Source: a phage | Sequence record: PV808484.1 | Length of the DNA: 64,000 nt | Strand: one strand, 5' to 3' | In this document: one piece after another, positions 1 through 64,000 of the stretch | How the letters are laid out: every line of letters begins with the position of its first letter | How positions within the stretch are numbered: the stretch's first letter is position 1 | Made by a program: the position numbers and the translations under genes | Notes under the pieces: model-generated | What the model saw: only the letters and a program-made list of their open reading frames with translations | Database searches by the model: none | Told to the model about the DNA's origin: nothing

Positions 1-2
1 AA

Positions 3-437
3 TTAGTTTAAAATTTCTTTTGCAATGGTAGAAGCAAGTTTTCCATCATATTGATTCGGATACTCTGCTTTAAGGTGTTTCATCATATCTGGCATTTTCT
101 TGCCTGTCAAGGCAAATTCTTCGGCAATAGCTCGAAGATCATCTTCAGATAGCATTTCTGGTAAATATTTCTCCAGAGTGGTGATATCACGCATAGCTCG
201 CTCACATTTGCTAAGGGAAGCATTAACTTTCTTAAGCGAGTCTAGTTCCTCTTTAGCGTGTGCAATACCAATCTTAACAATGTTAATCATAATATCGTCT
301 TCTGATTTGTTTAGATTTGCCTTTTGAGTACGAGCAAGGTCAAACTCACCAATAATATTAGTTAACAAAGCAAAAGCACCCTTATCGGTTGTACGTGCTA
401 AGATACGATCTGCTTTCATTTGTGTCACAATAGACAT
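3..437 (-). CDS. GatB/YqeY-domain protein
   Basis: 144 aa; C-terminal LEKYLPEMLSEDDLRAIAEE...GKLASTIAKEIL resembles YqeY/GatB C-terminal domain; stop codon at window edge. Confidence 0.55.
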   Translation of the reverse strand: MSIVTQMKADRILARTTDKGAFALLTNIIGEFDLARTQKANLNKSEDDIMINIVKIGIAHAKEELDSLKKVNASLSKCERAMRDITTLEKYLPEMLSEDDLRAIAEEFALTGKKMPDMMKHLKAEYPNQYDGKLASTIAKEILN

Positions 438-449
438 TCTATTCTCCTC

Positions 450-1022
450 TTATTTGCTAATGCTTTGAATGTTATTTACAACACGGTTTATTGCCAGTGA
501 AGCCCTAGGCTCTGCAATACCTGTTGCATAGATATAAGGATGACCTTTTGGAGACTCCCTCATACCGAATGAACCTAATTCTAAACCATATTCATCCTCT
601 ACGTCAACCCCAATATTAGTGGGTACTAAATATGTTTTAACTCCATAATAAGTAGAGAAGAAACAGCGCATAGCGTTAGCATACTCTTCAATTGTAGCAT
701 CAGGGTAGAACTCAATCAACTCCAATTTCAAGAAAATATTAAAATGGGTATCATCTAAACTTTCTTCTGTACGGTAACATGGCGTTAGTGCCATATACGG
801 ATTACCTGCTGCAAATTCAAAACCATCCTTCTCCATTTGCAGGAAAGATTGTTCTGCACTAGCTACATAGTATTTACCGTTAGGATGCCCTAATGGGCGA
901 TCCTCTTTATTTTCTGGTAGTGTGTACGCCAGTATATCAGCATCCACGAGATATGGAACTTCTAACATTTGTGCAAATCGACCATAGTAATCAATAGCTT
1001 GAGCTATTACTGCAACATTCAT
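450..1022 (-). CDS. hypothetical protein, possible class II ligase (AsnA/aaRS-like) core
   Basis: 190 aa; PCYRTEE and ELGSFGMRES...ATGIAEPRASL resemble class II motif 2/3; tentative. Confidence 0.4.
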   Translation of the reverse strand: MNVAVIAQAIDYYGRFAQMLEVPYLVDADILAYTLPENKEDRPLGHPNGKYYVASAEQSFLQMEKDGFEFAAGNPYMALTPCYRTEESLDDTHFNIFLKLELIEFYPDATIEEYANAMRCFFSTYYGVKTYLVPTNIGVDVEDEYGLELGSFGMRESPKGHPYIYATGIAEPRASLAINRVVNNIQSISK

Positions 1023-1270
1023 GATCGACCTCCATTGCGGAATGCACGTTTAGTAATGTTTGACATAGTGATCAAATCTTGAAGCGTCATATCAGGAAAA
1101 TGCTGTTCAAGAACACCTTCAACAGCGCCTACAATATCTGATAACTCAATAAGTTGCATCAGCTTGCAGTCTTGATCAATAGCATCTTGAAGTTCATAAA
1201 GCTCTTCTTGAATCTTAGCAACAGAACCATATTCCTCTTTGCTAATCTCCTTCAAATGATACCCTGCCAC
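1019..1270 (-). CDS. possible MazG-like NTP pyrophosphohydrolase
   Basis: 83 aa; EELYELQDAI (EExxE) followed by ELSDIVGAV (ExxD) as in all-alpha NTP-PPases; overlaps downstream start. Confidence 0.35.
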   Translation of the reverse strand: MAGYHLKEISKEEYGSVAKIQEELYELQDAIDQDCKLMQLIELSDIVGAVEGVLEQHFPDMTLQDLITMSNITKRAFRNGGRS

Positions 1271-1280
1271 TTTAACCCCC

Positions 1281-3017
1281 TTAGTTTACCAGTTTATTTA
1301 TGTCTGGTAAAAGATTTATTTCACCTAAGAAATCACCTTCACCTTCCTCTAGCCAACTCTCATATGCTTGTGCATGATTATAGTTACCATCAAAAGAATC
1401 TGCAACAAATTTTTCTACAGTTTTTCGAGATGTGCCAGCGCCAAATACACCAAGTTTAATACCATTGATCGGTAAAGTGGTGCTTGTGGGTACTTTCTCT
1501 GTTGCAACACGGTTGATATCTATAATCTCCTGTACGGTTGTATTCCATTGTAAGCATTTAACACAACGGGTGTGCGCTACATACAGTAGGTTTCGCTCTG
1601 CCTCTTCCAGTCCTACCCATTCACCAGTCTTTTTATCATAATTGGAAGGAAAATCATTAGCAACAATAACCTGATCCCACTCCAAACCTTTAGATTTGTG
1701 TGCTGTAGTCAATGTGACTTTTGCTGTAGGAGAATTTCTATGCGTTCTAAGTGTATGTGCTATAGTGTTTGCCTTACCAGAAACTACAATGTTTAACAAA
1801 CGTTTAGCATCTGGATCAGCCTCTGCACACTCAACAAATTCATCCCAGTCTGCATAAGGTAATACAGTTTCATGTTTTACTTTCTCAATATCTCCTCTCC
1901 GAAGAGCATTAACACTATCTACCATAGAGATAAAATCCCTGGTATCTACGTTAATAATAATTTCTTCCCCGTCTGCAATACGATCCATTGCCTCCATAAG
2001 CAAGGTTAAATTCTTGCGAAAGATGATAGTGTAAGGCTTTGTATAGTCTACAACATCTGATTTGTAGCTACCTACTACAGTATCAAAGCCTTTACCAACC
2101 AAAGGATGACGCAAAGGTTCTTTATCACTTAAAATCATATTCGCAATGTTTGCCACTTTGGGGCCAAAACGGAAGCAAGCAGTTAATGGAAGTTCTGCCC
2201 CATATGTAGAAGTTTCCTTCATCATATTTTGGCTTCCACGGAACTGGTAGATGCTCTGATATTCGTCTCCCACCACTACTACTTGTTTTGCAGATTTAGC
2301 ATTCCGCAGAATAGACAAGAATGCAGGGTTAACATCCTGGAATTCATCCCCAAAAATAATGTCATAACCAAGATCAGCACCTGATAATTCAAACAATTTT
2401 ACATAGGTGTCATGCGTCATCAAAGTATCTGTGTTAGGATCAATGCGCTCTCGCCACAATTGTTTTGCATACTTAACTACTTCTGTAATTAGTTTGTGTT
2501 CGTTAATACCTTTTCTTTTAATATCTGCAAGATGTACACCAGGAAAATGTTTACGGCTGATAAAAGGATCATCCGAAAATTCAAACTTACCTACGGTTTG
2601 CTTGATCATTAAACCAATCATAGCACGAGTTAAAAGTGTTTTCCCTCGTTTATCAATAAGATTATTAATCTTAAATTTCTTTGCTATCTCGCTACCTGTA
2701 CCTGCAACGTTAACATACTGTCCTTCTGGTCGTGACAGTTTTGCACGTAAACGATGATCCAGGAATTGATAGCAAATGGAATGCAATGTACGGCATTCTA
2801 CATTTGGTGGCATCTTACGCCGTGCTTCTTCTGCCATGCTTTTATTGAAAGCTAAGTAAAGAATGCGATCTTCTGTACTGTTAGCCAGCAAATAAAGTGT
2901 TGACGTTTTGCCTGATCCAGATTTAGCCTGGATAGTTAAAAAGCGATGATCTGGAAAAGCCTCCTTAATAGCTGTTTGCTCTTCTGTTGGAGTAAAACTC
3001 AACTCTTTCTTAGCCAT
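1281..3017 (-). CDS. UvrD/PcrA-family SF1 DNA helicase
   Basis: Walker A AKSGSGKTST, DEFQD, VGDEYQSIYQFRG, TTAHKSKGLEWD; start set at internal ATG with AGAGAGG SD, abutting upstream stop. Confidence 0.8.
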   Translation of the reverse strand: MAKKELSFTPTEEQTAIKEAFPDHRFLTIQAKSGSGKTSTLYLLANSTEDRILYLAFNKSMAEEARRKMPPNVECRTLHSICYQFLDHRLRAKLSRPEGQYVNVAGTGSEIAKKFKINNLIDKRGKTLLTRAMIGLMIKQTVGKFEFSDDPFISRKHFPGVHLADIKRKGINEHKLITEVVKYAKQLWRERIDPNTDTLMTHDTYVKLFELSGADLGYDIIFGDEFQDVNPAFLSILRNAKSAKQVVVVGDEYQSIYQFRGSQNMMKETSTYGAELPLTACFRFGPKVANIANMILSDKEPLRHPLVGKGFDTVVGSYKSDVVDYTKPYTIIFRKNLTLLMEAMDRIADGEEIIINVDTRDFISMVDSVNALRRGDIEKVKHETVLPYADWDEFVECAEADPDAKRLLNIVVSGKANTIAHTLRTHRNSPTAKVTLTTAHKSKGLEWDQVIVANDFPSNYDKKTGEWVGLEEAERNLLYVAHTRCVKCLQWNTTVQEIIDINRVATEKVPTSTTLPINGIKLGVFGAGTSRKTVEKFVADSFDGNYNHAQAYESWLEEGEGDFLGEINLLPDINKLVN

Positions 3018-3018
3018 T

Positions 3019-3495
3019 TCAACCTCTCTTAATTTGTTTAACAAGCATAGGAACAAAATCTCGTTTTAAAATTTGTTCAATAATGTGATCAGGTAGCTGT
3101 TGGAAATTATAATTAAAAGCTACTGTTTCACCTTTAGGTGTTTCTACCCGCACATATAACATGTTGCGAAGTTTATCCACTTGTGCTGTATATTCTAAAC
3201 CACGTAATTGATGCATTGCAAACATCAAATCATCAGTTTCAGTTTGGAATCTATCCCTTGTCTGCATCAAGGATAAGGCAAAAGGTAGATTTTCCCTAAG
3301 AGCCACCTTCTTAGGCACTAGTGAAGGGAAATACTCCCCAATAACTTCCTGTGTAAGCTGAATACACTCTTTTTCAAGCTGGTTTTGTTCCTTGAGTTCA
3401 CAAACACTTTTTTGTAAAGTGTTAACCTCTTTTTGCAAAGCTGCTAGTTGAGCACTTAACTTTCTTTTTTGATTACGACCAAAACGTTTAGACAT
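3019..3495 (-). CDS. hypothetical protein (coiled-coil N-terminus)
   Basis: 158 aa ORF; operon context. Confidence 0.5.
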   Translation of the reverse strand: MSKRFGRNQKRKLSAQLAALQKEVNTLQKSVCELKEQNQLEKECIQLTQEVIGEYFPSLVPKKVALRENLPFALSLMQTRDRFQTETDDLMFAMHQLRGLEYTAQVDKLRNMLYVRVETPKGETVAFNYNFQQLPDHIIEQILKRDFVPMLVKQIKRG

Positions 3496-3503
3496 ATTTC
3501 CCC

Positions 3504-4019
3504 CTAGTAAAACCCCTTAACAATTTGTATTAACTCGGCACAACGGTTGACCAACTTTTCCTCGCACAATACACGTTGTGGCATATGTTGTATAATATAC
3601 TCCATTTGCTCATGCCATGTCCACTTTTCTTTTTTGTCCGGGATAACATCACTAGCACGAGAATTATCTTTTAATGTTTGTATAATCCAATTGCTTGGAA
3701 AGTGCTCTCCACCTTTCTTAAATGGTTTATAGTGTCCTAGAGTGAATTGAGAATCCCCTGTTAGAGCACCCAATTTATTTAGATGGATAATCAAACTACG
3801 AAACACGTAGTATTCATAGATGTTATCCACCGTATAGCAAGCATAATATTTCAAGATGCCCTTATCTCGCGGATACTTACCAACATCCAGATTACACCAG
3901 TTGACATTTTCTGGATCATAGTGGTGTTCCTTAAGCCATATTTCTCTTTCATCAAAGTCTGGATATATTACCGCCCTGCTTACAGAGTCAACAAGTGGAG
4001 ATTGAGCATCAAAAAACAT
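3504..4019 (-). CDS. hypothetical protein
   Basis: 171 aa ORF; operon context. Confidence 0.5.
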   Translation of the reverse strand: MFFDAQSPLVDSVSRAVIYPDFDEREIWLKEHHYDPENVNWCNLDVGKYPRDKGILKYYACYTVDNIYEYYVFRSLIIHLNKLGALTGDSQFTLGHYKPFKKGGEHFPSNWIIQTLKDNSRASDVIPDKKEKWTWHEQMEYIIQHMPQRVLCEEKLVNRCAELIQIVKGFY

Positions 4020-4040
4020 TATATTTTCCTTATTGGTTTG

Positions 4041-4406
4041 TTAAACGTTTTCTAAATCTTTTAAGGCATTACCCAACGTTAGAACAATAACATCGTTTGC
4101 TGCCTCTTCCCCATTGATATTGGTGAAATTTGGTGTGACAAAAGTAACCATATAAAACTCGTCCACCTGGAAGATAGCAATAACACCATCCATCTTAACA
4201 TCTTGACGAAAGGAAAAACCAATCATCTTCTCTTGCAAAGGCATATCCCCTTCCTTCATTACCGCCAGGGAGTTTTCAGGAATGTTATATTTATCTGCTC
4301 CGATGTAGATGTACGTAATGTTATCTTTATCGTGATGATACAGGGTTGCTTTTTCCATGTCTAAACCTGACAGATCAAATACGTTAATTTCTTGTGTAGT
4401 CTTCAT
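4041..4406 (-). CDS. hypothetical protein
   Basis: start moved to internal ATG (MKTTQEINVF) preceded by GGGAGG SD; avoids long overlap with neighbour. Confidence 0.45.
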   Translation of the reverse strand: MKTTQEINVFDLSGLDMEKATLYHHDKDNITYIYIGADKYNIPENSLAVMKEGDMPLQEKMIGFSFRQDVKMDGVIAIFQVDEFYMVTFVTPNFTNINGEEAANDVIVLTLGNALKDLENV

Positions 4407-4770
4407 AAATATCCTCCCAAATCCAATAATCATCTGTGTAAGTAGGATGCCTTTTATCCCACTCTGTTCTAGCCCAAGCAACCGCTGCTACCAACACATC
4501 ACCATGACAAGGTTGAGGTGAGCAGAAGCAAACTAAGTCTTTCCCTTCTAATTCTAACAAATCCTCAAGAGTGATTTTACCACAACGAATTTGTTCCCAC
4601 AACCACTCTTTATATCTTTGTATAGTTGATCCTCGTGGTTCATCATCCTTTAACTTGAAAGGATTTGCAAACTTTGAGGCTTTTAACCCCATATGAGGCA
4701 TAGCTCTGCCAATGTACACTGCACCTTCAGGTATTACTTTACCTGAGTGGTAAAAATTTAATACTTTCAT
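4384..4770 (-). CDS. DUF4326-like protein
   Basis: 128 aa; AVYIGR...SKFANPF...LVCFCSPQPCHGDVL pattern typical of DUF4326. Confidence 0.5.
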   Translation of the reverse strand: MKVLNFYHSGKVIPEGAVYIGRAMPHMGLKASKFANPFKLKDDEPRGSTIQRYKEWLWEQIRCGKITLEDLLELEGKDLVCFCSPQPCHGDVLVAAVAWARTEWDKRHPTYTDDYWIWEDIYEDYTRN

Positions 4771-4771
4771 A

Positions 4772-5122
4772 TTAACCCAAACACATCTGCGCGATCAAGC
4801 CTTGTATAAATTTATTAGCTTCTTTACTGTCGTAGTCAGTCTCTTCTGGATATCCATCTTCATCGTACACAACTGTACCTTCAATATACCCTGCCTCAAT
4901 TAAGGCGCGGATCATATCAAATTGCCAGCATGAGTTACCAAATGGACGTTTACCATTAAAACACTCTTCTTCTCTCCATAACGTAGAGAGTAGTTGTCGG
5001 AAATATTCCCGTACAGTGACAGTACCAAGATCTGAATCCTCAAACATAACATCCAGGGCATCAGGATTGCTTTTCTCTACATAAGGAATATATTTAACAC
5101 CATTAATAGTTACATCAAGCAT
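4772..5122 (-). CDS. hypothetical protein
   Basis: 116 aa ORF; 1-nt gap to neighbours. Confidence 0.5.
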   Translation of the reverse strand: MLDVTINGVKYIPYVEKSNPDALDVMFEDSDLGTVTVREYFRQLLSTLWREEECFNGKRPFGNSCWQFDMIRALIEAGYIEGTVVYDEDGYPEETDYDSKEANKFIQGLIAQMCLG

Positions 5123-5485
5123 TTATTTCTCCTTATCATCATATTCTAGGAACATATCTGCACGATATGCTTTACGCTCTTCAAACTTAGCAGGATCTAC
5201 AACAATAAGCAATACAAGGTTAACATCTAAATACTTTTTAACAAATAGAAATAAATCTTTTCCACAGTTAAAACCTACACCAGTATAGGCATCCCCATAT
5301 TGATCTACTGATTTAATCTTCTTACTAACCGTACATTCTATGCTATTCTTTTCTTCTTGGTATAAGGCTTTCCCACCCCAATATGTAAAGAATTTAGTAC
5401 CGTCAGCACCAAGTTTAAAACCCTCTGTTGCATGTCCCGCAAATGAAAGTAAGCATAACCAAGTGATCATCAGGTACTTTAGCAT
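5123..5485 (-). CDS. predicted secreted protein
   Basis: N-terminal signal-peptide-like LMITWLCLLSFAGHA; ATG with AGGTGG SD directly after upstream stop. Confidence 0.5.
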   Translation of the reverse strand: MLKYLMITWLCLLSFAGHATEGFKLGADGTKFFTYWGGKALYQEEKNSIECTVSKKIKSVDQYGDAYTGVGFNCGKDLFLFVKKYLDVNLVLLIVVDPAKFEERKAYRADMFLEYDDKEK

Positions 5486-5486
5486 T

Positions 5487-5969
5487 TTAACCACCTAATT
5501 GCAAATGTTTAGAAAGAACAATATCCCACTGATCACCACAACCGTTATCTATGCGGAACATAATGTACGTATCATCTTCTTCTACGACATATAATACCTC
5601 ATAGGAATTACAACAGCCTTCCCAATTTTTAACAGCCTCTGGTGTATCATGTGTAAAAATTTCATTACCATCATATGACCAAAACAAAGGAGTAAGGTTT
5701 TCGAACGTCAGTGAAGTAGGGTTCACTTCGTCTTTAACTGCTTCCTCATATTCCTTATGCGTTTGTACTGCTTTAGTTAGTGTACTCATGTCTATCTCCT
5801 TTTCTCCTTCTTGACTATGGAGGATAGCGAACTCTCTAAACTCCACCTCACGCCATGTTTTCAGGTAGTGCTTTATAATTTGATCAACATCTGCCTGTTC
5901 AACGTTACTTTTCAAGCAATAGTAGTCATGGTCTTCACCCATTCTACCCCATATGCTATACATTGTCAT
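5487..5969 (-). CDS. hypothetical protein
   Basis: 160 aa ORF. Confidence 0.5.
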   Translation of the reverse strand: MTMYSIWGRMGEDHDYYCLKSNVEQADVDQIIKHYLKTWREVEFREFAILHSQEGEKEIDMSTLTKAVQTHKEYEEAVKDEVNPTSLTFENLTPLFWSYDGNEIFTHDTPEAVKNWEGCCNSYEVLYVVEEDDTYIMFRIDNGCGDQWDIVLSKHLQLGG

Positions 5970-6237
5970 CTGATTGATCCTTCACATTGTTCTTGGCATA
6001 CACAGGAATAACATCATGGTGATCTTTATTACTTTCGTCTGTTAAAGCCCAAAACAACTTACCTGCCGGATGTTTAAAGATGTAAGCAATAGGTTCCTCT
6101 TCCTGTGCTTCTTTGCTACGGATGCCATCCCGCCAGGCAAGCCAAGTGTAGATCATCATCTCTTGACGTTCTTCTTCATTAGGCCACAGATGGGGTAGAA
6201 AGTTTTTATCAAACCATTGCTTAAACTCTTCAGTCAT
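5956..6237 (-). CDS. hypothetical protein
   Basis: 93 aa ORF; SD TAAGGAG region upstream. Confidence 0.5.
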   Translation of the reverse strand: MTEEFKQWFDKNFLPHLWPNEEERQEMMIYTWLAWRDGIRSKEAQEEEPIAYIFKHPAGKLFWALTDESNKDHHDVIPVYAKNNVKDQSDDNV

Positions 6238-6247
6238 AGTCTACTCC

Positions 6248-6412
6248 TTAGCGTACAAAGTTAACTTCTGCTTCTTTCAGCTTTGACACTTCTACATAAC
6301 CACCATGATCATCTTTAATCCATTCTTTTCCTTTACGGATGATAACAGGATATGTAGAGTGAGTAAGTTTAGGTACAGATCTTTTTGTTTTAGTGATAGA
6401 AATGTTTTGCAT
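6248..6412 (-). CDS. small hypothetical protein (54 aa)
   Basis: hand-translated MQNISITKTKRSVPKLTHSTYPVIIRKGKEWIKDDHGGYVEVSKLKEAEVNFVR; AAGGAG SD 6 nt upstream; below ORF-track cutoff. Confidence 0.35.
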   Translation of the reverse strand: MQNISITKTKRSVPKLTHSTYPVIIRKGKEWIKDDHGGYVEVSKLKEAEVNFVR

Positions 6413-6472
6413 AGTAATCTCCTTAGTAAATTTTACATAGAGTCTAGATTATTTAGTAGGTAGAGTCAATAA

Positions 6473-6739
6473 CTAATTACTGTTAGATCTGTACTCTGTC
6501 TTCCATTCACAATGGTAAACTTCAACAGGTTCTAACTTCCAGTGTTCAGGAACTAGTTCAGGACAATATCTACAAAAGAGAAATAGATAGATAACTAAGA
6601 CAGGTATTAAATAGTAAAATGGTATACGATCATAACCATACTTACGAGATAACATGTAGACATATAGATAGGGTATAACAATTAATCCTATAACTATAAG
6701 TAAGAAGAGAAGTATAAACCTTAGTGTAGTAACATCCAT
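6473..6739 (-). CDS. small membrane protein
   Basis: 88 aa; two long hydrophobic segments. Confidence 0.5.
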   Translation of the reverse strand: MDVTTLRFILLFLLIVIGLIVIPYLYVYMLSRKYGYDRIPFYYLIPVLVIYLFLFCRYCPELVPEHWKLEPVEVYHCEWKTEYRSNSN

Positions 6740-6817
6740 AGTATTCTCCTATACAGTAATATACTCTGTTCCTGCCCCTCCATGAGTGACAGGAACAATA
6801 TCTATAGAGAATACTAA

Positions 6818-6878
6818 CTCGCTTCGCTCGTCACCTTTCAGGTTTAGGGTAGCATGTTTTTCTGAAAAAGTCAATACT
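6818..6878. repeat. conserved noncoding element, copy 1
   Basis: CTCGCTTCGCTCG...TTAGGGTAGCATGTTTTT...GAAAAAGT; second copy at 35445-35504. Confidence 0.5.
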
Positions 6879-6904
6879 CTCCACAAAACTTTACAAAATA
6901 CTTT

Positions 6905-7177
6905 TTACATAGGTACAACAGAGTCTGTTTTGAAGTCGTACATATGATTTACACCTGTGATTTTTGACATAGAGATCGCACGTTTAGCACCTGCAATTAC
7001 CTGGTCTGTCTTCTTAATCTCTTCACGGAACTTACGCACAGTTAGAGAGAAGAAACGATGATCCATCCATTGACGATTCACACGATCACGCTTGAAGTGA
7101 CGGAAATCTTCAATCTGTTTATTGCGCAATCGGCGCAGTACATGCAATAATTTATAGTAAGGGTGTTTATTTTTCAT
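6905..7177 (-). CDS. hypothetical protein (basic)
   Basis: 90 aa ORF. Confidence 0.5.
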   Translation of the reverse strand: MKNKHPYYKLLHVLRRLRNKQIEDFRHFKRDRVNRQWMDHRFFSLTVRKFREEIKKTDQVIAGAKRAISMSKITGVNHMYDFKTDSVVPM

Positions 7178-7180
7178 AAT

Positions 7181-7609
7181 TTATTCTCCAAATCGAAAAT
7201 CGTCAATATCATCAAACCATACACAATGGCGAGTCCTTTCTTTTTCTGTTGCAGACATTGTTTCAACAGCTTTAGGACTAAGCACAACAGGAATGTAACG
7301 AACAGGTCGTTCATAGTAGTAGCCATACTTTTCTGTATTAGCTGCCTCAAAGACTTTACGGCGTTCTTCAAGATCTTCTATGGTGAATCCTACCATATAA
7401 CCATCATGTTTGCTACCCCATCCTTCCTCACTTTCAACAATCGGGATATAAAAGCCGTTACGCGTCCCTGACGCTGGTTTTTCTTGAGCCTGAAGGCAAG
7501 CCTCCCATCCTGCTTTAAAGACGTTATAGAGCGATTTACGCACGTTATGAGTGCCGCTTTCGCTTGCTGGATAGAGTTCATTAAATTTATCTTGGATTTG
7601 TTGTGTCAT
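7181..7609 (-). CDS. hypothetical protein
   Basis: 142 aa ORF. Confidence 0.5.
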   Translation of the reverse strand: MTQQIQDKFNELYPASESGTHNVRKSLYNVFKAGWEACLQAQEKPASGTRNGFYIPIVESEEGWGSKHDGYMVGFTIEDLEERRKVFEAANTEKYGYYYERPVRYIPVVLSPKAVETMSATEKERTRHCVWFDDIDDFRFGE

Positions 7610-7752
7610 ACTCGCCCCTTAGTGATTATTTGACCAGCTAAACAAATAGCTTGTAGTACAATAAAGAAGTAGCCTAATTTTACACTACCCAATACCCAGA
7701 ATGCAATGTTTGCAAACAAACAAAAAGCAATATTAAGTCTAAAGAATAACAT
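7606..7752 (-). CDS. small hydrophobic peptide (48 aa)
   Basis: hand-translated MLFFRLNIAFCLFANIAFWVLGSVKLGYFFIVLQAICLAGQIITKGRV; fills intergenic gap; overlaps neighbour start. Confidence 0.3.
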   Translation of the reverse strand: MLFFRLNIAFCLFANIAFWVLGSVKLGYFFIVLQAICLAGQIITKGRV

Positions 7753-7953
7753 TTAATCCCCTTCATATTTAGGTAAAGGCATATATGCCACAATAGGAGG
7801 GTAATCAAAGTGAAAATGATGGTTCACCACAATAATCTTACCAGACATACTTTTATGCACTTCACAATACCCTTTTTCACCATCTTCCATTACCACCACA
7901 TACTCACCTAGTGGGATATCGTATGGATCTTCTACTTTTACCCATTCTGTCAT
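7753..7953 (-). CDS. hypothetical protein
   Basis: 66 aa ORF. Confidence 0.45.
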   Translation of the reverse strand: MTEWVKVEDPYDIPLGEYVVVMEDGEKGYCEVHKSMSGKIIVVNHHFHFDYPPIVAYMPLPKYEGD

Positions 7954-8219
7954 TTTGGAAATACCTCTTGTCCATCTTCATGCATTTGTAGTAAAGTTTC
8001 ACAGATTTCATACACATCTTGGTATGTTACAACTGAGAGATCAGATTCTTGATCTTCGACAAGCATAGCACAAAGAGCTTTAATGTCAATACCTTTACAA
8101 TGTTCCGTAGCTACACGGTACATTTCACCATCCTCCCAAACAATTGGTTGCGGGAGCAAAACATCTGTACCATCTTCACAAGTTACAATGTAGTCTGCAA
8201 TATTGTCACGAATTTTCAT
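7950..8219 (-). CDS. hypothetical protein
   Basis: 89 aa ORF; 4-nt overlap coupling. Confidence 0.5.
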   Translation of the reverse strand: MKIRDNIADYIVTCEDGTDVLLPQPIVWEDGEMYRVATEHCKGIDIKALCAMLVEDQESDLSVVTYQDVYEICETLLQMHEDGQEVFPK

Positions 8220-8473
8220 TGTACTACCCCCTTAAATCCAGATGTACTGCCAGTTTTAACTTTTGCTTTAAGATGTTCCAACTCTACCATAGGTGTTGCT
8301 ACTTGTATAGGATTTTCCTCAACCTCATAAATATAATATTCATAATAAGCATACTTACCAATAGAGTGCAGATACTTAATTGCATGTTCAGGCGAATCTG
8401 CTTCAACATACCCTAAATCTTTTGTGGTACGACCTTCGCAATCACCTTCGGTAGTTACATGATAAAGTGTCAT
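8216..8473 (-). CDS. hypothetical protein
   Basis: 85 aa ORF; 4-nt overlap coupling. Confidence 0.5.
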   Translation of the reverse strand: MTLYHVTTEGDCEGRTTKDLGYVEADSPEHAIKYLHSIGKYAYYEYYIYEVEENPIQVATPMVELEHLKAKVKTGSTSGFKGVVQ

Positions 8474-8784
8474 AAAACCTCCTCATAGTAAGGTAAAGCC
8501 TTGATCAGTTGTTCTGAAGTGCCATTTTGCACCCACGTAACACCATTGTCAACAGAAACATACCCTTTTTTGTCAATAAATTTACGCAGACAACCAGTGA
8601 ACTTATTTTTGTAGATCATTTCTTCTTTCCTTTTTTGATTACAGCCCCCGTCACTTCCTTGCCAAACTTCCGCTCTGAATTCCATCTCAAACCACTCACC
8701 ACCGCAAAAACGGCTGTGTTCAACACGTCTATCTTCCTTCATTGCTTCTTTAGCTTCGATAGAAGTTAGTTCGATGTTTTGCAT
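8470..8784 (-). CDS. hypothetical protein
   Basis: start set at internal ATG (MQNIELT) with AAGGAG SD. Confidence 0.45.
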   Translation of the reverse strand: MQNIELTSIEAKEAMKEDRRVEHSRFCGGEWFEMEFRAEVWQGSDGGCNQKRKEEMIYKNKFTGCLRKFIDKKGYVSVDNGVTWVQNGTSEQLIKALPYYEEVL

Positions 8785-8902
8785 TTGCTTTTCTCCTTTC
8801 CTTTGGTATGCGCTAATCTTAACAAAATAAAAACGTATGTCAATACTTGATTTGAAATTAGTTTCTGGTACTCTGTGTGTATCGTAACAAAAGAGGTTAG
8901 AT
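8785..8902. promoter_or_regulatory. divergent promoter / strand-switch region
   Basis: AT-rich 118 bp gap between first minus-strand gene and first plus-strand gene. Confidence 0.4.
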
Positions 8903-9193
8903 ATGAACATCACACTAGCAACTAAGAATATTACAGAAACTTTCGATGGTTTTGGCATTATTATTGCTGTTCATGGGCATAACGAAAAATGGTTAGCCTC
9001 TTTTGAAGAGGACAAAGAACGCAATGTACGTTTGAATGCACCAATCAAAGTTTTACACCAGGTAGGTGAGAATAAGAAACAATGGAGATCATACAAAGAG
9101 TGGAACATTACAAACGAATTAATACACAAACTTGACAAAGTGATAAACATGTTCGACAATGCACCAAGCAGTGCAAAACGTGTTTTACTATAA
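8903..9193 (+). CDS. hypothetical protein
   Basis: 96 aa ORF; GAGG SD. Confidence 0.5.
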   Translation: MNITLATKNITETFDGFGIIIAVHGHNEKWLASFEEDKERNVRLNAPIKVLHQVGENKKQWRSYKEWNITNELIHKLDKVINMFDNAPSSAKRVLL

Positions 9194-9204
9194 AGGAGAG
9201 TGAT

Positions 9205-9558
9205 ATGAAAATTGTACACGATGAAATTCAATTTGAAGAGAGTGATCTTCTTGATCTGGATGTGACACTAAGTAAACTGATCTACAACGCACTTTCTGCA
9301 TATCGTGCAAAAGTGATAGCCACAAACAATGTTAAAATTCCTAGTGGGTTACTTCGTCGGATGTACCCACACGCTAAAGGTGACTATCTACCTTATATGG
9401 AAGAACGAGCAGCAGAACACTGGTTAGAAATTCTTGAAAAAATGGAGTCCTCTTTTAAAGATTCAACTCCACCTGAAGAAGTTAATGAAAAACAACGGCA
9501 AGAGCGTTTAGAAGGTCGTATTTTGTTTGCTAAGTATTTCCATAATTTGTGGAGCTAA
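9205..9558 (+). CDS. hypothetical protein
   Basis: 117 aa ORF; AGGAGAG SD. Confidence 0.5.
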   Translation: MKIVHDEIQFEESDLLDLDVTLSKLIYNALSAYRAKVIATNNVKIPSGLLRRMYPHAKGDYLPYMEERAAEHWLEILEKMESSFKDSTPPEEVNEKQRQERLEGRILFAKYFHNLWS

Positions 9559-9656
9559 ACATATCTGGTAAAATCACTTATATGTTCTTAGTATACTTGT
9601 GTAAAGAAGTTATCTAACAGGTGTTGAGTGGACTATTAAATTAGGAGGGCTTTAAT

Positions 9657-9995
9657 ATGTTTAGTAAAGAAATGAGAGAAGTAATTGCCACTTTGGTAGT
9701 TGATCATGGTGTTGAAGTTGAGCGTCACGTTTGGAACGATGAACCTCCTTTCTTCGATTTGGCATCACGAGCTAAAAGTCATATGCACCTGCTGGAAGAC
9801 GGTAATGAGTTTGTTCTCCGTATGCGTTATGATCGAGAGTTTCGAATTCCGCTTGACACTGAACCAGATGGTGTAGTAATGTGGTTGGCAGAACATTTCG
9901 CATACGATGCACTACATGGAAGAAGTTTTGGTAATGAGCGTTGGGATGCCATTTGTCGTAAGCATAATATTGAACCAGAGTACGGGAGTTTATAA
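9657..9995 (+). CDS. hypothetical protein
   Basis: 112 aa ORF; GGAGGG SD. Confidence 0.5.
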   Translation: MFSKEMREVIATLVVDHGVEVERHVWNDEPPFFDLASRAKSHMHLLEDGNEFVLRMRYDREFRIPLDTEPDGVVMWLAEHFAYDALHGRSFGNERWDAICRKHNIEPEYGSL

Positions 9996-10246
9996 TGTTA
10001 AGTATCAAACCTAAAATGATAACAGCAGATGAAGCAGACTTTATTTTCAAATGTGGACGTGTATGGAGAGAGTTCACAAAAGGGAATGAAGTGGTTGTTG
10101 TTGTCGAACACAAGATATCTATCCAGGATCTGTTTGGACAATATGTTGATGTTATTAAATTAGGTATTGACAAGGGTTTAGTTGAGGTGTTAACATTAGA
10201 TCAAGTTGAAGCAGAGCACCTCGATAAAGTGGTGGTTGAATTTTAA
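9995..10246 (+). CDS. hypothetical protein
   Basis: 83 aa ORF; ATGA-type overlap with upstream gene. Confidence 0.5.
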   Translation: MLSIKPKMITADEADFIFKCGRVWREFTKGNEVVVVVEHKISIQDLFGQYVDVIKLGIDKGLVEVLTLDQVEAEHLDKVVVEF

Positions 10247-10266
10247 AATACAGACGGGAGAAAGGT

Positions 10267-10440
10267 ATGAGTTTCTTTGTTACAGTATTTATGGCTATTT
10301 GGATTGTAGTCTCACTCGTTCTTTTCCTGGTGGGTTGTCTGGAAGAGATTAAGAAAGCGGTTATTTGCGGTTTCTTTGGCTTTATTATCTCTCCTGCCTG
10401 GATGTGGTTCTTCATTATGATTGGTTTCCTTAAAAGGTAA
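10267..10440 (+). CDS. small membrane protein (57 aa)
   Basis: hand-translated MSFFVTVFMAIWIVVSLVLFLVGCLEEIKKAVICGFFGFIISPAWMWFFIMIGFLKR; GGGAGAAAGG SD. Confidence 0.4.
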   Translation: MSFFVTVFMAIWIVVSLVLFLVGCLEEIKKAVICGFFGFIISPAWMWFFIMIGFLKR

Positions 10441-10454
10441 GTGAGGAATAAAGA

Positions 10455-10892
10455 ATGAGTAAAACAAACGCAATCGCAGATAAAGCAACGGATGTACTTC
10501 TGAACATGGTTAACGTCACTATTCAAACAATGAGTGATGTTGTGGAGTTTGGAAAACAACAAATTCCAGAAGTAATCCATCAATTATTAGTGTGGAAAGC
10601 AGTATCCGCAGGTTTATGGCAACTTTTTAGTATTTGCTTTATGTTTATTACTTTTATTGCTGTGCGGAACCTCGTAAAAGCAATTAAAGATAAAGAATGC
10701 CTGTGGTCACGAGATCGCTATGGTGAAGTATCTGCTTTACCTATTGTTGGTCTTGTTGTCTGTGCTTTCTTTTTCTTTTTAGGATTTGTTATTTTCTTTT
10801 CGAATTTTGATTGGCTAAAAATCATTATTGCACCAAAAGTGTATCTGATTGAATTTGCTGCTGATTTAATTCGTTCATCTCAACAAAAATAA
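10455..10892 (+). CDS. membrane protein
   Basis: 145 aa; several hydrophobic helices. Confidence 0.5.
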   Translation: MSKTNAIADKATDVLLNMVNVTIQTMSDVVEFGKQQIPEVIHQLLVWKAVSAGLWQLFSICFMFITFIAVRNLVKAIKDKECLWSRDRYGEVSALPIVGLVVCAFFFFLGFVIFFSNFDWLKIIIAPKVYLIEFAADLIRSSQQK

Positions 10893-10903
10893 AAGGGGTT
10901 AAA

Positions 10904-12031
10904 ATGAAATACACGATTTATGGTGATATTGTAAGTGTAAATAAAGATATGGGCGTGGAATCTAACTACCTTCCACCTGGATTCTATACTGTTAGTCGTG
11001 ATCCCCTTGGCAATTATTTTTTAAGCCGTGGTAATCTGACAGGTGTACCGGATGTTCTGTATGGTGAAACAGAAAAACGAGCAAATCACGTTATCCGTAC
11101 ATTCCATCGCCGGAGTGCACAAGGTAAAAATACAGGTTTGCTCCTGACAGGAACTAAGGGCAGTGGTAAAACTATGTTAGCCAAACTCATTAGTCGTGAC
11201 CTTGTAGAAGAAGGTATTCCAACTATTATGGTTACTCAAGCCTACAGCGATGCTAATTTCATTGAACTTATTAGCAAGATCACCGACAAAGCAGTGATTA
11301 TTTTTGACGAGTTTGATAAAGTGTATGAGAAGAAACAAGATCAAGAAGCACTTCTCACTTTGTTAGATGGTACTGGCAGTGGTAATAAACTGTTTATTCT
11401 GACTAAAAACAGTGGTTTTATCTCTGAATTCTTTTTAAATCGTCCTAGTCGTGTGTTTTATAATTTTAATTATGATAAAATCTCACTAGAAACTATGATT
11501 GACTATTTAGATAAAAACCTGGATAACAAAGCACACTTTGATAATTTCCAAAGACTTTGGGATGTAAGTTTAGAGTTGTCCTTTGATGTGATCCAAGGTA
11601 TAGTAGAAGAACTTAATTTCTACCCTGATTTATCCTTTAAAGAATGCATCTCTATGATGGGCGTTTCTTTAGGTGGTGGTAATAAATGGGATATCAGCAG
11701 CGTTGTTATTAATGGAAAACTTCAGAAAGTTAGCTGGGTATCTAGTTGGCATAACTTCACACCTGCAATCTTTTTAGGTGGTTCGTGCACACTAGACGTG
11801 TACTTGTCATCTCCAAGTGATGCAGATTCTAAAGAAGCCCTTGCTAATAGCTCTTACGTGGTTTTTGATGATGAAGGCGATGCTCGAATTCCATTGAATG
11901 CGACAAAAATGAAAGCAGACCTTATCACAGGCGGTAAAATCGTTGTGTTTAGTGATGATCCAGAAGATTCTTTCCGTATTGTTCTGGAACCAACTATCAC
12001 CAATGGTGCAACTTTGGCAAGCGTGTTTTAA
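10904..12031 (+). CDS. AAA-type ATPase
   Basis: Walker A LLTGTKGSGKTMLAKL and Walker B VIIFDEFDK. Confidence 0.7.
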   Translation: MKYTIYGDIVSVNKDMGVESNYLPPGFYTVSRDPLGNYFLSRGNLTGVPDVLYGETEKRANHVIRTFHRRSAQGKNTGLLLTGTKGSGKTMLAKLISRDLVEEGIPTIMVTQAYSDANFIELISKITDKAVIIFDEFDKVYEKKQDQEALLTLLDGTGSGNKLFILTKNSGFISEFFLNRPSRVFYNFNYDKISLETMIDYLDKNLDNKAHFDNFQRLWDVSLELSFDVIQGIVEELNFYPDLSFKECISMMGVSLGGGNKWDISSVVINGKLQKVSWVSSWHNFTPAIFLGGSCTLDVYLSSPSDADSKEALANSSYVVFDDEGDARIPLNATKMKADLITGGKIVVFSDDPEDSFRIVLEPTITNGATLASVF

Positions 12032-12047
12032 GTAAGCCAGCAAATAA

Positions 12048-12072
12048 AAACCCGCTTCGGCGGGTTTTCTTG
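12048..12072 (+). terminator. rho-independent terminator
   Basis: AAACCCGC-TTCG-GCGGGTTT hairpin followed by TTTTCTTG. Confidence 0.7.
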
Positions 12073-12105
12073 CATTAATGCCAGATTTAATAAGAGGAGT
12101 AGTAG

Positions 12106-13083
12106 ATGGCAGCACCAAAATCATGGGAACAATATAAAGAAGAGTGTATACCAATAGCAGAGAGTAAGCAAATCCAAATCTTAGGATGGACGGGACAATG
12201 GAAAGGGGGCCACACAAAACTTGATTTGTTGTGCCATTGTGGTTATAAATGGGATACTACAAGTATTAACAGTTTTAAATGTGGTAGCGGTTGTCCACAA
12301 TGTAAGAGGGAGAAACAAACAATGTCCGACGATCAACATATTGCAGGTTTCTTTTCTACAGGGAAATTTAAGGAAGGCACTATCTTCACTAACACAGGAA
12401 CACGGGGTAAAGGATGTAGGCATATTACCTGGATGGTTGAATGTCCTGTTTGCTCTCATGATGAATATGTTCAAGCAGGTGTTTGTGATGGTAAATTTTA
12501 CTCTAAAGGACATCGCCTTAAACAAGGGTATATTCCGTGTCGTTGTGGGAAATATCAGTATACAGAAGACCAGATCACCTATAGGGTAAAAAAGGAAGTA
12601 GAAGGGAAAGGGTATGTCTGGGTAGATTGGATTACCAAACCCTCTTCTATAGGTAAGTTTAAATATCTTTGTCTTGTGCATGGTGAGCAGATAGGGAGTG
12701 CTCGTAATTTATTAAGCCTCGGTCAAGGTTGTCCACAGTGTGCTGGTCATAGTCAACAGCAATTATATATTAATATTGTTAAAGATAATGATATTATAGT
12801 TGCTCTTAAGTTTGGTATAGCTAAAGATAGCGATAGACGATTAAACGGTCAAAATAGCCGTAATCTGTTTTTTATGGAGCGTATTTGTTTATATGATTTT
12901 AGCACAGTGAAACAATGTAAGGCTGCTGAAAGAGCTATAAAGAAAAAATTAAAAACTGGTATTTTAACGGCAAGAGAGTTGAAAGATGGTTATACAGAAA
13001 CAGTAAGTGTTTCTGATTTGGAAAATCTTCAAAAAATTATTACACAATATGGTGGCAAGTTAGTATACAGTAAGGAGGTGTAA
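12106..13083 (+). CDS. multi-zinc-ribbon protein with GIY-YIG-like C-terminal motif, possible nuclease
   Basis: repeated CxC/CxxC modules (CHCGYKW, CGSGCPQC, CPVCSH, CRCGKY, GQGCPQC); C-terminal LYINIV...ALKFGIA...RRL...ERI. Confidence 0.5.
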   Translation: MAAPKSWEQYKEECIPIAESKQIQILGWTGQWKGGHTKLDLLCHCGYKWDTTSINSFKCGSGCPQCKREKQTMSDDQHIAGFFSTGKFKEGTIFTNTGTRGKGCRHITWMVECPVCSHDEYVQAGVCDGKFYSKGHRLKQGYIPCRCGKYQYTEDQITYRVKKEVEGKGYVWVDWITKPSSIGKFKYLCLVHGEQIGSARNLLSLGQGCPQCAGHSQQQLYINIVKDNDIIVALKFGIAKDSDRRLNGQNSRNLFFMERICLYDFSTVKQCKAAERAIKKKLKTGILTARELKDGYTETVSVSDLENLQKIITQYGGKLVYSKEV

Positions 13084-13635
13084 ATGCGGATTACTGATAA
13101 GTATGTGTTCTTCTTCTCGGCAAAAGATGAATTTAGCAACTGGTATCTATCATCTTTTATTGAACCTTTAGCTCCCAAGTATAATAATTCTATCACAAGT
13201 TCTGTCGAATTTACTTGTGTGGAACAATATATGATGTGGAGAAAAGCATGTTTATTTTATGATTACAACATTGCATCTTCTATTTTAACCGGAGATCTAA
13301 GATATACAGGAGAAAAAGAACAAGCATATTATAAGCGACTAGGTAGATTAGTTAAAGATTATGATGAAGATACCTGGACTTCTTTACGGGAGAAGATTGT
13401 CAAACGTGGTTTGTATCTTAAATACACACAAAATGAAGATCTCAAAAATAAACTTATAGCTTACGCAGATAAGGAGTTCGTAGAGGCAAGCCCTTATGAT
13501 TCTATTTATGGTATCAAAATGGGGATGTGGGATCGTGATGTTGAAAATAAGGATTGTTGGAAAGGACAAAATCTTTTAGGAAAATGGCATACAGACCTTG
13601 CTGTTTATCTAAAAGCACAATCTGATATTTCCTGA
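13084..13635 (+). CDS. NADAR (YbiA-like, DUF1768) domain protein
   Basis: FFFSAKDEFSNWY, FTCVEQYMMWRKA, GIKMGMWD...NLLGKWH match NADAR signature blocks; ATG overlaps upstream stop. Confidence 0.7.
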   Translation: MRITDKYVFFFSAKDEFSNWYLSSFIEPLAPKYNNSITSSVEFTCVEQYMMWRKACLFYDYNIASSILTGDLRYTGEKEQAYYKRLGRLVKDYDEDTWTSLREKIVKRGLYLKYTQNEDLKNKLIAYADKEFVEASPYDSIYGIKMGMWDRDVENKDCWKGQNLLGKWHTDLAVYLKAQSDIS

Positions 13636-13854
13636 TATTTTGAAAATTTTTATTTTTATAAAAAGGGGTGTGGGTTTCATGTACGGAAATCCACCCTCTG
13701 AATAATATATCCAGAGTAAGTATTATTCTGTACTCTGTTAATAAATTATTTAATTTGTTTGTTGGATTATGATATCTGGTTTTTAAAAGGCATACTATCT
13801 CTTAACTACTACTTATAACAGAACAGTAAAATCATTTTTATAAAAAGGACAAAA

Positions 13855-14051
13855 TTATTTAAAGTTTTTACAGATTTTTGGGTACAAATTTTGAAAATGA
13901 AAAGTTCAAGTTTGGTCAAAATTATTTAAAGTTTTTGTACGTATTTCCATCCAGATTTTGAAAATGAAAAGTTCAATTTTTTAAAAATTCCCCAGTTTAT
14001 TTAAAGTTTTTTTGCCTTTTTCCGTAGAAAAATCAAAAATGAAAAGTTCAA
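13855..14051. repeat. three imperfect tandem repeats (~67-73 bp) with two conserved boxes
   Basis: box A TTATTTAAAGTTTTT at 13855, 13923, 13997; box B TTTTGAAAATGAAAAGTTCAA at 13889, 13956, 14031. Confidence 0.6.
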
Positions 14052-14076
14052 TTTCGTGTTTTTATAGGTATGCGTA

Positions 14077-14190
14077 TGATAATCATTCTCATTTGTAAAT
14101 GAGAATCATTATCATTTAATTATGTAAGTGATAATCATTCTCAGTAAGAGAATGAGAATCATTAGCAAATGAGAATTTTCTCATTTAGAG
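14077..14190. promoter_or_regulatory. cluster of Fur-box-like palindromes
   Basis: TGATAATCATTCTCATT, AATGAGAATCATTATCATT, GTGATAATCATTCTCAG, AATGAGAATCATTAGC; compare Fur consensus GATAATGATAATCATTATC. Confidence 0.5.
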
Positions 14191-14447
14191 AATAACGCGT
14201 AGGGGTGGTGTTTGTCTCGCGCTCCCGTGTCCCCTCGCCATACAATAAGAATAGCATAACCAACAACAAAAGCAAGCGATTATTTTTATCTTTACATTTC
14301 TTTACAAATTTATTTTAGACGAGCTACCGGCGATCAACCTTCCAACCAGTGTGCCCTGGTATGTTAGCCCCGCCTTTACGCCGTGGGGGTGGCGCTTCCT
14401 CTTCTGTATGTAAAACAGTATAAGCCCGATCCCTGGGCTTGTCAAGA

Positions 14448-14714
14448 TTATTTTTTGTTTTCTTGCCAGGATAGGACACCTAACCAAAAATACATGTCGC
14501 CCCGCGCCCCTGGCGGGATCTTGCTTTCCCCGCCGCCACTGCAAGCCCATAGATAACCATTTGCGAACGTATCAAAATGATCTATTTCTTCCACCTTATG
14601 ATCGCCCAGGTTGAGAACGGTTTCAACCTTTAAGCCCGTTGCGCTTGCTACCTGGTGCACCGTGCCGCCTTGCCAGCCTAATGAGTGCATGAGGTGTAAA
14701 GTAGTATTTGTCAT
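14448..14714 (-). CDS. hypothetical protein (88 aa) in GC-rich segment
   Basis: internal ATG (MTNTTLHLMHSLGW...) in ORF-track frame; local GC roughly 50-60 percent versus 32-42 percent elsewhere; weak SD. Confidence 0.35.
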   Translation of the reverse strand: MTNTTLHLMHSLGWQGGTVHQVASATGLKVETVLNLGDHKVEEIDHFDTFANGYLWACSGGGESKIPPGARGDMYFWLGVLSWQENKK

Positions 14715-14824
14715 GGTATCGCCCTTTCTTTGATGTGCGCCCTGGTTGGCGCGGTAGAAAGATAATAGCCCCTTTCCTTTATAGATAGCAAGCAAAAAAG
14801 AAATGAAAAAAGATTAAAAAAGGG

Positions 14825-14853
14825 TTGACGTTCCTCACCTGGTAGCGTATTAT
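14825..14853 (+). promoter_or_regulatory. sigma70-like promoter
   Basis: TTGACG-17 nt-TATTAT. Confidence 0.45.
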
Positions 14854-14980
14854 TCATCTTGTCGAGGGGGGCGAGGCACAACGACAATAAACAAAAGGAG
14901 GGCGCAATGCAGGACGGGCAAAGGTGAGGATCTCCACAATCCACCGTCACAATAACATTACTTATAAAAGGTTGATAACG

Positions 14981-15076
14981 ATGATCAAGAAAGAAAACAG
15001 CTTGACGGTTGGAACGATTAACGCTATCATTTTCGCCGTTCCATTTTGGGTTGTAGTAGCGGTTATTATCTTTTAA
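14981..15076 (+). CDS. small hydrophobic peptide (31 aa), type I toxin-like
   Basis: MIKKENSLTVGTINAIIFAVPFWVVVAVIIF; about 120 nt leader containing a 6-codon mini-ORF (MQDGQR) with AAGGAGG SD. Confidence 0.35.
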   Translation: MIKKENSLTVGTINAIIFAVPFWVVVAVIIF

Positions 15077-15084
15077 AAATATTC

Positions 15085-15141
15085 TTGACAACGTTTTTTA
15101 ATCTGATAAGATGTATCACATAGGGCGGCAATAGTGCCGCT
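15085..15141 (+). promoter_or_regulatory. promoter plus 5'-UTR hairpin cassette
   Basis: TTGACA-16-TAAGAT then CATAGGGCGGCAATAGTGCCGCTCATA. Confidence 0.55.
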
Positions 15142-15164
15142 CATAACAGAAGAGAGAAATAATC

Positions 15165-15437
15165 ATGGCATCATATAGCGCATCAATGATCGTAATGGGT
15201 ATCACTGGTAAACCTATGCGCGGTGGCGGATCTTTCGCTAACATCAATATTGATGGACGTTTATCCCTGGACGCAGCGATCACAGTGGCACGGGAAACAT
15301 TTAAAAAAGAATGTAATTTCAATAAACAAGATTATCTCGGTTTCGCTATTGAAAAAACCGCGCGATTTGTGGATTATAAAAGCCCGAAAATGATCGACAC
15401 TACACTAAAAGCGAAAGATGTAGCGTTTTTGCTTTAA
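15165..15437 (+). CDS. hypothetical protein
   Basis: 90 aa ORF downstream of cassette. Confidence 0.55.
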   Translation: MASYSASMIVMGITGKPMRGGGSFANINIDGRLSLDAAITVARETFKKECNFNKQDYLGFAIEKTARFVDYKSPKMIDTTLKAKDVAFLL

Positions 15438-15440
15438 GAC

Positions 15441-15501
15441 TTGACACTGAAAAATAATTTGGTAATATATACCACATAAGGCGGGGAAATGGTTTCCCGC
15501 C
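15441..15501 (+). promoter_or_regulatory. promoter plus 5'-UTR hairpin cassette
   Basis: TTGACA...TAATAT then GGCGGGGAAATGGTTTCCCGCC. Confidence 0.55.
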
Positions 15502-15526
15502 AAGCCATCAAAGAAAGGGTAACACA

Positions 15527-15889
15527 ATGAGCAAGCAAATCAATACTATCATGTTAAACCTGGTATCTTTCCGCGATGACGTGAAAAATCTTTCGCGTGA
15601 TGCAGTGGATGCACGGATCGAAAGCTATCGCACACAGATCGCAACATTACCGTTAAAACGTGATCAACATGCCGCTAATATGATGCTTGATGCTATGATT
15701 AAAAAGATGATTCAATGTGATCTTACTCTGGCTTATGAATATGCTGGCGATCTTTTTGTAACATATAACAAGCCCGTTCCAGGTATGAGCACCACGGAAG
15801 AATTGCATGCCTTAAATCTGCGACAAGATGCATGGGATAACATGCGCCGTGTTATGGTATGGGTAGAAAGCGGTAAAATTTACGAATAA
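15527..15889 (+). CDS. hypothetical protein
   Basis: 120 aa ORF; AAAGGG SD. Confidence 0.55.
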   Translation: MSKQINTIMLNLVSFRDDVKNLSRDAVDARIESYRTQIATLPLKRDQHAANMMLDAMIKKMIQCDLTLAYEYAGDLFVTYNKPVPGMSTTEELHALNLRQDAWDNMRRVMVWVESGKIYE

Positions 15890-15895
15890 AAACGG

Positions 15896-15950
15896 TTGAC
15901 ATTGCACTAAAACCTGATAAGCTATCTTAAAGCGGGAATAGTTCCCGCTT
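15896..15950 (+). promoter_or_regulatory. promoter plus 5'-UTR hairpin cassette
   Basis: TTGACA then AAGCGGGAATAGTTCCCGCTT. Confidence 0.5.
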
Positions 15951-15967
15951 ACATAGGATAAAACTTT

Positions 15968-16114
15968 ATGAAACAATATGTAATGAGTATTCACACCAAA
16001 AACGGCGCTACTGTTACGACTCCGGCACGGTTTGCACTTGTAAACCGTTGCAAGAGACTAAAACGAGAGCTAAAAAACAACCGTGCAACGGGCTTTAAAC
16101 GCTGGGGAGGATAA
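15968..16114 (+). CDS. small basic protein (48 aa)
   Basis: hand-translated MKQYVMSIHTKNGATVTTPARFALVNRCKRLKRELKNNRATGFKRWGG; cassette upstream. Confidence 0.4.
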   Translation: MKQYVMSIHTKNGATVTTPARFALVNRCKRLKRELKNNRATGFKRWGG

Positions 16115-16116
16115 TC

Positions 16117-16389
16117 TTGTTTTTTCTAAAAGTTTTTGATAATGTGATCGCTTTTGAACATGCTGCAACGTTCAACCTGGCGAGATACGCTATCAGGTTT
16201 AAAGATAATGTTTATCCCCGTGCTGGTGGCGGTTACACTATCTTTAATCATCGTAACGCTCAATTAACGGATATAACGAATCCAGATCCTGGAGTGTATC
16301 GCATAGGTTGGCTACCGTCAAAAGACGCGGCAAGCATGTTTAAGGTGTGTAAACTACTAACAGAAGAGGCGAACGAACATGGGGCGTGA
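16117..16389 (+). CDS. hypothetical protein (probable TTG start)
   Basis: no in-frame ATG near 5' end; GGGGAGG SD 6 nt before TTG. Confidence 0.4.
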   Translation: MFFLKVFDNVIAFEHAATFNLARYAIRFKDNVYPRAGGGYTIFNHRNAQLTDITNPDPGVYRIGWLPSKDAASMFKVCKLLTEEANEHGA

Positions 16390-16933
16390 ATATGTGATCC
16401 AGTCCTGGGTAAAGCATGATGCTGATGATCCGCGCATAATACCAGATGACATGATCGATCACATGGTAGGGTATAGCGGGGAGCAGATAGGAAATCGAGC
16501 GGCAAAGAGCAACGGTCACACAAAAACGCGATCCGTTCGCCCTGGTTGGCTGGCAAATGGTAACGCTGACATTGCAAGCGCCGCAGATCCAAGCGATGAC
16601 GCTAAAAATAATCCCTTATACAGCATTGATCCGGCTTTTAAGGTGTTAGAAGAGTATCCCGCTAAATTAGCCGCACTAGATAAAGCATATGAAGAAAAGC
16701 GCATGGCATGGACGGTATACAACACCGCTAAAATGGTGCTAGATGCAAAATTGATTAAAGCCCAGGAGAAGATCAATAAACTTGTTACCATAGCGCAAGA
16801 GGAAGACCAGGACGACCAGGAGGAAGAGGAAGAAATCATGCCTACCCTGGAAGAGGAAGAGATCCAGCCATACATGCCGACGGAAGAGGAAAAAAGACAA
16901 GCCCTAAAAAATTATGAAAATTGTGTTGTGTAA
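16379..16933 (+). CDS. hypothetical protein with acidic C-terminus
   Basis: 184 aa; ATG overlaps upstream stop; EEDQDDQEEEEE tract. Confidence 0.5.
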   Translation: MGREYVIQSWVKHDADDPRIIPDDMIDHMVGYSGEQIGNRAAKSNGHTKTRSVRPGWLANGNADIASAADPSDDAKNNPLYSIDPAFKVLEEYPAKLAALDKAYEEKRMAWTVYNTAKMVLDAKLIKAQEKINKLVTIAQEEDQDDQEEEEEIMPTLEEEEIQPYMPTEEEKRQALKNYENCVV

Positions 16934-16936
16934 GGC

Positions 16937-17042
16937 TTGACATATGCAAACAAGCCCCGTAATATGTACCACATAAAGCGGGGCAACGCCCCATAAGGTG
17001 AAATAAAAAATCACTTGACACCTGAAATCAGTAAGCTATAAT
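16937..17042 (+). promoter_or_regulatory. tandem promoters, first with 5' hairpin
   Basis: TTGACA-17-TAATAT then AAGCGGGGCAACGCCCCAT; second TTGACA-16-TATAAT. Confidence 0.5.
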
Positions 17043-17079
17043 GCTTATATAGATTGAAACATTACTAAGGAATAAAAGC

Positions 17080-17259
17080 ATGGCTATTATTGCAAAGACT
17101 GAGATCGTAGGTTTAGATTCTATCATCCTGGCATATGAGGAAGCTATAGAAATGTATGTGGTTTCCTATGGTGATTATATCCGTGAATATAAATCTATTG
17201 ATCTAGCTTTTGAATGCTATATTCGCCAGGTCAATAAAGCCTATGATGATTATCGTTAA
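17080..17259 (+). CDS. small protein (59 aa)
   Basis: hand-translated MAIIAKTEIVGLDSIILAYEEAIEMYVVSYGDYIREYKSIDLAFECYIRQVNKAYDDYR. Confidence 0.4.
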   Translation: MAIIAKTEIVGLDSIILAYEEAIEMYVVSYGDYIREYKSIDLAFECYIRQVNKAYDDYR

Positions 17260-17354
17260 AAGTTTTAGTCTTGTGCTATTGACAACGAACGATAGTGCAA
17301 GCATAATAACTTTTATCGGGAATACTCCTAACTAATCAAAAGAGATTAAAGACT

Positions 17355-17720
17355 ATGGCTAAAAATATCAATGTTTCTGCTTATGCTACCCTGGCTAACA
17401 CTGCTAAAATTGAACTATCCAGCATTGAAGCGGTACATATTAGCGCCCGTCGCTGGTTTCAAAAGTCTTATGGTAACACTTATTTCTCTTTGATGGTTGA
17501 CGTTGAGATCGGCGGTAAACTGATTGAAGTCGTTAACGTTCCGTTTCACTATGGCTACGGGGATCATTTTGATACCGTTGCCCTAGAAGAGTTTAGCAAG
17601 GTTATCAACCTGGAAGGTAAAGAATTTTCAAATTATGCCTACCTTTCCCGTTTTTGCCGTGATAATGGGATCGCTGTATACAGTCATGCAAGCGATGTTA
17701 AACGTAAAAAAGATTTATAA
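17355..17720 (+). CDS. hypothetical protein
   Basis: 121 aa ORF; TTGACA-type promoter about 17280. Confidence 0.55.
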   Translation: MAKNINVSAYATLANTAKIELSSIEAVHISARRWFQKSYGNTYFSLMVDVEIGGKLIEVVNVPFHYGYGDHFDTVALEEFSKVINLEGKEFSNYAYLSRFCRDNGIAVYSHASDVKRKKDL

Positions 17721-17726
17721 AAAGCA

Positions 17727-17754
17727 TTGACAGCACGAATAAAAAGCGTAAAAT
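17727..17754 (+). promoter_or_regulatory. sigma70-like promoter with no ORF directly downstream
   Basis: TTGACA-16-TAAAAT; followed by about 85 nt structured noncoding sequence. Confidence 0.4.
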
Positions 17755-17840
17755 GTTTCATATCAGGACGGGGAACGAAGTAACACCCCGTTAAGTAGCC
17801 CAGGAGTAAGACACACGAAAAACTCCCCTGATAAAATAGT

Positions 17841-17901
17841 TTGACAATGGTTTCTAATAACGTATAATACTTACATCGAGAGCGGGAACACTTCCCGCCT
17901 C
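17841..17901 (+). promoter_or_regulatory. promoter plus 5'-UTR hairpin cassette
   Basis: TTGACA-16-TATAAT then AGCGGGAACACTTCCCGCC. Confidence 0.55.
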
Positions 17902-17923
17902 ACTGAAAAAAGAGATTAACATC

Positions 17924-18163
17924 ATGGCTAAATCTAAAATGTTCTTAGGTCACAAAAACAAAACTCATTGGAATGTAAGCCTTTGGATCAACAACGATGA
18001 AGGTTTTTATAATCTTGCGCGTGAATTTATCGCAGCTAACACCAATAAGAATGACGCAGCGCGTGATATGATGTTATTTCTTGAAAGTATGGATCAAGAT
18101 AAAACGCCAGACGGATTCAAGTTCAGTAAAACCGCGATCCGTGCCGCTATGGTTGGAATGTAA
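17924..18163 (+). CDS. hypothetical protein
   Basis: 79 aa ORF. Confidence 0.55.
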   Translation: MAKSKMFLGHKNKTHWNVSLWINNDEGFYNLAREFIAANTNKNDAARDMMLFLESMDQDKTPDGFKFSKTAIRAAMVGM

Positions 18164-18258
18164 AGGAGACATAAAAATGAAACATCGTTCGACCTATCTC
18201 ACAAAACGTTTTAGCTTAGATCATAAATTGGGCTATTACGGAAGAAATAGAAAATAAT

Positions 18259-18318
18259 TTGACAACGTTTTAAATTAGTGTAAGATATATCACATAGGGC
18301 GGGAAATGGTTTCCCGCC
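18259..18318 (+). promoter_or_regulatory. promoter plus 5'-UTR hairpin cassette
   Basis: TTGACAACGTTTT...TAAGAT then GGGCGGGAAATGGTTTCCCGCC. Confidence 0.55.
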
Positions 18319-18340
18319 AAATCAAAGAAAGGTTATCATT

Positions 18341-18568
18341 ATGGCTATCATTATTGTTCGCGTATCCGGTACGGTTGGAAGCTCCCAGGTAGTAGCAGTT
18401 ATCACAGAGAAGAAAGGGGATGATCTTCACTCTTCCTTGAATAGTTGGGCGGTCGCTAATTTTGGTCAGTGGTCGAGCGTCGAGTATATCGAATCCTACC
18501 AGGTGCCGACGATTAGCCTAACCGATTTAAATGTTGATCGCTTGTTGTGCCTGGATGGATTAAACTAA
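18341..18568 (+). CDS. hypothetical protein
   Basis: 75 aa ORF. Confidence 0.55.
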   Translation: MAIIIVRVSGTVGSSQVVAVITEKKGDDLHSSLNSWAVANFGQWSSVEYIESYQVPTISLTDLNVDRLLCLDGLN

Positions 18569-18576
18569 AAATAATC

Positions 18577-18633
18577 TTGACAAGATAACTAAAATCAGTA
18601 AAATGTAATGCATAGGGCGGCAATAGTGCCGCT
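18577..18633 (+). promoter_or_regulatory. promoter plus 5'-UTR hairpin cassette
   Basis: TTGACA-16-TAAAAT then CATAGGGCGGCAATAGTGCCGCTCATA. Confidence 0.55.
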
Positions 18634-18655
18634 CATAGTAAGAGAGATTATCAAA

Positions 18656-18871
18656 ATGGCTAATATCCGCACACTGTTAAAAAATGCAAGTCAAGTTTTA
18701 TTTTCAGATGACGAGTATTTCAACAAAGACATTACAGGCGTGAAAAATTTAAAAGACGTGAAGGATGTTATCGGTATCCGTGGATCTTTACGTAAAGGTG
18801 ACATATACGGTAACAAGGTGCAATATAAACTGTCAAAAGATTATGATTTTACTTTGACAATTATCAATTAA
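18656..18871 (+). CDS. hypothetical protein
   Basis: start at internal ATG (MANIRT) downstream of cassette. Confidence 0.5.
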   Translation: MANIRTLLKNASQVLFSDDEYFNKDITGVKNLKDVKDVIGIRGSLRKGDIYGNKVQYKLSKDYDFTLTIIN

Positions 18872-18882
18872 GGGATCACAAA

Positions 18883-19041
18883 ATGAAAACTTGCCAATGT
18901 GGTAAAAAGTCTATCTCTGGTTTAAAACGTGGCGTTGCTCTTTGTCAATATCACTATAACGCTCAAACGTGGGGTAAGCAGTGGGCGGATCAGATGGAAG
19001 AGGCAAAGAAAGAAAATATAAAAGTAGTTGCAAAGAAATAA
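18883..19041 (+). CDS. small Cys-containing protein (52 aa)
   Basis: hand-translated MKTCQCGKKSISGLKRGVALCQYHYNAQTWGKQWADQMEEAKKENIKVVAKK. Confidence 0.4.
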   Translation: MKTCQCGKKSISGLKRGVALCQYHYNAQTWGKQWADQMEEAKKENIKVVAKK

Positions 19042-19112
19042 AAATAAAGTAAACTGTATTCATCAAGGCGGTGGAATAGCCCACCGCCTAACAAAGAGAA
19101 GAGGAAAACATC

Positions 19113-19283
19113 ATGATCACTTTCGCTACCCGTGAAGCCGCTCGCAACGTTGCACGTAAAGTTAACGCCGCCAACCTGGGCGCTACGTTTAAAGCCCCGG
19201 TGAAAGATGAGTCAGGAAAATGGATCTTCCCTGGTCTGCGTCACGCTGATAAGCTGGGAACATTAACGTTAAAAAATAAATAA
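19113..19283 (+). CDS. small protein (56 aa)
   Basis: hand-translated MITFATREAARNVARKV...; preceded by hairpin GGCGGTGGAATAGCCCACCGCC. Confidence 0.4.
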   Translation: MITFATREAARNVARKVNAANLGATFKAPVKDESGKWIFPGLRHADKLGTLTLKNK

Positions 19284-19290
19284 GATCCGC

Positions 19291-19349
19291 TTGACAGTAG
19301 CATGATTTATAAGTAAAGTAACAACAACGGCGGGAAATGGTTTCCCGCC
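19291..19349 (+). promoter_or_regulatory. promoter plus 5'-UTR hairpin cassette
   Basis: TTGACA-17-TAAAGT then GGCGGGAAATGGTTTCCCGCC. Confidence 0.55.
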
Positions 19350-19369
19350 ATCAATAAAGAGATAAGATT

Positions 19370-19729
19370 ATGAAATCAGTAAAAGCAATCAAAACTTACA
19401 TTGTATCGGCTATTTCTTTTGAAGGTACTACAACCGAAAAAGAAAAAATCACCGAACTGATGCGCCGTTTTAATTCTGAATACTGGTATCCCGATAATCA
19501 AAAACGTTACAATTATAACGTGATCAAGGCGATAGCCTCATGGTTACAAGGTTTACCGTCAGACATTAACATCGCCTTTGATTATAACGAGATCGATCAC
19601 TTGTTAATTGAATGGAAGTACATAAAAGAAACAAGCAAAGAAACAACCGTTACCCGTGAGCGGGAAAATTATTGGTTATATATTGCAAGCATGATCGTAA
19701 TCCTGGCAAAACAGCATAACGTGGCGTAA
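19370..19729 (+). CDS. hypothetical protein
   Basis: 119 aa ORF. Confidence 0.55.
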   Translation: MKSVKAIKTYIVSAISFEGTTTEKEKITELMRRFNSEYWYPDNQKRYNYNVIKAIASWLQGLPSDINIAFDYNEIDHLLIEWKYIKETSKETTVTRERENYWLYIASMIVILAKQHNVA

Positions 19730-19743
19730 TTAAGAGGAAGAAA

Positions 19744-19881
19744 CATGAACGCATCACAGCAGATCGAAAAATTCAACCGCAGCAAGGCGCGTAAAGATTG
19801 GAACGAAGAGATCACCAAAAAAGGCGACAAGCGGAACAAAACAAAAAGAGATCGCAGCACAAAAAGACACTGGAACGAATA
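19744..19881 (+). CDS. small basic protein (45 aa)
   Basis: hand-translated MNASQQIEKFNRSKARKDWNEEITKKGDKRNKTKRDRSTKRHWNE; terminator follows. Confidence 0.35.
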
Positions 19882-19887
19882 ACAAAA

Positions 19888-19910
19888 AAGGGCGCAATAA
19901 GCGCCCTTTT
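19888..19910 (+). terminator. rho-independent terminator
   Basis: AGGGCGC-AATAA-GCGCCCT then TTTTA. Confidence 0.6.
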
Positions 19911-20000
19911 AGCTTATATAGAGGCTTGTTACCCATAGGCAATGGTAACGCCAGGGCAAGCCTATAAACAACGTTAGACGGCTTTACAGGAGCTTTAAAA

Positions 20001-20183
20001 ATGAGATTAGAAGAAATAAGCAAGGCACTAGCCCAGGGGCAAAGGTTATGCGCCAGATATCGTGATCAATATGGCTTCATAACTAGCGGCGTGATCCTGG
20101 GGATTGAAGGCAATAAGATTTTTATTGACACGTTGAAAAACGTTGTATATAGTGACAATATAATCTCAATAAAACATATATGA
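20001..20183 (+). CDS. hypothetical protein
   Basis: 60 aa ORF. Confidence 0.45.
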   Translation: MRLEEISKALAQGQRLCARYRDQYGFITSGVILGIEGNKIFIDTLKNVVYSDNIISIKHI

Positions 20184-20593
20184 GGCAAGAAATGAAAAAC
20201 TTATTGATCGCTGGTTTACTCTCTTTTGGTATGGTTGGAACATCTAGCGCGGCGATATCCTCCACAGTAGCAGAATTAAGCGCCGTTGATGCAATGGAAA
20301 ACGTCATGCTTATTAATAATGCGATCCCCGATGAAATCATGGAGGATTCACACATGATCGCTTATGGTGCTGTTACACAACTAACGGCAAAAATAGATAA
20401 ATCTATTGTTAATGGCTTAAATGAAGATGTACCATGTGAAATTATTACCAGTGTGCTTACTACTCAAAATTTTACGCCGTGGTTAAAAAGTATTCAAAAA
20501 GTACACAGTACAGCCGCAGATCGTAGCAATGAAAAACTAGTGTCAGCACTTGCAACGTATACCCTAGCAAAATGCACCGAGATAAAAGATTGA
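20180..20593 (+). CDS. predicted secreted protein
   Basis: N-terminal KNLLIAGLLSFGMVGTSSA signal-peptide-like segment. Confidence 0.5.
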   Translation: MRQEMKNLLIAGLLSFGMVGTSSAAISSTVAELSAVDAMENVMLINNAIPDEIMEDSHMIAYGAVTQLTAKIDKSIVNGLNEDVPCEIITSVLTTQNFTPWLKSIQKVHSTAADRSNEKLVSALATYTLAKCTEIKD

Positions 20594-20616
20594 CAACATA
20601 GAAAGCACGTTATAAG
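20590..20616 (+). promoter_or_regulatory. sigma70-like promoter
   Basis: TTGACA-15-TATAAG, then AAGGAG SD. Confidence 0.45.
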
Positions 20617-20640
20617 ATACACACAACAAAGGAGAACTAC

Positions 20641-20943
20641 ATGAACGGCATAGCTAAAACGTTTTTTCTTTTTTCTGGTGTAAATGATCCATCAATAAAA
20701 GTCGATAGTGTAAAAGAAAACAATACTATCACCGCTAAATTGTTTCAAGATGAAACAAATAACGTGCTAATCATTAATCTTAAAGAAATAACTAAAGGTT
20801 ATTATACTATTGCTTACCATGCAATCTATCATGCTGGTACTAGTGAGGAAGTGCAAACAAGCAACAACGAAAGCGCGGCGCTACCTGGTGATCTGGTGCT
20901 GGGCGTTATCAGTTTAATTGTCAATGATTTTTTTAAGGAGTAA
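20641..20943 (+). CDS. hypothetical protein
   Basis: 100 aa ORF. Confidence 0.55.
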   Translation: MNGIAKTFFLFSGVNDPSIKVDSVKENNTITAKLFQDETNNVLIINLKEITKGYYTIAYHAIYHAGTSEEVQTSNNESAALPGDLVLGVISLIVNDFFKE

Positions 20944-20947
20944 AACC

Positions 20948-21043
20948 ATGCCCTATTTACATTTATTTTTCGGTATCTTATTGACAGGATCTTTTTTCTT
21001 CTGTATGCTTGTTTCTATTGTAAACCACGTTTTAAGACATTAA
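20948..21043 (+). CDS. small hydrophobic peptide (31 aa)
   Basis: MPYLHLFFGILLTGSFFFCMLVSIVNHVLRH. Confidence 0.3.
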   Translation: MPYLHLFFGILLTGSFFFCMLVSIVNHVLRH

Positions 21044-21052
21044 GGAAACAGC

Positions 21053-21172
21053 ATGAAAATTATTCCCGTACAATATAGCGTAATAAATCCAGCATACGAG
21101 GAAGGAAGGAAAACAAGCATGGCTTTATGTTGTATTGCTACTATAGCCATGTTGTTATGCATTGTGTTTTAA
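21053..21172 (+). CDS. small hydrophobic peptide (39 aa)
   Basis: MKIIPVQYSVINPAYEEGRKTSMALCCIATIAMLLCIVF. Confidence 0.3.
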   Translation: MKIIPVQYSVINPAYEEGRKTSMALCCIATIAMLLCIVF

Positions 21173-21272
21173 TAGGTTTTATAGTTGTACGCTTTAAAGG
21201 CTTGACAATTTTTTGTTATGCTTTAAACTATATCTTGAAAACGGCAAAGGCCGCAAACAAAAGGGTAAAATT

Positions 21273-21596
21273 ATGAAATCTGTGATCGGTGTTTATTTGG
21301 ATAACTCTGATTTTTTCTATCATCGCGCTCGTTTCCTTGATGCGATTGAAATGATAGAATCAGGCTTTAAAGAGTATCGCCTTGCACATGATGACCTGGA
21401 AGCATTACAGGGCAATAGTGTTTTTACATTGCAAGCTAAAGCACTATGCAAAAGCCGGATCGACATTGCGAGCAAAAAGATAGAACGCGGCATGTCCTGG
21501 TTGCGCACCGCAGAAATCAACATGGGGCAATGGTACGGCGAAAACTTAGAAAATAAACATGCTTTTGTCAATGTAGAAAATATTGAAGATTATTGA
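21273..21596 (+). CDS. hypothetical protein
   Basis: start at internal ATG (MKSVIG) after AAAGGG SD. Confidence 0.5.
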   Translation: MKSVIGVYLDNSDFFYHRARFLDAIEMIESGFKEYRLAHDDLEALQGNSVFTLQAKALCKSRIDIASKKIERGMSWLRTAEINMGQWYGENLENKHAFVNVENIEDY

Positions 21597-21658
21597 TTGA
21601 CAGCACACCTAACGGGTAGTATATTGTATCTCATAGAGCGGGGAAATGGTTTCCCCGC
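21597..21658 (+). promoter_or_regulatory. promoter plus 5'-UTR hairpin cassette
   Basis: TTGACA-17-TATATT then GCGGGGAAATGGTTTCCCCGC. Confidence 0.55.
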
Positions 21659-21678
21659 CATCAATAAAGAGATAAGCT

Positions 21679-21963
21679 ATGAAGATCACAAAAGCACTTT
21701 CCAACTATGCAGCACGTCGCGGATTATGTTTAACCGTTGAAAATTTAGGGAAAGAAGATTTTTTGTGCTTTTGGGAGCTTGAGAATGATAATGAGTGGAT
21801 CTTCTCTTATTCTATCTGCGAAGATCAAAACGGTTGTTTATTAACCTGGCGCGGTAATATCTATCTACCGGAAGAAATCAAAGAAGAATTACCAGGCACG
21901 ATCATGACTGAGAAACAGCTTAAGGAAGTGATCAATTTTGTAGGGCAAAACATTAAAAAATAA
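21679..21963 (+). CDS. hypothetical protein
   Basis: 94 aa ORF. Confidence 0.55.
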   Translation: MKITKALSNYAARRGLCLTVENLGKEDFLCFWELENDNEWIFSYSICEDQNGCLLTWRGNIYLPEEIKEELPGTIMTEKQLKEVINFVGQNIKK

Positions 21964-21964
21964 T

Positions 21965-22022
21965 TTGACAGCAGAAAAACAACGTAGTAAAGTTTATCAC
22001 ATAGGGCGGCAATAGTGCCGCT
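21965..22022 (+). promoter_or_regulatory. promoter plus 5'-UTR hairpin cassette
   Basis: TTGACA-17-TAAAGT then CATAGGGCGGCAATAGTGCCGCTCATA. Confidence 0.55.
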
Positions 22023-22044
22023 CATAACAGAAGAGAAACAAATC

Positions 22045-22215
22045 ATGATCCCGACTATGTTTTATGTATCGCGCAAAGGTCACAATATTTTTTGGTCTGA
22101 AGATTTAAATGAAGCCATGACGTTTGCCCGTGATCGTGTTGCTATCGGTGGCGTTAACATTACTGTAACCGATGAAAATGGCATTGAATACTATAACGGC
22201 GACGATGAAGAGTAA
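22045..22215 (+). CDS. small protein (56 aa)
   Basis: start at ATG (MIPTMF) downstream of cassette. Confidence 0.45.
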   Translation: MIPTMFYVSRKGHNIFWSEDLNEAMTFARDRVAIGGVNITVTDENGIEYYNGDDEE

Positions 22216-22260
22216 TTAACAAGGCGGGGAGTATTCCCGCCGTCAATAAAGGATAATATC

Positions 22261-22398
22261 ATGAAAACTTTCAACGCAACAGCATCAACAATTGGTTATA
22301 TTATCACCGTGCAAGCTATTGATCTAGTAGCTGCAACAAACAAGATTAAAAACATGATCCCTGTAGGCAGTGATTTTTCCGTTTGGGAAGTAAAATAA
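22261..22398 (+). CDS. small protein (45 aa)
   Basis: MKTFNATASTIGYIITVQAIDLVAATNKIKNMIPVGSDFSVWEVK; hairpin GGCGGGGAGTATTCCCGCC upstream. Confidence 0.35.
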   Translation: MKTFNATASTIGYIITVQAIDLVAATNKIKNMIPVGSDFSVWEVK

Positions 22399-22401
22399 AT
22401 C

Positions 22402-22463
22402 TTGACAGTGATTTGTTATTTGATAAGATGTACTACGTAGGGCGTGGCAATAAGGCAACGCCC
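22402..22463 (+). promoter_or_regulatory. promoter plus 5'-UTR hairpin cassette
   Basis: TTGACA-17-TAAGAT then GGGCGTGGCAATAAGGCAACGCCC. Confidence 0.5.
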
Positions 22464-22484
22464 CACATCAGAAAGGGAAAGATT

Positions 22485-22721
22485 ATGACTATAGCAACAG
22501 TATTAACCGCCGTTAAAACCGCCGAATCATCCGGCTTGCATGTTGAGATTATAGATCAACCAGGTGGCGATCTCCTTGTCCAGGTTTACCCGCCGAAAGT
22601 AGGGGATGATTATTATTGGTGCTATTCTGATACGTTCGAACAAGTAGACACGAAAGCGATCACGGCTTTTATTTTAAAAGCTATTGAAGAAAATAACTTT
22701 CATTATAACATCAATCAATAA
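22485..22721 (+). CDS. hypothetical protein
   Basis: start at internal ATG (MTIATV) after AAAGGG SD. Confidence 0.5.
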   Translation: MTIATVLTAVKTAESSGLHVEIIDQPGGDLLVQVYPPKVGDDYYWCYSDTFEQVDTKAITAFILKAIEENNFHYNINQ

Positions 22722-22763
22722 ACCATAAGCGGGGCAGTAACGCCCACTAATGAGGGTAAAATC

Positions 22764-22868
22764 ATGTTAGAGAAAATTTTCACGGTTGTAGTAGTGGGCC
22801 TGGCGTTATCGGTTGGAGTGGTTGCAACTATGGCTAACATGATTCTATCTTCTCACGGTATTGGATAA
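22764..22868 (+). CDS. small hydrophobic peptide (34 aa)
   Basis: MLEKIFTVVVVGLALSVGVVATMANMILSSHGIG. Confidence 0.3.
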   Translation: MLEKIFTVVVVGLALSVGVVATMANMILSSHGIG

Positions 22869-22878
22869 GGTGAATCAA

Positions 22879-23094
22879 ATGATCACGAATAAGACAGGTA
22901 AAACAGAATTTTTACGCGGCTTGCAAATAGGTAAACCTGAGATCTGGCATTGCACTAAATCCGCGCATAATGAAATGAAAGATTTTACCGCTACTTTACA
23001 ACGTGTTAAAATATCTATCACACAGAAAAAAGCCTTGTTAGTAGTAGAAAACGAGATCCCGCAAACTATTATTATTGTCGAGCGTACAGCATGA
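22879..23094 (+). CDS. hypothetical protein
   Basis: ATG (MITNKTG) with AAGGTG SD. Confidence 0.5.
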   Translation: MITNKTGKTEFLRGLQIGKPEIWHCTKSAHNEMKDFTATLQRVKISITQKKALLVVENEIPQTIIIVERTA

Positions 23095-23477
23095 AAACAG
23101 AAATCATTATTGAAATCATCAACGGTTATAAAGAAGCCTTTATTTTTGCTGAATCCGCCAGGGATCATGAAGGTAATTTTATTGATAACTTGACTGATTA
23201 TGATTTTTCAGATCAAGCCCATCAGCGGATCATTCATGACGTAGCGGCTTATTGTGATGCCAATGATGCCGCTATCTCTGAGGCAATGAGCGACGGCGCA
23301 ACAGCCAACCAGATCGGGAATGATTTACATTTTACCCGTAATAGTCACGGCGTAGGCTTTTGGGATCGCCCTGAAATATACACTACTAACACCGCCAACC
23401 GCTTAACTAATGCAGCTAAATTGATGCCATCGGTGCATGCTTACATTGGTGAAGATAATTTGATTTATATTGAATAA
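23091..23477 (+). CDS. hypothetical protein
   Basis: 128 aa ORF; ATGA overlap. Confidence 0.55.
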   Translation: MKTEIIIEIINGYKEAFIFAESARDHEGNFIDNLTDYDFSDQAHQRIIHDVAAYCDANDAAISEAMSDGATANQIGNDLHFTRNSHGVGFWDRPEIYTTNTANRLTNAAKLMPSVHAYIGEDNLIYIE

Positions 23478-23483
23478 AAAGTA

Positions 23484-23542
23484 TTGACACCGATCCCCAA
23501 TATGGTACTATTTACCACGTAGGCGGGAAATGGTTTCCCGCC
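23484..23542 (+). promoter_or_regulatory. promoter plus 5'-UTR hairpin cassette
   Basis: TTGACA then GGCGGGAAATGGTTTCCCGCC. Confidence 0.55.
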
Positions 23543-23565
23543 AGGTAATCAAAAAGGTAAATACT

Positions 23566-23955
23566 ATGCGCAACCTGGTTTCTGTTTCTAACGTTGAAAA
23601 ATTTCAATCTTTACAGGGTATCGTTAACAACGTAGCGCCTTTTTTAGTCAACGGCTTGATTGCAAAGATGAAAAATAAACATCATGCGGCATGGTCTGCT
23701 TACTGCTTTGATAATGATGAAAAAGCGGCTGAAATGATGTTAAATATGCTGTTAGACAGTGTAGAATCATCTTTACCGGAAAACATCGCAGAAGAGATCA
23801 CCTATCGTTATAATATGGCGATCACTTACCAGGAGGTTGCGCAATTTAATATGATGGACGATGACGAACAACAGGATCAGGAAATTTTCTGGGAGTATGC
23901 AGATCGTCAATCGGCTTTTGATGAAAAGTTAGCGATGTATTATAACGAATATTAA
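23566..23955 (+). CDS. hypothetical protein
   Basis: start at internal ATG (MRNLVS). Confidence 0.5.
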   Translation: MRNLVSVSNVEKFQSLQGIVNNVAPFLVNGLIAKMKNKHHAAWSAYCFDNDEKAAEMMLNMLLDSVESSLPENIAEEITYRYNMAITYQEVAQFNMMDDDEQQDQEIFWEYADRQSAFDEKLAMYYNEY

Positions 23956-23970
23956 TACACGGTAAAAGAA

Positions 23971-23997
23971 AGGGGCGCACTAAGCGCCCTTTTTTGT
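23971..23997 (+). terminator. rho-independent terminator
   Basis: GGGCGC-ACTAA-GCGCCC then TTTTTTG. Confidence 0.7.
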
Positions 23998-24341
23998 ATT
24001 CTTTTTTCACAATGGAAGCGACACGTAAAGAATAGGCGTAAAAGGTGGCGTAAAACCATCTAAAACCGACTGTAACCGCTTAAACAAGGCAGGGATGATT
24101 AATCCCCTTACCAGGATGAAAAAGCTGTTAGAGAGCTATTCATAGCGTTTAAAGCACATAGGAAATAATTTGCTTTTTATCTTGCCTTTTATCCTGCTTT
24201 TGATTATTATTATGGAACGGGCGGCACCTGGGGACAGGGGAAGATAATCACCGGAAGATCCCGCTATATATTGATAGCTAATACCTATTAAACAACAAAA
24301 CATCAAAGGGATAAACTATCAAATCTTTACAATCCTACCTA

Positions 24342-24400
24342 TTGACACACGATCACCCTTATACTAATATGTATCCCGTAGGCGGGAAATGGTTTCCCGC
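24342..24400 (+). promoter_or_regulatory. promoter plus 5'-UTR hairpin cassette
   Basis: TTGACA-17-TAATAT then GGCGGGAAATGGTTTCCCGC. Confidence 0.55.
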
Positions 24401-24419
24401 TTGATATAGGAATCATACC

Positions 24420-24650
24420 ATGATCGAACAAATTAAAAGCACTCAAAATGTTAACGGCAATGTGTTCCACTTTATCGGCAATAAAGGAAAAGGCGTACCC
24501 TACGCCGCCGTAACCGTGCAACCTAATGGCGATTATTGGTTTACCGTGTACGGATCATACTCTTTCGGACGCCCGGCACATGATAAGATCTTGCAAGCGG
24601 TTAAACCTGCGGGGAAGAATATTACAGCAGAAAAATTTTATAAAAAATAG
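24420..24650 (+). CDS. hypothetical protein
   Basis: 76 aa ORF. Confidence 0.55.
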   Translation: MIEQIKSTQNVNGNVFHFIGNKGKGVPYAAVTVQPNGDYWFTVYGSYSFGRPAHDKILQAVKPAGKNITAEKFYKK

Positions 24651-24725
24651 CTTGCTTTATTTCTTCTGTTAACTTATAGTTATCGCGTAGGGCAAACAAT
24701 TTTAAACGGTAGACGAGGAATCACC

Positions 24726-25109
24726 ATGAGCAATATCATCAACCTGGCAGCGACTGTAAACGGTAAAGACTTTAACGGCGCTGTAGACCGTGATCCTATG
24801 TGGTGCTTATCAGTGTTTAAAGGCGATCTGGTTGAAGTTAGAACAACCGAAGGGTATAGCGATGATTATAAATGCGAGATCCATTTACATAACTGGTACA
24901 CGGGGAAAACTTATGCGCTGAATCACGCGTTTATCGGGAAAATTGAATATCGCGAGATGATCGACGATGAAACGGGGCAAGATTTTAGTGATTATGTTTA
25001 TATTCGTTCAGAAACATTAGCCGAACGTTTGATCGAGAAAATGAAAGCAAAAAATAAAATTAATTTAGCTCATTGGCTTGATATAACAAATGATCCGGCT
25101 TACAAGTAA
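24726..25109 (+). CDS. hypothetical protein
   Basis: 127 aa ORF; GAGG SD. Confidence 0.55.
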   Translation: MSNIINLAATVNGKDFNGAVDRDPMWCLSVFKGDLVEVRTTEGYSDDYKCEIHLHNWYTGKTYALNHAFIGKIEYREMIDDETGQDFSDYVYIRSETLAERLIEKMKAKNKINLAHWLDITNDPAYK

Positions 25110-25124
25110 ATAACATTTCATACC

Positions 25125-25150
25125 AGGGCGCACAAAGCGCCCTTTCTTTT
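25125..25150 (+). terminator. rho-independent terminator
   Basis: AGGGCGC-ACAAA-GCGCCCT then TTCTTTTT. Confidence 0.65.
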
Positions 25151-25357
25151 TACCTAAATAAAGATGATAGCTTTTACCTATCAAAAACATTCACCGAAAA
25201 AAGTGAATAGATCGCGGTATCGAGCTAATCAAGGAGCAGATGAACAACCATACCATGAAGATCATAAGGCGCTTACAACGTGTTTTAAACCGCTTATTTT
25301 TAATTTCTCCATGTAACTATCTGGCAAAAACAGCCTTTTTCGTGTCTTTCCTCTTAA

Positions 25358-25430
25358 GTGATAATCATTCTTATTTATAGCTGATTATTTATGCAATAAA
25401 CTGCATAATGCAATAATGATAATCATTCTT
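25358..25430. promoter_or_regulatory. Fur-box-like palindromes
   Basis: GTGATAATCATTCTTA and AATAATGATAATCATTCTT; the latter 16/19 to Fur consensus. Confidence 0.5.
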
Positions 25431-25440
25431 AACTTATGAC

Positions 25441-25790
25441 CATCTAACCTATAAAATAATAAGTTATCTAACTAAATTAAAGCTAATTATTTCACCTTTA
25501 TTTATAACTTACTGTTACTATCTCATTGATAACCTTATATTAAACAACAATAACTAATATAAATCATTACTAAGCTAAATATAATCTATCTAACCTTTAA
25601 AACTATAACTATAATCTATCGAATTGTTGCACAAAGTAACTATTAAATTGTTAGTAACATTACTAAATAATTCATATCCTATCTATTTATGATCTAATCT
25701 TTACTTTCCTATCTATTACCTAAATAATCCTATCATACAGTTACCATTTCATGTAATAATCATTTCATACAATAACTATAACAAGAAATA
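25441..25790. repeat. G-depleted AT-rich low-complexity tract
   Basis: about 4 percent G on plus strand; degenerate ATCTATC / CTAACCT motifs. Confidence 0.55.
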
Positions 25791-25808
25791 TAATTCGCAA
25801 GCGTATCA

Positions 25809-25982
25809 TTAGCAGCCTATGCCGGACACATAGGCGGCTAATAATAACGCAACTACACACCCCACATAATAACCATCACCGATAGTTATTATTTGTGCTT
25901 ATGTAGCTTGCAACAATTGCAAGCGCAACAATATACATGGTATATTGTATCCCTTACATTGTTGCGGTGCGTTATTATTAGC
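25809..25982. repeat. nested inverted repeats (structured noncoding element)
   Basis: hairpin TTAGCAGCCTATG-CCGGACA-CATAGGCGGCTAA; palindrome GCTTGCAA-CAA-TTGCAAGC; 14-bp inverted pair GCTAATAATAACGC / GCGTTATTATTAGC. Confidence 0.5.
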
Positions 25983-26296
25983 TAATGTTTGGAACATTGG
26001 CTATAATATAAGCTAAATAATAAGCTATTCAATAATAAACATAATGAATAATGACACTGATGATCATAATGCGCCACCTTCCAGGGGGCGCTATGTGAAC
26101 ACAAAGAAATCTTTCTTGTCAAGAAAAATATTAACACTATTGCGCAAAATTATTTATGTCTGAATAGATGATTTTTCATACTATTGTTATTATTTATCGG
26201 CCCTAACTATTGCCTATTTGTTGAGCCTACTTTCTTAAAAGCGCAATAAATCAGAATTATCTTGATTTTTAGGGTGTTTTATAGTATAGAAAATAT

Positions 26297-26317
26297 GCAA
26301 ATGATAATCATTATCAG
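26297..26317. promoter_or_regulatory. Fur-box-like site (near consensus)
   Basis: GCAAATGATAATCATTATCAG; 16 contiguous matches to Fur consensus. Confidence 0.55.
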
Positions 26318-26481
26318 CTATCTTCCACGGGTGGCACTATTTCACGCAGGATCATTTCATTTGGCAAGGTGTATATAGATGTTTAGACTTGCCAAGCCAT
26401 TGATTTACTTAGAATTTATCTGTTTTGTTGTGAGTAGTACCTTTCTTGCTCAGAAAATAATCAAAAGTCTTATAAGTCATT

Positions 26482-26513
26482 GAATGATAATGCAAATGAT
26501 AATTATTCTCATT
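26482..26513. promoter_or_regulatory. Fur-box-like site
   Basis: GAATGATAATGCAAATGATAATTATTCTCATT. Confidence 0.45.
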
Positions 26514-26872
26514 GATATTTGAGGGGGACGGTCGGCAGAAATCGGGGGGCGCTGAAAATCGCGTTAAGCACCTCTCGCAAGCGAGCAGTATTTTGCGGCA
26601 AGTTATTGATATTATTGGCTTTACGCTTATGGAAAGGGGGTGTGTCGAAATAAATCGGGTATACCGGAAAATTTTTGTGGCATAGATATTTATTTGTCTA
26701 TATTATGTACAAAGGGGTGTGTTAAAAATATTAGGTATATATAGAATAATTGATAGGGAAATCCTATACTAATTCCTCCATTAATGATGTTTCTATGTTG
26801 CTGTTCTTGTAACAGATGAAAAGACGCTGTATGATGTGTAGCATGAAACGTAAATTTATAAAGGAGTCTGAT

Positions 26873-27241
26873 ATGTGTGTTCCTCTTAGCAGTCCTCTGC
26901 TGTTAGAATTTTACAAAGCATGGATGGAAGATCATTCCTCAATGCATCGTGAGAATGTTGGTTTGTGTAATTGCCTTATGGATTACCTGGCAACCACTAT
27001 GTCAAAGAAAAAGCCTACGGAAGAAGATATAGAATATTTCAAGATGGTTCGTAGCAAAACGCTGAAAGAGATGAAACTGCAATTCACGTGTGCTGGGCTA
27101 TCCTCCTTCCTACCCTTTAATTATGATCTTCTATGTTATGAAGATGAAGGTAAGACACATTCTTGCCATACCAACCCAAAGAGATTGCAGTGGGTGAAAG
27201 ATCGTATTGCCGATTCATGTTTGGTGTTAGGGGGGTGGTAA
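26873..27241 (+). CDS. paralog family A protein
   Basis: start at ATG (MCVPLSS) after AAGGAG SD; shared motifs FYKAW, GLC.CL.DY, FTCAGL, LPFN, CHTN..RLQWVKDRI. Confidence 0.55.
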   Translation: MCVPLSSPLLLEFYKAWMEDHSSMHRENVGLCNCLMDYLATTMSKKKPTEEDIEYFKMVRSKTLKEMKLQFTCAGLSSFLPFNYDLLCYEDEGKTHSCHTNPKRLQWVKDRIADSCLVLGGW

Positions 27242-27609
27242 TGAAAAGTAATATTCCGTTGAGTAGTGCAGCTTTAATACGATTCTATAAAGCATGGATT
27301 GCCAACCATCCGGCAATGAATCGCACAACGAGTGGCTTGTGTGGTTGTCTGGTAGATTATGTAGATGATTTTGTTGGCGAGGTAACTAGAGAAGAAGATA
27401 AAAGATGGCGTGATCGTTTGTTGGATAGTTTGAAATACGAAATGAGGAAACAATTTACATGTGCAGGACTGGACTACAATCTTCCGTTCAATGTAGATTG
27501 CATGGATTACCTTTCAGAGTGTATAGACTTGGCGTGTCATACCAACACGTTACGTCTTCAATGGGTGAAAGACAGAATCGAAGATGCAAATAATGCTTGC
27601 ATTGAATAG
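27241..27609 (+). CDS. paralog family A protein
   Basis: tandem duplicate of previous gene; same motif set; ATG overlaps upstream stop. Confidence 0.6.
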   Translation: MKSNIPLSSAALIRFYKAWIANHPAMNRTTSGLCGCLVDYVDDFVGEVTREEDKRWRDRLLDSLKYEMRKQFTCAGLDYNLPFNVDCMDYLSECIDLACHTNTLRLQWVKDRIEDANNACIE

Positions 27610-27680
27610 AAATGTCTGTACACTGTGTTCCATAAGATATGCAATATCGCGCATAACAAAACTACTAATGAGAGGTGTAA

Positions 27681-28139
27681 ATGAAAACTGTATCTTTGTA
27701 TCTTGCTAACACGGAGCGTGTACATAATCTCGTAAAAGAATGCGGTGTGAGTGTTCAATTTAATACAGGAAAGCCTTCCGTGGTGACAGGCAGTGAGATG
27801 TGTGTTATTGATTTCCTCAATGAATATTTTCGTGGAAAACCTATTGCTCGTCACTTCATTCAAGAAATGCGAGATGTTCTACAGGATTATGAATTCTACC
27901 CAGAAGTTTGTGAACGCTATGAAACGATTCTTAGTTCTGTAGAAGATCCAGATACTAGTGAAACAGGTGCTTCCCACTTACTGTGGATGTTGAATGAAAT
28001 TCAGGATGGGTGTAATGGTATGTCTGAAACCAAACGCCATCGTTGGCTAGGCTATATTCAGGGTGTTATGGTTATGAAAAACCTTATTACAGTGAACGAT
28101 GAACGTAACGCTACACGCCCCGTCTTTAATGGAGCATAA
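27681..28139 (+). CDS. hypothetical protein
   Basis: 152 aa ORF; GAGAGG SD. Confidence 0.55.
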   Translation: MKTVSLYLANTERVHNLVKECGVSVQFNTGKPSVVTGSEMCVIDFLNEYFRGKPIARHFIQEMRDVLQDYEFYPEVCERYETILSSVEDPDTSETGASHLLWMLNEIQDGCNGMSETKRHRWLGYIQGVMVMKNLITVNDERNATRPVFNGA

Positions 28140-28140
28140 C

Positions 28141-28356
28141 ATGAAAAGCATTAAGGTGTGTATTGAAAATAATTGTGGCTATCTGGGGTTGACACACGTT
28201 GCTTTCCCTCTTATATTGGATGCCGATATAGCTTACAGCGGAGTTGCTTATGTGTCATTCAAGACAATGAGCCAAGTACCTGGCTGGAATTGGGAAGTAG
28301 TTGATGTTGTTGAAGGAGAAGACTATGTTTTCCTTCCACACGAATATACTGTTTAA
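28141..28356 (+). CDS. hypothetical protein
   Basis: start at ATG (MKSIKV) 1 nt after upstream stop. Confidence 0.5.
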   Translation: MKSIKVCIENNCGYLGLTHVAFPLILDADIAYSGVAYVSFKTMSQVPGWNWEVVDVVEGEDYVFLPHEYTV

Positions 28357-28371
28357 AGAGAGGAAAAGAAG

Positions 28372-28548
28372 ATGGATAAACAAACTACTGTGTACTTAGT
28401 AACAAAGAATACCCCAGGCTGGAGCCAATGCAGCACTGTCCCTTACAAGATTTGTGCAACATTAGAACTAGCACAACGCGCAGAAGCAGAAGTGGATGCC
28501 ATGCAATACAGCTATGGTGAGATCATTCCTTTTACTCTTGAACAATAA
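28372..28548 (+). CDS. small protein (58 aa)
   Basis: MDKQTTVYLVTKNTPGW...; AGAGAGGAAAAG SD. Confidence 0.4.
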   Translation: MDKQTTVYLVTKNTPGWSQCSTVPYKICATLELAQRAEAEVDAMQYSYGEIIPFTLEQ

Positions 28549-28559
28549 GGAGTTGTGTA

Positions 28560-29012
28560 ATGTTTGAAATTGGTAAAGTGTATCGTTTTAAGAACGCATC
28601 TTATATCCGTAAGTTTGCTAATGTGTCTGAGTGCAATAGCAGGATTGCTTCTTTCTTAGGTGATTCCTGTTTTCGTGTATTAGATGTGGATGCCTGGTAT
28701 GGTGTCACTTCTTTGCAATCCTTAGCAGGAGAGCAAGAAATTATCACTCAAAATGAAGGAGACTTTGTTCTGTGTTACACATTGCTTGCAGAAAGTGAGT
28801 TTGAGTATTTTGTAGAAGTATTAGAAGAAGCACCAAAAAGTAAACACGAAGAGAAATACCTGCTTGTAGTGGATGGAGTTCCGATCATGGAAACCACCTC
28901 CCGTGAGGAAGTTGAAAAAGAGGCAAAACGTTACAAGCTGGATCGTACACAGAGTGTAGTTGAAGTCTATTCTCTTGTTGGTGTTGCAGATGTTCATGTG
29001 AACATTGTATAA
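28560..29012 (+). CDS. hypothetical protein
   Basis: 150 aa ORF; AAGGAG SD. Confidence 0.55.
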   Translation: MFEIGKVYRFKNASYIRKFANVSECNSRIASFLGDSCFRVLDVDAWYGVTSLQSLAGEQEIITQNEGDFVLCYTLLAESEFEYFVEVLEEAPKSKHEEKYLLVVDGVPIMETTSREEVEKEAKRYKLDRTQSVVEVYSLVGVADVHVNIV

Positions 29013-29015
29013 TAT

Positions 29016-29228
29016 ATGTGTAATGATAGATACATTCTTCGTGTATCTGATAAGTCTCCTATGTTTGACTGGCGGGGCTGGTGGCTACTAGCTCCGATGC
29101 AAGGTCTGACAGACGTGGAAAAGGAGGCTTATGTGTATACAAAAGAAGAGATAGAAGATAGCCTTTATTTGACAGATAACATTAAGAATGGTATCTTTGA
29201 GTGTAAATTGAAAGGAGAGGAAGAATGA
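29016..29228 (+). CDS. hypothetical protein
   Basis: 70 aa ORF. Confidence 0.45.
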   Translation: MCNDRYILRVSDKSPMFDWRGWWLLAPMQGLTDVEKEAYVYTKEEIEDSLYLTDNIKNGIFECKLKGEEE

Positions 29229-29524
29229 CTATTACAGAAAAACTGCGCTGTATTGCAAAGCAAAGTGGAGAAGGTTTATGGTTTCCTATTGAGGAAATTA
29301 TTCAGGACTGTTATGATCAGGCTAAGACTGGCAAATACTCCAAAGCATTTAAACCGTCTGTTTTCGGTTTGGATGACTATCCAAAAAATGAACAAGCAAA
29401 GAAACGACAAGTTGATTTGATTGATCTGGCTATGGAAGCACTACGAGAGCATGGACTTAGTAAGGTGTATGCTTTAAACACCAAAGAGGGCTTTGTAGAT
29501 TCCGTGATCGTAGACTGGTATTAA
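29225..29524 (+). CDS. hypothetical protein
   Basis: 99 aa ORF; ATGA overlap. Confidence 0.55.
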   Translation: MTITEKLRCIAKQSGEGLWFPIEEIIQDCYDQAKTGKYSKAFKPSVFGLDDYPKNEQAKKRQVDLIDLAMEALREHGLSKVYALNTKEGFVDSVIVDWY

Positions 29525-29533
29525 GGAGAAGTC

Positions 29534-29902
29534 ATGCAAGAGAATAGTAAAGTGTGTAGCATGAAAAGCAGCCCCTATTTGCTACAATTTTATGAGTGGT
29601 GGTTAGAACAAGAAGATACAAACTTTAGCAAAAAACATTATGGTCTTTGCACGTGTCTTGTAGACTTCTTGTACAATATTGCTTTGATAAAAGATGTTGA
29701 GAATGTAGCAAAGCTCCAATCCTCTGTACGAGAGGAAATGAAGGAACAATTTAAGAAAGCGGGTTTGAACCATTTACATCCGTTTAATACGGATTTCTCG
29801 CACTACTTTACGGAAACAGAGCTAGGCATTGCACACCTTAATAAAGAACGTGTACAATGGGTGATTGATCGTATTCGTGATATGGAGGAATACAATGGTT
29901 AA
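29534..29902 (+). CDS. paralog family A protein
   Basis: LLQFYEWW, GLCTCLVDF, FKKAGL, HPFN, AHLNKERVQWVIDRI. Confidence 0.55.
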   Translation: MQENSKVCSMKSSPYLLQFYEWWLEQEDTNFSKKHYGLCTCLVDFLYNIALIKDVENVAKLQSSVREEMKEQFKKAGLNHLHPFNTDFSHYFTETELGIAHLNKERVQWVIDRIRDMEEYNG

Positions 29903-30104
29903 GTTTAAAACTTTCTGTGCAATCACTGTTTGTCTTATTCTTGCATACGTGTTATTCTCTGGTATCGTTCGTTTAGGTGAGTATATGGCAAGAGAAGCTC
30001 GTGAAAGTGCAGCTAAAAAAGAACAGTGTATTGTGTTCAAGCATCAAAGAGATGCTGAAAAGTTTCTTGAACAGGATTGTGGGCGCTATGTGAATTATAA
30101 TTAG
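29895..30104 (+). CDS. paralog family B small membrane-anchored protein
   Basis: N-terminal TM helix; C-terminal KHQRDAEKFLEQDCGRYVNYN matches 34892-35116 (KHNKQAEDFLKNKCYNYIDYE). Confidence 0.5.
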   Translation: MVKFKTFCAITVCLILAYVLFSGIVRLGEYMAREARESAAKKEQCIVFKHQRDAEKFLEQDCGRYVNYN

Positions 30105-30113
30105 GAGGGAAGT

Positions 30114-30362
30114 ATGTTAGATATTTTTACCTTTGATCGTGTTGGTACACCGATTACCGAAGAAGAACGTACCAAAATTGAACAAGAATTGGATGCTTTA
30201 CGTGCGTCTCTTACAGACACAGCCTCACTACAACGTGAAGCTGCACATCTCACAGAGATCACTGGTATTCAGTGGAACACGGAGTGGGTTGTAATTACAA
30301 TTGAAGCGGATATTTGGGGACATGAAGAGACGCTACGTACCGGAGTAGTAACGGTTTGGTGA
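30114..30362 (+). CDS. hypothetical protein
   Basis: 82 aa ORF; GGAGGG SD. Confidence 0.55.
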   Translation: MLDIFTFDRVGTPITEEERTKIEQELDALRASLTDTASLQREAAHLTEITGIQWNTEWVVITIEADIWGHEETLRTGVVTVW

Positions 30363-30408
30363 TAGATGTTATTCTTTTGTGTTTCTTGATATATAAATAG
30401 GAGGGTTT

Positions 30409-30633
30409 ATGGTAAAACGTCTGGAATGGGATGCGTGTACTGCTCACGCTTGTCACTGTGATATTGTTGAAGATCCTAATGGAGAGATGGTGTATTATGA
30501 GGATTACGAAGCATTGCACAATGCTGTGATTGCTTTACTGGATGATATTAGCTCACGCTATCCAGGACAACAATTCACGTGTCCACATATCCAACTATTA
30601 GCCGAACTTACGGAGTATCCAAGTGTTCCATAA
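30409..30633 (+). CDS. paralog family C protein
   Basis: CHCDIVEDPNGEMVYYEDYEAL matches 35768-36040 (CDIVPDPEGDYVLLADYNKL). Confidence 0.5.
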   Translation: MVKRLEWDACTAHACHCDIVEDPNGEMVYYEDYEALHNAVIALLDDISSRYPGQQFTCPHIQLLAELTEYPSVP

Positions 30634-30634
30634 T

Positions 30635-30802
30635 ATGGGTGTCCCTGAACAACTGCTCTTTATTGTAGGATTAGTAGGCTTATTGGCGGCTGGCGCTAAA
30701 GCCGCTTCTCACACGCATCACATAATGTTAAGATTTCTGTTCCTACTCCCTTCTATCCTTGTATTATTAGTCATATTGATTGATAACATTTTTCACAATT
30801 AA
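30635..30802 (+). CDS. small membrane protein (55 aa)
   Basis: MGVPEQLLFIVGLVGLLAAGAKAASHTHHIMLRFLFLLPSILVLLVILIDNIFHN. Confidence 0.35.
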   Translation: MGVPEQLLFIVGLVGLLAAGAKAASHTHHIMLRFLFLLPSILVLLVILIDNIFHN

Positions 30803-30811
30803 GGAGAGGTT

Positions 30812-31396
30812 ATGAGTAAAATTATACCAAGCAGTTATGAATTATTGCAGTTTTATGTATATTACTTAGACTGGGTTAATAGATCGAATGTTAAAGACAA
30901 TGCGATGTTTAGTAAAAACATCTGTTTAACAGAAAGTATCTTCCGTTATTGGCACACAGGCAGAAAGTGTACACACAGTGAAGCTATGCGCATTGTAGGT
31001 GAATACCTGGAGCAATTGCAAAAAGCAGAACTTCCTGTCCTTCACCCATTCAACGAATCTAAAGAAGAATTAGAACAAGAGTGTAGAGAAGGTAAGTGCC
31101 ATTTAAATGAAAAACGTATCGAATGGGTGAGGCAACGTTTAGCCGATGCAGGGAATCCTCCTAGTGACTCTGACTATACGTGGTATGATGTAGAGGGTTT
31201 AGTTCAAGGTTTTGAGGCTTGTGCTATAGGTAATACCAACTTTGCCAAAGTTTTATGCGAGGTTTATGATCTGGCAGATAAAATCCGAAATCACGGATGG
31301 AAACAAGAGCATAAAGAATCATATGAACGCCTTGACAAGATTTTCAAACAGATCTATTCTAACCACAAAGAGATGTTCCAAATGGAGGATGTGTAA
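30812..31396 (+). CDS. paralog family A protein (extended C-terminus)
   Basis: LLQFYVYYL, HPFN, CHLNEKRIEWVRQRL; AAGGAGAGG SD. Confidence 0.55.
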   Translation: MSKIIPSSYELLQFYVYYLDWVNRSNVKDNAMFSKNICLTESIFRYWHTGRKCTHSEAMRIVGEYLEQLQKAELPVLHPFNESKEELEQECREGKCHLNEKRIEWVRQRLADAGNPPSDSDYTWYDVEGLVQGFEACAIGNTNFAKVLCEVYDLADKIRNHGWKQEHKESYERLDKIFKQIYSNHKEMFQMEDV

Positions 31397-32082
31397 TGAA
31401 AGAGATTATGTTTGAAGGGCATCGTTACGAAGTTCCAGACAATGCAAATTTCATGGCTCGTGATATCACTGGAGATGTGTTCTGGTTTGAAGATGAACCT
31501 GTGTTTTCTTCGAACAAACACTGGTTTTCACAACAATCTTCTTCGGAAAATATGACTTTTGGCTACGTAGAGCCTAAAGTGCGCTGCAAAGCAGCTTCTT
31601 CTTTGGTAAAAATTTCCCAAGATGATCAAGAAAATACTCCAGATGTTGTTAGTGCACTACTGAAGTACATTGCAGAACTTGAGAAGAAAATTAAAGAAGC
31701 AGAAACTAAGGTGAAAGCACGATCAGCCATCATTGAAGCTATGTCTGAACGTATCTTAGAGCTAGAAGATTTGTGTGGAGAGGCTTATCAAGTGGTTGGT
31801 GCGCTGGCTTGTGAAGCACAAATGTTTGAAACTTCAGAACAAGTTTCACATATGTTAGATAATTTGAGTGAATGTAAAATGATTCATGATGATGTATTGC
31901 CATTTTGTTGCAATGTTAACAAAACAGAGCAAACACAAGATTCAGAAACAGTTTATGTTCCGCTAATGTGTGTTCCAGATCATCTAAAAGGTGTATTCTC
32001 TTGTAAATGGTCGCTGTTGAGCGTTACTAATTGTGGTGAAAACTATTCTGCCAACATTGAATTGCTAAAACACGTTAAATAA
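31396..32082 (+). CDS. hypothetical protein
   Basis: 228 aa; central coiled-coil-like segment. Confidence 0.55.
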   Translation: MKEIMFEGHRYEVPDNANFMARDITGDVFWFEDEPVFSSNKHWFSQQSSSENMTFGYVEPKVRCKAASSLVKISQDDQENTPDVVSALLKYIAELEKKIKEAETKVKARSAIIEAMSERILELEDLCGEAYQVVGALACEAQMFETSEQVSHMLDNLSECKMIHDDVLPFCCNVNKTEQTQDSETVYVPLMCVPDHLKGVFSCKWSLLSVTNCGENYSANIELLKHVK

Positions 32083-32092
32083 GGAGAGTAAT

Positions 32093-32497
32093 ATGTGGTC
32101 TGTTAAAATCAAATATAATGCGCAGTATTATGGTGGAAAGCCTTACGAAGTTGTTATTTGTGACTGTATCTCTAAAGAAGTTGCACAGCTTTGTGGTGCT
32201 GGTGTTAGTGAAGCTATGAACAAAATGCATAACTCGACTGTGCGTTACCTGGATCAAGATATTCCAGAAGATGTAAATGACTATGCTTACGAAGTTATTT
32301 ACAGTGAAGGTAAGAAGCTCTCTATTGAAGATGCACTTAAAGCACTACCTGCTATGTGCAGCCCAACACCAGAAGCAGTTAAAGAGATTTTACCAGAATC
32401 CAACCCCGATGAATATGCCTCTATGGTTGCTTCAGATATGTGGAATCTCTGTCGAGAAACTATGATTAAAAATCTTGTGGAAATGGCGCATGAGTAA
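32093..32497 (+). CDS. hypothetical protein
   Basis: 134 aa ORF; AAGGAGAG SD. Confidence 0.55.
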   Translation: MWSVKIKYNAQYYGGKPYEVVICDCISKEVAQLCGAGVSEAMNKMHNSTVRYLDQDIPEDVNDYAYEVIYSEGKKLSIEDALKALPAMCSPTPEAVKEILPESNPDEYASMVASDMWNLCRETMIKNLVEMAHE

Positions 32498-32708
32498 AAC
32501 ACACTTTATACATCCGTTTGATCCAAAGAACAAGGCGGTTATACACCGCCGTTGGACTGAAACGCGCATTACAAAATGTCCTGTGCCAGCAGCACAGGAA
32601 TATAACAAAACATATAAAGCAGAATTTGTGGAGTACACCTTTGTAAATAACAAAGGGAAGGAGGTTTATGTTCCAGAATACTGCCTTTGGATAAAATGGG
32701 AGGAATAA
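32490..32708 (+). CDS. hypothetical protein
   Basis: start at ATG (MSKTHF) overlapping upstream gene end. Confidence 0.5.
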   Translation: MSKTHFIHPFDPKNKAVIHRRWTETRITKCPVPAAQEYNKTYKAEFVEYTFVNNKGKEVYVPEYCLWIKWEE

Positions 32709-32875
32709 TGCAAACATTTTTTATCGACAAGTTCAATAAAAGTATGAACACGTGGATGGCAACATTCACTATGCAATTTGCGTCATTTAAAGAAGCTCAA
32801 GAATGGTGCGATCAACACAAGGATTTTGATTTTTACTATCAAATTAATACAAATCTTTCTCCAGAGGATAAATAA
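32708..32875 (+). CDS. small protein (55 aa)
   Basis: start at ATG (MQTFFIDK) after GGGAGG SD. Confidence 0.45.
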   Translation: MQTFFIDKFNKSMNTWMATFTMQFASFKEAQEWCDQHKDFDFYYQINTNLSPEDK

Positions 32876-32876
32876 T

Positions 32877-33221
32877 ATGTTGGCTGATATTGAAATCCTT
32901 ATGTACCGCCAAGGTATGATCAAAATGTGGCTGGATTCTTTTAGCAACATATACTGCACAGTGCGATCAGCAGAGGAGCGTAAAACGCTTATTTTATCTG
33001 CTATTGTTGATAAACAACGTTTCTTCAAAGAAGTTTTGCAAACAGGCTTCTCCGATGCAGGAGTAGAGATTGCAACTCTTAGTCTTGGGGTGCTGTCTTA
33101 CTTGGAGTCCGTTGTTTTATATGTCTTCTCTTTAGAAGAACACTTGCAATTTGAAGCATTAAAACTTATCTTAGATGCTGCAATTGACATAGAACAAAAT
33201 CGAATTGATTCTTTTGAATAA
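32877..33221 (+). CDS. hypothetical protein
   Basis: start at internal ATG (MLADIEIL). Confidence 0.5.
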   Translation: MLADIEILMYRQGMIKMWLDSFSNIYCTVRSAEERKTLILSAIVDKQRFFKEVLQTGFSDAGVEIATLSLGVLSYLESVVLYVFSLEEHLQFEALKLILDAAIDIEQNRIDSFE

Positions 33222-33236
33222 AATAAGGAGAAAACT

Positions 33237-33695
33237 ATGCAAGAGGTTAAACATTATCCACATGGTCGTAGTTTTGTAGCTGTATGGCATGTTCCTGCTC
33301 GTAATGAACTGTTTTGTGCATCTTTTCATTACAAAGATGGACAATATTTCACCTATGATGAGACGATGGATGATTTTATCCCAGAGTGCGATCATGGGTA
33401 TACACCAATGTTCTTTAAACGTATGAAAGCTCGTTTCTTCGTTACAGATGTTGATGGTGAACCTACTTGGCACATCGAAGAAGATTGGCAAGATTCTGTG
33501 GATATTAAAGAAGCCCCAGAATGGGCTACACTACTGGTACACGTGAAAACCCCTACCCTTGACATTATGGCGTGGGTTAATCATGATGATACCCATTACC
33601 AATACATAAACAGTAGCACAGAGATTTCTGGTGAGATTATTGGTCGTTGGAAGCCTACGAATCAGGTTGCTATTGTCGGATATAAGACAGTATAA
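33237..33695 (+). CDS. hypothetical protein
   Basis: 152 aa ORF; AAGGAGAAAA SD. Confidence 0.55.
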   Translation: MQEVKHYPHGRSFVAVWHVPARNELFCASFHYKDGQYFTYDETMDDFIPECDHGYTPMFFKRMKARFFVTDVDGEPTWHIEEDWQDSVDIKEAPEWATLLVHVKTPTLDIMAWVNHDDTHYQYINSSTEISGEIIGRWKPTNQVAIVGYKTV

Positions 33696-33696
33696 T

Positions 33697-33891
33697 ATGA
33701 AAAGTAGCGTAGATTGGGATGATTTATCCGCTTTTGAAAAATGGTTCTTAGGTAGTGGTTGTTATGCAGATGGGGATCTCGAAAGAGATCCTTCTGGAAA
33801 CTACATTATGCCATTAACCCAAGGTTTTTATGAGTGCTGGTGCGCAGCACAAAACAACGTACTGAATAAGGAGACAACACAATGCAATTAA
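33697..33891 (+). CDS. hypothetical protein
   Basis: start at internal ATG (MKSSVDWDD). Confidence 0.5.
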   Translation: MKSSVDWDDLSAFEKWFLGSGCYADGDLERDPSGNYIMPLTQGFYECWCAAQNNVLNKETTQCN

Positions 33892-34121
33892 ACATCGGAC
33901 AACCCATTTTTGATGCAGATACTGGTCAATATGCAGTGATTGTTGCTCGTATGAGCGGTGATGACTTTATTGTTTCAGAACTACTCGGATCAGATCCGCA
34001 ACTGCGAGTAGTATGTGACCTATATCTTCGAGACGAAAGTGATCGCATTGCACTGAAAGAAGATGGTATGCTTTACTACACCTGGACTAGAGATCCTGGT
34101 GTAAAGGAGGTAGAGGTATAA
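33882..34121 (+). CDS. hypothetical protein
   Basis: 79 aa ORF. Confidence 0.5.
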   Translation: MQLNIGQPIFDADTGQYAVIVARMSGDDFIVSELLGSDPQLRVVCDLYLRDESDRIALKEDGMLYYTWTRDPGVKEVEV

Positions 34122-34420
34122 TGGTAAGGAATAGGGGTTTACATAAAAGAAGACACCTTACTTACTGGCATCGCAAAGTACATGAACCTGTATCAAAGAA
34201 AGAATGGCAATACCTTCCTTATGGAAAGGAGCGAAGGAAGTATTTGTTAGCTCATTTAAGGGTACATGGTTCGCTTCCTGTTAACAGTAAGTGGCAATTG
34301 CAAACAGCTTATGACGAAGATATGAAATATCTGTTAAAGAGAGGCATTATTTGCCTTGTTAAGATAGGACGATGGAAATCTCGTCAATCTTATATCGTAC
34401 TTAAACAGGAGAAACCATGA
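34121..34420 (+). CDS. hypothetical basic protein
   Basis: 99 aa, K/R-rich; AGGAGG SD. Confidence 0.55.
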   Translation: MVRNRGLHKRRHLTYWHRKVHEPVSKKEWQYLPYGKERRKYLLAHLRVHGSLPVNSKWQLQTAYDEDMKYLLKRGIICLVKIGRWKSRQSYIVLKQEKP

Positions 34421-34668
34421 ATATCAAAGATGTTGTAGCATATGTAGAAGATGAAGTTAAAAACCATACAAGTTTACTGAAAGTAATGGTTGTGGTTAAA
34501 AATGGCATTGGACAAGTAAACGTACAACATGTCTTATCTGATACTGTATATAATGTGTTTGAATGTAAAGACACACCTCATGGAGTACGTGTGGTGTATA
34601 TTGATAACAATTTCAAAGAGTGTGTGAGACATACCTTAGAAAATGAGCTAAGGATCACAATCTTATGA
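34417..34668 (+). CDS. hypothetical protein
   Basis: 83 aa ORF. Confidence 0.55.
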   Translation: MNIKDVVAYVEDEVKNHTSLLKVMVVVKNGIGQVNVQHVLSDTVYNVFECKDTPHGVRVVYIDNNFKECVRHTLENELRITIL

Positions 34669-34838
34669 GTTATTATGTTGTACCCTATGCCAATAAGTGG
34701 AGAGTAAGAGAAACTTGTTTTCTATTCTCCTGGTGGGCTACGTTCGGAGATGGTTGTGGAAATGATACAGGGAAGCCTGTAGAGTATGACACAAAAGAAG
34801 AATGTGAACAGTGGATAAAATTAACACAAAGATGTTGA
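34665..34838 (+). CDS. small Cys/Trp-rich protein (57 aa)
   Basis: MSYYVVPYANKWRVRETCFLFSWWATFGDGCGNDTGKPVEYDTKEECEQWIKLTQRC; ATGA overlap. Confidence 0.4.
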   Translation: MSYYVVPYANKWRVRETCFLFSWWATFGDGCGNDTGKPVEYDTKEECEQWIKLTQRC

Positions 34839-34863
34839 CACGATCTTAACTTCTTGTTAGTAT
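34835..34863 (+). promoter_or_regulatory. sigma70-like promoter
   Basis: TTGACA-17-TAGTAT upstream of 34892. Confidence 0.4.
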
Positions 34864-34891
34864 CAATATGTACTAACGATAAGGAGGGTTT

Positions 34892-35116
34892 ATGAAGTCT
34901 GTAAACAAGTTGCAACAATTTTTGTTATCAACAGCAATCTTTTTGCTTTTGTTAATTGGTATTCTGTATGGTGCATCTAACTTATACAATCTACACAACA
35001 ATGTAGAACATAATATAGAGAAGTGCACCATCCTAAAACACAATAAACAAGCAGAAGATTTCTTAAAGAACAAGTGTTACAACTACATTGATTATGAGGA
35101 GACAAACAATGATTAA
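34892..35116 (+). CDS. paralog family B small membrane-anchored protein
   Basis: N-terminal TM helix; AAGGAGGG SD. Confidence 0.5.
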   Translation: MKSVNKLQQFLLSTAIFLLLLIGILYGASNLYNLHNNVEHNIEKCTILKHNKQAEDFLKNKCYNYIDYEETNND

Positions 35117-35351
35117 AGAATTAGGTATGCGAGTATACAGTGAGTGGACTCCAAGCAATGGCCCAGGAGTTGTTGCAGCTAAATGTATCAATGGTCGTAT
35201 TGAGTACCTAGAAGGGTATGAAGATAATGAAGAGTTAGTAGATTATGCTAAATCTTTTATTGAAGATGATACAGACTTTATTGTATTATATGATACAGGA
35301 GAGTTAGAGTATGGATATGATGGAGATGGGGATATCTTTGAACTTCAATAA
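35109..35351 (+). CDS. hypothetical protein
   Basis: start at ATG (MIKELGM) overlapping upstream end. Confidence 0.5.
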   Translation: MIKELGMRVYSEWTPSNGPGVVAAKCINGRIEYLEGYEDNEELVDYAKSFIEDDTDFIVLYDTGELEYGYDGDGDIFELQ

Positions 35352-35444
35352 GAGTAGTAAGTAAGGTATAAAGAGTATATAGTTAGTTATAGAGTTAGTA
35401 ACATTACATATACTCTTCCCATGTATAACATGGAATATTCTCTA

Positions 35445-35504
35445 CCTCGCTATCGCTCGGTATATAAGATTAGGGTAGCATGTTTTTTACGAAAAGTAAA
35501 ACTG
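35445..35504. repeat. conserved noncoding element, copy 2
   Basis: CCTCGCTATCGCTCGG...TTAGGGTAGCATGTTTTTT...GAAAAGT; matches 6818-6878. Confidence 0.5.
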
Positions 35505-35558
35505 TTTATACCGATTGATAGCAGGTTTTTAATAGATTCTATCTATGAGGAGTAGAAA

Positions 35559-35777
35559 GTGTACAAATTATATAAAGGAAAAGATAAGTTTACGGGTAAT
35601 ACATCTGGTTTCTATGTAACACCACGTGGCGTTGCTGTATTTGATTGGATTCCTGGTACTCCAGATCGTGAAATGATCTCTCTTGTAAAACTGTCGGAAC
35701 AAGAGTACACTTACGGTGACATTACAACATTCTATTCTCGTGCAGAAAATCCAAAACTGATCGCGGAGTGGGAATAA
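35559..35777 (+). CDS. hypothetical protein (GTG start)
   Basis: 72 aa; GAGGAG SD upstream of GTG. Confidence 0.45.
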   Translation: MYKLYKGKDKFTGNTSGFYVTPRGVAVFDWIPGTPDREMISLVKLSEQEYTYGDITTFYSRAENPKLIAEWE

Positions 35778-36040
35778 TGGTTACACGATATGATTTAGAG
35801 GTGTACAGCCAAGGTGCTGCTGGTCAATGTGATATTGTACCAGATCCAGAAGGAGACTATGTTCTTCTTGCTGATTACAACAAGCTAGAAGAAAGACTTC
35901 TGGCTGTGTATGCTAAAGAGAACAAAACAATCTGTCCTTATTGCAATGGAATGGGTTGGGTGGTTGCAGATGTTGGACAAATGTATGAATGTGTACCTTG
36001 TAAAACCACAGGCTTTATTGAAAAGGATACTGACAAATGA
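35768..36040 (+). CDS. paralog family C protein
   Basis: 90 aa; CPYCNG and CVPCKTTG zinc-ribbon-like C-terminus. Confidence 0.5.
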   Translation: MGIMVTRYDLEVYSQGAAGQCDIVPDPEGDYVLLADYNKLEERLLAVYAKENKTICPYCNGMGWVVADVGQMYECVPCKTTGFIEKDTDK

Positions 36041-36285
36041 CTGTAGCAGATAAAATGAGAGAAATGGCAGAAAACGCAGAACTTAACAAAGCAAAGGAGA
36101 GTTTACAAAACATCTACGCGTATATTGAAAGAGCAGCTAAAGATGGAGACAGAGAAGCTGCCATATACACGCTTTATCCAACTTTTGTAAAAGTTAGTTT
36201 GGATGCTGAAGGTTTTTCAACTTTTATTGATACAGAAACATCTCATTACGATGAAAATTTTACTCGAATAGTTATTCGATGGTAA
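36037..36285 (+). CDS. hypothetical protein
   Basis: 82 aa ORF; ATGA overlap. Confidence 0.55.
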   Translation: MTVADKMREMAENAELNKAKESLQNIYAYIERAAKDGDREAAIYTLYPTFVKVSLDAEGFSTFIDTETSHYDENFTRIVIRW

Positions 36286-36390
36286 ATTTCTGATATTTAT
36301 GCGCCCTGGCTACCTGGGCGTAATAAATTCAGCTTATATTTGATCCGCGCCTTCGGCGCTTAGGCAAAGCCACGCCACACAGGAGAGTTT

Positions 36391-36801
36391 ATGTTCAAAT
36401 GGTTAAAAGAGTTTCTAACATCTTTGGCAGAACCTAAGCAAGATGTTATTAAAAGCTCTATCACAGGAAAACCGCTTGTTATAGTTACAGGCGGCTTTGG
36501 TCATGGGTTTTCTCTTAAACAAACAGATATAGGTTTACAGGGATCTTTGATTAGTTTTAGAATCACTCAATTAGGAGATAATAGACAAACAATCTTAGAC
36601 CTTTTCAATGGGGAATTTGATGATTATTTATCCAAGAGTGGTAAAGAACGTCTGATCGAGCATATAAAACACCGCTATGAGCATGGTGGTTACTACTTAG
36701 ATACAAAACGTAATGCACAAGGTGATCTTGACATAGTTCGTATAGCGTGGGATAATGAATTTAAAACTAAACTTGGTAAACTTCTGGAGGAGTTATGGTA
36801 A
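36391..36801 (+). CDS. hypothetical protein
   Basis: 136 aa ORF; AGGAGAG SD. Confidence 0.55.
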   Translation: MFKWLKEFLTSLAEPKQDVIKSSITGKPLVIVTGGFGHGFSLKQTDIGLQGSLISFRITQLGDNRQTILDLFNGEFDDYLSKSGKERLIEHIKHRYEHGGYYLDTKRNAQGDLDIVRIAWDNEFKTKLGKLLEELW

Positions 36802-36977
36802 ATATTAAAACAGGTGATATTGTACGTCTTGCTAGTGAAGAAATGTTAATGACTGTAATGGTATCTACCTACGATACTTGCGAAGTGGTGTGGTTTGATG
36901 TTAATGAACAACTACAGAAAGCTACATTTGATAAACGTATGCTTCGTAAAGTTGAAGAAGTGAAGGAGGAAGAATAA
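36795..36977 (+). CDS. hypothetical protein
   Basis: 60 aa ORF. Confidence 0.45.
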   Translation: MVNIKTGDIVRLASEEMLMTVMVSTYDTCEVVWFDVNEQLQKATFDKRMLRKVEEVKEEE

Positions 36978-36978
36978 T

Positions 36979-37191
36979 ATGACAATGTTGCTTCGTATGT
37001 TTGTGTTTCTTATGTTCTGGATTATCGTTGGTAACGGTATTGTGTTTTTGATTTTTCCTGAAGTAATGACAGGTAATGAAAATAAGGCAGTGCCTTACAT
37101 TATGCTTATCGGTTACGGTATTGGTACACTCGGATTACTGTTTGCTGACTGGTTAGTCAATACTTTGTTCTCTAAGTACAGGAACAACTAA
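36979..37191 (+). CDS. small membrane protein
   Basis: 70 aa; two hydrophobic helices. Confidence 0.5.
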   Translation: MTMLLRMFVFLMFWIIVGNGIVFLIFPEVMTGNENKAVPYIMLIGYGIGTLGLLFADWLVNTLFSKYRNN

Positions 37192-37192
37192 T

Positions 37193-37465
37193 ATGTCGGA
37201 AAAATTACCTAATGTTTTCTTTTGTTTTGTAGATTGTGTTACACAAGAAATTATAGTTGACGAAGAAGGTATGTTTACTTATTTTGCATCTGAAGAAGAG
37301 GTAAAACTGTCAGCTATGAAATGTATAAGCCAATTGTCAGTACCTGCTGTCAACAGGTTCGGTATTGCACAGGTGTATAAAACAGTAACAGAGTTTACAC
37401 CAGATCGAAAACTAACTTTTCTTAACGTTCACTTTGTTTGTAAGTTTAGTGAACTACGACATTAA
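37193..37465 (+). CDS. hypothetical protein
   Basis: 90 aa ORF. Confidence 0.5.
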   Translation: MSEKLPNVFFCFVDCVTQEIIVDEEGMFTYFASEEEVKLSAMKCISQLSVPAVNRFGIAQVYKTVTEFTPDRKLTFLNVHFVCKFSELRH

Positions 37466-37478
37466 ATCAGGAGTGAAA

Positions 37479-38078
37479 ATGAAAGAATATTGGAGTGGTG
37501 AGAAGGGCTTACTAAAGCCAGGAATGCTTTTGCGAGTGAAGAACATGTTGATCACACAAGATTACATAATGCCTAATCCTGGAGCATTAGTAGAATTCCT
37601 TACTGCGCGAGATCAACCTGGGGTTGGTGAAATGTGGATTGTAACGTGGATATCTCTCGATGGTAAATTGCGCGTTGCTCCTATTGACCCAAAACACCTA
37701 GAATCTCCTTACGCCAGTATTGATCCTCGGATCATAGATTTGGCTAGAGTTTATAAAGCTCGTACTGGTGTAGAATTAAATGTGGAAATTTTAAATCAAT
37801 GTATTGACTTCTTACCGGAAAAAGTGCATAATGCACAACAAGAAGGTAACGGTTTAGAAGTTGTTCTTCTTAATGATGGGATGTTCTCTGGTTTGGCATC
37901 CGTAGATTTTCCAATAACATTAAGATTGTTACCTGGAGAATATGTACTGGATGAAGATACTATTGCTATATCCTCTAAAATTTTAGAACTCATTCCAGGT
38001 GCAAGGTGTGTTGGTGATACATCTTCCTTGCTGTTTACTCTGAATGAAGAAGCCATTATAGTTAAAAAGGAGAAGTAA
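37479..38078 (+). CDS. hypothetical protein
   Basis: start at ATG (MKEYWSG) after AGGAG SD. Confidence 0.55.
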   Translation: MKEYWSGEKGLLKPGMLLRVKNMLITQDYIMPNPGALVEFLTARDQPGVGEMWIVTWISLDGKLRVAPIDPKHLESPYASIDPRIIDLARVYKARTGVELNVEILNQCIDFLPEKVHNAQQEGNGLEVVLLNDGMFSGLASVDFPITLRLLPGEYVLDEDTIAISSKILELIPGARCVGDTSSLLFTLNEEAIIVKKEK

Positions 38079-38183
38079 ATGATGACGTTTATTGTTGGTG
38101 TTATTGTTGGTTATTTTGGTCACAAGTACCAGGATGTTATCATCGCTAAAGTTGACGAAGTAATCGAAAAATTTAAACACTAA
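38079..38183 (+). CDS. small hydrophobic peptide (34 aa)
   Basis: MMTFIVGVIVGYFGHKYQDVIIAKVDEVIEKFKH; AAGGAGAAG SD. Confidence 0.3.
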   Translation: MMTFIVGVIVGYFGHKYQDVIIAKVDEVIEKFKH

Positions 38184-38193
38184 TTTTTTAAAA

Positions 38194-38221
38194 GGCTGTA
38201 CTGCTGTGCAGCCTATCTTTC
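38194..38221 (+). terminator. possible terminator hairpin
   Basis: GGCTGTAC-TGCT-GTGCAGCC then TATCTTTC. Confidence 0.4.
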
Positions 38222-38234
38222 AAAGGAGAGTAAA

Positions 38235-38408
38235 ATGTTCAAAGATACCAATTATAAATGTGTACATTGCGGTAAATCTTTTGGTGATCACAAAGCTAAA
38301 ACATTCAATTGTCCACGAAAAGGGCGGGGTAGCTTTAAAGGTTTTAATCCATCCCACGTTTACTCTCCCAACTACGACAAACCAGAAGAAGAAAAATTTG
38401 TAATCTGA
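38235..38408 (+). CDS. small zinc-ribbon-like protein (57 aa)
   Basis: MFKDTNYKCVHCGKSFGDHKAKTFNCPRKG...; AAAGGAGAG SD; preferred over overlapping ORF-track frame 38206-38403. Confidence 0.45.
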   Translation: MFKDTNYKCVHCGKSFGDHKAKTFNCPRKGRGSFKGFNPSHVYSPNYDKPEEEKFVI

Positions 38409-38417
38409 GGAGGCAAT

Positions 38418-38705
38418 ATGGAACTAGTGCAAGAAGTTTATGAAAAACTGAAAGAAGAGAATCTTGATTGGCCTGAACATGCTCTTATTGTCGTCAAAGA
38501 TACTAATGGTGAAATAAAATTCTCAAGTGTAAGTGAAGATGATGTTGTTTTAAGTCCTACAGGGTATTATATGAGAGGTGTTACGTGTCTATTCAACACC
38601 AAAGTGTATCCTGAAATTAAACTTAGTTACGGTGAACCTGATCATCCAGAAATCGTTACACGTAATGAATATGAAAATTATTATTTTGCTCGTGAAAGCA
38701 AATAA
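38418..38705 (+). CDS. hypothetical protein
   Basis: 95 aa ORF; GAGGAGG SD. Confidence 0.55.
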   Translation: MELVQEVYEKLKEENLDWPEHALIVVKDTNGEIKFSSVSEDDVVLSPTGYYMRGVTCLFNTKVYPEIKLSYGEPDHPEIVTRNEYENYYFARESK

Positions 38706-38713
38706 GGAAAACT

Positions 38714-39037
38714 ATGCAAAAAATAAACACTGGTTCTCGTCCTAAACAGAAGCAAACAAAAGCAAGGGTATCTTATGTTGACAACTCTTGTTATAATTTC
38801 AAAAATGTTAAAGAAGTTATCATTGATGAAAAAGAAGGTTTGATTCACATTTCATCTGAACGTTTGAAAGGTAGTGTTACTCTTCGTGAGAATGTATCTA
38901 TACCTATGAAAGTTGTGGCTACACTCTGTGTTGATAAGCCAGATGTTGTTAACTACTATGTGTTCCGTGATAGTTGTATTTCATTACATAATAAGATTTT
39001 TAAATCTTCGCACGTTAAAACAAAACACATTGTATAA
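38714..39037 (+). CDS. hypothetical protein
   Basis: 107 aa ORF; AAGGAAAA SD. Confidence 0.55.
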   Translation: MQKINTGSRPKQKQTKARVSYVDNSCYNFKNVKEVIIDEKEGLIHISSERLKGSVTLRENVSIPMKVVATLCVDKPDVVNYYVFRDSCISLHNKIFKSSHVKTKHIV

Positions 39038-39042
39038 CACAT

Positions 39043-39067
39043 AAACCCGCTTCGGCGGGTTTTCTTG
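39043..39067 (+). terminator. rho-independent terminator
   Basis: AAACCCGC-TTCG-GCGGGTTT then TCTTG; same hairpin as 12048. Confidence 0.7.
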
Positions 39068-39122
39068 TATATATGCTCTTTGTGTGTTTTTATTTGTCTT
39101 AGCCTAAACAGTAGGAGGTCTT

Positions 39123-39344
39123 ATGTCTGTAGTTGTAGAAGGTAGTATTGGTTTCTTAGTAGATAACCCTCACCCTTTCGTGGTTAAGGTTCATATTCAA
39201 GAAAAGGTAAGCAACAATACGTGGTTGTGCTTGTTAGATAGTAAGATACACTCTTATACAGAGGTTTATCTTCACACTTGGCAAATTGGTACGATAACAG
39301 CAGAGGATGAATTGATAATTGAATTATATGAACGAGATCTATAG
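39123..39344 (+). CDS. hypothetical protein
   Basis: 73 aa ORF; AGGAGG SD. Confidence 0.55.
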   Translation: MSVVVEGSIGFLVDNPHPFVVKVHIQEKVSNNTWLCLLDSKIHSYTEVYLHTWQIGTITAEDELIIELYERDL

Positions 39345-39419
39345 ATGACTTTACTAGAGAGTATCGTAGTGTTAATCATCTTTATCATTGTTGTCATAGG
39401 ATATTTTACAGAAGACTAA
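39345..39419 (+). CDS. possible micro-peptide (24 aa, hydrophobic)
   Basis: MTLLESIVVLIIFIIVVIGYFTED; ATG overlaps upstream stop. Confidence 0.2.
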   Translation: MTLLESIVVLIIFIIVVIGYFTED

Positions 39420-39423
39420 AATA

Positions 39424-39457
39424 AAGCCCCTAGAATCGCTTCTAGGGGCTTTTGTTT
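39424..39457. terminator. bidirectional terminator at convergent operon junction
   Basis: AGCCCCTAG-AATCGCTT-CTAGGGGCT flanked by A-run upstream and T-run downstream. Confidence 0.7.
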
Positions 39458-39519
39458 GCATTAGATAGGGAAACGTATTACTAAGATAAAAAGTGCGTTA
39501 GAATGCGTTACAGGAGGTT

Positions 39520-39777
39520 TTAGGAATGCATAAAATCTTCTTCAGGGCAGGTTGAAAGATAAGAGATGCACGTTGGGACAACAACAACATTGTCTTTAAG
39601 GTTTGCAACCAAGCCTTTTGTAATTCCAGCCACTGCCCCGTTAATATCTGCTTGACGGATACCAAAACCTTGTTGTGCGGATAGATAACAAAATCCCTCA
39701 CCTTTCTGTTGATTATTATTGAAGTAATAAACGTAGTGCATCATAAAATGGTCTTTAACGATTTGTTCTGTGGTCAT
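39520..39777 (-). CDS. hypothetical protein
   Basis: 85 aa; AGGAGA SD. Confidence 0.5.
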   Translation of the reverse strand: MTTEQIVKDHFMMHYVYYFNNNQQKGEGFCYLSAQQGFGIRQADINGAVAGITKGLVANLKDNVVVVPTCISYLSTCPEEDFMHS

Positions 39778-39797
39778 AATATTCTCCTATAAGAAAA

Positions 39798-39811
39798 GGG
39801 GCTTTCGCCCC
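39798..39811 (-). terminator. intergenic GNRA-loop hairpin (attenuator-like) abutting RBS
   Basis: minus-strand RNA GGGGCGAAAGCCCC then UUUUCUUAUAGGAG and ATG. Confidence 0.45.
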
Positions 39812-39821
39812 CTTGGTCAAG

Positions 39822-40634
39822 TTACTTAGTCAAATGATCTTCTATCATTTTTATGAAAGCAGGATTGCTAAAAGCATCTGCTGCCTTTTCTCTATAAACA
39901 AAGACTCCTCTATCTTCGTAAAGAAGAGTTTCTTCGTAATTAATTCCTGGGTTAACAACAATCATTTTTGTACCCATATTAAGTGCAGGGAATAATTCCC
40001 AATTAAAATTGATAACTTGGTTTGAACATCCTACTACAACAACCAAATCTTGCATGGTCAAAGTATCAAACAAGTGAGCCATATCTGCATACAAAGGTGC
40101 AGCCTCACCAAAAAATACAACATTAGGCTTCACCCAGTTATAATCATCTATGTTTATACTATTGTAACCAATGTCTACCAGTGTTTTGTAATCTCCAGGA
40201 TGCATACGGTAAACTACTTCAGGAAGATACCCGTGCACGTGAATAACAGAATCCCTGTCCACACCTGCTCGCTCTAGTAGATCATCAACGTTTGTTGTCA
40301 AGTTTACTACTTGGTTAGGATATTCCTTAAACCACTTTGCTATTTGAATATGTGCAGCATTAGGTTGTACATCTTTAAGCTCAACACGTCTTTTGTTATA
40401 AAATTCGTGTGTTTTGGCATACAAGTCCATACCGTTCTCGTCTACACCACCGACCACTGGAAGATCTGGAGATGTTCTCACACGATAACCTGCTTGGAAA
40501 GCTCCAATATCGCAGACCTCTTCTAAGTCATATTCTTCCCATAAGGCACGACCACTATCTGTGTCTGTTCGGAACGTTCGAATCCCACTGTCTGCACTTA
40601 AACCTGCGCCACTAACAAAAATTACTCTTCGCAT
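39822..40634 (-). CDS. Sir2-family NAD-dependent protein
   Basis: GAGLSADSGIRTFR, TTNVDDL, VHG motifs; no CxxC zinc module seen. Confidence 0.75.
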   Translation of the reverse strand: MRRVIFVSGAGLSADSGIRTFRTDTDSGRALWEEYDLEEVCDIGAFQAGYRVRTSPDLPVVGGVDENGMDLYAKTHEFYNKRRVELKDVQPNAAHIQIAKWFKEYPNQVVNLTTNVDDLLERAGVDRDSVIHVHGYLPEVVYRMHPGDYKTLVDIGYNSINIDDYNWVKPNVVFFGEAAPLYADMAHLFDTLTMQDLVVVVGCSNQVINFNWELFPALNMGTKMIVVNPGINYEETLLYEDRGVFVYREKAADAFSNPAFIKMIEDHLTK

Positions 40635-40645
40635 TCAATATCCTC

Positions 40646-41176
40646 TTAGTAATCATCATCCCAAGAAGATGCGTCGTAACGCTCTTCCTCTTCGAAATCC
40701 CAATTAATTTCTACTCCAAAATCTAAAAACAATTTAACAATGTTTTCTGTAGAGTAGTATTTATCATAAGCATTAGCTAGTTCCCAATACTTGTCACTCA
40801 ATTTTTTATATTTAGGATCATTATAGTCATAATCTACTTTATAACCATAATCATACATCTCTTGTTCAGCTTTAAGCATAGCTTCTGGTGTAAGAAGATT
40901 AGGGAACGGACGATTTCTTTCTTTTAACTTAGAAGCAATCCAGTTTGCAACATTCGCCACTTCACCATCTCGATTATCACCTAAACAACTTGCATAATCT
41001 CCATCTTCGTAAGTGCCTAAATCCCCACTAACTTCATGTACAATAGACGAATACGATCCACACGTTTCACAATCTGAAAAAGTGTCTACTGTTGTAATAT
41101 CAATAGATAAAACTGGTAAAGCCATAGCTTCTTTCACACAAGCCTCCTCATATAATAACATGTCATCAAAACCCAT
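40646..41176 (-). CDS. hypothetical acidic protein
   Basis: start at internal ATG with GGAGGA SD; acidic C-terminus. Confidence 0.5.
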   Translation of the reverse strand: MGFDDMLLYEEACVKEAMALPVLSIDITTVDTFSDCETCGSYSSIVHEVSGDLGTYEDGDYASCLGDNRDGEVANVANWIASKLKERNRPFPNLLTPEAMLKAEQEMYDYGYKVDYDYNDPKYKKLSDKYWELANAYDKYYSTENIVKLFLDFGVEINWDFEEEERYDASSWDDDY

Positions 41177-41230
41177 ATATCCTCCAGACAAATAAAGCCC
41201 CTGTTTGGGGCTTTGGTTAAGTTTTACGGA

Positions 41231-41842
41231 TTATACCAGACTTTTAAGGTACTTGTCAAGGGCTTCTTGATCACCTTGACAAACATAGCAACGGAAGTCT
41301 TGAGCAGAAGGTTCTTTGTCCTCGTCCCAATCCCAATAGACAGTACCTTTATAGCGTGAGCCTGGGAACTCGAAGTATGCCACATGAGTAATATGGTGTG
41401 GGCCACCCCAAAATTCTGTAAAAGTAAATTGAGGATACGCTGCTTTAACTGTATTTTCAAACCAAGTTTTACGATCTAATGCTTCGTTTATAAAATAAGC
41501 ATGGCGTTCCATTTCATCCCAATCTTTCCAAACGCATTTTTCATCCAGAGAAAAAACAAAATCTTCACTGTTAAAATCGTCTGTATCTGATTCCAAAATA
41601 TCATAATCATGTGCACTAGGTATCCACCATCCAGCTTCTAATAGTGCTTTTGCAGGTACAAAACCTTTTTCAGCATATTGATCAAATTCTTTTACTCTAC
41701 GTACAGTGCAGTATTCATCTTCACCACCAATGTCCAGTAGACAAGCACCTTTGCGTCTTGCTGCAAGACCATGTGTATCAAAAACTACAACACTACCTTC
41801 ACCGTCTTCACGATCTACTTGATATGCAACTTTTTGAGTCAT
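41231..41842 (-). CDS. hypothetical protein
   Basis: 203 aa ORF. Confidence 0.55.
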   Translation of the reverse strand: MTQKVAYQVDREDGEGSVVVFDTHGLAARRKGACLLDIGGEDEYCTVRRVKEFDQYAEKGFVPAKALLEAGWWIPSAHDYDILESDTDDFNSEDFVFSLDEKCVWKDWDEMERHAYFINEALDRKTWFENTVKAAYPQFTFTEFWGGPHHITHVAYFEFPGSRYKGTVYWDWDEDKEPSAQDFRCYVCQGDQEALDKYLKSLV

Positions 41843-41965
41843 ATTACCCCCAATGTATATGGGAAATTAACCAAAAGATAAATTCCCAAAAACACCAACC
41901 AAGAAAAGTTAATGGAATTATAAAGGCTATCAGAGCAGTCTTCCAGCCTTTCCACAATGTTTCCA

Positions 41966-42955
41966 CTATTCCTCCATACATTTAAGAATATGTGCAATGA
42001 CAGGTATAGTCCAACCGTTACCTAACATCTTATATGCTTGTGTGTTACTACTCACTTTAAAGTAATCATCTGGCACACCTTGCAAGCGGCAACACTCTTT
42101 AACCGTTAACTTTCTATAATGTACGCCTTCACTCAATTTTTCAAAGGCATCTAGATATCTTCCAGGTGGAATGTAGGCTAATAGTACGTCTTTAGGCACA
42201 GTCGTGAGGCAACGAGTTTTTTCACTGTCCTGAACTTCCAAACAATGTACCAAACGATCAGTTTTAGATGTACTACGTTTGCCATTTTCATTAATTCTAC
42301 GCCCATATATTGCTGCCGGATAAAAAACCAGTTGTCTGCGACTCTTTTCAAAATACTGTTCTATATTACCACCTTTGGCATAATTTGCATCTATGCAATA
42401 AGCCTTATCTCTGTCTACAATACTATCATCTTCAATGATATCTTGCAACACTTCATTGGTAATCTCCCAGGGTTTTATTTCCCAGTTGCACCAGTATAAA
42501 CGTTGTCTATTCTGTGCCGTGAAATCTGCGGAGTTAATGAATACGGGATCAACACCTAAGTAACTTGTGATCACGTTTTCCCACTCCACTTTCATCTTAA
42601 CGTTTTCAAGCATGAACTTAACATTAGGATTAAACTTTTTAATATGTTCAAGAATTTCAACATATTCGAAGAATAGCTTAGATCGCGGATCTTGAAAGTT
42701 CAAACCCTTACCAGAAGAAGAGAAGCCTTGACACGGACTACCACCTAACAAAAGATCAATTTCTCCCCACGGGATATCCCATTCTCTCCATTTTGTAACA
42801 TCACCTAACTGAATAATATCTGGAAAATTTGCTTGGCTTTCAGCTACGGCAAATTTGTCTAATTCTGAAGCGTAATATGTATCTACTTCAATACCTGCAC
42901 TTTTTAGCGCAAGCATTCCTCCTGACATACCATCAAAAAGACTTAAAACTTTCAT
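41966..42955 (-). CDS. dcm: DNA cytosine-5 methyltransferase
   Basis: LFDGMSGG (motif I), GGSPCQGFS (motif IV), MLENV (motif VI). Confidence 0.85.
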   Translation of the reverse strand: MKVLSLFDGMSGGMLALKSAGIEVDTYYASELDKFAVAESQANFPDIIQLGDVTKWREWDIPWGEIDLLLGGSPCQGFSSSGKGLNFQDPRSKLFFEYVEILEHIKKFNPNVKFMLENVKMKVEWENVITSYLGVDPVFINSADFTAQNRQRLYWCNWEIKPWEITNEVLQDIIEDDSIVDRDKAYCIDANYAKGGNIEQYFEKSRRQLVFYPAAIYGRRINENGKRSTSKTDRLVHCLEVQDSEKTRCLTTVPKDVLLAYIPPGRYLDAFEKLSEGVHYRKLTVKECCRLQGVPDDYFKVSSNTQAYKMLGNGWTIPVIAHILKCMEE

Positions 42956-42957
42956 TA

Positions 42958-43368
42958 TTACTTCTTCTCCTTAACACTAGCTGGTAATTCTGCCTTGAGG
43001 CAGAAGTTTAAACGGTAAGCCTCATTCTCATTTAAAAGTACAGATTCACACGATAACCAGAACAAGAGATCCTCAATACCAGGACTGTTAAGCCAACAGT
43101 GCAGAAGAGAATGTTGTTCTATATCAATGTAATTTAGTAACAAGGCTTGTAAGGCGTAACTAGTTCCTGTCGTTTTTGCTTTTTCAAGGATGATATTGTG
43201 TTTACTAACAACTTTCTTCCTAAGACCAAACCATTTATTAACAACAACAGTCTCTTCTTGTAGTTGTTTTCTTATTTTCTCACATTCTTTAACTACAATC
43301 TGCATCTTATCCACTGCTGATTGAAGTTGTTCTTTTGTTGGGTTTACAAAATAATCACTATAATACAT
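42958..43368 (-). CDS. hypothetical protein
   Basis: 136 aa ORF; GAGGAG SD. Confidence 0.55.
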   Translation of the reverse strand: MYYSDYFVNPTKEQLQSAVDKMQIVVKECEKIRKQLQEETVVVNKWFGLRKKVVSKHNIILEKAKTTGTSYALQALLLNYIDIEQHSLLHCWLNSPGIEDLLFWLSCESVLLNENEAYRLNFCLKAELPASVKEKK

Positions 43369-43394
43369 GCTAAACTCCTCTTCTGTTTTTCTGT

Positions 43395-43423
43395 AGTCTA
43401 TTCGAAAAAACTGGTGTTGTCAA
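43395..43423 (-). promoter_or_regulatory. sigma70-like promoter (minus strand)
   Basis: reverse complement reads TTGACA-17-TAGACT. Confidence 0.4.
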
Positions 43424-43450
43424 CAAAAAACCCGCCGAAGCGGGTTTATA
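43423..43450 (-). terminator. rho-independent terminator
   Basis: minus-strand CCCGC-TTCG-GCGGG followed by TTTTTTG. Confidence 0.65.
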
Positions 43451-43708
43451 TTATTCTACAGGAACTTCTTCACCAAGAGAAACTTCTAAACGGAATGCTT
43501 TACTTTCAATACATTCACTACCTTTTAAGAAATCGAATTGCACTATAGACTGACTTAATAGAATAGATAGAATCACATCGCAATCTTCACTAGGGGCTAG
43601 ATGTTTGTATTCTTCCTTCAAGGTAACATCATAAAAACATAAGTCCCCTACTCCTAGTTCATCCCATCCTTCCCATGCATCTACAAAGTTAAATTCTAAA
43701 CCTTTCAT
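43451..43708 (-). CDS. hypothetical protein
   Basis: 85 aa; GAGGAGG SD. Confidence 0.55.
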   Translation of the reverse strand: MKGLEFNFVDAWEGWDELGVGDLCFYDVTLKEEYKHLAPSEDCDVILSILLSQSIVQFDFLKGSECIESKAFRLEVSLGEEVPVE

Positions 43709-44229
43709 ACAACCTCCTCGTAATCGTTATTGTGTTTTACTGTCTCAACATACAATAAAGATTCCATCTGTAATACATTACCAGAAAGAATAAACCCATA
43801 AGCCATTTCAGATGTGTCTATATCATATGCCCCGTCTTCCGGTTTAGCAAAGTGTAAAACTATTTCATCTGGGTTTTCTGCATCCCATAGTTTAGAAATT
43901 TTCCGAACCAGAATGTTAGCTAAAATAGTTGACATTCGGGATAAAGCTGTATCCTCATATCTTTTAAAACCTAGCCAATAGAGGTTAAGAATTTCTACTT
44001 CTTCTTGTGTTAAGTTTTTGTCTAAAGTAATCAGATCTGTAGAGCACGGCGTTTTTGTTGAACCTACTGTTACAAAACCTGGAGTGTTATGAAAAACAAT
44101 CTTAACTTTATCACGTATAAAGTTTAAACCTTGTGCCTCAACTATATATTGTATTGTAGGTACAATATCGTTTGTTACATCAATAAAACTATCTTTAATG
44201 ACGCTTATATTATTTCTGGACAAGACCAT
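43705..44229 (-). CDS. hypothetical protein
   Basis: 174 aa ORF. Confidence 0.55.
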   Translation of the reverse strand: MVLSRNNISVIKDSFIDVTNDIVPTIQYIVEAQGLNFIRDKVKIVFHNTPGFVTVGSTKTPCSTDLITLDKNLTQEEVEILNLYWLGFKRYEDTALSRMSTILANILVRKISKLWDAENPDEIVLHFAKPEDGAYDIDTSEMAYGFILSGNVLQMESLLYVETVKHNNDYEEVV

Positions 44230-44788
44230 TCTCCTCTAAAATAGGCTTAATAAATTCGAAAATTTGTTTTTTACTTTTACCTCGAATATTAAAACAAGGA
44301 ACATTAAACTTTTTAGCCAACATCCAAGCTGTTCTTGTACCACCTAAAGGATCTCCATTTTTATCTGTATTTGCACAAGCTAAAAGAAAACAAGATGGTT
44401 TTGGATTCTCAAGATCTCTTCCAAGAACTTGGTGGATATTTCTTTGATGTAATTTTTTAGCACCTTGAGATAATCTGTCCCAAGCTGGATGCAATTCTTT
44501 TGCATATTGCAAGGTTAGAGCATAGTTTACACTATCTGGTCTGTCAAGAACAATAACCTCTCCCTCTATTTCATTACCTTTAAACGAGAGCCAAGGGATG
44601 TATATTTCTTTCTTTGTATTGTTCCCACTATCATATACCCCGCATTCAAATGCGGAATCTGCACCTTCTGCTTTACCGGATCGCAAAATGAACCATGTAG
44701 ATAACCATTTTGCAACAGATACCATAGTATCCCATTCTTCGTCTGTAATATCTCTGCTACCAACACCTGTGTAGAATAAATCGCTCAT
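44210..44788 (-). CDS. DprA/Smf-like (SLOG-type Rossmann) domain protein
   Basis: start at internal ATG with AAGGAG SD; YTGVGSR, SGKAEGADSAFECG, GGTRTAWMLAKKFNVPCF resemble DprA motifs. Confidence 0.5.
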   Translation of the reverse strand: MSDLFYTGVGSRDITDEEWDTMVSVAKWLSTWFILRSGKAEGADSAFECGVYDSGNNTKKEIYIPWLSFKGNEIEGEVIVLDRPDSVNYALTLQYAKELHPAWDRLSQGAKKLHQRNIHQVLGRDLENPKPSCFLLACANTDKNGDPLGGTRTAWMLAKKFNVPCFNIRGKSKKQIFEFIKPILEENGLVQK

Positions 44789-44798
44789 GGTTTTCTCC

Positions 44799-45119
44799 TT
44801 AACAAGTAATATTGGGAGTAACAATTGGATTAACAATTGGAGTAATAGGGTACGTAAACCAAGGGCTTCCAATTTCCCAAGGATAATAAGGTCTACGAGG
44901 ATCGTATGGAGGAGTTACTTCAGGCTTTTTCCAAATCTCCGCTAATTGTTTCTTCCATTTATCCCTTGCTGTCTCATTATCTTCATCCAACTGTTCATCA
45001 TTATCTTTTATTTCTGGTTTTGGAAATAAAAGCTCTTTGACTAATTCAACATCTTCCGTCTCAATAGTAGTTTCTTTCGTAAGTTCTCCTACTGTTTCTT
45101 TAATTGTGATTTTATACAT
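44799..45119 (-). CDS. hypothetical Pro-rich protein
   Basis: 106 aa; Pro/Thr-rich C-terminus. Confidence 0.5.
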   Translation of the reverse strand: MYKITIKETVGELTKETTIETEDVELVKELLFPKPEIKDNDEQLDEDNETARDKWKKQLAEIWKKPEVTPPYDPRRPYYPWEIGSPWFTYPITPIVNPIVTPNITC

Positions 45120-45862
45120 TAGTCCTCCTCTAAAGTAGAATAAAATTGTAACGTATTTGAATCATCAAAATATGCAAAGGTTAAATTACCATTGAAGCAA
45201 GATCCTGTGTCCATATATACCCTATTACTGCTAATCACAGGTTTAGGAACATAAGAATGCCCGTGAAATACATAATCTACTCCTGAAACCCTAGGAAGAA
45301 GAATTCCTTCAAGTGCGCAATCTATCATATCACGATCCCACATTAAAGATTCTGTGAATCGAGAAACTTGCTCTTTATTCATATTCAAACAAAATGGCAA
45401 AACTTCTGTCACTGGCAAATGTTCCAAAACTGAAGGATACCCACCGTGAATAAAGCCTAGTTTCATATTACGATAATTGACAACAAGTACAACAGGTAAA
45501 TCTTCTAGCATCAAAGCAAGAGCAGTTGCACCCTCTTCTCCACACTCGTCTAGAACTGTATGGCCTCCGTTCTGAAACCAACATTCGTAATATCGTCTAT
45601 CACCTTCTAGCAACCCTTTAATCATCATATCTTCATGGTTCCCACGAATAGCATAACGATTTAGCTTTCTGGTGAATTCAACAACACAACGAAAATTCTG
45701 CTTGCCGCGATCTGTAAGATCTCCTAAAGATACAACAACATCTTGATCTCGGATACCTAAAGTATTAACACCTTTCTGGTACAAATCAAAGCAACCATGT
45801 AAATCACCAATAATAAACAGGTCTTGATCATCTTTTACACTAATTTCTTGATATACTAACAT
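45119..45862 (-). CDS. Ser/Thr protein phosphatase (calcineurin-like)
   Basis: IIGDLHGC, GDLTDRG, RGNHE metallophosphatase motifs; ATG chosen one codon in from TTG. Confidence 0.75.
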   Translation of the reverse strand: MLVYQEISVKDDQDLFIIGDLHGCFDLYQKGVNTLGIRDQDVVVSLGDLTDRGKQNFRCVVEFTRKLNRYAIRGNHEDMMIKGLLEGDRRYYECWFQNGGHTVLDECGEEGATALALMLEDLPVVLVVNYRNMKLGFIHGGYPSVLEHLPVTEVLPFCLNMNKEQVSRFTESLMWDRDMIDCALEGILLPRVSGVDYVFHGHSYVPKPVISSNRVYMDTGSCFNGNLTFAYFDDSNTLQFYSTLEED

Positions 45863-46188
45863 CAACTCTCCTCAAAATCCATAAGTATAAAGATATTAAC
45901 TTTACCTTCTATATTATGTTCTACAACAAGATCTGCAAATTCTTTGTAGGCTTTTTCTTCTATTTGTTCAATGTGAGACGCTACATCTTTGTATATAGCG
46001 TCACCATCTACTTTAACAAGGAGGAATAGAGATCTTACTTCAATCTCTTTATTTTTACGGGGTAGAAAATCGACGGCTTCTTGTATACGCCAGCCGAGAT
46101 ACCCTGGAGTCCTTTGAATATCCTCCAAATGACTTTCTAAGATTTCCCTTCCTTTGTCTATTAAAGCCTGTTCTGTCGTTATTTTCAT
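45862..46188 (-). CDS. hypothetical protein
   Basis: 108 aa ORF. Confidence 0.55.
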   Translation of the reverse strand: MKITTEQALIDKGREILESHLEDIQRTPGYLGWRIQEAVDFLPRKNKEIEVRSLFLLVKVDGDAIYKDVASHIEQIEEKAYKEFADLVVEHNIEGKVNIFILMDFEES

Positions 46189-46198
46189 CCCCTTCTCC

Positions 46199-46771
46199 TT
46201 AATGTGTTAATGAAACTGCGTAGCTAAACACAGGTTCAGATATTACATCGGCTACAGTAATAAAAACGTCTTCGTCTTGAGTTGTTTCTACACGACATAC
46301 AGTTACACCATTCACCACGAATTCAACGCAATGTGGAATATTTTCACAAACGAAGGTAGTGTAAGTAACACCCAAAGCATCATACAAAGATTTAACAGTG
46401 TTTGCAAGTGCCGCAGTTTCTTCTTTTTCTGAGACAATGAATGCTGTAACAACAAGATTGTTTGCATAGTTTAGACTGTCCTCTATAGCCAATGATTTAC
46501 AAGGTAGTAATGCAAAATATTTACCTGGTTTAATCAGACCTGCTTCCCATTGATTCAAAATTGCCTGGGATGGTTTAGTAATATAAAACAGATTTTCACT
46601 TGGGTTATCAATATTACTTCTGGCGATACAACGTGAAGGATTATTAATATCAAACACATGATCAAAATCTACACAAACAGGTAAACTGAAAGGTGTGAAT
46701 TTTTTACCTAATAATCCTATGGCTGATAATATGTTTGCTGTGCTTATCTTCCCGTTAAAAGCTAAACGCAT
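46199..46771 (-). CDS. hypothetical protein
   Basis: 190 aa ORF. Confidence 0.55.
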   Translation of the reverse strand: MRLAFNGKISTANILSAIGLLGKKFTPFSLPVCVDFDHVFDINNPSRCIARSNIDNPSENLFYITKPSQAILNQWEAGLIKPGKYFALLPCKSLAIEDSLNYANNLVVTAFIVSEKEETAALANTVKSLYDALGVTYTTFVCENIPHCVEFVVNGVTVCRVETTQDEDVFITVADVISEPVFSYAVSLTH

Positions 46772-46782
46772 ATTTAACTCCT

Positions 46783-46986
46783 TTAACTAGCAACCGTAAC
46801 TTCCGAACTTTCTTCTTTCGTACTGTCTACGATATGCCTGGTGGCAATATACGAGACTTGCCAGTTACCATCTGGTGTAGTCTCAATAAGTACCCTATCT
46901 ACTTCGAGAAAATGCAAAAATTCAACCATCGCTCGCTTCGATAGGAATTGTTTTTTAACAGTCTCCTCAAAAGATTGAACTGCCAT
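46783..46986 (-). CDS. hypothetical protein
   Basis: 67 aa; GGAGGAAA SD. Confidence 0.5.
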   Translation of the reverse strand: MAVQSFEETVKKQFLSKRAMVEFLHFLEVDRVLIETTPDGNWQVSYIATRHIVDSTKEESSEVTVAS

Positions 46987-46995
46987 GTTTCCTCC

Positions 46996-47658
46996 TTATT
47001 TAATATTCAATTTTGCACAAAGACGTTGTACCGCTTTGGCATCGAACAAACTCCCACGAATAGTTCTCTTTCCTGATTCATTCAGATGCTTTGCAATCGT
47101 CATATATGGCGTTTTACAAGCTCTGTATGCAACTAAAGAATCTTTTAAAGAAAGCGCAAACTCTCTTGAGCGTTTTGCTTCTTCCGTTTTCGTATAATCT
47201 GTTCTTTTGTATTTAGGGTTTGCTGCACCAAGAAGCGTTCCCTTCGCTTTTGCTACCTTAAGGCTCTTCTTAACACGATCAGATATTGCACGAGCCTCTT
47301 CTTCTGCCAGAACTGCTAAAATATTTATTATCATATTTTCAGCGGAGGGCATAGTTGCTATTCGTACATTAATCATCTCTAACAAGGTTGCAACAGAAGC
47401 TGTGTTACGTCCAAGACGGTCAACCTTAGCAACAACAAGTGTAGCACCTGTTTCTTTGCAAAGATTAACAGCTTTTACAAGCTCTCTACGTTGCTTCCAA
47501 TCGCCTTTACCCGAATAAAACTCTGCAAAGCTACCTACAATAGTATAATTTTCTTGTGAATCCAGGAAGCGTTGAATATCTGCTTCCTGTGATTCTATAC
47601 CATACTGGTTGCCTTGTTGTTTCTTCTTAGAAAGTCGATGATATAGTACAAACTTCAT
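46996..47658 (-). CDS. serine recombinase (resolvase/invertase family)
   Basis: N-terminal YHRLSKKKQ with catalytic Ser, VAKVDRLGRN, C-terminal HTH-like segment; GGAGGG SD. Confidence 0.8.
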   Translation of the reverse strand: MKFVLYHRLSKKKQQGNQYGIESQEADIQRFLDSQENYTIVGSFAEFYSGKGDWKQRRELVKAVNLCKETGATLVVAKVDRLGRNTASVATLLEMINVRIATMPSAENMIINILAVLAEEEARAISDRVKKSLKVAKAKGTLLGAANPKYKRTDYTKTEEAKRSREFALSLKDSLVAYRACKTPYMTIAKHLNESGKRTIRGSLFDAKAVQRLCAKLNIK

Positions 47659-47715
47659 AATACCCTCCTGTTCTGTTACAGGAAGTATGCACTACCTTAA
47701 TGTTAAAGTCAACAG

Positions 47716-47919
47716 TTAAGTAGTGGTAATATCATCCTCTTGAATACCAGGGTCAACTTCTGCAAAGATAGCCTCTACAGGAATTTCTTCACCTGCTATT
47801 CTAGAAAGAAGCACTGAACCAATAGCTTTTGCGTGTTCTTCGGATTCCGCATAAACATTAGTTCCTGTGTCTTTTTTCTTAGTTTCGTTAAAATATACCA
47901 GATAGTAATTGTATGCCAT
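47716..47919 (-). CDS. hypothetical protein
   Basis: 67 aa ORF. Confidence 0.45.
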   Translation of the reverse strand: MAYNYYLVYFNETKKKDTGTNVYAESEEHAKAIGSVLLSRIAGEEIPVEAIFAEVDPGIQEDDITTT

Positions 47920-48170
47920 TATTCATCCCAATCGTTGTTACGAGCACTTTCAAGAACCTTGACAACTTCTGCATACTCTACAGCTAAACCAGCACACACT
48001 TCAGCTTGTTTTGCAATTGCTTGTTTAAAGAACATAGCGATTGCAACACTCTGTGTTGTGTGAATGTTATCTGCTTTAGTTGATACATGAAGATCAAAAT
48101 CTTCTTCATCAAAGGTGAGTTCCATAGTAACAATAAATTTCTCGGTCATAAAAATGCTCCTCTTAAACAA
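47919..48170 (-). CDS. hypothetical protein
   Basis: 83 aa ORF. Confidence 0.5.
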   Translation of the reverse strand: MFKRSIFMTEKFIVTMELTFDEEDFDLHVSTKADNIHTTQSVAIAMFFKQAIAKQAEVCAGLAVEYAEVVKVLESARNNDWDE

Positions 48171-48672
48171 AATAGAAAGGTTGAGTTAAACCCAGCCTGT
48201 TTTTTGGGTCGTAGACGTACCAAGCATATGCTGTCTTATCAGTACCACCTGCAACAAAAGATGGTCGTTCAGAAAGAACAATCAAATTTGTTGGTGGATT
48301 CTGTTTATGGAATTCCCTTCGTTTAATAGACTCTAGGAACCCAAGACGCAACAAGTATATGCAAACGTCTGCTTCTTTTAAGCTCTTTTGCAAGAACTCA
48401 AGTGCAAGTTTGAATGGGGGATTTGTGATTATAATATCCGGCTTAGTATGCCATTCGTGGTTAAAATAATCTTTCCCTTCTTCTAACTCACAATATTCTG
48501 ATCCTTCTGGAAAATGTTGATAAATTGCAGCAGCAGCGCCTTTACACGGTTCTGCAAAAATAAAACCTTCTTCTTTAAGGTTATTAAAATCTATTACACT
48601 AAATAATGCATTTATACATTTTTGTGGAGTAGGATAGTAATCAGTTGGTGGACGATCATACTTATTTGCCAC
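48163..48672 (-). CDS. small DNA N6-adenine methyltransferase (probable GTG start)
   Basis: DYYPTP and IIITNPPF motifs; GAGGAG SD. Confidence 0.6.
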   Translation of the reverse strand: MANKYDRPPTDYYPTPQKCINALFSVIDFNNLKEEGFIFAEPCKGAAAAIYQHFPEGSEYCELEEGKDYFNHEWHTKPDIIITNPPFKLALEFLQKSLKEADVCIYLLRLGFLESIKRREFHKQNPPTNLIVLSERPSFVAGGTDKTAYAWYVYDPKNRLGLTQPFYFV

Positions 48673-49090
48673 TACTTAAAATCTCCTCTTTTGTGATTTC
48701 AGGGTCTTCTTCAAAAACCATAATATCTCTTAAGAACGTTAATTCTTCCATAGATACTGGTATTGTATCTTCTTCTGTTTTTCGTTTACATAAATCGTCA
48801 AGAAAGTTTTTAAAGTTTTCTGACAAGTCGTAAAATTTCAACAGTTGATAATCACAGGAGGAGATCCTATCTAGTTCTAACATTCTTTCTAAGATATTTT
48901 CTGTGTTGCCGTACAACACACGAACTTCTCCGAAAGGGTTGACTAAATATTGTGAAGTTCTGAACCATCCCTTTTTAGATACAGTGTAACGCTGTTCTGC
49001 TAAACTTTCAATAAAATTTTTAGCTCTTTTACAGTTTTGTTCTAAAGAGTAGTAGGCTTTTTCTACAAAGTTTACAGGTACTGGTAACAT
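48662..49090 (-). CDS. hypothetical protein
   Basis: 142 aa; AGGAGGAG SD. Confidence 0.55.
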   Translation of the reverse strand: MLPVPVNFVEKAYYSLEQNCKRAKNFIESLAEQRYTVSKKGWFRTSQYLVNPFGEVRVLYGNTENILERMLELDRISSCDYQLLKFYDLSENFKNFLDDLCKRKTEEDTIPVSMEELTFLRDIMVFEEDPEITKEEILSSGK

Positions 49091-49105
49091 ATCTCCTCCT
49101 AATAA

Positions 49106-49120
49106 CCCCCCTTGAGGGGG
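49106..49120 (-). terminator. intergenic hairpin abutting RBS
   Basis: CCCCC-CTTGA-GGGGG directly 5' of AGGAGG SD. Confidence 0.4.
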
Positions 49121-49131
49121 TTTATACTAGA

Positions 49132-49785
49132 TTAATTATCAGAGGACACTTTATCAAGTTTTTCAGAGACTGTCAATACTTTTTCTTGTGATTCTTTCAT
49201 TTCTGCTAAAATACTTTCAGCTTCATCACTATCAGGATCACCAGTCAACAGCATACTAATTAGTTGCTCCTTGCTGAAGTTCAGAATATCTTCCGCTGTT
49301 AACTCCAGTTGTTCTTCGATCTCTTCGATAAAAGTTTCACCGCCTGAAAAAGCATCTCGCAGTTTTGCAACTTCCATCGCTTCTTCTGGGGTTGCCCCAG
49401 CGTCTAAAGCTGCTAAAGCAAAATCTGCCCCACTACCCACAGCATAATAATCTTCAGTTAAAGGATATGCTCGCGTTGGATTATTACCCTCGTGCATATA
49501 AATTTTACCGTCTGGGTGAACAACCAATGCCACAAACTCTTCATCTTCTTTATCAGGATCTGACTGGATCACCAAACCTGGGATTGTCTCTTGTGCTGCT
49601 TGGCATTGTAAGTTTTGTTCGAACCAAGAAAAGAAAGTCAGGATAGAAGACAGACGTCCTGCACCACCAACAAGGTAATCCCCAATTTTACGCACTTTCT
49701 TGAAATTTAAAGTGTCTACACGACTACCTACTGTTACCTTACCGTCAGACAGAATTTTGTTACGTGTTGCAATAATTGTTGTCAT
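49132..49785 (-). CDS. HslV/proteasome beta-like Ntn peptidase
   Basis: N-terminal MTTIIATR, DGKVTVG, KVRKIGDYLVGGAG, AVGSGADFALAA align with HslV blocks. Confidence 0.65.
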   Translation of the reverse strand: MTTIIATRNKILSDGKVTVGSRVDTLNFKKVRKIGDYLVGGAGRLSSILTFFSWFEQNLQCQAAQETIPGLVIQSDPDKEDEEFVALVVHPDGKIYMHEGNNPTRAYPLTEDYYAVGSGADFALAALDAGATPEEAMEVAKLRDAFSGGETFIEEIEEQLELTAEDILNFSKEQLISMLLTGDPDSDEAESILAEMKESQEKVLTVSEKLDKVSSDN

Positions 49786-50276
49786 TATACTTCCTCCTGT
49801 AGTGTTTTAAGGACTGCTTTACCACCGCTTACATATTTACGGAGGTAATCAATAGCTCTTAGTGTTTCTTTATCCACAAGAATTTTATTAGTTCTTGTTA
49901 GTGGATGATTTAGTAAATCACTGCAATTTCTTACTAACATAGATTTCTTGTGAAAGATACTGCTAAGAAAAAGAAGTTTAGAATCTTCTTCATCAATCAG
50001 GAGTAATTCTGAATTAGACCCAGCTATATTTATTATACACTCAAACAAGCCTTCTTGACTATCAGATAATTCCTGGTAATATTTAGTTAGCCAATCCTCG
50101 CCTTTTAACCAACTAAAAAACATCTGAACTTTTTGCAAAGTTGTCATGTTCTCTAAACGAAGAGATATTTCTTTTTCAATCTTGTCAATATAAATCTGTC
50201 TAAACTCATTCGGCTTAACTAAGCCAGCTTGATAGCATTCATCAATACCATTGCGATCAATCTCAATTAGCGTCAT
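49785..50276 (-). CDS. hypothetical protein
   Basis: 163 aa ORF. Confidence 0.55.
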   Translation of the reverse strand: MTLIEIDRNGIDECYQAGLVKPNEFRQIYIDKIEKEISLRLENMTTLQKVQMFFSWLKGEDWLTKYYQELSDSQEGLFECIINIAGSNSELLLIDEEDSKLLFLSSIFHKKSMLVRNCSDLLNHPLTRTNKILVDKETLRAIDYLRKYVSGGKAVLKTLQEEV

Positions 50277-50312
50277 TTAACCTCCATAACAGGCATCCTT
50301 GCCTTGTAATTA

Positions 50313-51065
50313 TTAATATACTTCCGTGATGAACTGAGACAAACGGGAACGTTGGTTATCAGCAGTTGTCATTTCAACATAACCAATAAAATCCACAATA
50401 GCTTCCCTTTCTCCTTCTTCGTTAATAGGAACAACACGATCTAACAAATCACCTAACCCGTTAGCTCTTCGTTTAATTGCATATGTTTGATTAACATCGC
50501 CCATAATGACAATACGTGTATTAAGACCTGCTCGCTCAAGGAGAAGTTTTACTGTATTTGGTGACATAAGTTGAACTTCATCAATAAGAATAATGCTGTT
50601 ATCCCACGTAGCACCTAGTGCATAGTTTGGAATATTAAGTTCAATTTTGCCACTTGCAATATCGTTTTCCAATTTATTTGCAGTCATAAACTGTTGGAAA
50701 ATTCTTTTAGTTGATTCGTAGTGTGCTGCTAGTTTATCAGTTTTATCTCCAGATAAGAAACCAATTTGATCATCACCTACTTCTGTCGGGTTTTTAAGGA
50801 AAATCAACTTTCTGAAATCACCAGCTTTAAGCATTTGCAATGCTTTCCATAGTGCTGTTGTCGTTTTTCCTGTTCCTGCTGGGGCATTAACAATGGTTAA
50901 ATCATTCCAAACCATGCTTCTTACAATAGCTTCTTGATTCCCAATAGGGGTAAATTCATCAAGACGGTAATCATCATTTCCTACTGCTTTAGCCGCATAA
51001 CGACTGGCACGTTTGTCATCATTGGCTGCTGATTGACGACGAGCCTTTGCGGTTTTATTTCCCAT
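50313..51065 (-). CDS. phoH: PhoH-like ATPase
   Basis: Walker A NAPAGTGKTTTAL; PhoH-typical length. Confidence 0.8.
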   Translation of the reverse strand: MGNKTAKARRQSAANDDKRASRYAAKAVGNDDYRLDEFTPIGNQEAIVRSMVWNDLTIVNAPAGTGKTTTALWKALQMLKAGDFRKLIFLKNPTEVGDDQIGFLSGDKTDKLAAHYESTKRIFQQFMTANKLENDIASGKIELNIPNYALGATWDNSIILIDEVQLMSPNTVKLLLERAGLNTRIVIMGDVNQTYAIKRRANGLGDLLDRVVPINEEGEREAIVDFIGYVEMTTADNQRSRLSQFITEVY

Positions 51066-51084
51066 GTTTGCACTCCTTATAAAA

Positions 51085-51098
51085 GGGGCTTTCGCCCC
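51085..51098 (-). terminator. intergenic GNRA-loop hairpin (attenuator-like) abutting RBS
   Basis: minus-strand RNA GGGGCGAAAGCCCC then UUUUAUAAGGAG and phoH ATG; identical to 39798 element. Confidence 0.45.
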
Positions 51099-51103
51099 TT
51101 TGT

Positions 51104-51604
51104 TTAGTTATAAGCGTCTAATGTTCCAGTTTTAAGTACCTGAATTACACGCTCTGCGCGATTAGGCGTTTGGCGATACCATTTACTTTTACGTAAATTT
51201 ATAGAGGCTTGAGTATAATATGAATTACTCACTAAAGTCAAGCTATTTTTGAAAGATTCTGCACCTTTCAATCCCATTTGAAATACCATATTAATAATAG
51301 CCATTTTACGATTAGGACTTACTTTATCGTAAATAGGAGATAATATGGTACTTGAATGGATTTGTTGTATCGCTTTCTTTACGTCACTCTCAAAGATTTT
51401 TCTAGCTTCCGCTTCAGTAATAACTCCATTGGTTTTTCTACCTACTAAGTTATCAAGAATGCGTATAGCTTCTGCTTTATCTTTGCGTTTTGTCAGAAGG
51501 TGTCCAATACCAACTGTCCAATACCCTTCGGTATCAGGATATACAGTTAGCTTTAGTCCTTCATCAAAACGTAACATATCAAACACATCAACTACCTTAG
51601 CCAT
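51104..51604 (-). CDS. T4-type lysozyme (endolysin)
   Basis: MLRFDEGLKLTVYPDTEGYWTVGIGHLL and NMVFQMG close to T4 lysozyme. Confidence 0.9.
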   Translation of the reverse strand: MAKVVDVFDMLRFDEGLKLTVYPDTEGYWTVGIGHLLTKRKDKAEAIRILDNLVGRKTNGVITEAEARKIFESDVKKAIQQIHSSTILSPIYDKVSPNRKMAIINMVFQMGLKGAESFKNSLTLVSNSYYTQASINLRKSKWYRQTPNRAERVIQVLKTGTLDAYN

Positions 51605-51616
51605 GTTTTCCTTATA

Positions 51617-51760
51617 TCAGTCGCCCTCCCCATGATCTAGCTCTTGAAACAGTAGGTGTTCAGGAGACATTTCACGTTTAGGCTTCGTCTTTTTAGTTTG
51701 GGACTTAAGCTCTGTTGCCAAAGCACGAGAAAAGATCTTACGTTTCTGTTTACCTTTCAT
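51617..51760 (-). CDS. small basic protein (47 aa)
   Basis: hand-translated MKGKQKRKIFSRALATELKSQTKKTKPKREMSPEHLLFQELDHGEGD; GGAG SD. Confidence 0.35.
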   Translation of the reverse strand: MKGKQKRKIFSRALATELKSQTKKTKPKREMSPEHLLFQELDHGEGD

Positions 51761-51764
51761 ATTG

Positions 51765-52025
51765 TTACTCCGCAATCTGAGCCATGAATTCACGTAGTTC
51801 AGAAAAACCTCCTACGTGGGTTAGCTGTTCACCATCTTCCACAAAAATCTGAGGAAATGTGCGTGGTAGAACACCTGTTTTCTCTAAAACCAGATTCTGA
51901 ATCTGATCTAAAGAATAGTCTTCATCTAAGGTAAGGTATTTAAAATCCTGTTCACGCTGTTCTAGTAGAATCTTAGCGTTAGTGCAGAAAGGACAATTTG
52001 GTTTACCGTAGATAATAAAATTCAT
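51765..52025 (-). CDS. glutaredoxin-like protein
   Basis: CPFC active site; start set to ATG (MNFIIYGKPNCPFC) with AAGGAG SD. Confidence 0.8.
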   Translation of the reverse strand: MNFIIYGKPNCPFCTNAKILLEQREQDFKYLTLDEDYSLDQIQNLVLEKTGVLPRTFPQIFVEDGEQLTHVGGFSELREFMAQIAE

Positions 52026-52027
52026 TT

Positions 52028-52858
52028 TCACTCCTTGTTTAAAAGTATAGTTAAAGTTCTTACAATACCGCTATCAACACTTCGCGGATTTAAAGTAGGA
52101 TCTGTTTTTAAATAAGATGTTGCTGGTCTGACTGCTTTGGAATTATAGGTTGAAGCAGACACAGGATTAACTGTAACAGATAAATCTATAACAAGAAATA
52201 TCTTTCGTGCAAAATCATACCAAGAAATATAATCTGCACCTGCATAGTGTACAATTTTACTATTTACACCATCTTTTACAAGTTTAAAAATTGTTTCTGC
52301 AAGATCAGGTGCATAAGTAGGACATGATAAATGATCACATACTACATTAAATTCTTTTTGACCACCGTTGTAGCGTTCCAACATAGTTTTCAAAAAGTTA
52401 TGTCCAAATTCACTATAAACAGAAGCTGTTCTGATAATAAGTGCTGTAGGACAAACTGTTTGTACTAAAGTTTCACCTAATTGTTTACTGTAACCGTAGG
52501 TGTTCAAGGGGTTTGTTTTACTATCTTCTGTGCCAGCAACATGCCCATCAAAAACATAGTCTGTTGAAATATGTACAAACTGTATCAGTAAATCATTACA
52601 TGCTTTGGCAATGTTTGTTGCACCGTATGCATTAACATTTATACAGGTGTTAACATCTTCTTCAGCTTTATCTACTGCCGTGTAAGCCGCACAATTCACA
52701 ACAACATCAGGCACATGCTGTACAAGACTATTCATAACATCTTTAAAGTTGGTAATGTCTATATCACTTGCTTCAATCAAAACAACATCTTCTGGTGCAA
52801 CTTTTGCCAAAGATTGTCCTAATTGACCTTTTGATCCAAAGACTAAAAATTTTGTCAA
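52028..52858 (-). CDS. rmlD: dTDP-4-dehydrorhamnose reductase (probable TTG start)
   Basis: N-terminal FGSKGQLGQ Rossmann motif; typical RmlD length; AAGGAG SD. Confidence 0.8.
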   Translation of the reverse strand: MTKFLVFGSKGQLGQSLAKVAPEDVVLIEASDIDITNFKDVMNSLVQHVPDVVVNCAAYTAVDKAEEDVNTCINVNAYGATNIAKACNDLLIQFVHISTDYVFDGHVAGTEDSKTNPLNTYGYSKQLGETLVQTVCPTALIIRTASVYSEFGHNFLKTMLERYNGGQKEFNVVCDHLSCPTYAPDLAETIFKLVKDGVNSKIVHYAGADYISWYDFARKIFLVIDLSVTVNPVSASTYNSKAVRPATSYLKTDPTLNPRSVDSGIVRTLTILLNKE

Positions 52859-53409
52859 AGTATGATCTCCTTTAGTGTTTTTGCTTCCTGATCTTTTTGT
52901 GACAAGATAGGTTTAAAATTAATATCATTAAAGATTAAATCAAAACCCCAATCTATATTGATATCTGGATCATTCCACGCAAGACTACATTCTGAAGTCG
53001 GATCGTAATATTCTGTACATTTATATTCAAAATCAGCAATATCGCTAATCACAACAAAGCCATGAGCGAAACCAGGAGGAATCCAAAATTGTGTTTTATT
53101 CTTTTCAGATAAGAGAACACCTACCCATTCTCCAAATGTTGGACTACCAACCCTAATATCTACAGCAACATCATAAACTTCACCACGAACACAGCGTACT
53201 AACTTCCCTTGTGGGTTTTTCTTTTGAAAATGAAGCCCACGTAGAACTCCTCGGATAGAACGTGAATGGTTATCTTGGACAAAGTTTTGTTTACCTATGT
53301 ATTGATCATATAAAGCCTGATTAAAACTTTCTAAGAAAAAGCCACGTTCATCTCCGTAAACGTCAGGTTGAATGATCAACAAATCTTCGATTTTTGTTGC
53401 TTGAATCAT
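52855..53409 (-). CDS. rmlC: dTDP-4-dehydrorhamnose 3,5-epimerase
   Basis: GDERGFFLESF, RGLHFQ and cupin-type motifs. Confidence 0.85.
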   Translation of the reverse strand: MIQATKIEDLLIIQPDVYGDERGFFLESFNQALYDQYIGKQNFVQDNHSRSIRGVLRGLHFQKKNPQGKLVRCVRGEVYDVAVDIRVGSPTFGEWVGVLLSEKNKTQFWIPPGFAHGFVVISDIADFEYKCTEYYDPTSECSLAWNDPDINIDWGFDLIFNDINFKPILSQKDQEAKTLKEIIL

Positions 53410-53421
53410 TTAATTCCCCTT

Positions 53422-54291
53422 TTATTTTAATTTAAGTAAATACTTACCGTAGTCTGTTTTACTTAAAACCTCTCCAGAACTTTTTACAGAGTCTAAAGTA
53501 ATCCATTCATTTTTAAAAGCAATCTCTTCCAGGCATGCAACCTTCATACCTTGTTGCTTCTCTATTGCATGAACAAATTGAGATGCTTCCATAAGACTTT
53601 CATGTGTTCCTGTATCCAGCCAAGTGAAACCTCTTCCTAGCTTACAGACACGTAAAGCCTTTTCTTTCCAGTACATCTCATTTATATCTGTGATCTCTAA
53701 CTCCCCTCTAGCAGAAGGCTTAACGCTTTTAGCTTTCTGTATAACAGAATTATCGTAAAAGTACAAGCCTGTAATTGCATAGTTGCTTTTTGGTGCTTTT
53801 GGTTTTTCTTCAATACTTACTACTGTACCTTCAGAATCAAACTCAACAACACCAAATCTTTCAGGATCATTTACGTGATACCCAAAAATATTAGCTCCAC
53901 CATTCTTTTCAATATGTTCTCTAGCAGAATCTAAAATGCTACCAAAACTCTGACCAAAGAATAAATTATCACCTAGAACAAGTGCTACAGAATCTTCACC
54001 AATAAAGCTCTCACCAATAATAAACGCTTCTGCTAAACCTTTTGGGCTGTCCTGTATTGCATACTGTAGGGAAACACCAAAAGAAGAACCATCACCTAGA
54101 AGATTTACAAAATTAATTTGATCTTCTGGTGTTGTAATTATTAGTATTTCCCTAATTCCAGAAAGCATTAGGACAGAGAGTGGATAATAAATCATAGGTT
54201 TATCGTAAATTGGTAATAGTTGTTTACTAACCCCTTTAGTAACTGGGTAAAGTCTTGTCCCACTACCACCCGCTAAGATAATACCTTTCAT
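53422..54291 (-). CDS. rmlA: glucose-1-phosphate thymidylyltransferase
   Basis: [18 protein letters not shown]...[16 protein letters not shown]. Confidence 0.9.
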
Positions 54292-54299
54292 ACTCCTCC

Positions 54300-55289
54300 T
54301 TAAACTTTATTTTCCCACCACTCTTTGTTATCTACATACCAATCAATGGTTGAATAAAGTTTTTCTTCAAATGTGCCTTTAGCTTTCCACCCTAATTCCT
54401 TTTCAATCTTATAAGGATTCACTTCATATCTTAAATCATGCCCAGGTCTATCTGTAACCATCTCAATGAGGCTACAAGCATCTGTTTCAGATGGATATAC
54501 CGCATCCATATAATCACAAATCATATAGATTACATCAATATTAGTTCTAGGGTTTCTGCTCCCAATATTATATGTCTCTCCAGATTTGCCTTTAGTTACT
54601 ACCAGGTGTAATGCTTCTGCGTGATCATCAACGTATAGCCAATCTCTTACTTGAAGACCATCGCCATAAACAGGGATTGGTTTATTCATTAAGATATTTG
54701 TTATCGTCTTAGGTATTAGTTTTTCTGGATGATGATATGCTCCAAAATTATTTGAACAATTTGTTATAACTGTCGGAATACCATAAGTACGATGCCACGC
54801 TCTTACCAAATGATCGCTTGCAGCTTTAGATGCAGCATATGGACTACTTGGTTTATAAGGATTCTGTTCTGTAAACGGATAATCCCCTTCTTCCATATCA
54901 CCATACACTTCATCTGTTGAAATATGATGGAACATTTTAAGATTTGATTTATCTCCCATTAAACGAACAGCTTCTAGAAGATTAAATGTTCCAACAATAT
55001 TTGAATTTATAAAAACACTCGGTGATGCTATTGAATTATCTACGTGACTCTCTGCTGCAAGATGCATTATATAATCTGGATTAACATCTGCCACAATCTT
55101 AGCAGTTAACTGCGCATTTGTCAAGTCAACACGACAAAACTTTACATTAGGTGTTTCTGATAAATTTCTAGGGTCTGAAGCGTAACCCCATTTATCTATA
55201 ACGTAAATATCATTCTTAGTATTTTTAGCTAGGAAACGAACTACCGCACTTCCAATAAAGCCTAAACCACCTGTTACTAAGTATTTCAT
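54300..55289 (-). CDS. rmlB: dTDP-glucose 4,6-dehydratase
   Basis: TGGLGFIGS Rossmann motif, YAASKAASD catalytic YxxxK. Confidence 0.9.
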
Positions 55290-55483
55290 TTAGTCTCCTT
55301 CCAATTATTACCTTCAGTAAAAATAATACCTTCATAAAACAACCATCTGGAACCTTTTTCAACAGGAACAGGAAGCTCTTCTTCAGTAAAGTTATAAACC
55401 TCTCTAGCATCTTCTAAAAGTGATGCAAATGTTTTTGGACTTACTGTTACGCGAGGAGCATTGATCAATTGATCTAGCATCAT
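55286..55483 (-). CDS. hypothetical protein
   Basis: start at internal ATG with AAGGAGG SD. Confidence 0.45.
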   Translation of the reverse strand: MMLDQLINAPRVTVSPKTFASLLEDAREVYNFTEEELPVPVEKGSRWLFYEGIIFTEGNNWKETK

Positions 55484-55496
55484 TCTACTATCCTCC

Positions 55497-55823
55497 TTAC
55501 CAAACGTGTTGAGAAATAATAGTTTCCGTTTCAATGTTATATTTTTCAAGAAGTTGTGCATAGGCTTCTTTTGCATTTTTATTTAGTTGCTCAAGATCTA
55601 CAGCTACACTTCCTTCGCCACCTTCTAAATAAATGCCATATATGCAATAAGATTCATCAGCGTCATAGAAAGGTGAGATACGGCTTAAATCAAGACCTTC
55701 TTGTAAGAACCAATTAAAATCTCCATCAAATTCTTCTTCAATTCTAGGATCTTCTCCTACAGCCTCTTCCCATTTATTAAAAGGTGCACCCTGTAACATA
55801 CGCCATTCAGTGTCAACTCCCAT
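55497..55823 (-). CDS. hypothetical acidic protein
   Basis: 108 aa ORF. Confidence 0.5.
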   Translation of the reverse strand: MGVDTEWRMLQGAPFNKWEEAVGEDPRIEEEFDGDFNWFLQEGLDLSRISPFYDADESYCIYGIYLEGGEGSVAVDLEQLNKNAKEAYAQLLEKYNIETETIISQHVW

Positions 55824-55953
55824 TATCTTCCTCTTCTTCTTCCGTGTGAACGAAGCCTAAACCGTTACAATTCCAACACGGAATAAATTGTTCCATACTA
55901 ACAATAAAATTCCCAGTACCACCGCAGATAGGACAAATACTTACATCATCCAT
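55813..55953 (-). CDS. small zinc-ribbon protein (46 aa)
   Basis: hand-translated MDDVSICPICGGTGNFIVSMEQFIPCWNCNGLGFVHTEEEEEDNGS; GAGGAG SD. Confidence 0.4.
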   Translation of the reverse strand: MDDVSICPICGGTGNFIVSMEQFIPCWNCNGLGFVHTEEEEEDNGS

Positions 55954-55955
55954 TA

Positions 55956-56138
55956 TTAAAGCTCCTCAATCTTTTCTAACATCTGTTTTAACTCATTCTC
56001 TGTTAACAGAATTTCTGTGATACCATCATAAGTTTCTACCATCAGAGTAAAACATTTTTCTCCATCTGAACACACAAAAGCACCACCTTCATCTTCTGTT
56101 AAGTCAGAATTAATATCCACATCAACAAAATCAATCAT
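55956..56138 (-). CDS. hypothetical acidic protein
   Basis: start at ATG (MIDFVDV) with AAGGAG SD. Confidence 0.45.
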   Translation of the reverse strand: MIDFVDVDINSDLTEDEGGAFVCSDGEKCFTLMVETYDGITEILLTENELKQMLEKIEEL

Positions 56139-56349
56139 CTTTTTCTCCTTTGATAATTTCAAACTTGGCTACACCATTAACTATAATGTGACCGCAAGAC
56201 ATAACCCCTAGCCAATGATCACCATTCTTTTTTAAACGTTTACCGTAAACATCACAGAAACCATTCTGTAATTCGGAAGCCTCATAAGAGGCTCCCTTTT
56301 CGAAAACGTCTTTGAAGTCAGAAATTAATCCAACACAAAGTAGTTTCAT
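56131..56349 (-). CDS. hypothetical protein
   Basis: 72 aa; ATG overlaps nrdB stop. Confidence 0.5.
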   Translation of the reverse strand: MKLLCVGLISDFKDVFEKGASYEASELQNGFCDVYGKRLKKNGDHWLGVMSCGHIIVNGVAKFEIIKGEKDD

Positions 56350-57434
56350 TAAAAGTCTAACTCCTCGTCATCACTTACATCTTTATTTGCTGAATTCAGT
56401 TTGTAAGCTGTAATTTGGATCTCCTGTGCTGCTGCTTGAATTTGATCTGGATTTAACCAAACATCCATCCAAGGCAGTGGACTTTTCTTCGGTGCACGGA
56501 ATTTGTGTTTCATTTTCAGTCTGCGATAGATAGGCGCGGCATTGAAGTAAACCCAAAGTTTGAACAACTCTGCGTTACCACCAACGATAACCCTTCCTTC
56601 ACTAAACAGATAGTCACACCAATCTTCCTCTTGTCCAACTACCGTATCAAGAATTTCTGTCAGAACGTCGATATTGTCTTCGTATACTTTTCTCCAGACA
56701 GGATCTTTCAGCAGTGCATCAATAATAGCATAATCCATTTTAACGTGCAATAGTTCATCCAACATAATTTTTTGAATGAGTTTAGCTGCACCTACAAACA
56801 GTTGCTGCTCTGCTAAGGCAAATGTTGCAGCAAAAGATGATATGAATTGAATGCCTTCCAGACCGATAAGTGCAATCATTCCTTTCAGAATCAGTAGACG
56901 AAGGTTATCATCCTTCTCAATCAGACCTAGAGCATATTTATGTCCTGCCTCTGCCAGATCACTCATTATCTCTTCAACTATACCCATCCTCTGGAAGATT
57001 CTTTCGTTCTCCATAATCTGATCGATAACTTCATTTGGATTAGGGATACACTGACGAATAATTTCAGAATATGTCAAAGCGTGTAAAACTTCCATTTCTG
57101 ATTGCTTCATCATCATTGCACATGCTTCGTTGTTGCTTAAAAATGGTGCAAACAAAGTGATGATTGATTTAGCAAGTGAATCATTTTCCCATTGGAAGGA
57201 TAGGTTTTTGATCATAACATCATAGTTGCTTTTAGAACAAGCTACGAAATCTTTTCGTGTCTGATCTAAGTTTACTTCGTTTTCATCCCAATCTTGCTGT
57301 TTTTGTAGTTTGTACAGACGATGCATTTCTGGGTATGTTACATTAATAGAATCAAAAATACCTAACTGTTCTCCCAAAAATACAGGGTAGAAACCTTCTT
57401 TGTAAGTGTCGTTGTATAAGTTAATTGCTGCCAT
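56349..57434 (-). CDS. nrdB: ribonucleotide reductase class Ia small subunit
   Basis: 361 aa; diiron/tyrosyl-radical subunit pattern; adjacent to nrdA. Confidence 0.9.
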   Translation of the reverse strand: MAAINLYNDTYKEGFYPVFLGEQLGIFDSINVTYPEMHRLYKLQKQQDWDENEVNLDQTRKDFVACSKSNYDVMIKNLSFQWENDSLAKSIITLFAPFLSNNEACAMMMKQSEMEVLHALTYSEIIRQCIPNPNEVIDQIMENERIFQRMGIVEEIMSDLAEAGHKYALGLIEKDDNLRLLILKGMIALIGLEGIQFISSFAATFALAEQQLFVGAAKLIQKIMLDELLHVKMDYAIIDALLKDPVWRKVYEDNIDVLTEILDTVVGQEEDWCDYLFSEGRVIVGGNAELFKLWVYFNAAPIYRRLKMKHKFRAPKKSPLPWMDVWLNPDQIQAAAQEIQITAYKLNSANKDVSDDEELDF

Positions 57435-57756
57435 TTAAATCCTCCACAATATCACACATTGCTTTTATTGTATCAATGTGTTCTCTCTCCATACCATCCT
57501 CTAGGTAAGCCTTCTCTAATGCGTCCCATACACTCTTTGTGAGTAGTATAGTAACCTCTCCCTCATACCTTGCTCTGGTTAAAGCATACCAGGTAGCTAT
57601 GGGATCATTGGAAGCCCATATTTCAACACTGGAAAATTGAAAACCTGCAATATAATGACAACACCAATCGAATGTAAAATCTTTACTATCTACCAGTGTA
57701 TAATTTCCCCAGCGTCTTTGTGGTGTTGCCCCAGGTAATACAACTAATGTAGGCAT
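57421..57756 (-). CDS. hypothetical protein
   Basis: start at internal ATG (MPTLVVLP) with AAGGAGG SD just after hairpin. Confidence 0.5.
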   Translation of the reverse strand: MPTLVVLPGATPQRRWGNYTLVDSKDFTFDWCCHYIAGFQFSSVEIWASNDPIATWYALTRARYEGEVTILLTKSVWDALEKAYLEDGMEREHIDTIKAMCDIVEDLNGSN

Positions 57757-57772
57757 ATTCCTCCTTAAGAAA

Positions 57773-57788
57773 GGGGGACAAAGCCCCC
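57773..57788 (-). terminator. intergenic hairpin abutting RBS
   Basis: GGGGG-ACAAAG-CCCCC between nrdA stop and next SD. Confidence 0.4.
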
Positions 57789-57796
57789 TAGTTTCA

Positions 57797-60058
57797 TTAC
57801 ATCTTACAAGCCTCACAACCGGATTCTTCATCCTCTTGAGCGAGTGAGGTTGCCGATTTTGTTCTGCTATTTAGATAGTACAAAGATTTACCACCAAGTT
57901 TTGCAAACTGAAGAATATATTGCATTTCTGATTTAATGGATAAACGACCACCTTCCATCTTAGAATAGTCAATCCACTTATCACATGATGCACCTTGATC
58001 TAAGAATTTAGTCAATAGTCCATATGCTTCAGCCATATCTTTATCTGGCGTATCCCAAGCCGATTGGTAAATATCTTTTAGTTTATCGTAATCTGGCACA
58101 ATAAACAGAACATTACCTTTTTGGCTTTGTTTATAAACTATAGTATCACGTACAGGATACACAGAGTTAGTCGTATTACTTACAAGACTACTGGACTCAT
58201 TCGGAGCAATAGCTGCTAATACACTATTTCGGATACCGCCTTGTGCAATGATATCTTGTCGTAAACCTTCCCAATCCATTTTAAGTTTAAAATTGCCAAT
58301 ATCATCTACAGCTTTAGCGTAGGTGTCAATAGGCAACCATCCTTCAGGCCATTTGGTTTTATGCATCCATTCTGCATTACCTTTCTCTTTTGCCAAACGA
58401 AGAGAAGCTCTTGCTAACCAATAATAATGTCTTTCTGCTAATTCGTGAATTAGTTTTTTGCCGTAAGGATCTGAATAAGTAACAAAATTACTTGCCAGAT
58501 AATGTGCAAGGTTTGTAATACCTACACCGATAGACCTACGTGCTTTAGCAGTGATTTCGTTATGTTTAAACGGATACTGCATTGTTTCAATCACATTATC
58601 AATAGTTAGAACGGTATAATATGCAACATCTTCATATTCTTCTGGTGTAACACGACCAGCTACAATAGAAGACAAGAAGCATAATGCCAATTCTTGATCT
58701 TCTGTGTTCTCACCTGTGAAAAGATCCGTCATACTGTGAAATGCTTTCGTAGGTAAGAAAATTTCTTGGCACAAGTTTGACTGATAAATAACATCCTTAA
58801 ACGGAGTATGCTTATTAGCATTATCCGCAAAGAACATATAAATACGTCCTGTCTCTGCTCTTTGTGTAATAATTTCTGCCAGAAGATCTCGTGCTTTTAC
58901 AAACTTCTTCTTAATTCGTTTGCGACTAACTTTTTCATATACTTCTTCAAACTCTTCCTCGCTTTTATAAAGCGCCTCATAGAGTTCTGGTGCTTCGTCA
59001 TAACTGACTAGCATCCAATCTTTGCCTTTTGCTGCACGGCGCAGGAAAGCATTGTTTACTACAATAGAGTAATCAAGTTTATCTACTCGTTTTTCACTAA
59101 CAGTAGTTGGGTTTTTCAAACGTACCAGATCTTCAAAATCAGGTTCTAGTATTGTAAACGTTACTGTTGCACTTCCACCACGACTTGCTTGTTTTGATGC
59201 TCCAACACTTGTTTCCATCCATTTCAGATATGGTAAAAGACCACCGTGAACGATACGGTTGTTCTTAACACCTTGTCCTGTAGCACGGGTTTGGAGGTTA
59301 ACACCAATACCTGCATTATTCAATGTATATTCATGAGCAAGATAGTTAGCAATTGCTAAAGATTCTGCTGTATCGTCTGCTCTAAACAGACAACAAGAAG
59401 CACTACCTTTAATCTTAGTACGCAAAGTTGTTAAATAAGGTGATGGTAAATTAATCTTAAGATCACTTACGTAGGTATATAGACGTTTAATGTCTTCTAC
59501 TCTGCGATCTTTTGGTTGGATTTCCATTACCTTCATTGCTACACCAATGAATAAAAATTGTGGTGATTCAAAAACCACATCATTGATCGCATCTTTCACA
59601 AGATACTTATCAACCATCTGGCGCAGTACGGAATAACCATAAGTTAGGTTTTTATCATGATTGATAATTTTACCAATCTCAATAATTTCTTCTTCTGTAT
59701 AATCCATTTTCCCCCAATAGCCTTTACTTACAGACATATTGTAGAAATCCAGGAGGGAGGGGATATTGTGATATCCCCCATGAGCCTGTTTATAGATCAT
59801 ACCAAGAAGTAACCGACCTGCCATATCACTATATGCCTGATCTTTCTTATCAATACATGCTGCTATCATAGCTTTATGTAAATCACGAGTAGGCACACCG
59901 TCGTAACAACGTTTAACAGCTTCGAGTTCAATTTCAGACCAATTTAATTTACCAGCAGCAAACTCTGACCATTTACGAAGTTTTTCTGGATTAAATTCTT
60001 CTTTCTTGCCGTTTGTTTTTGTTACATAACGGATAGATTTGCTTAGATACTGAGTCAC
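57797..60058 (-). CDS. nrdA: ribonucleotide reductase class Ia large subunit (probable GTG start)
   Basis: 753 aa; catalytic Cys-containing blocks and C-terminal CEACKM tail; AGGAGAGG SD. Confidence 0.9.
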   Translation of the reverse strand: MTQYLSKSIRYVTKTNGKKEEFNPEKLRKWSEFAAGKLNWSEIELEAVKRCYDGVPTRDLHKAMIAACIDKKDQAYSDMAGRLLLGMIYKQAHGGYHNIPSLLDFYNMSVSKGYWGKMDYTEEEIIEIGKIINHDKNLTYGYSVLRQMVDKYLVKDAINDVVFESPQFLFIGVAMKVMEIQPKDRRVEDIKRLYTYVSDLKINLPSPYLTTLRTKIKGSASCCLFRADDTAESLAIANYLAHEYTLNNAGIGVNLQTRATGQGVKNNRIVHGGLLPYLKWMETSVGASKQASRGGSATVTFTILEPDFEDLVRLKNPTTVSEKRVDKLDYSIVVNNAFLRRAAKGKDWMLVSYDEAPELYEALYKSEEEFEEVYEKVSRKRIKKKFVKARDLLAEIITQRAETGRIYMFFADNANKHTPFKDVIYQSNLCQEIFLPTKAFHSMTDLFTGENTEDQELALCFLSSIVAGRVTPEEYEDVAYYTVLTIDNVIETMQYPFKHNEITAKARRSIGVGITNLAHYLASNFVTYSDPYGKKLIHELAERHYYWLARASLRLAKEKGNAEWMHKTKWPEGWLPIDTYAKAVDDIGNFKLKMDWEGLRQDIIAQGGIRNSVLAAIAPNESSSLVSNTTNSVYPVRDTIVYKQSQKGNVLFIVPDYDKLKDIYQSAWDTPDKDMAEAYGLLTKFLDQGASCDKWIDYSKMEGGRLSIKSEMQYILQFAKLGGKSLYYLNSRTKSATSLAQEDEESGCEACKM

Positions 60059-60069
60059 TTCCTCTCCTA

Positions 60070-60318
60070 TTAATTGTGCATGTTTAGAACATCTACATCA
60101 TAACCGCCACGCATCTCATTATATAAGCCATTTGCGTATAGAAAACCTTCAAAATGATCTATACCTTCAAAACCTTTTGCCTTTGCTTTGCGGTCTGCTT
60201 CTTGTCTTTTTGGGGATAATCTTTTAGATGTATCAAGGATAACTGTTACATTGCAACCTAATGTTTCATCAAAATAGACTTCAATTTCACAGCCTTCATA
60301 TTTATTACTTTCTGTCAT
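60070..60318 (-). CDS. hypothetical protein
   Basis: start at internal ATG (MTESNKY) with GAGAGG SD. Confidence 0.5.
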   Translation of the reverse strand: MTESNKYEGCEIEVYFDETLGCNVTVILDTSKRLSPKRQEADRKAKAKGFEGIDHFEGFLYANGLYNEMRGGYDVDVLNMHN

Positions 60319-60330
60319 TTGGCCTCTCAA

Positions 60331-60741
60331 TTAGAATTCAGAATCATCATCTCGTGATGGATCATGTTCATTTCCGAAGTCTTCCATTTTGATATGAGAG
60401 CTACCCCAACCTGTAAAATCTTCTTCTCCAAAGTGCAAAATATCTACACCTTGATAGATTCGCTTATATTTATAGTCTTGTCGAACTGGGAAAGTATACA
60501 ATGTAGTATTTGCAAACACCACACGTCGATTGTTGTTACTACGAATATTAACACCACGTTCTACTGTATAATGTCCATCGGTAGACATACCAAGCATTAC
60601 TAATGCTGCTCGCAATGTAGTGTTATGATATTCGTGAGGAATTTTTCCTCCGTGCTTTTTAGCCATTTCTTTCCAGATCGGTGTAGCCTTAATGGTAGAC
60701 ATACTTACGGTCGCCCAAATGGTTGTATTAATTAGTGACAT
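60331..60741 (-). CDS. hypothetical protein
   Basis: 136 aa; GAAGGAG SD preceded by AGGAGAGC-TAT-GCTCTCCT hairpin. Confidence 0.55.
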   Translation of the reverse strand: MSLINTTIWATVSMSTIKATPIWKEMAKKHGGKIPHEYHNTTLRAALVMLGMSTDGHYTVERGVNIRSNNNRRVVFANTTLYTFPVRQDYKYKRIYQGVDILHFGEEDFTGWGSSHIKMEDFGNEHDPSRDDDSEF

Positions 60742-60838
60742 AAATTCTCCTTCTCTCTTTTAAGGAGAGCATAGCTCTCCTAACGTTAGCCTATACTACA
60801 CGAATCTCAATTAAAAGTCAACTATAATTTTAAGTTGA

Positions 60839-61810
60839 TCACCATTTTGTATGGTTAGTCAAAAGTTGACGATGTTGAATCCAACCACAGAAGTTTCCAC
60901 TCCACAAACGATGTTTACGATCCATATGTGTAATACCTTCTTCCCAAGAGGAAGGGAACGGAGGAATATTAATACCACCTTTCTGTTGTTTTAATCCTGA
61001 CAAATCCATTTCTTTCATTGGCGTTGCCTGGTGTTCAAACGGAGATGCATGTACCTTTTGTCCAGACAGCAAACGAGAATAGATATCCAATGCTTTATCT
61101 TTAGTATCATTCAACTTACGATAACTTACCTGAGCGCAACAAGAAGCTGAAATAGCTTTTGCTTCATCTTCTGTCAACATTTTCTCGTTGGAGAAGGTTT
61201 CACCCAAGAAATAACGGATCATACCAGTTTCTGGATCTCGATCACGATTAACGTAAGGTGTATGCCACTCCCCTGGGAAAAGAAGATATGGTTCAGAAGA
61301 TTCATACAGTTTTTTAATTTCTTTAGCAAGAGCCTCAATAGTAGGATCTGCATCAGCATCTACGCGCAACCACAAGAAGTTTTCTAACTCTGTAGTGGTT
61401 ACTACAGTCTTCATACGCTGGAATGGTTCTAGTAGTCGGTTTGCAACCTGTTTATGATAACCAGCAAGAGCAAACTCTTCTGCAAAACGTGCAGCACTTA
61501 GCGCAGCCAAGTCCCACCATTCTTTTGCAGTGTAACCTGCATCAATCAGGGCATCGTGATCTGTGCCTTTATCTTGCATACCTGGTTGGTTAGCACCAAA
61601 ACGATAAGGACGTGCTGGAGATTGCCGTACCATTTCAATTAGAGTTTTAACAGGGATAGCTCGACTTGATGCGGCATTACGAGAAAACAAACGATGCGTC
61701 ATCAATTCAGAGTGAATGATTCGAGGATATTCAAGTTCAAAGGTAACAATATCCTTACCTTCAGATGTTTGAGAGTGTGCAATAATTTTTGCTGAAATAG
61801 AATCTGTCAT
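60839..61810 (-). CDS. thyX: ThyX-like (flavin-dependent thymidylate synthase family) protein
   Basis: THRLFSRNAASSR aligns with ThyX RHR-x7-S block but first Arg is Thr; ENFLWLRVDADA matches downstream ThyX block. Confidence 0.7.
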   Translation of the reverse strand: MTDSISAKIIAHSQTSEGKDIVTFELEYPRIIHSELMTHRLFSRNAASSRAIPVKTLIEMVRQSPARPYRFGANQPGMQDKGTDHDALIDAGYTAKEWWDLAALSAARFAEEFALAGYHKQVANRLLEPFQRMKTVVTTTELENFLWLRVDADADPTIEALAKEIKKLYESSEPYLLFPGEWHTPYVNRDRDPETGMIRYFLGETFSNEKMLTEDEAKAISASCCAQVSYRKLNDTKDKALDIYSRLLSGQKVHASPFEHQATPMKEMDLSGLKQQKGGINIPPFPSSWEEGITHMDRKHRLWSGNFCGWIQHRQLLTNHTKW

Positions 61811-61819
61811 TATTTCTCC

Positions 61820-62410
61820 TTAAGGTAGTAAAATACTTTCAATTTCTTCCCACTGATTATCTAAACCAGTGATAATTACATTAGGAAGTTTCTTTAACTC
61901 TTCCAAGTATGGATCTTCATAAATAGTGTTGAAATATATTTTCAACGTTTCATCTGGAAACAGGACAAGATTTTCAGCCCTATCATCAATAGTTACGTCG
62001 CAAGGTAATAAGTATTTTTCTTTTGTTGCGAAAAAACCATTACCAGATGTTCTACTAAAATCCACTTTATCTAAAGACCGTGTTACGTGTCTATATTTAG
62101 AACTAAGGTGTCCACCCTTAGTGTGGCTTGCTATAGATATATTAGCTCCATTTGCAATTATACGATGAACAACATCTGTACTATTAGGTACTACGCCCAT
62201 AGTATCATATAGATGTTGGTTATCCCAAAAAGAGTAAGGATCTACACCAAATTGCTTTTTAAAATCAGGGAAATATTTCGTAATATCATAATGCACAGTT
62301 TTATGTGTCTTATCAAATTTGATATTAGATCTACTTACCGCATTTAACCAATTTAACCATTCTATATCCGCAGGAGCTATTACTAAATCCCAATCACATA
62401 CTAGACGCAT
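61820..62410 (-). CDS. HAD-family 5'(3')-deoxyribonucleotidase-like protein
   Basis: start at internal ATG with AGGAG SD; HAD motif I CDWDLV (DxDxV) near N-terminus; later DD motif. Confidence 0.5.
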   Translation of the reverse strand: MRLVCDWDLVIAPADIEWLNWLNAVSRSNIKFDKTHKTVHYDITKYFPDFKKQFGVDPYSFWDNQHLYDTMGVVPNSTDVVHRIIANGANISIASHTKGGHLSSKYRHVTRSLDKVDFSRTSGNGFFATKEKYLLPCDVTIDDRAENLVLFPDETLKIYFNTIYEDPYLEELKKLPNVIITGLDNQWEEIESILLP

Positions 62411-62957
62411 TATTTCTCCTGTTATAACATTTTCTACACATTGTTTCGTAAATGTCTTCTCCCCCAATAACAATCTGTTCTTTAGAGTCGATAAGTCTAG
62501 CATTGAAAATAGCTTTTCTTCCACATTTACAAATGCTTTTCAATTCTGTAATTGAATCTGCTATAGCTAATAACCGTTCAGAACCTTCAAACAATTCTGT
62601 AGCAAAATCTGTTTTAAGTCCATAGCAGAATACAGGAATATCGTAATTATCTACCACATCTCCAAGAATGTCAACCATATCTTTAGTTAGGAATTGTGAT
62701 TCATCTACAAATACTGCATCTACTGGATTTTCTTTAAGCTGTGTATAAATTTCCAGCATATCTTCTTTTGTTTTAACTGGTTTTGCTTCCTCTTTAATAC
62801 CTATCCTAGAAGCAATAGCACAACCAGATCTGGTATCTAAAGCTGAAGTTAAAAGAAGAACTTTCATATTTCTTTCTTTATAGTTCCAAGCTGTTTGTAG
62901 AAGATGTGTGCTTTTACCACTGTTCATCGGACTATATCGGAAATAAAGTTTAGCCAT
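62394..62957 (-). CDS. tdk: thymidine kinase
   Basis: P-loop PMNSGKSTHLL, VDESQF, C-terminal CxCG...CRKCY zinc knuckle. Confidence 0.9.
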   Translation of the reverse strand: MAKLYFRYSPMNSGKSTHLLQTAWNYKERNMKVLLLTSALDTRSGCAIASRIGIKEEAKPVKTKEDMLEIYTQLKENPVDAVFVDESQFLTKDMVDILGDVVDNYDIPVFCYGLKTDFATELFEGSERLLAIADSITELKSICKCGRKAIFNARLIDSKEQIVIGGEDIYETMCRKCYNRRNNASSM

Positions 62958-63002
62958 ATTTTCTCCTCTAACGCTCCCGTTTGTGGGAGCGATAATACTT
63001 TA

Positions 63003-63578
63003 TTATTTCTCTTCGTCAAGAAGAATTTTTACTATTTGTTTTCTTCGCTTACTTACTGTACTTTCTGGTGAAATTCCGCGCTTCGTTAGCCAATTTTTAT
63101 CCTTTTTAGACTGGCATAAAGCTATCGCTTCCTTCTCCGCTTTTGCTTCCCTGAATGTCATATCGTGCTTGTCAGCATAAGCCAGGATAGCGTTACACTG
63201 CTTACAAACTACACGCAGGTCGTCTTCTGTTACATACAATAGGCGTAAAACAAAACTTGGGATATCTTCATAACAGGTTAATGTACCTGCTGCATTGATA
63301 TGGTCTACTTGAAAGTCTTTCATACCTCCTGTGTGTCCACACAATTCACACTTACAATTCCAAACCTGTTTCGGTTTGCCTGTTTTCTTATCTAAAACTA
63401 CATTGCCATCTTTGTCCAACCTATCGGCTTTAAATCGTACAGATTGGATCTTTTTTATCTTATTTGGGTGTCTCACCCATGCTTTCCTTAAGCAACCCCT
63501 TAAATATGTATAAAAGGCTGCTTGAGTTTTCCAAGGTGTTCCATCTCCCCAAATAACTTTAGGTTCTTTATTTTCCAA
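63003..63578 (-). CDS. HNH endonuclease (probable TTG start)
   Basis: CKCELCG...DHINAAG...CKQCNAIL; no in-frame ATG near 5' end; AAGGTG SD. Confidence 0.6.
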   Translation of the reverse strand: MENKEPKVIWGDGTPWKTQAAFYTYLRGCLRKAWVRHPNKIKKIQSVRFKADRLDKDGNVVLDKKTGKPKQVWNCKCELCGHTGGMKDFQVDHINAAGTLTCYEDIPSFVLRLLYVTEDDLRVVCKQCNAILAYADKHDMTFREAKAEKEAIALCQSKKDKNWLTKRGISPESTVSKRRKQIVKILLDEEK

Positions 63579-63762
63579 TAGTGCTCACCTTTTTAGCTAC
63601 ATAATCTCCAGGTGGGATGTTATATTTAAAGAAAAGCATACGGTCTAAACCAGCCTTACACATGTTTTCTGGGATTGTGATTGTATATAGGAGTTTATCT
63701 CCACGCTTATTGTATATTTTATATACTTCACCCTCTCCGTATTGTTTACCGTGAGAAGCCAT
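63568..63762 (-). CDS. hypothetical protein
   Basis: 64 aa ORF. Confidence 0.45.
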   Translation of the reverse strand: MASHGKQYGEGEVYKIYNKRGDKLLYTITIPENMCKAGLDRMLFFKYNIPPGDYVAKKVSTIGK

Positions 63763-63955
63763 CTACACTCTCCTTCAATTGTTCAATAGCATCTGCTGCT
63801 TCAATGTACTTACCTTTATACATTGCTTTTAAAGCCTTACGAACAAGATCATCGTCTGTGTATAAATCAATTAGCTGATTAGCTAACTCAATTTTTACAG
63901 GGTTTTTTAGATTAGGGTAGGCTTCATACAACATATTGTAATACTTATCACTCAA
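63746..63955 (-). CDS. hypothetical protein
   Basis: 69 aa ORF. Confidence 0.45.
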   Translation of the reverse strand: MSDKYYNMLYEAYPNLKNPVKIELANQLIDLYTDDDLVRKALKAMYKGKYIEAADAIEQLKESVDGFSR

Positions 63956-64000
63956 TTCTTTTTCAATATGAATAACGTGAATCGCTTTGTTTAGGTTGAT

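Follow-up and report, generated by a model that had tools for sequence, protein, structure and literature searches.

gp053 of the phi92-like Escherichia phage EmilieFrey is somewhat more probably than otherwise a working "mini large-serine-recombinase" with a resolvase-like role, whose gene is preceded by a hairpin that hides the ribosome-binding site, and not by a DNA crossover site. The gene lies within a stretch of 64,000 nucleotides from record PV808484.1, analysed here at its full length and referred to as the window. New in this account are the fold-back hairpin as a regulatory model and a candidate site for the enzyme. Both bear on a puzzle, namely that strictly lytic phages of 150 kb keep a catalytically intact recombinase under strong purifying selection.

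The recombinase and its domain architecture

The open reading frame at 46996..47658 on the minus strand encodes 220 amino acids and corresponds to gp053 of phage phi92. Its translation matches the Pfam Resolvase family (PF00239) over amino acids 4–141 with E = 8.4e-22 and 78.3 bits against a cut-off of 23.3, and together the reading frame and this match bear out the preliminary description of a small recombinase of the resolvase/invertase type. The location given there, far from any tail-fibre gene, was also correct: the tail-fibre genes are found at 19–35.6 kb of the record and the recombinase at 111 kb. In the EmilieFrey annotation the gene is already called "putative site-specific recombinase".

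Among 33 homologues, the residues Y6, R8, S10, Q24, D80, R81, R84, E121 and R128 either never vary or have a conservation of 90% or more. Among 56 Justusliebigvirus records the enzyme is 99–100% identical, and the gene is conserved throughout the Stephanstirmvirinae and also found in other large phages. Furthermore, dN/dS values of 0.057 and 0.050 indicate strong purifying selection. With its catalytic residues in place and a dN/dS of about 0.05, the reading frame can be taken, from its sequence, to encode an intact and working serine recombinase.

The catalytic domain and E-helix (amino acids 4–141; 47236..47649, minus strand) were delimited using Pfam, an AF2 model and Foldseek. The model has a mean pLDDT of 88, with a long helix at residues 108–138 and four short helices after the E-helix, and Foldseek matches for the catalytic domain include those of Sin, TP901-1 and Bxb1. 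Sequence matches in the PDB (Gin, gamma-delta, Tn3 and Sin) stop at about residue 156 or earlier, and thus cover only the catalytic domain and E-helix. The part that follows, at amino acids ~158–216 (47011..47187, minus strand), is a predicted helical DNA-binding module, identified through PF07508 matches and Foldseek.

PF07508 is matched by 23 of the 33 family members, only at about positions 5–50 of the 102 in the profile, the member P0077 reaching 30.9 bits against a cut-off of 21.1. The top Foldseek match of the gp053 model is the Bxb1 integrase, over 251 columns. HTH_7 gave no Pfam match in gp053 at E <= 1. The C-terminus of gp053, a short helix-turn-helix, corresponds to the beginning half of the "Recombinase" domain of large serine recombinases; the second half of this domain, the zinc ribbon and the coiled coil are absent, and the protein ends at residue 220. 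The best NCBIfam match is CcrB, far under its cut-off. gp053 represents an uncharacterised type, the mini large-serine-recombinase.

The palindrome and the predicted leader hairpin

The palindrome TCCTGT-TCTGTT-ACAGGA is located exactly where the preliminary description placed it, at 47666–47683 just 5' of the start, 8 nt upstream of the recombinase ATG. That no partner site occurs in the window was likewise correct, as no second copy was found there at up to 3 mismatches. A partner search of the rebuilt complete EmilieFrey genome (146,666 bp) showed the palindrome to be unique, the next best sequence having 4/18 mismatches, and the related alia genome holds no second copy at up to 3 mismatches. 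A 26-mer search of the window, alia and the full EmilieFrey genome returned nothing under 7 mismatches. Pairs of the form TCCTGT-N0-20-ACAGGA occur four times in the genome, two of them inside lateral tail-fibre genes. These pairs were rejected as sites: their flanks are not alike, and among the 4096 hexamers this one ranks only 32nd.

Perfect palindromes with a 6-bp stem and a 6-nt loop number 36 in the window, compared with 23 ± 4 in shuffled sequences, and with loops of 3–8 nt the number is 252, which gives a chance of roughly 15% per 57-nt spacer. The bare palindrome is statistically ordinary and not beyond chance; the unusual part is its placement, the 3' arm being the Shine-Dalgarno (SD) sequence AGGAGG. 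Its sequence varies within the genus, with a T to C change in alia and PD06, and sister lineages with 78–87% identical enzymes lack it while keeping the promoter and the SD. The earlier comparison with Gin/Hin-type crossover sites is unsupported, because the palindrome is unique, polymorphic, missing in these sisters and of a common type; the lack of HTH_7 in gp053 also speaks against it. Most likely, the palindrome is not a crossover site but part of a hairpin in the leader, which conceals the ribosome-binding site (RBS).

A consensus scan identified a sigma-70-type promoter of the recombinase gene at 47684..47712 on the minus strand, with the -35 element TTGACT at 47712–47707, a 17-nt spacer and the -10 element CATACT at 47689–47684. 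The arrangement TTGAC[AT]-N16-18 followed by a -10 element, 52–62 nt before the ATG, is present in 14 of 15 related lineages. The gene had been described as mid-operon, and it is indeed found inside a long leftward string of genes, but with this promoter of its own. Promoter geometry predicts a transcription start near 47677, in the loop of the hairpin, and the consensus-type elements point to early transcription by the host RNA polymerase.

RNA folding predicts the leader hairpin, P2, at 47664..47685 on the minus strand, where it contains both the palindrome and the SD (47669–47664). It consists of a 5' arm, CUUCCUGU (47685–47678), that opens with the final bases of the -10 hexamer, a loop, AACAGA (47677–47672), and a 3' arm, ACAGGAGG (47671–47664), in which AGGAGG is located; the stem has 8 pairs. 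The region 47640–47720 folds with -23 kcal/mol (z = -3.5). The predicted pairing probability of the SD is 0.98, by which the recombinase gene ranks third of the 82 genes in the window (top 4%). The T to C polymorphism of the genus affects the pair that closes the loop, and SD occlusion stays at 0.98. In the window and in L099 the only imperfections of the stem are U.G wobbles on the sense strand; in a DNA dyad these positions would be mismatched.

The best reading of P2, judged from its sequence and position, is an IS10-like block on the translation of read-through transcripts. Transcripts from the gene's own promoter would start in the loop, lack the 5' arm and hence be translatable. Read-through RNA from upstream genes would carry both arms and fold back over the RBS. 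Such a fold-back would shield the synthesis of the recombinase from transcription that starts elsewhere and hold its level low, as for the IS10 transposase. Were transcription to start further upstream than 47677, the hairpin would be a plain attenuator and not an insulator.

Hidden SD sequences are also predicted in relatives belonging to the large-phage subgroup. The median RBS pairing in this subgroup is 0.72 versus 0.43 in control genes (Mann-Whitney p = 0.0023), and values of at least 0.85 are reached by 33% of the subgroup versus 5.7% of the controls. In L097, L099, L015 and L103 the sequence of the stem is different, yet the pairing is kept and so is the design, with the SD in the 3' arm. 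SD-pairing stems of differing sequence are present in L009 and ESCO13 as well, and the stems are not position-homologous; what such relatives would have in common upstream of the gene is complementarity to the SD and not a common half-site. L104 and L002, the nearest sisters, have only moderate occlusion, and it is low in L011/L012, L101, L102 and KP13-16. SD occlusion was rejected as a trait of the whole family (mean 0.49 vs a background of 0.52), being limited to the large-phage subgroup.

The palindrome could also be functionless, an inverted repeat of 6 bp that arose by chance in a short leader rich in A/T and overlaps the SD incidentally. The abundance of its class in the window, with the roughly 15% chance per spacer, would allow this, as would the four hexamer pairs in the genome, the rank of the hexamer and the lack of conservation in the closest sisters. 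We consider such a coincidence improbable, since SD occlusion places the recombinase gene in the top 4% of the genes in the window and SD-containing stems directly follow the -10 element in independent lineages (subgroup p = 0.002).

Candidate recombination site upstream of the gene

A second dyad, P1, is centred in the -35 element. This 38-bp imperfect dyad, GCACTACCTTAATGTTAA-AG-TCAACAGTTAAGTAGTGG, occupies 47689..47726 and is symmetrical at 13/18 positions. The 146.7-kb genome holds 19 dyads like it, corresponding to about 0.009 expected per 70-nt window. Upstream of homologous genes, dyads of P1 geometry are 72-fold enriched, being found at 16 of 77 loci versus 0.29% of control windows, and the 38-bp dyad of distant relatives is present as one site per locus with no second subsite; in a YYRVST-type relative it has the form GTACA-N9-AACG-NN-CGTT-N9-TGTAC. 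Based on these patterns, the dyad upstream of distant family members is probably the cognate site of the family. A P1-type dyad at -35 was also considered as a recurrent feature of the closest subgroup, and was not found there. For EmilieFrey itself, P1 may tentatively be regarded as the only candidate operator or recombination site, and a weak one.

At 48669..48679 the half-site scan returned CCACTACTTAA, which repeats the P1 outer arm over 11 bp. It is a half-site only, inverted relative to 47716–47726, with a chance of about 0.03. None of 56 genomes has the 0.95 kb between the arm and its copy in inverted orientation, and the copy is probably fortuitous. At 12 distant loci, no convincing inverted repeat was seen close to the gene. 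Genome-wide, the exact and near-exact repeats were terminators, promoter-hairpin cassettes and Fur-box-like arrays, with no res-like cluster near the gene, and an Rfam scan of the 1.2-kb non-coding region gave nothing above chance.

Sites of serine recombinases are classically located just upstream of the gene, where they double as operators, as in the res regions of Tn3 and gamma-delta. On this precedent the palindrome might itself be bound by the recombinase, either as an operator or accessory subsite beside P1, or as a single crossover site present once per genome. The upstream region would then be a two-subsite, res-like one, or the partner would be the same site in another copy of the genome, and the missing second copy is no argument against a site used for resolution. 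The 38-bp dyad upstream of the gene in distant relatives adds to this case, as does a different palindrome, of 12-5-12 form, over the -10 element of the sister L002. Furthermore, the centres of P1 and P2 are 33 bp apart and their half-sites share the loose pattern [AC]C[TC]T[AC][AC]TGT, by which both could be protein sites. The leader is also so short that any dyad centred between the -10 element and the ATG necessarily covers the SD, and this forced overlap leaves room for a DNA-level operator at P2.

Nevertheless, recombinase binding at the palindrome appears doubtful to us. The palindrome is not conserved where enzymes are 78–87% identical with nearly identical C-terminal helices, and the polymorphism within the genus disrupts the dyad. 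Its arms are only 4–9 bp from the centre, much tighter than the 38-bp geometry of the family, and there are family members with a single site and no second subsite. The U.G wobbles suit RNA and not a DNA dyad, and it would be SD complementarity, not a half-site, that relatives have in common.

Role of gp053 and comparison with known systems

Full-length homologues with about 35% identity are encoded on 6–7-kb plasmids, and the homologue on Phaeobacter pP18_i adjoins rep and parA/RHH. By analogy with the context of these plasmid homologues, and with one upstream dyad per distant locus, gp053 most likely acts in a resolvase-like manner at a single site per genome copy, in multimer resolution or as a help in circularisation. 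A resolution system had been among the first suggestions; it survives as the best guess for the enzyme, whereas the palindrome as its site is unsupported. The absent partner cannot refute such a system, since one copy per genome is all that resolution requires of its site. Three metagenomic homologues were looked at in their contexts, two on phage-like or gene-poor contigs and one without informative neighbours, and contributed nothing further. An unreferenced guess in the literature reads "resolvase keeping concatemers single" (PMC10282059), and there are phage papers stating that no recombinase is present (PMC5374246, PMC10269720).

The phages of the group have been described as strictly lytic (PMC5374246). 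In Schickermooser the gene is frameshifted, and according to the record annotation the surviving 128-aa reading frame is identical to phAPEC8_0049. As the gene has decayed in the phAPEC8 lineage it is dispensable, and it counts among the accessory genes of the phi92-like lytic phages. A comparison of the recombinase region with 5,426 complete E. coli genomes gave no match and no integrated copy. Recombinase genes are red flags in phage therapy screening, and phi92- and phAPEC8-like phages are candidates for therapy. We argue that gp053 is not a lysogeny module, because it is without integrase-specific domains, has no integrated copies in these E. coli genomes and is dispensable in phAPEC8.

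The decay in the phAPEC8 lineage, the different gene neighbours in Phapecoctavirus and the homologues on plasmids could also be explained by a remnant of a transposon or integrative element, or by a selfish mobile gene with no role in the phage. A transposon remnant had been proposed in the preliminary description, and is disfavoured by conserved synteny and a dN/dS of about 0.05. The gene is kept beside HslV-like and DprA-like genes in phi1_175008 and partly in KP13-16 and L011, it has a dedicated and conserved promoter, and there are no flanking repeats and no copy among the E. coli genomes. This origin is very unlikely.

An invertible switch, another early suggestion, finds no support beside the gene, where 56 collinear genomes have neither inverted repeats nor an invertible segment. 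gp053 could in principle be a DNA invertase for a remote switch, for example the ~870-bp segment at 8683–9553. Among Justusliebigvirus records this segment has the window orientation in 24 and is inverted in about 32, shifting a DUF2829-like N-terminal module (judged by eye) between a leftward and a rightward gene. However, its breakpoints are without inverted repeats and each arrangement has its own junction, with a new SD and ATG in the alia form and 136 bp of unique promoter/RBS sequence in the window form. The two orientations differ by 4–7% in sequence, whereas records of one orientation are 97–100% identical, and this orientation-specific divergence implies a fixed old rearrangement and not a switch. 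With its unclean junctions and diverged alleles the segment was rejected as an invertase substrate. As gp053 is without the invertase DNA-binding domain, and neither the palindrome nor P1 has a copy near the segment, a remote switch is hardly credible.

The 38-bp dyad, as the probable cognate site of an uncharacterised family of very small serine recombinases, could interest genome engineers. One may speculate further that enzymes of the gp053 type are natural minimal serine recombinases without accessory subsites, acting on one ~38-bp dyad at their own promoter in early genome circularisation or monomerisation of virulent phages, like Cre/lox. We hold this extension to be unlikely; if true, the minimal recombinase and the ~38-bp dyad would be a compact toolkit of a recombinase plus a simple site.

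With the Tn3 and gamma-delta resolvases gp053 shares an N-terminal catalytic domain, the Y-x-R-x-S motif, the D/R cluster and the E-helix, as well as dyad elements that precede the gene and overlap its promoter; the one-site-per-replicon logic would also fit. In contrast to these enzymes, its C-terminal domain is not HTH_7, and the similarity (E ~1e-5) does not extend past about residue 156. A res region of about 114 bp with three subsites is missing; the spacer measures only 57 bp and contains two unlike dyads, P1 of 38 bp and P2 of 18–22 bp.

The invertases Gin, Hin and Cin are likewise small, phage-borne serine recombinases. The left arm and spacer of the palindrome (TTCCTGTAAC) resemble a gix half-site (TTCCTGTAAACC), a resemblance of use as a lead only, and the arms of the palindrome are 3–4 bp closer to the centre than in gix sites. 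gp053 differs from this group by the absence of an invertible segment, paired 26-bp sites and a Gin-type HTH, and by the distance of its gene from the tail-fibre genes; its match to Gin (3uj3; E = 8e-4) covers the catalytic domain only.

Large serine recombinases such as Bxb1, phiC31 and CcrB have a typical insertion in the N-terminal motif (RLSKKKQQGNQYG...SQ), which is present in gp053, and the C-terminal helices of gp053 match the start of their Recombinase domain. With only 220 amino acids, gp053 differs from them in lacking the second half of this domain, the zinc ribbon and the coiled coil, the parts that set attP/attB selectivity and directionality, and the 5,426 complete E. coli genomes gave no sign of integration. 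Cre/loxP of phage P1 circularises genomes and resolves dimers with a single simple site in each genome. The likeness to gp053 is a functional analogy only, both being phage-encoded site-specific recombinases: Cre belongs to the tyrosine recombinases, and its phage is temperate.

The regulatory model has its closest counterpart in IS10 (Tn10). As recounted from Davis, Simons and Kleckner (1985) in PMC13181058, the ribosome-binding site of the transposase gene is occupied through base pairing with an inverted repeat, and the element's own promoter starts inside the repeat, so that only outside transcripts are silenced. P2 would follow the same principle, with an inverted repeat pairing with the RBS of a recombinase-type gene, a mechanism that in this case is read from sequence only. 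The settings differ, gp053 being a serine recombinase within the gene string of a lytic phage, whereas IS10 encodes a transposase at the end of an element.

The serine recombinase gp053 and its relatives

The window corresponds to positions 64001-128000 of the record for Escherichia phage EmilieFrey (Bas61, MZ501063.1), with 100% identity over the stretch tested. EmilieFrey belongs to the phi92-like Justusliebigvirus phages, in the subfamily Stephanstirmvirinae. The 220-aa serine recombinase ORF at 46996..47658 (-), phi92 gp053, is a real gene, as the preliminary description held, and its GenBank annotation predates this analysis; dozens of records label it 'DNA invertase', 'resolvase' or 'putative site-specific recombinase'. 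The literature on this gene offers only guesses or overlooks it.

In gp053, Pfam matches aa 4-141 to the Resolvase catalytic domain (E = 8.4e-22) and reports no other domain; HTH_7 in particular was not found. An alignment of 33 homologues, with identities down to 31%, revealed complete or near-complete conservation of Y6, R8, S10, Q24, D80, R81, R84, E121 and R128. Comparison with a 99%-identical relative gives a dN/dS of 0.057, and comparison with the 78% relative gives 0.050. The low dN/dS and the conserved residues indicate that gp053 is under strong purifying selection, and the enzyme looks catalytically competent. Weak sequence matches to the solved small recombinases Sin (1e-5), Tn3 (2e-5), gamma-delta (7e-5) and Gin (8e-4) all stop by about residue 156 and therefore reach no further than the catalytic domain and E-helix. 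The last ~45 residues match the Pfam 'Recombinase' domain in 23 of the 33 family members (profile positions ~5-50 of 102), with the homologues P0077 and P0075 exceeding the gathering cut-off. Furthermore, in Foldseek the AlphaFold model (pLDDT 88) matches Bxb1, a large serine recombinase, best (251 columns), with other integrases next. Judged from these Pfam matches, the Foldseek result and the extent of the small-recombinase matches, gp053 has an unusual truncated-integrase architecture, in which the catalytic domain and E-helix are followed by half a Recombinase domain, the first half of that found in large serine recombinases. Both the zinc ribbon and the coiled coil are absent. It is of neither the Gin/Hin invertase nor the Tn3 resolvase type, and it is not an integrase.

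A tblastn search found the gene in 162 phage records, with identities of at least 99% in Justusliebigvirus (56 records), 78% and 51% in Klebsiella phages, ~57% in Phapecoctavirus and 30-37% in large Vibrio phages, besides others; the region is absent from complete E. coli genomes (5,426 assemblies). Synteny around the recombinase is complete in Klebsiella phage phi1_175008, partial in KP13-16 and a 134-kb IMG/VR contig, where HslV-like and DprA-like genes are close by, and lost in ESCO13. Phage Schickermooser (NC_048196.1, 1300-2046; locus L088) carries a recombinase pseudogene with several frameshifts in the N-terminal half and without the catalytic serine. Its C-terminal 128 codons are intact and annotated as a separate ORF, which the record calls identical to phAPEC8_0049. 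Since the pseudogene occurs in a viable phage lineage (Schickermooser and, according to that annotation, phAPEC8), the gene is dispensable. Full-length homologues of ~35% identity are carried by small plasmids, exemplified by the 7.3-kb Phaeobacter plasmid pP18_i, where the homologue adjoins rep and parA/RHH, the customary location for a multimer-resolution function. The role of gp053 is probably resolvase-like.

The palindrome and candidate recombination sites

The palindrome TCCTGT-TCTGTT-ACAGGA is present at 47666-47683, where the preliminary description had placed it and likened it to Gin/Hin-type crossover sites. Its finding of no partner site in the window was right, and no further copy at up to 3 mismatches was found in the window, the alia genome or the rebuilt full source-phage genome. 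This alone does not refute a resolution system, because one site per genome copy suffices. The palindrome is also polymorphic within the genus (TCCTGC in alia and PD06), and it is missing beside the 87%-identical recombinase of lineage L009 and the 78%-identical one of phi1_175008, both of which retain the promoter block TAGTGCATACT and the Shine-Dalgarno (SD) sequence. Its arms, 4-9 bp from the centre, are set much tighter than those of the family's 38-bp dyads, and those of gix and hix likewise lie farther out. Furthermore, perfect palindromes of its form are frequent across the window, and the region 45000-50000 is collinear in 56/56 genomes. Comparing these sequences, we conclude that the palindrome is not a crossover site; the reading as a Gin/Hin-like site is not supported.

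TCCTGT-N10-ACAGGA palindromes, whose arms equal those of the one before gp053, occur in the EmilieFrey record (L095) at 20859-20880 and 28469-28490, inside two lateral tail-fibre genes. As sites they were judged fortuitous, their flanks being dissimilar and the hexamer ranking 32nd of 4096 for pairs of this kind.

Regions upstream of the homologues were scanned for 38-bp dyads, the central 2 bp being left free. Dyads symmetric at 13 or more of 18 positions, with their centre 15-85 nt ahead of the start codon, were found at 16 of 77 non-redundant loci against only 0.29% of control windows, a 72-fold enrichment. The dyads of the typical 'YYRVST' members share the consensus GTACA-N9-AACG-NN-CGTT-N9-TGTAC, with one site per locus, and upstream regions show a 10-fold enrichment of the core ACGNNCGT. 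The GTACA type lies 30-65 nt upstream of the recombinase start in distant family members, at loci L018, L026, L029, L032, L046, L047, L052, L056, L061, L070, L071, L086 and L090, and is probably the cognate site of the 'YYRVST' branch of an uncharacterised small serine-recombinase family.

The dyad before gp053 (P1, 47689-47726; 13/18 symmetric) is centred in the -35, 49 nt before the ATG. Dyads of this quality number 19 in the whole genome, which corresponds to ~0.009 per 70-nt span. P1 is without the ACG-NN-CGT core, and dyads of its type do not recur in the closest subgroup; it is a weak candidate for an operator or recombination site. Its outer arm (47716-47726) has an 11-bp inverted copy at 48669-48679 (TTAAGTAGTGG / CCACTACTTAA; chance ~0.03). 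The repeat encloses gp054, gp055 and a small DNA methyltransferase gene, and the interval between the arms is inverted in 0/56 genomes.

The 6.4-kb Synechococcus plasmid pIITB3_2 (L092) has at 3410-3490 a perfect 17-bp inverted repeat, CTTGTAACACCCTCAAT-N30-ATTGAGGGTGTTACAAG, which terminates 4 nt ahead of the start codon of a recombinase with 36% identity. It is likely a binding or resolution site of different geometry.

Inverted segment and other features of the window

Comparison with the alia genome revealed an inversion of window positions 8683-9553 (~870 bp; flanks 8617-9690). Of 56 Justusliebigvirus genomes, about 32, including phi92, alia and muut, carry the segment reversed, and 24 have it oriented as in the window. 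Two small ORFs and a divergent promoter region lie in the segment, as does an N-terminal module that was labelled DUF2829-like by eye. This module is fused to a leftward gene in the window; in the other form its fusion partner is the rightward gene, the homologue of 9657-9995. No inverted repeats were found at the breakpoints, each arrangement has private junction sequence, and the forms diverge by 4-7% whereas identity within one form is 97-100%. On these grounds a switch run by gp053 was rejected; by this comparison the segment represents a rearrangement that is old and fixed.

An early-promoter cassette is repeated about a dozen times in 15085-24400 (+). In each copy an A-rich upstream element precedes TTGACA-N16/17-TAAGAT or TAATAT, which is followed by 'tatcacatag' and, ~10 nt past the -10, by a GC-rich stem-loop (GGCGGGAAAtggTTTCCCGCC or GGGCGGCAatagTGCCGCTC). 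The stem-loops probably form 5' stem-loops of early transcripts. Fur-box-like sequences (E. coli Fur box, GATAATGATAATCATTATC) lie at 14095-14166, 25412-25430 and 26297-26315 (5 matches at up to 3 mismatches vs 0.03 expected), with overlapping palindromes clustered among them near 14050-14170; they may reflect iron-responsive control or titration of Fur by the phage. The AT-rich, ORF-poor region of ~1.2 kb at ~25317-26510, with short AATAA-type tandem repeats and with unrelated palindromes and hairpins crowded together at 25800-26030, gave no Rfam match and no tRNA, and could be an origin or regulatory region.

Promoter and probable leader hairpin of gp053

Written in the coding direction, the spacer is TTGACT-N17-CATACT-TCCTGTAACAGAACAGGAGGGTATT-ATG; its -35/-10 pair at 47712-47684 (-) makes a good sigma-70 promoter. 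In 14 of 15 related lineages TTGAC[AT]-N16-18 and a -10 lie 52-62 nt upstream of the ATG amid otherwise unrelated sequence, and the recombinase promoter is therefore real and conserved.

As RNA the palindrome is predicted to form an 8-pair stem, CUUCCUGU/ACAGGAGG (47664-47685), whose 3' arm is the SD. The 81-nt region has a predicted fold of -23 kcal/mol (z = -3.5), and the SD pairing probability of 0.98 ranks 3rd among 82 window genes. Perfect palindromes with 6-bp arms and a 6-nt loop number 36 in the window against 23 expected, so common a form that chance might be invoked; relatives repeat the design in other sequence, with the 5' arm abutting or overlapping the -10 and the SD within the 3' arm, and we consider a chance occurrence improbable. 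Such stems are AAUCUCCUCU-aucaac-AGAGGAGAUU in L097 (72% identity), AUCCUCUAAUCA-uuaacu-UGAUUAGGGGAU in L099 (57%) and AAUACCUCCA-N14-UGGAGGUAUU in L015 (37%), together with a long stem in L103 (38%). Ribosome-binding site (RBS) pairing in the large-phage subgroup has a median of 0.72 vs 0.43 in control genes (Mann-Whitney p = 0.0023), and reaches at least 0.85 in 33% vs 5.7%; the broad family has no excess of SD/RBS pairing over background. The symmetric arms could also be a protein-binding subsite. Apart from sense-strand U.G wobbles, which RNA tolerates but which are mismatches in a DNA dyad, the stems of the window and of L099 have no imperfections, and a protein-binding role is rather unlikely.

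The best explanation of the palindrome, which we favour with moderate confidence over its main rivals, a protein-binding subsite and then chance, is a leader hairpin that sequesters the RBS and is coupled to the promoter of gp053 itself. Because the -10 ends at 47684, transcription is expected to start near 47677, in the loop, so that promoter-driven mRNA would lack the inhibitory 5' arm. No terminator was found upstream of the gene; read-through RNA from upstream genes would include that arm and fold over the RBS. In IS10, as related in a passage of PMC13181058 citing Davis, Simons and Kleckner 1985, outside transcripts fold back onto the transposase RBS. The start site and regulatory effect that we infer for gp053 from its sequence would give its leader hairpin and promoter the same arrangement as in IS10.

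Follow-up and report, generated by a model that had tools for sequence, protein, structure and literature searches.

The gene at 49132..49785 on the minus strand of the phage DNA analyzed here (the window, a stretch of 64,000 nucleotides from sequence record PV808484.1) raises the question of how a phage-encoded relative of the HslV peptidase would act when no gene for an HslU-like ATPase lies beside it. A preliminary description of the locus offered two mechanisms, recruitment of host HslU (ClpY) and activity as a standalone peptidase.

Identity of the peptidase gene

The open reading frame is genuine and encodes a protein of 217 aa with the N-terminus MTTIIATR. An AGGAGG ribosome-binding site was identified 7 nt 5' of the ATG (49793..49798, minus strand), and AGGAG is present at the same site in the phi92 RefSeq genome. 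The start codon overlaps the stop codon of the upstream gene, gp059 (TAATG). The protein is gp058 of phage phi92 (YP_009012389), with 99-100% identity to the products of phi92-like phage genes, and the 4-kb surroundings of the gene are 99.2-99.3% identical to phi92 and its relatives. The source of the window is a phi92-like E. coli myovirus (Justusliebigvirus). Homologues of gp058 were identified in 167 phage records.

The gene already carries functional labels. In GenBank and RefSeq gp058 is a "peptidase HslV family" protein or a "putative 20S proteasome", and related records use "putative nucleophile aminohydrolase" or "hypothetical". The PHROG profile phrog_1040 (peptidase HslV family) matches residues 1-212 with an E-value of 1.3e-61. 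The Pfam Proteasome family of Ntn hydrolases (PF00227; MEROPS T1) is matched at 25.1 bits, above the gathering score of 22.4, with the match limited to residues 11-63. The reading frame and its homology are real, far beyond chance, and the annotation predates this analysis.

A few database records deserve comment. The 267-aa product vecB_055 of Escherichia phage VEcB has a PhoH Pfam match, yet covers 71% of the gp058 sequence at 100% identity, which probably reflects a chimeric or frameshifted ORF in that record. In a record labeled as a Campylobacter phage (MG065645, A145) the peptidase is 99.5% identical to that of the window, and a second such record (MG065650, B15) has a match to the AAA ATPase considered below whose identity and score equal those of phAPEC8-like phages. 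The Campylobacter host labels of both records look doubtful.

Catalytic core and fold

Residue conservation was derived from an alignment of the gp058 family that extends to 31% identity. The presumed nucleophile is Thr2 (codon 49780..49782), which would become Thr1 after loss of the methionine; there is no propeptide. Thr2 is invariant, and M-T-[TSI] is the start of 207 of the 224 family members collected; the remainder appear mostly to be truncated or mis-started ORFs. Threonine at position 2 is permissive for methionine aminopeptidase, and the host enzyme would remove Met1 to expose the nucleophile. Also present, all on the minus strand, are invariant Asp14 (49744..49746), equivalent to Asp17 of the proteasome and HslV, and invariant Lys30 (49696..49698), equivalent to Lys33. 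Residues 40-43 (GGAG, 49657..49668) form the oxyanion-hole glycine block, in which G41 and G43 are invariant, and residues 117-119 (GSG, 49429..49437) include invariant Ser118, the equivalent of Ser129. The segment RDAFSGG (residues 143-149, 49339..49359) is the 20S-beta-type Asp166/Ser169/Gly170 block. It aligns with RDAYSGG of human beta5 and has no conserved counterpart in E. coli HslV. The full catalytic set of Thr1, Asp17, Lys33, Gly47, Ser129, Asp166 and Ser169 is present as T2, D14, K30, G41/G43, S118, D144 and S147, invariant or nearly so.

The preliminary description had recognized the N-terminal Thr directly after Met in a homologue of HslV and proteasome beta subunits, and the alignment bears this out. 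Loss of catalytic residues, which it had named as grounds for abandoning the peptidase reading, was not found, since the complete proteasome set is retained. gp058 has the alpha-beta-beta-alpha Ntn fold of proteasome subunits, and residues 1-155 make up a compact Ntn-hydrolase core.

Relative to E. coli HslV, gp058 has a deletion of approximately 25 residues that comprises helix H2, and a further 4 residues are missing from the first hairpin and 9 from the link between H3 and H4. The AF2 model has a single helix at residues 45-67 followed by coil at 68-83. The loop IPGLVIQSDPDKEDEEF (residues 68-84, 49534..49584, minus strand; net charge -5) replaces H2 and the basic pore cluster, so that acidic SDPDKEDEEF is found where HslV has Arg86, Arg89 and Lys90. 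These basic residues are needed for HslV activity and are remodeled on HslU binding (PMC5777263). From the alignment, the region through which HslV interacts with HslU appears to be missing from gp058.

The core is followed by a helical C-terminal extension of 62 aa (residues 156-217, 49135..49320, minus strand) with a net charge of -12, which contains the family motif ILNFSKEQLISML and has no Pfam match. Extensions in relatives of gp058 differ in length and sequence and reach 230 residues, and a Pfam search of the longer C-terminal domains gave no matches. An acidic extension is present in all 18 close relatives aligned (net charge -7 to -28). We considered the C-terminal motif L..FSKEQLI..L as a possible SAP/HeH-type DNA-binding module, and rejected this assignment as Pfam returned nothing even at an E-value of 10.

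Relationship to HslV and to the PPH class

Among solved structures, HslV is the best sequence match of gp058 (E-value 5e-8). Against the HslV equivalog models, however, gp058 scores 34.0 bits where the cut-off is 137 (NF003964) and 31.6 bits where it is 157.75 (TIGR03692). gp058 is not an HslV orthologue. The term HslV-like, used in the preliminary description, is valid at the superfamily level only: orthology is contradicted by scores about 100 bits below the equivalog cut-offs and by the missing H2 and basic cluster, and the protein fits the PPH class.

The PPH class, represented by the reference sequence WP_042125023.1, is among 22 new proteasome homologues reported by Fuchs, Alva and Lupas in 2021 (PMC8665760). 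Its members have approximately 140 residues, are encoded by Caudovirales and in prophage regions, and lack H2, a trait common only to PPH and its relative RPC. That PPH genes have no co-occurring AAA+ partner was already published for the family as a whole (PMC8665760), and phage HslV genes without HslU were noted previously in a paper on Salmonella jumbo phages (PMC7823757).

A search of 1.84 billion representatives with the gp058-family profile recovered 1,973 proteins at an E-value of 1e-10 or better, many of which are 137-150-aa proteins that begin MTTI. None of 10 sampled matches from this search reached the HslV cut-offs. The gp058-family profile and a profile of the short, approximately 140-aa forms align end to end over the core (residues 1-155; hhalign probability 100%, E-value 1.6e-45). 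Short forms are present in phages of Caulobacter, Brevundimonas, Bradyrhizobium and Vibrio. A genome-collection scan with a six-sequence alignment as the query also located them in bacterial contigs, where they adjoin terminase, portal-like and integrase genes, as published for PPH. Because of the end-to-end match to the short-form profile and the phage and prophage contexts of the short forms, gp058 appears to be a PPH-type protein, and the 62-residue acidic extension beyond the core would make it an extended variant. This placement uses the profile match and the traits described for the class.

In the prophage-like contexts, on contigs of bacterial MAGs or chromosomes, the approximately 140-aa PPH genes lie beside the large terminase gene (L036, 3487-7696; L046, 1246-3486). 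In L036 the gene has the terminase on one side and a portal-like or adaptor gene on the other, a head-morphogenesis position unlike the early-gene position of gp058. Aeromonas phage 2L372D has a tandem pair of differing proteasome-like genes (4432-4983 and 5001-5885 of the locus). The product of the first (184 aa) begins with (M)TCIIAL and carries GCG in place of the family GSG; that of the second (294 aa) is the relative of gp058. It is conceivable that the two products form a hetero-oligomer.

Candidate partner ATPases

No HslU-like ORF was identified in the 64-kb window by inspection of the ORF list, profile searches or a Walker-A scan, so the earlier statement that no HslU gene is adjacent is correct. 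Likewise, the annotation of the 28 kb of phi92 examined includes no hslU, and the gene is missing from the complete Shewanella phage 1/40 genome, which encodes a peptidase with 32% identity. The absence of a partner gene is a published, family-wide trait and no peculiarity of this genome.

The Walker-A scan of window ORFs of at least 80 aa returned three P-loop proteins: an SF1 helicase (1281..3056), an AAA protein (10904..12031, plus strand) and a PhoH-like protein (gp060; 50313..51065, minus strand). The second of these had been recognized in the preliminary description as an AAA ATPase on the other strand, and it is a true one (PF00004, 38.9 bits; phrog_2376). That description overlooked the PhoH-like P-loop ATPase two genes upstream of the peptidase, and the coupled gene gp059.

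The AAA family is found in 380 phage records from large myoviruses of Gram-negative and Gram-positive hosts. Many of its members are in Enterococcus, Bacillus, Staphylococcus, Lactococcus and Lactobacillus phages, and none of these genera is among the 10 listed of the 16 organism groups from the peptidase search. No homologue of this AAA protein and no AAA+-like Walker-A ORF was found in the complete genome of Shewanella phage 1/40. We therefore rejected the AAA protein as a dedicated partner, as its family is far broader than that of the peptidase and is missing from a phage that has the peptidase. No AAA+ gene is co-inherited with the peptidase.

Annotation of the AAA family is inconsistent ("FtsH-like protease", "ATPase or Zn metalloprotease" and "helicase" are all in use). 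Records of phi92-like phages also include a second, weaker AAA match that is outside this window.

Gene neighborhood

The peptidase gene is part of a minus-strand cluster, and its surroundings include the nucleotide-metabolism and host-takeover genes for RNR, glutaredoxin, PhoH, methyltransferases, Sir2 and DprA. Immediately upstream is gp059 (49785..50276, 163 aa), which is translationally coupled to the peptidase gene and sits between it and the PhoH-like gene. The gp059 protein is co-conserved with the peptidase, and its model (pLDDT 94) has an all-alpha fold with no known relative. It is a candidate partner or regulator of the peptidase, and may belong to the same system.

The order PhoH, gp059, peptidase and the stop/start overlap are kept in phages whose peptidases are only 41-50% identical to gp058 (two loci, L021 and L022). 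PhoH is encoded upstream of the peptidase in four divergent lineages, represented by the phi92-like phages, Vibrio phage 501E54-1, Aeromonas phage 2L372D and Shewanella phage 1/40, and directly adjoins the peptidase gene in the last. The Vibrio, Aeromonas and Shewanella phages share few other proteins with the window, and gp059 is undetectable in them. PhoH is absent from the surroundings of PPH genes in Caulobacter and Bradyrhizobium phages and from 16 loci of bacteria or prophages, and its role as a family-wide partner is thus not supported. Across 23 PPH loci, the sole common family is the peptidase itself. The PhoH and gp059 neighbors are conserved only within this phage lineage.

The syntenic surroundings of the three genes also include genes for glutaredoxin, lysozyme, methyltransferase, an invertase and DprA. 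The invertase (46996..47658, minus strand) is a serine recombinase (PF00239, E-value 8e-22) encoded in the syntenic block that also holds PhoH, the peptidase and DprA; both this lytic lineage and Shewanella phage 1/40 conserve it. The product of gp051 (46199..46771, minus strand, 190 aa) is named "histidyl tRNA synthetase" in PHROGs and RefSeq, yet has no Pfam match and is far below the length of HisRS; the name is probably misleading.

Short GC-rich palindromic hairpins occur in three consecutive intergenic gaps of the minus-strand cluster (49107-49120, 50291-50304 and 51082-51101). The first of these, CCCCCTTGAGGGGG (49107..49120), lies in the 41 nt that separate gp057 from the peptidase gene. 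A scan of 46000-53500 for promoters and terminators gave counts no higher than those of shuffled controls, and thus no transcription unit could be defined.

Proposed function and alternatives

We consider it probable that gp058 is a PPH-type viral proteasome homologue that acts as an ATP-independent threonine peptidase and makes no canonical use of HslU. The gene would be expressed with the early/middle cluster of nucleotide-metabolism and host-takeover genes, a timing suggested by its neighborhood. In the infected cell the mature protein would probably self-assemble and, in the absence of ATP, act on peptides, unstructured proteins or a restricted set of proteins. Substrates, possibly basic ones, would be gated or selected by the acidic loop and tail. 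Host HslU would not be used in the manner of HslV. A role as a prohead protease was judged unlikely because the gene is located among nucleotide-metabolism and early-type genes and not in a head module.

In the literature searched, we identified no experimental work on PPH proteins or on HslV-like proteins of phages, and no activity, oligomeric state, substrate or partner is reported for any PPH. The sole hint of function comes from jumbo phage RAY, in which a protein of the HslV family localizes to the phage nucleus (bioRxiv 10.1101/2023.02.24.529968). Several observations count against a standalone enzyme. HslV is the best match among solved structures and the host possesses HslU, and the conserved PhoH-gp059-peptidase arrangement could reflect a lineage-specific partner. 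Furthermore, BPH was inert in standard peptidase assays (PMC5777263), so "standalone peptidase" may be too simple a description and the substrate class may be unusual.

Of the two mechanisms in the preliminary description, the standalone peptidase is the one that the sequence comparisons favor. The other, in which HslV-like rings of gp058 dock E. coli HslU and turn ATP-dependent degradation onto substrates chosen by the phage, appears unlikely because the H2 region is missing and by analogy with BPH. The residues deleted with H2 are those needed for HslV activity that shift on HslU binding, an acidic loop takes their place, and BPH, a similarly modified HslV descendant, pulls down no HslU (PMC5777263). 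The failure of gp058 at the HslV cut-offs and its shortened first hairpin and H3-H4 link also argue against docking. We find it similarly improbable that gp058 is no bulk protease but a specific processing enzyme, a connectase-like transpeptidase or ligase, or an amidase with a non-protein substrate. The protein keeps the entire 20S-type catalytic set with Asp166 and Ser169, the AF2 model has no helical insertion of the connectase type between S3 and S4, and gp058 is far more similar to HslV and beta subunits than to connectase.

Two alternatives invoke an ATPase encoded by the phage. In one, gp058 is the protease subunit of a lineage-specific module in which the PhoH-like ATPase, gp059 or both deliver, gate or regulate substrates. 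The persistence of gene order and of the stop/start overlap in divergent relatives, the proximity of PhoH in phages that otherwise share little with the window, and the confident model of gp059 are all consistent with such a module. The case for a link is nevertheless weakened because synteny extends over the entire block, gp059 could not be detected in the most distant phages, and unrelated PPH loci (including those of Caulobacter and Bradyrhizobium phages) have neither neighbor. The genes for glutaredoxin, lysozyme, methyltransferase, invertase and DprA are equally syntenic, and common descent therefore accounts for the adjacency. PhoH, moreover, is no AAA+ unfoldase. We regard this module as quite unlikely, and as more speculative still an elaboration in which the PhoH-like ATPase, gp059 and peptidase of the phi92/Vibrio/Aeromonas/Shewanella lineage constitute a new regulated phage protease. 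Here the peptidase would be fed or gated by a P-loop ATPase that is not AAA+, by a novel adaptor or by both, and basic host proteins, such as nucleoid or defense proteins, would be selected through its acidic loop and tail during takeover. In the other alternative, the AAA ATPase 38 kb away (10904..12031) is the dedicated unfoldase of gp058. It is a genuine PF00004 protein, and all phi92-like and phAPEC8-like phages encode both it and the peptidase (each search matched 107 Escherichia records), but the genes belong to different clusters and lie on opposite strands. Given also the breadth of the AAA family and its absence from Shewanella phage 1/40, this pairing is highly improbable.

The observation of an orphan peptidase is in itself already known, as it combines an existing annotation with a published trait of the family. 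What is added here is the placement of gp058 as a likely PPH-type protein that is no HslV orthologue and apparently lacks the HslU-interaction region of HslV, the dismissal of the distant AAA protein as a partner, and a testable, lineage-specific neighborhood of PhoH and gp059. Virus-encoded proteasome homologues are common among large phages (the subfamily has 167 phage records, and there are 1,973 cluster representatives at an E-value of 1e-10 or better for the wider family), and their role is a question that the gp058 system could address. The phage is easily grown on E. coli and the host is genetically tractable, and gp058 would therefore be a convenient entry point to their function.

Comparison with known proteasome homologues

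gp058 shares with HslV (ClpQ), a double hexameric ring that the C-terminal tails of HslU activate, the N-terminal Thr nucleophile directly after Met. It differs from HslV in its equivalog scores, in the lack of H2, of the basic cluster and of an hslU gene alongside, in the shorter first hairpin and H3-H4 link and in the extra C-terminal tail. The 20S-type RDxxSGG block, absent in E. coli HslV, is kept in gp058. Compared with beta subunits of the 20S proteasome, to which its identity is approximately 16-24%, gp058 lacks the propeptide, the alpha-subunit partner, H2 and H5.

BPH (Betaproteobacteria proteasome homolog; PDB 5OVS, 5OVT and 5OVU) resembles gp058 in being related to HslV with an acidic loop at the pore position. 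Both are without a propeptide and a partner unfoldase. RPC (reference sequence WP_140207863), like gp058, has a PPH-like core without H2 plus C-terminal additions. According to its description it is more divergent and has an additional C-terminal domain, and it is reported from proteobacterial genomes only, with no phages in Table 1 of PMC8665760, whereas gp058 is phage-encoded.

The longer acidic loop at the position of H2 and the 62-residue tail distinguish gp058 from PPH, as does its size (217 aa compared with approximately 140). With PPH it shares carriage by tailed phages, a compact core without propeptide or H2, Group I similarity to HslV and BPH, and the lack of a co-occurring AAA+ partner.

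Follow-up and report, generated by a model that had tools for sequence, protein, structure and literature searches.

Bacteria such as Salmonella, E. coli, and Pseudomonas encode the enzymes for dTDP-L-rhamnose in rmlBDAC (rfbBDAC) operons, which are O-antigen or cell-wall polysaccharide loci. The cassette of phage phi92 and its relatives has the same four families, the same motifs, tight clustering, and predicted co-transcription, but its order is B-A-C-D, it is situated inside a ribonucleotide reductase/glutaredoxin operon, and, unlike the bacterial rfb loci, it is not accompanied by wzx/wzy or an initiating transferase. The rmlBACD genes are already known in this phage lineage. They are annotated in dozens of GenBank records, and the complete pathway, situated within the region for DNA metabolism and called "peculiar" by Olsen et al. 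2020 (PMC7552041), has also been discussed by Maffei et al. 2021 (PMC8594841); the pathway is therefore not novel here. Orthologous and syntenic cassettes are present in phi92, other Justusliebigvirus, and Phapecoctavirus (PMC7552041; PMC8594841; Mathieu et al. 2020, PMC6969025). The stretch of DNA analyzed here (64,000 nucleotides, hereafter the window) is 98% to 99% identical to phi92, which was sequenced in 2012. Its rml genes correspond to phi92 gp064-067 and show no material difference from the phi92-type cassette, and it belongs to another isolate of the same lineage.

Functional parallels are found among viruses that glycosylate their own products. Giant viruses (Mimivirus, with R141/L780, and chlorovirus PBCV-1, with glycosyltransferases (GTs) such as A064R) likewise combine a virus-borne nucleotide-sugar pathway with soluble GTs of their own, and thus do not depend on host sugar metabolism. 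Mimivirus and the chloroviruses make UDP-L-rhamnose with two enzymes, not by the four-enzyme dTDP route. The acceptor in giant viruses (capsid or fibrils) has been shown by experiment, whereas that of the phi92-like system is putative. Mycobacteriophages are tailed phages in which, as in phi92, a few genes for soluble GTs are clustered. Capsid and tail-tube proteins are glycosylated in Che8 (with GTs gp108-110), Corndog, and Myrna, according to the accounts of Freeman et al. 2023 given in PMC11256854 and PMC12363180, while the acceptor in phi92 is a candidate.

The rml genes and their operon

The earlier note had recognized a complete and intact rmlBACD cassette, and the homology and structure searches it proposed, carried out here against NCBIfam, Pfam, and solved structures, agree on the identity of all four products (Table 1). 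Each exceeds the cutoff of its NCBIfam equivalog profile: RmlB with 444.5 bits (cutoff 365.1), RmlA with 471.5 bits (cutoff 360.65; residues 2-288 cover positions 1-284 of the 286-position profile), RmlC with 259.8 bits (cutoff 155.75), and RmlD with 253.5 bits (cutoff 224.05), the smallest margin among the four. The top solved structures are Salmonella enzymes for RmlB (393 bits), RmlA (419 bits, the alignment unbroken across 287 residues), and RmlC (219 bits), and the Bacillus anthracis enzyme for RmlD (154 bits). Conserved motifs are retained throughout. RmlB has GGxGFIG (the GxxGxxG NAD site), STDE, and YxxxK as PYAASK in alignment with 1g1a; RmlA has the N-terminal nucleotide-binding loop GGSGTRL, where an 11-residue segment is identical in 1iim. 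RmlC has RGLHFQ and GKLVRC, with the cupin active-site His and Lys, in alignment with 1dzr, and a C-terminal Asp in "SQKD" was spotted by eye beyond the aligned block. RmlD has GxxGxxG (GSKGQLG), STDYVF (STDYVFDG), and YGxSK (YGYSK), and with them the Thr/Tyr/Lys triad, in alignment with 3sc6 and 1vl0. The rml region differs from that of phi92 at 35 synonymous and 11 nonsynonymous positions (pN/pS 0.085). The genes are intact and under purifying selection, and their products are predicted from sequence to be active enzymes.

Table 1 Positions of the rml genes and neighboring genes in the window
Feature	Position	Strand	Evidence or remark
rmlB	54300..55289	minus	TIGR01181 and 1g1a match; ATG overlaps the stop of the upstream ORF as ATGA
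rmlA, glucose-1-phosphate thymidylyltransferase, 289 aa	53422..54291	minus	TIGR01207 and 1iim match
rmlC, dTDP-4-dehydrorhamnose 3,5-epimerase, 184 aa	52855..53409	minus	TIGR01221 and 1dzr match
rmlD, dTDP-4-dehydrorhamnose reductase, 276 aa, TTG start	52028..52858	minus	TIGR01214 and 3sc6 match
nrdB, upstream flank of the apparent insertion, ancestral operon gene	56349..57434	minus	phi92 gp073, with PVP-SE1 gp139 orthologue
Glutaredoxin (grx), downstream flank, ancestral operon gene	51765..52025	minus	PF00462, 45 bits; phi92 gp063, with PVP-SE1 gp141 orthologue
108-aa ORF, upstream of the cassette	55497..55823	minus	phrog_15453, function not known
65-aa ORF, stop overlaps rmlB start	55286..55483	minus	phi92 gp068 annotated at the same length

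Translational coupling had been proposed for all four genes. Only rmlC and rmlD overlap (cTTTGA, the TTG being preceded at 7 nt by AAGGAG); the other pairs are closely spaced and have Shine-Dalgarno sequences of their own; rmlB and rmlA are separated by an 8-nt gap with AGGAGG ahead of rmlA, and rmlA and rmlC by 12 nt. The TTG start suspected for rmlD is supported by ESCO5, Tr1, and KP13-26, in which the homologous codon is ATG and follows the same Shine-Dalgarno sequence. Downstream, 2 nt separate rmlD from grx, for which ATG 52025 is the more likely start. No terminator-like hairpin was found on the minus strand between nrdB and the lysozyme gene, so that this stretch is consistent with a single transcription unit, in keeping with the original placement of the rml genes in one unit with nrd, grx, and tdk. 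A promoter scan was uninformative, with 50 sites compared to 48.7 in shuffled sequence and hence no excess.

Orthologues in PVP-SE1/rV5 are known for nrdB and grx on either side, and the phi92 annotation notes name none for the rml genes; the cassette thus appears to have been inserted into an older nucleotide-metabolism operon, with which it would be transcribed. By synteny, the insertion occupies this site in ESCO5, Tr1, and KP13-26 as well. The 108-aa ORF is 92% identical in ESCO5 and 46% identical in KP13-26 and abuts the rml genes on their upstream side in both, an association only; it has no match in Tr1, and in the window one small ORF lies between. A longer version of this small 65-aa ORF matches phrog_27883 at residues 32-96.

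Distribution of the rml genes in phages and hosts

The rml region is present at 95% to 99% identity in 56 records, and RmlC in 170 phage records, among which are all of the Stephanstirmvirinae relatives examined. RmlA is less widespread: tblastn detected it in 88 Escherichia phage records and in no Klebsiella phage record, compared to 106 and 8, respectively, for RmlC. KP13-26 has rmlC-rmlD alone at the cassette site, with rmlA absent from the cassette, and ESCO37 is viable without rmlA/B. Thus rmlC-rmlD is a conserved core and rmlB-rmlA is optional, which is a new observation. The phage genes share about 66% to 68% nucleotide identity with those of E. coli, and the Salmonella enzyme is a lower-scoring match to RmlD than those of Bacillus and Clostridium, which argues against recent capture from the host.

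This pattern is complementary to the gene content of the hosts. An rmlA-type gene is present in all 5426 complete E. coli genomes, while rfbC was detectable in at least 2141 of them (39%), a lower bound obtained with blastn at about 67% identity. In the predicted pathway, RmlA would form dTDP-glucose from glucose-1-phosphate and dTTP, RmlB would convert it to dTDP-4-keto-6-deoxyglucose, RmlC would epimerize this product at C3 and C5, and reduction by RmlD with NAD(P)H would yield dTDP-L-rhamnose. The RmlB product would be available in every E. coli, where it serves enterobacterial common antigen (ECA), and RmlC and RmlD would be missing from most; this would explain why rmlC-rmlD is conserved and rmlB-rmlA dispensable. 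The cassette may therefore serve to assure dTDP-L-rhamnose in any host, whatever its serotype.

The same pattern suits diversion of a host precursor as well as supply. The substrate of RmlC is the branch point to ECA, and its use by the phage would withdraw dTDP-4-keto-6-deoxyglucose from dTDP-Fuc4NAc and hence from ECA, the primary receptor of the phage. EmilieFrey, 98.7% identical over the rml region, requires wecB and the LPS core genes waaC/waaG and is said to target ECA. More broadly, the phage may alter host glycans, with or without its GTs, either by draining this precursor through RmlC and RmlD or by providing extra dTDP-rhamnose for O-antigen or core that contains rhamnose; the benefit would be less superinfection or less loss of progeny to infected cells and debris. 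We consider such a role unlikely. A lytic cycle is short for remodeling surface glycans that are already in place, and pure diversion does not account for the retention of rmlA and rmlB under purifying selection in most members or for four co-inherited GTs (below). Further, ECA is given as the target of rV5-like phages too (PMC8594841), yet no rV5/PVP-SE1 orthologue of the rml genes is named in the phi92 notes.

Glycosyltransferases outside the window

The earlier note had recognized no GT in the window, and this holds: tblastn of the phi92 GTs against the window gave no match, and a Pfam batch scan of its other ORFs gave no GT family in the listed matches. The apparent lack of a partner enzyme results from where the window ends. 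In phi92 coordinates, the window runs from about 121,931 to the end and from 1 to about 36,847, and the search of the wider genome that the note had proposed leads to four contiguous GT genes, phi92 gp163-166 (102,200-105,376). The GTs are missing from the window because it ends short of this location, 16.5 to 19.7 kb past its left edge. PHROG and Pfam both assign gp163-166 as GTs. Structure models identify one as a GT2-like GT-A enzyme and one as a GT4-like GT-B enzyme, and none of the four has transmembrane segments. The structural neighbors of the gp165 model, which was built from a homologue in the database (P0001) sharing 78% identity with gp165, include the viral GT-A enzymes PBCV-1 A64R and Mimivirus R699/R655. 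Enzymes of the GT4-like GT-B type are retaining and seldom use dTDP-beta-L-rhamnose; not all four GTs therefore need be rhamnosyltransferases.

The phi92 GTs occur at 95% to 99% identity in 56 records, the same number as the rml region, and each GT family is distributed over the same clades as RmlC. This shared distribution largely reflects a single shared ancestry rather than repeated independent gain or loss. We infer that the GTs use dTDP-rhamnose, so that the sugar would most likely be spent by soluble enzymes of the phage itself. Lipid-linked glycans are often the substrates of GT4- and GT2-like enzymes that have no transmembrane segments, as would also suit a role in the host envelope; against that role, no flippase, polymerase, initiating phosphoglycosyltransferase, or other membrane component is found beside the rml or GT genes.

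To look for relationships with the mycobacteriophage enzymes, we compared gp163-166 with Che8 gp108-110 by BLASTP, which gave nothing better than E = 0.4. tblastn matches to gp165 were obtained in about 50 Mycobacterium phages, but these are distant and belong to a different, larger GT (Pacc40 gp98) at the right-end GT locus of cluster-F-type phages, and kinship of gp165 to the Che8 GTs was rejected. The Che8 and Pacc40 GT regions examined contain no rml genes, and no mycobacteriophage is among the RmlC matches listed.

Candidate acceptors of the sugar

Virion proteins, the host surface, and nucleic acid had been listed in the earlier note as possible destinations of the sugar, and the list is right as a list. 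Modification of DNA is the sole published idea on function that we found, proposed as a speculation (PMC7552041; PMC10844046). The phage GTs would transfer the rhamnose of dTDP-L-rhamnose to a hydroxymethylated or activated base and so protect the genome from nucleases, comparable to T4 glucosyl-5hmC and TET-associated GTs. The rml genes are located in a nucleotide-metabolism operon, the phi92 GT genes adjoin those for the primase-helicase and DNA polymerase and not structural genes, and the window has a gene for a C5-cytosine methyltransferase (41966-42955), all in favor of this idea. Several features of gp165 also point to DNA: a weak Pfam TAGT match (23.4 bits, below threshold), a weak match to the PHROG of beta-glucosyl-HMC alpha-glucosyltransferase, and the invariant family residues R16, D64-D66, and E141-D142, which resemble the DNA GT-A signature R...DDD...ED[Y/F]. 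However, a hydroxymethyl-base enzyme (ThyA-type hydroxymethylase or TET/JBP 5mYOX), which defines the T4, TET/5mYOX-, and ThyS-associated systems, was found neither among the listed Pfam matches of the window nor in the annotation and precomputed Pfam matches of the rest of phi92; all that is present is a divergent ThyX-like gene, for which PVP-SE1/rV5 orthologues exist. Phi92-like phages are also "exceptionally susceptible" to restriction-modification systems (PMC8594841; PMC10844046), unlike the genomes of DNA-glycosylating phages. The paper on TET/5mYOX- and ThyS-associated GTs (bioRxiv 10.1101/2023.12.21.572611) nowhere mentions dTDP or rhamnose. DNA rhamnosylation thus fits poorly with the restriction data and gene content, and we regard it as improbable. 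On the same grounds, and with the rml genes apparently inserted into an older operon, the link to dNTP and dTTP chemistry once suggested by their co-location is weak. An MT-TET-GT pathway starting from the C5-methyltransferase, which is a canonical Dcm-type enzyme, was rejected because no dioxygenase was found among the listed Pfam matches of the window.

The phi92 GTs are part of a more widely distributed group. The gp166/165/164 trio is a mobile cassette of three GT families, a new observation here. Homologues of these genes are adjacent and in one orientation in phi92 and, at 34% to 50% identity, in Pseudomonas and Serratia prophages, and the GT-B/GT-A pair is present in about 35 IMG/VR loci, most of which also have a gp166-like gene. 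Terminase, portal, capsid, and tape-measure genes predominate among the neighbors of the cassette in 19 loci; the cassette directly follows the major capsid gene in L011 and L097 and just precedes the terminase in L013 and L098. This proximity to head genes is modestly above chance and only suggestive, since about half of random positions are equally near in genomes of 40 to 50 kb. One locus (L028) has an NDP-sugar 4,6-dehydratase-like gene inside the cassette, and other phages have the cassette without rml genes. In Burkholderia and Trinickia, GT-B homologues stand alone, after genes for invasin-like adhesins.

The genomic context of the cassette also bears on a host cytoplasmic target. Rhamnose may be attached to a defense protein, a signaling nucleotide, the translation machinery, or another small molecule or protein of the host; rhamnosylation of EF-P by EarP is a bacterial precedent. 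The GTs are soluble and expressed from early or middle regions in phi92, and the genome encodes several other candidate counter-defense proteins, among them a methyltransferase and proteins of the Sir2 family and with a NADAR domain. The position of the GT cassette in late, structural operons of temperate phages fits early counter-defense poorly, however, and we consider a target of this kind highly improbable.

The likeliest acceptor would be a phage protein, probably of the virion, rather than DNA. That the phage has a working dTDP-L-rhamnose pathway whose host-independent supply feeds its own GTs acting on such a protein is the explanation we favor, and we give it an even chance of being correct. 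More tentatively, and with rather less than even confidence, we propose that capsid, tail, or tail fiber proteins of phi92-like and Phapecoctavirus phages are decorated with glycans containing rhamnose by the mobile three-GT cassette using self-made dTDP-L-rhamnose. To our knowledge, these would then be the first tailed phages infecting Gram-negative bacteria with an autonomous system for virion glycosylation. The partner GTs gp163-166 and the natural variants without rmlA/B offer handles on this proposal, which predicts a phenotype only on hosts without rfbC/rfbD. Phi92-like and Phapecoctavirus phages are common, have among the broadest host ranges of coliphages, and are used in cocktails for therapy and biocontrol. 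If their virions are rhamnosylated, immune recognition, stability, and possibly adsorption would be affected, and the modification could matter for their very broad host range as well as for stability or antibody evasion in phage therapy.

The rml genes and their junctions

The four dTDP-L-rhamnose genes are contiguous head-to-tail ORFs on the minus strand (52028-55289), as the earlier note had described. Each product scores above the corresponding NCBIfam equivalog cutoff (see table), Pfam assignments are concordant for all four, and cofactor-binding and catalytic motifs are preserved in alignments with solved structures, the closest being Bacillus anthracis 3sc6 for RmlD and, from Salmonella, 1g1a for RmlB, 1iim for RmlA and 1dzr for RmlC. 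Reading of the junctions places an ATGA overlap between a small 5' ORF and rmlB, an 8-nt gap containing AGGAGG between rmlB and rmlA, a 12-nt gap between rmlA and rmlC, and a 2-nt gap between rmlD and the glutaredoxin gene (grx). The rmlC stop and the proposed TTG start of rmlD overlap as cTTTGA, with AAGGAG 7 nt upstream of the TTG. Since the homologous codon is ATG in three relatives, with the same Shine-Dalgarno sequence and the same N-terminus into GxxGxxG, the TTG is well supported as the real start codon. No minus-strand terminator-like hairpin was found between nrdB and the lysozyme gene, and the four genes differ from those of phage phi92 at 35 synonymous and 11 nonsynonymous positions (pN/pS 0.085). 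Taken together, the coordinates, scores, motifs, junctions and low pN/pS confirm the call of a complete pathway in all essentials. The sole strong terminator-like structure near the rml cassette is a perfect 8-bp GC-rich palindromic hairpin at 51082-51101 (AAAGGGGC-TTTC-GCCCCTTT), between the lysozyme and phoH genes, which may mark the end of an nrd-rml-grx-lysozyme transcription unit.

The presence of this pathway in the phage lineage is already known. Escherichia phage phi92 and some 55 further Justusliebigvirus records match the rml region at 98-99% identity; many of these records name the four genes in their annotation, and RmlA/RmlB have been listed among the auxiliary metabolic genes of virulent coliphages (Mathieu et al. 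2020, PMC6969025).

Coordinates of the rml genes and other genes in the window, and of glycosyltransferase (GT) loci outside it (L-numbered)
Feature	Position	Strand	Description
rmlB	54300-55289	minus	329 aa; NCBIfam equivalog 444.5 bits (cutoff 365.1)
rmlA	53422-54291	minus	289 aa; NCBIfam equivalog 471.5 bits (cutoff 360.65)
rmlC	52855-53409	minus	184 aa; NCBIfam equivalog 259.8 bits (cutoff 155.75)
rmlD	52028-52858	minus	276 aa; NCBIfam equivalog 253.5 bits (cutoff 224.05)
gp166/gp165/gp164 cassette	L011 8861-10942; L013 5589-7670		Unrelated Pseudomonas and Serratia prophages; also many IMG/VR contigs
SDR enzyme	L028 7946-9010		354 aa, within GT cassette; best match dTDP-glucose 4,6-dehydratase, 195 bits, below equivalog cutoff
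Adhesin, 555-571 aa protein and lone gp164-like GT-B	L012 4742-11026; L016 3025-8440		Trinickia symbiotica, Burkholderia dolosa
Dcm-type C5-cytosine DNA methyltransferase	41966-42955	minus	PF00145, 150 bits; FDG/PCQ/ENV/GNG motifs
Sir2-family protein	39822-40634	minus	Pfam match
NADAR (YbiA-like) domain	13084-13635	plus	Pfam match; ORF assigned via EmilieFrey/KP13-26 annotations
Proteasome-subunit (HslV-like) fold	49132-49785	minus	Pfam match; ORF assigned via EmilieFrey/KP13-26 annotations
Serine resolvase	46996-47658	minus	Pfam match; ORF assigned via EmilieFrey/KP13-26 annotations

Elsewhere in the window, the Sir2-family and NADAR genes are candidates for host takeover or counter-defence.

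Insertion site and the rmlCD core

The phi92 annotation notes give PVP-SE1/rV5 orthologues for nrdB and grx, on the two sides, but none for the genes in between. At the corresponding position, an rml cassette is also present in Phapecoctavirus ESCO5, Citrobacter phage Tr1 and Klebsiella phage KP13-26, the last with rmlC-rmlD only, and Phapecoctavirus ESCO37 lacks rmlA and rmlB yet is viable. Searches recovered RmlA from 88 Escherichia and no Klebsiella phage records, compared with 106 and eight for RmlC. These comparisons indicate that the cassette is probably an insertion between nrdB and grx with rmlCD as its conserved core. The earlier suggestion of a link to dNTP or dTTP chemistry is thus unsupported, and we conclude that the cassette sits beside dNTP genes owing to where it inserted and not to common chemistry.

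Host metabolism agrees with an rmlCD core, as all Enterobacterales produce dTDP-4-keto-6-deoxyglucose on the way to enterobacterial common antigen (ECA). At least one rmlA-type gene is present in all 5426 complete E. coli genomes (median two), whereas rfbC is detectable, at similar identity, in 2141 of them (39%, a lower bound), suggesting that rmlC-rmlD would supply two steps missing in most hosts. The usual addition of rmlA-rmlB would then raise flux. We conclude that the dTDP-L-rhamnose end product is what matters to the phage.

A 108-aa ORF without assigned function (55497-55823, minus strand; phrog_15453) precedes the rml cassette; it is 92% identical in ESCO5, where the Rml proteins are just 62-71% identical, which suggests a mosaic history of the locus; its identity in KP13-26 is 46%. 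Between nrdA and nrdB lies a 136-aa ORF (57421-57831, minus strand) that matched no known family. The same slot holds a 657-nt HNH endonuclease gene (gp074) in phi92 and different small ORFs in other relatives, and so looks like a variable insertion site within the nrd operon.

Probable partner glycosyltransferases beyond the window

The earlier note recognized no glycosyltransferase. This holds for the window, in which tblastn found no gp163-gp166 and a batch Pfam scan listed no GT family among the other substantial ORFs, but not for the genome. The window corresponds to phi92 from ~121,931 to the record end and then 1 to ~36,847, and phi92 encodes four adjacent annotated GTs, gp163-gp166, at 102,200-105,376, 16.5-19.7 kb past the left edge; the absence is thus an effect of where the window ends. 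Phage records with the GT cluster at 95-99% identity number 56, exactly as many as contain the rml region at that level. The protein-level distribution of each GT family nearly matches that of RmlC (106-107 Escherichia and 8-10 Klebsiella records, together with Citrobacter, Serratia and Salmonella relatives), and the phi92 notes cite no PVP-SE1/rV5 orthologue for rml genes or GTs, unlike flanking genes. Three GenBank records labelled 'Campylobacter phage' (A150, A145 and C3; MG065639, MG065645 and MG065656) are ~98% identical to the present E. coli phage in both regions; their host labels are probably wrong, or else the phages came from contaminating E. coli.

PHROGs assigns all four proteins as GTs. 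The paralogues gp163 and gp164 (40.6% identity) have weak GT-B matches in Pfam, and gp165 has a sub-threshold TAGT match. Confident models are GT2-like GT-A and GT4-like GT-B, with structural neighbours that cover every acceptor class, and none of the four has a transmembrane segment.

Homologues extend well beyond phi92. The gp165 family is small (17 homologues, several on ~135-153 kb contigs consistent with related phages), the gp164 family has 176 relatives, part of them in bacterial genomes, and at least 542 relatives were confirmed in IMG/VR. A Pseudomonas alliivorans prophage has homologues of gp166, gp165 and gp164 (42%, 36% and 45% identity) side by side in this order, directly 3' of the major capsid gene, ahead of connector and tail genes, as in a related contig. 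The trio lies between lysis genes and HNH/terminase/capsid genes in a Serratia prophage, ahead of terminase and portal genes in a further phage, and near replication genes, as in phi92, at two further loci. Among 79 fetched IMG/VR loci, a GT-B adjoins a gp165-like GT-A in ~35, most of which also have a gp166-like gene. The dehydratase-like gene embedded in the cassette of one IMG/VR contig adds a second case in which GTs and 6-deoxyhexose synthesis are physically linked. A GT-B occurs alone in Trinickia symbiotica and Burkholderia dolosa, where its gene comes third, behind those for an invasin/intimin-like adhesin and for a functionally uncharacterized protein of 555-571 aa, and may belong to an adhesin-glycosylation operon. 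Our literature search found no published description of the gp166/gp165/gp164 cassette.

Possible targets of the pathway

One alternative is that the pathway acts on the host envelope. RmlC and RmlD use up the compound from which the ECA sugar Fuc4NAc is made, so diverting this compound could reduce receptor on infected cells. The near-identical relative EmilieFrey (98.7% across the rml region) is described as ECA-targeting and needs wecB and the LPS core, and the rmlCD core pattern fits. However, this leaves unexplained both the retention of rmlA/B under purifying selection and the co-inherited GTs, and we consider it unlikely, even jointly with other host-envelope models.

Transfer of rhamnose to phage DNA bases appears less probable still. 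Olsen et al. called the pathway "peculiar" and proposed rhamnosylation of hydroxymethylated nucleotides (PMC7552041). Consistent with this, the phi92 GT genes neighbour those for primase-helicase and polymerase, gp165 combines its weak TAGT match with conserved R/DDD/ED residues resembling DNA GT-As, and the window encodes a canonical C5-cytosine methyltransferase. However, the defining partner, a TET/JBP dioxygenase or ThyA-type hydroxymethylase, was detected neither in the window, near the methyltransferase or elsewhere, nor in the annotation of the genome's remainder. Phi92-like phages are also exceptionally susceptible to restriction-modification "despite ... a putative dTDP glycosylation machinery" (Maffei et al. 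2021, PMC8594841), and temperate phages carry the GT cassette within structural operons too, where base-modification genes are not nearby. A 2024 paper restates both the proposal and the susceptibility (PMC10844046), and our literature search found no paper settling the function of the phage rml cassette. The 'ThyX-like' protein (60839-61810, minus strand; 323 aa) is highly divergent, matching Pfam Thy1 only in part (37 bits), with Thr where the RHR motif has its first Arg (THRLFSRNAASSR) and with no PDB sequence relative found at E<=0.01; since it has PVP-SE1/rV5 orthologues, its gene is not tied to rml.

At 19 loci from beyond the phi92 group, terminase, portal, capsid and tape-measure genes make up most of the larger genes within 7 kb of the GT cassette, an excess of head genes only modestly above chance expectation for small genomes. 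The additions made here to what was known are modest: a mobile three-family partner-GT cassette, an rmlCD core that would complement what E. coli hosts lack, and the finding that the DNA-glycosylation idea lacks its defining feature. The absence of transmembrane segments, the spread of homologues across prophages and IMG/VR, and the gene context suggest that the GTs form a glycosylation module that is soluble, cytoplasmic and mobile; the surrounding genes most often point to, rather than prove, phage structural proteins as its target.
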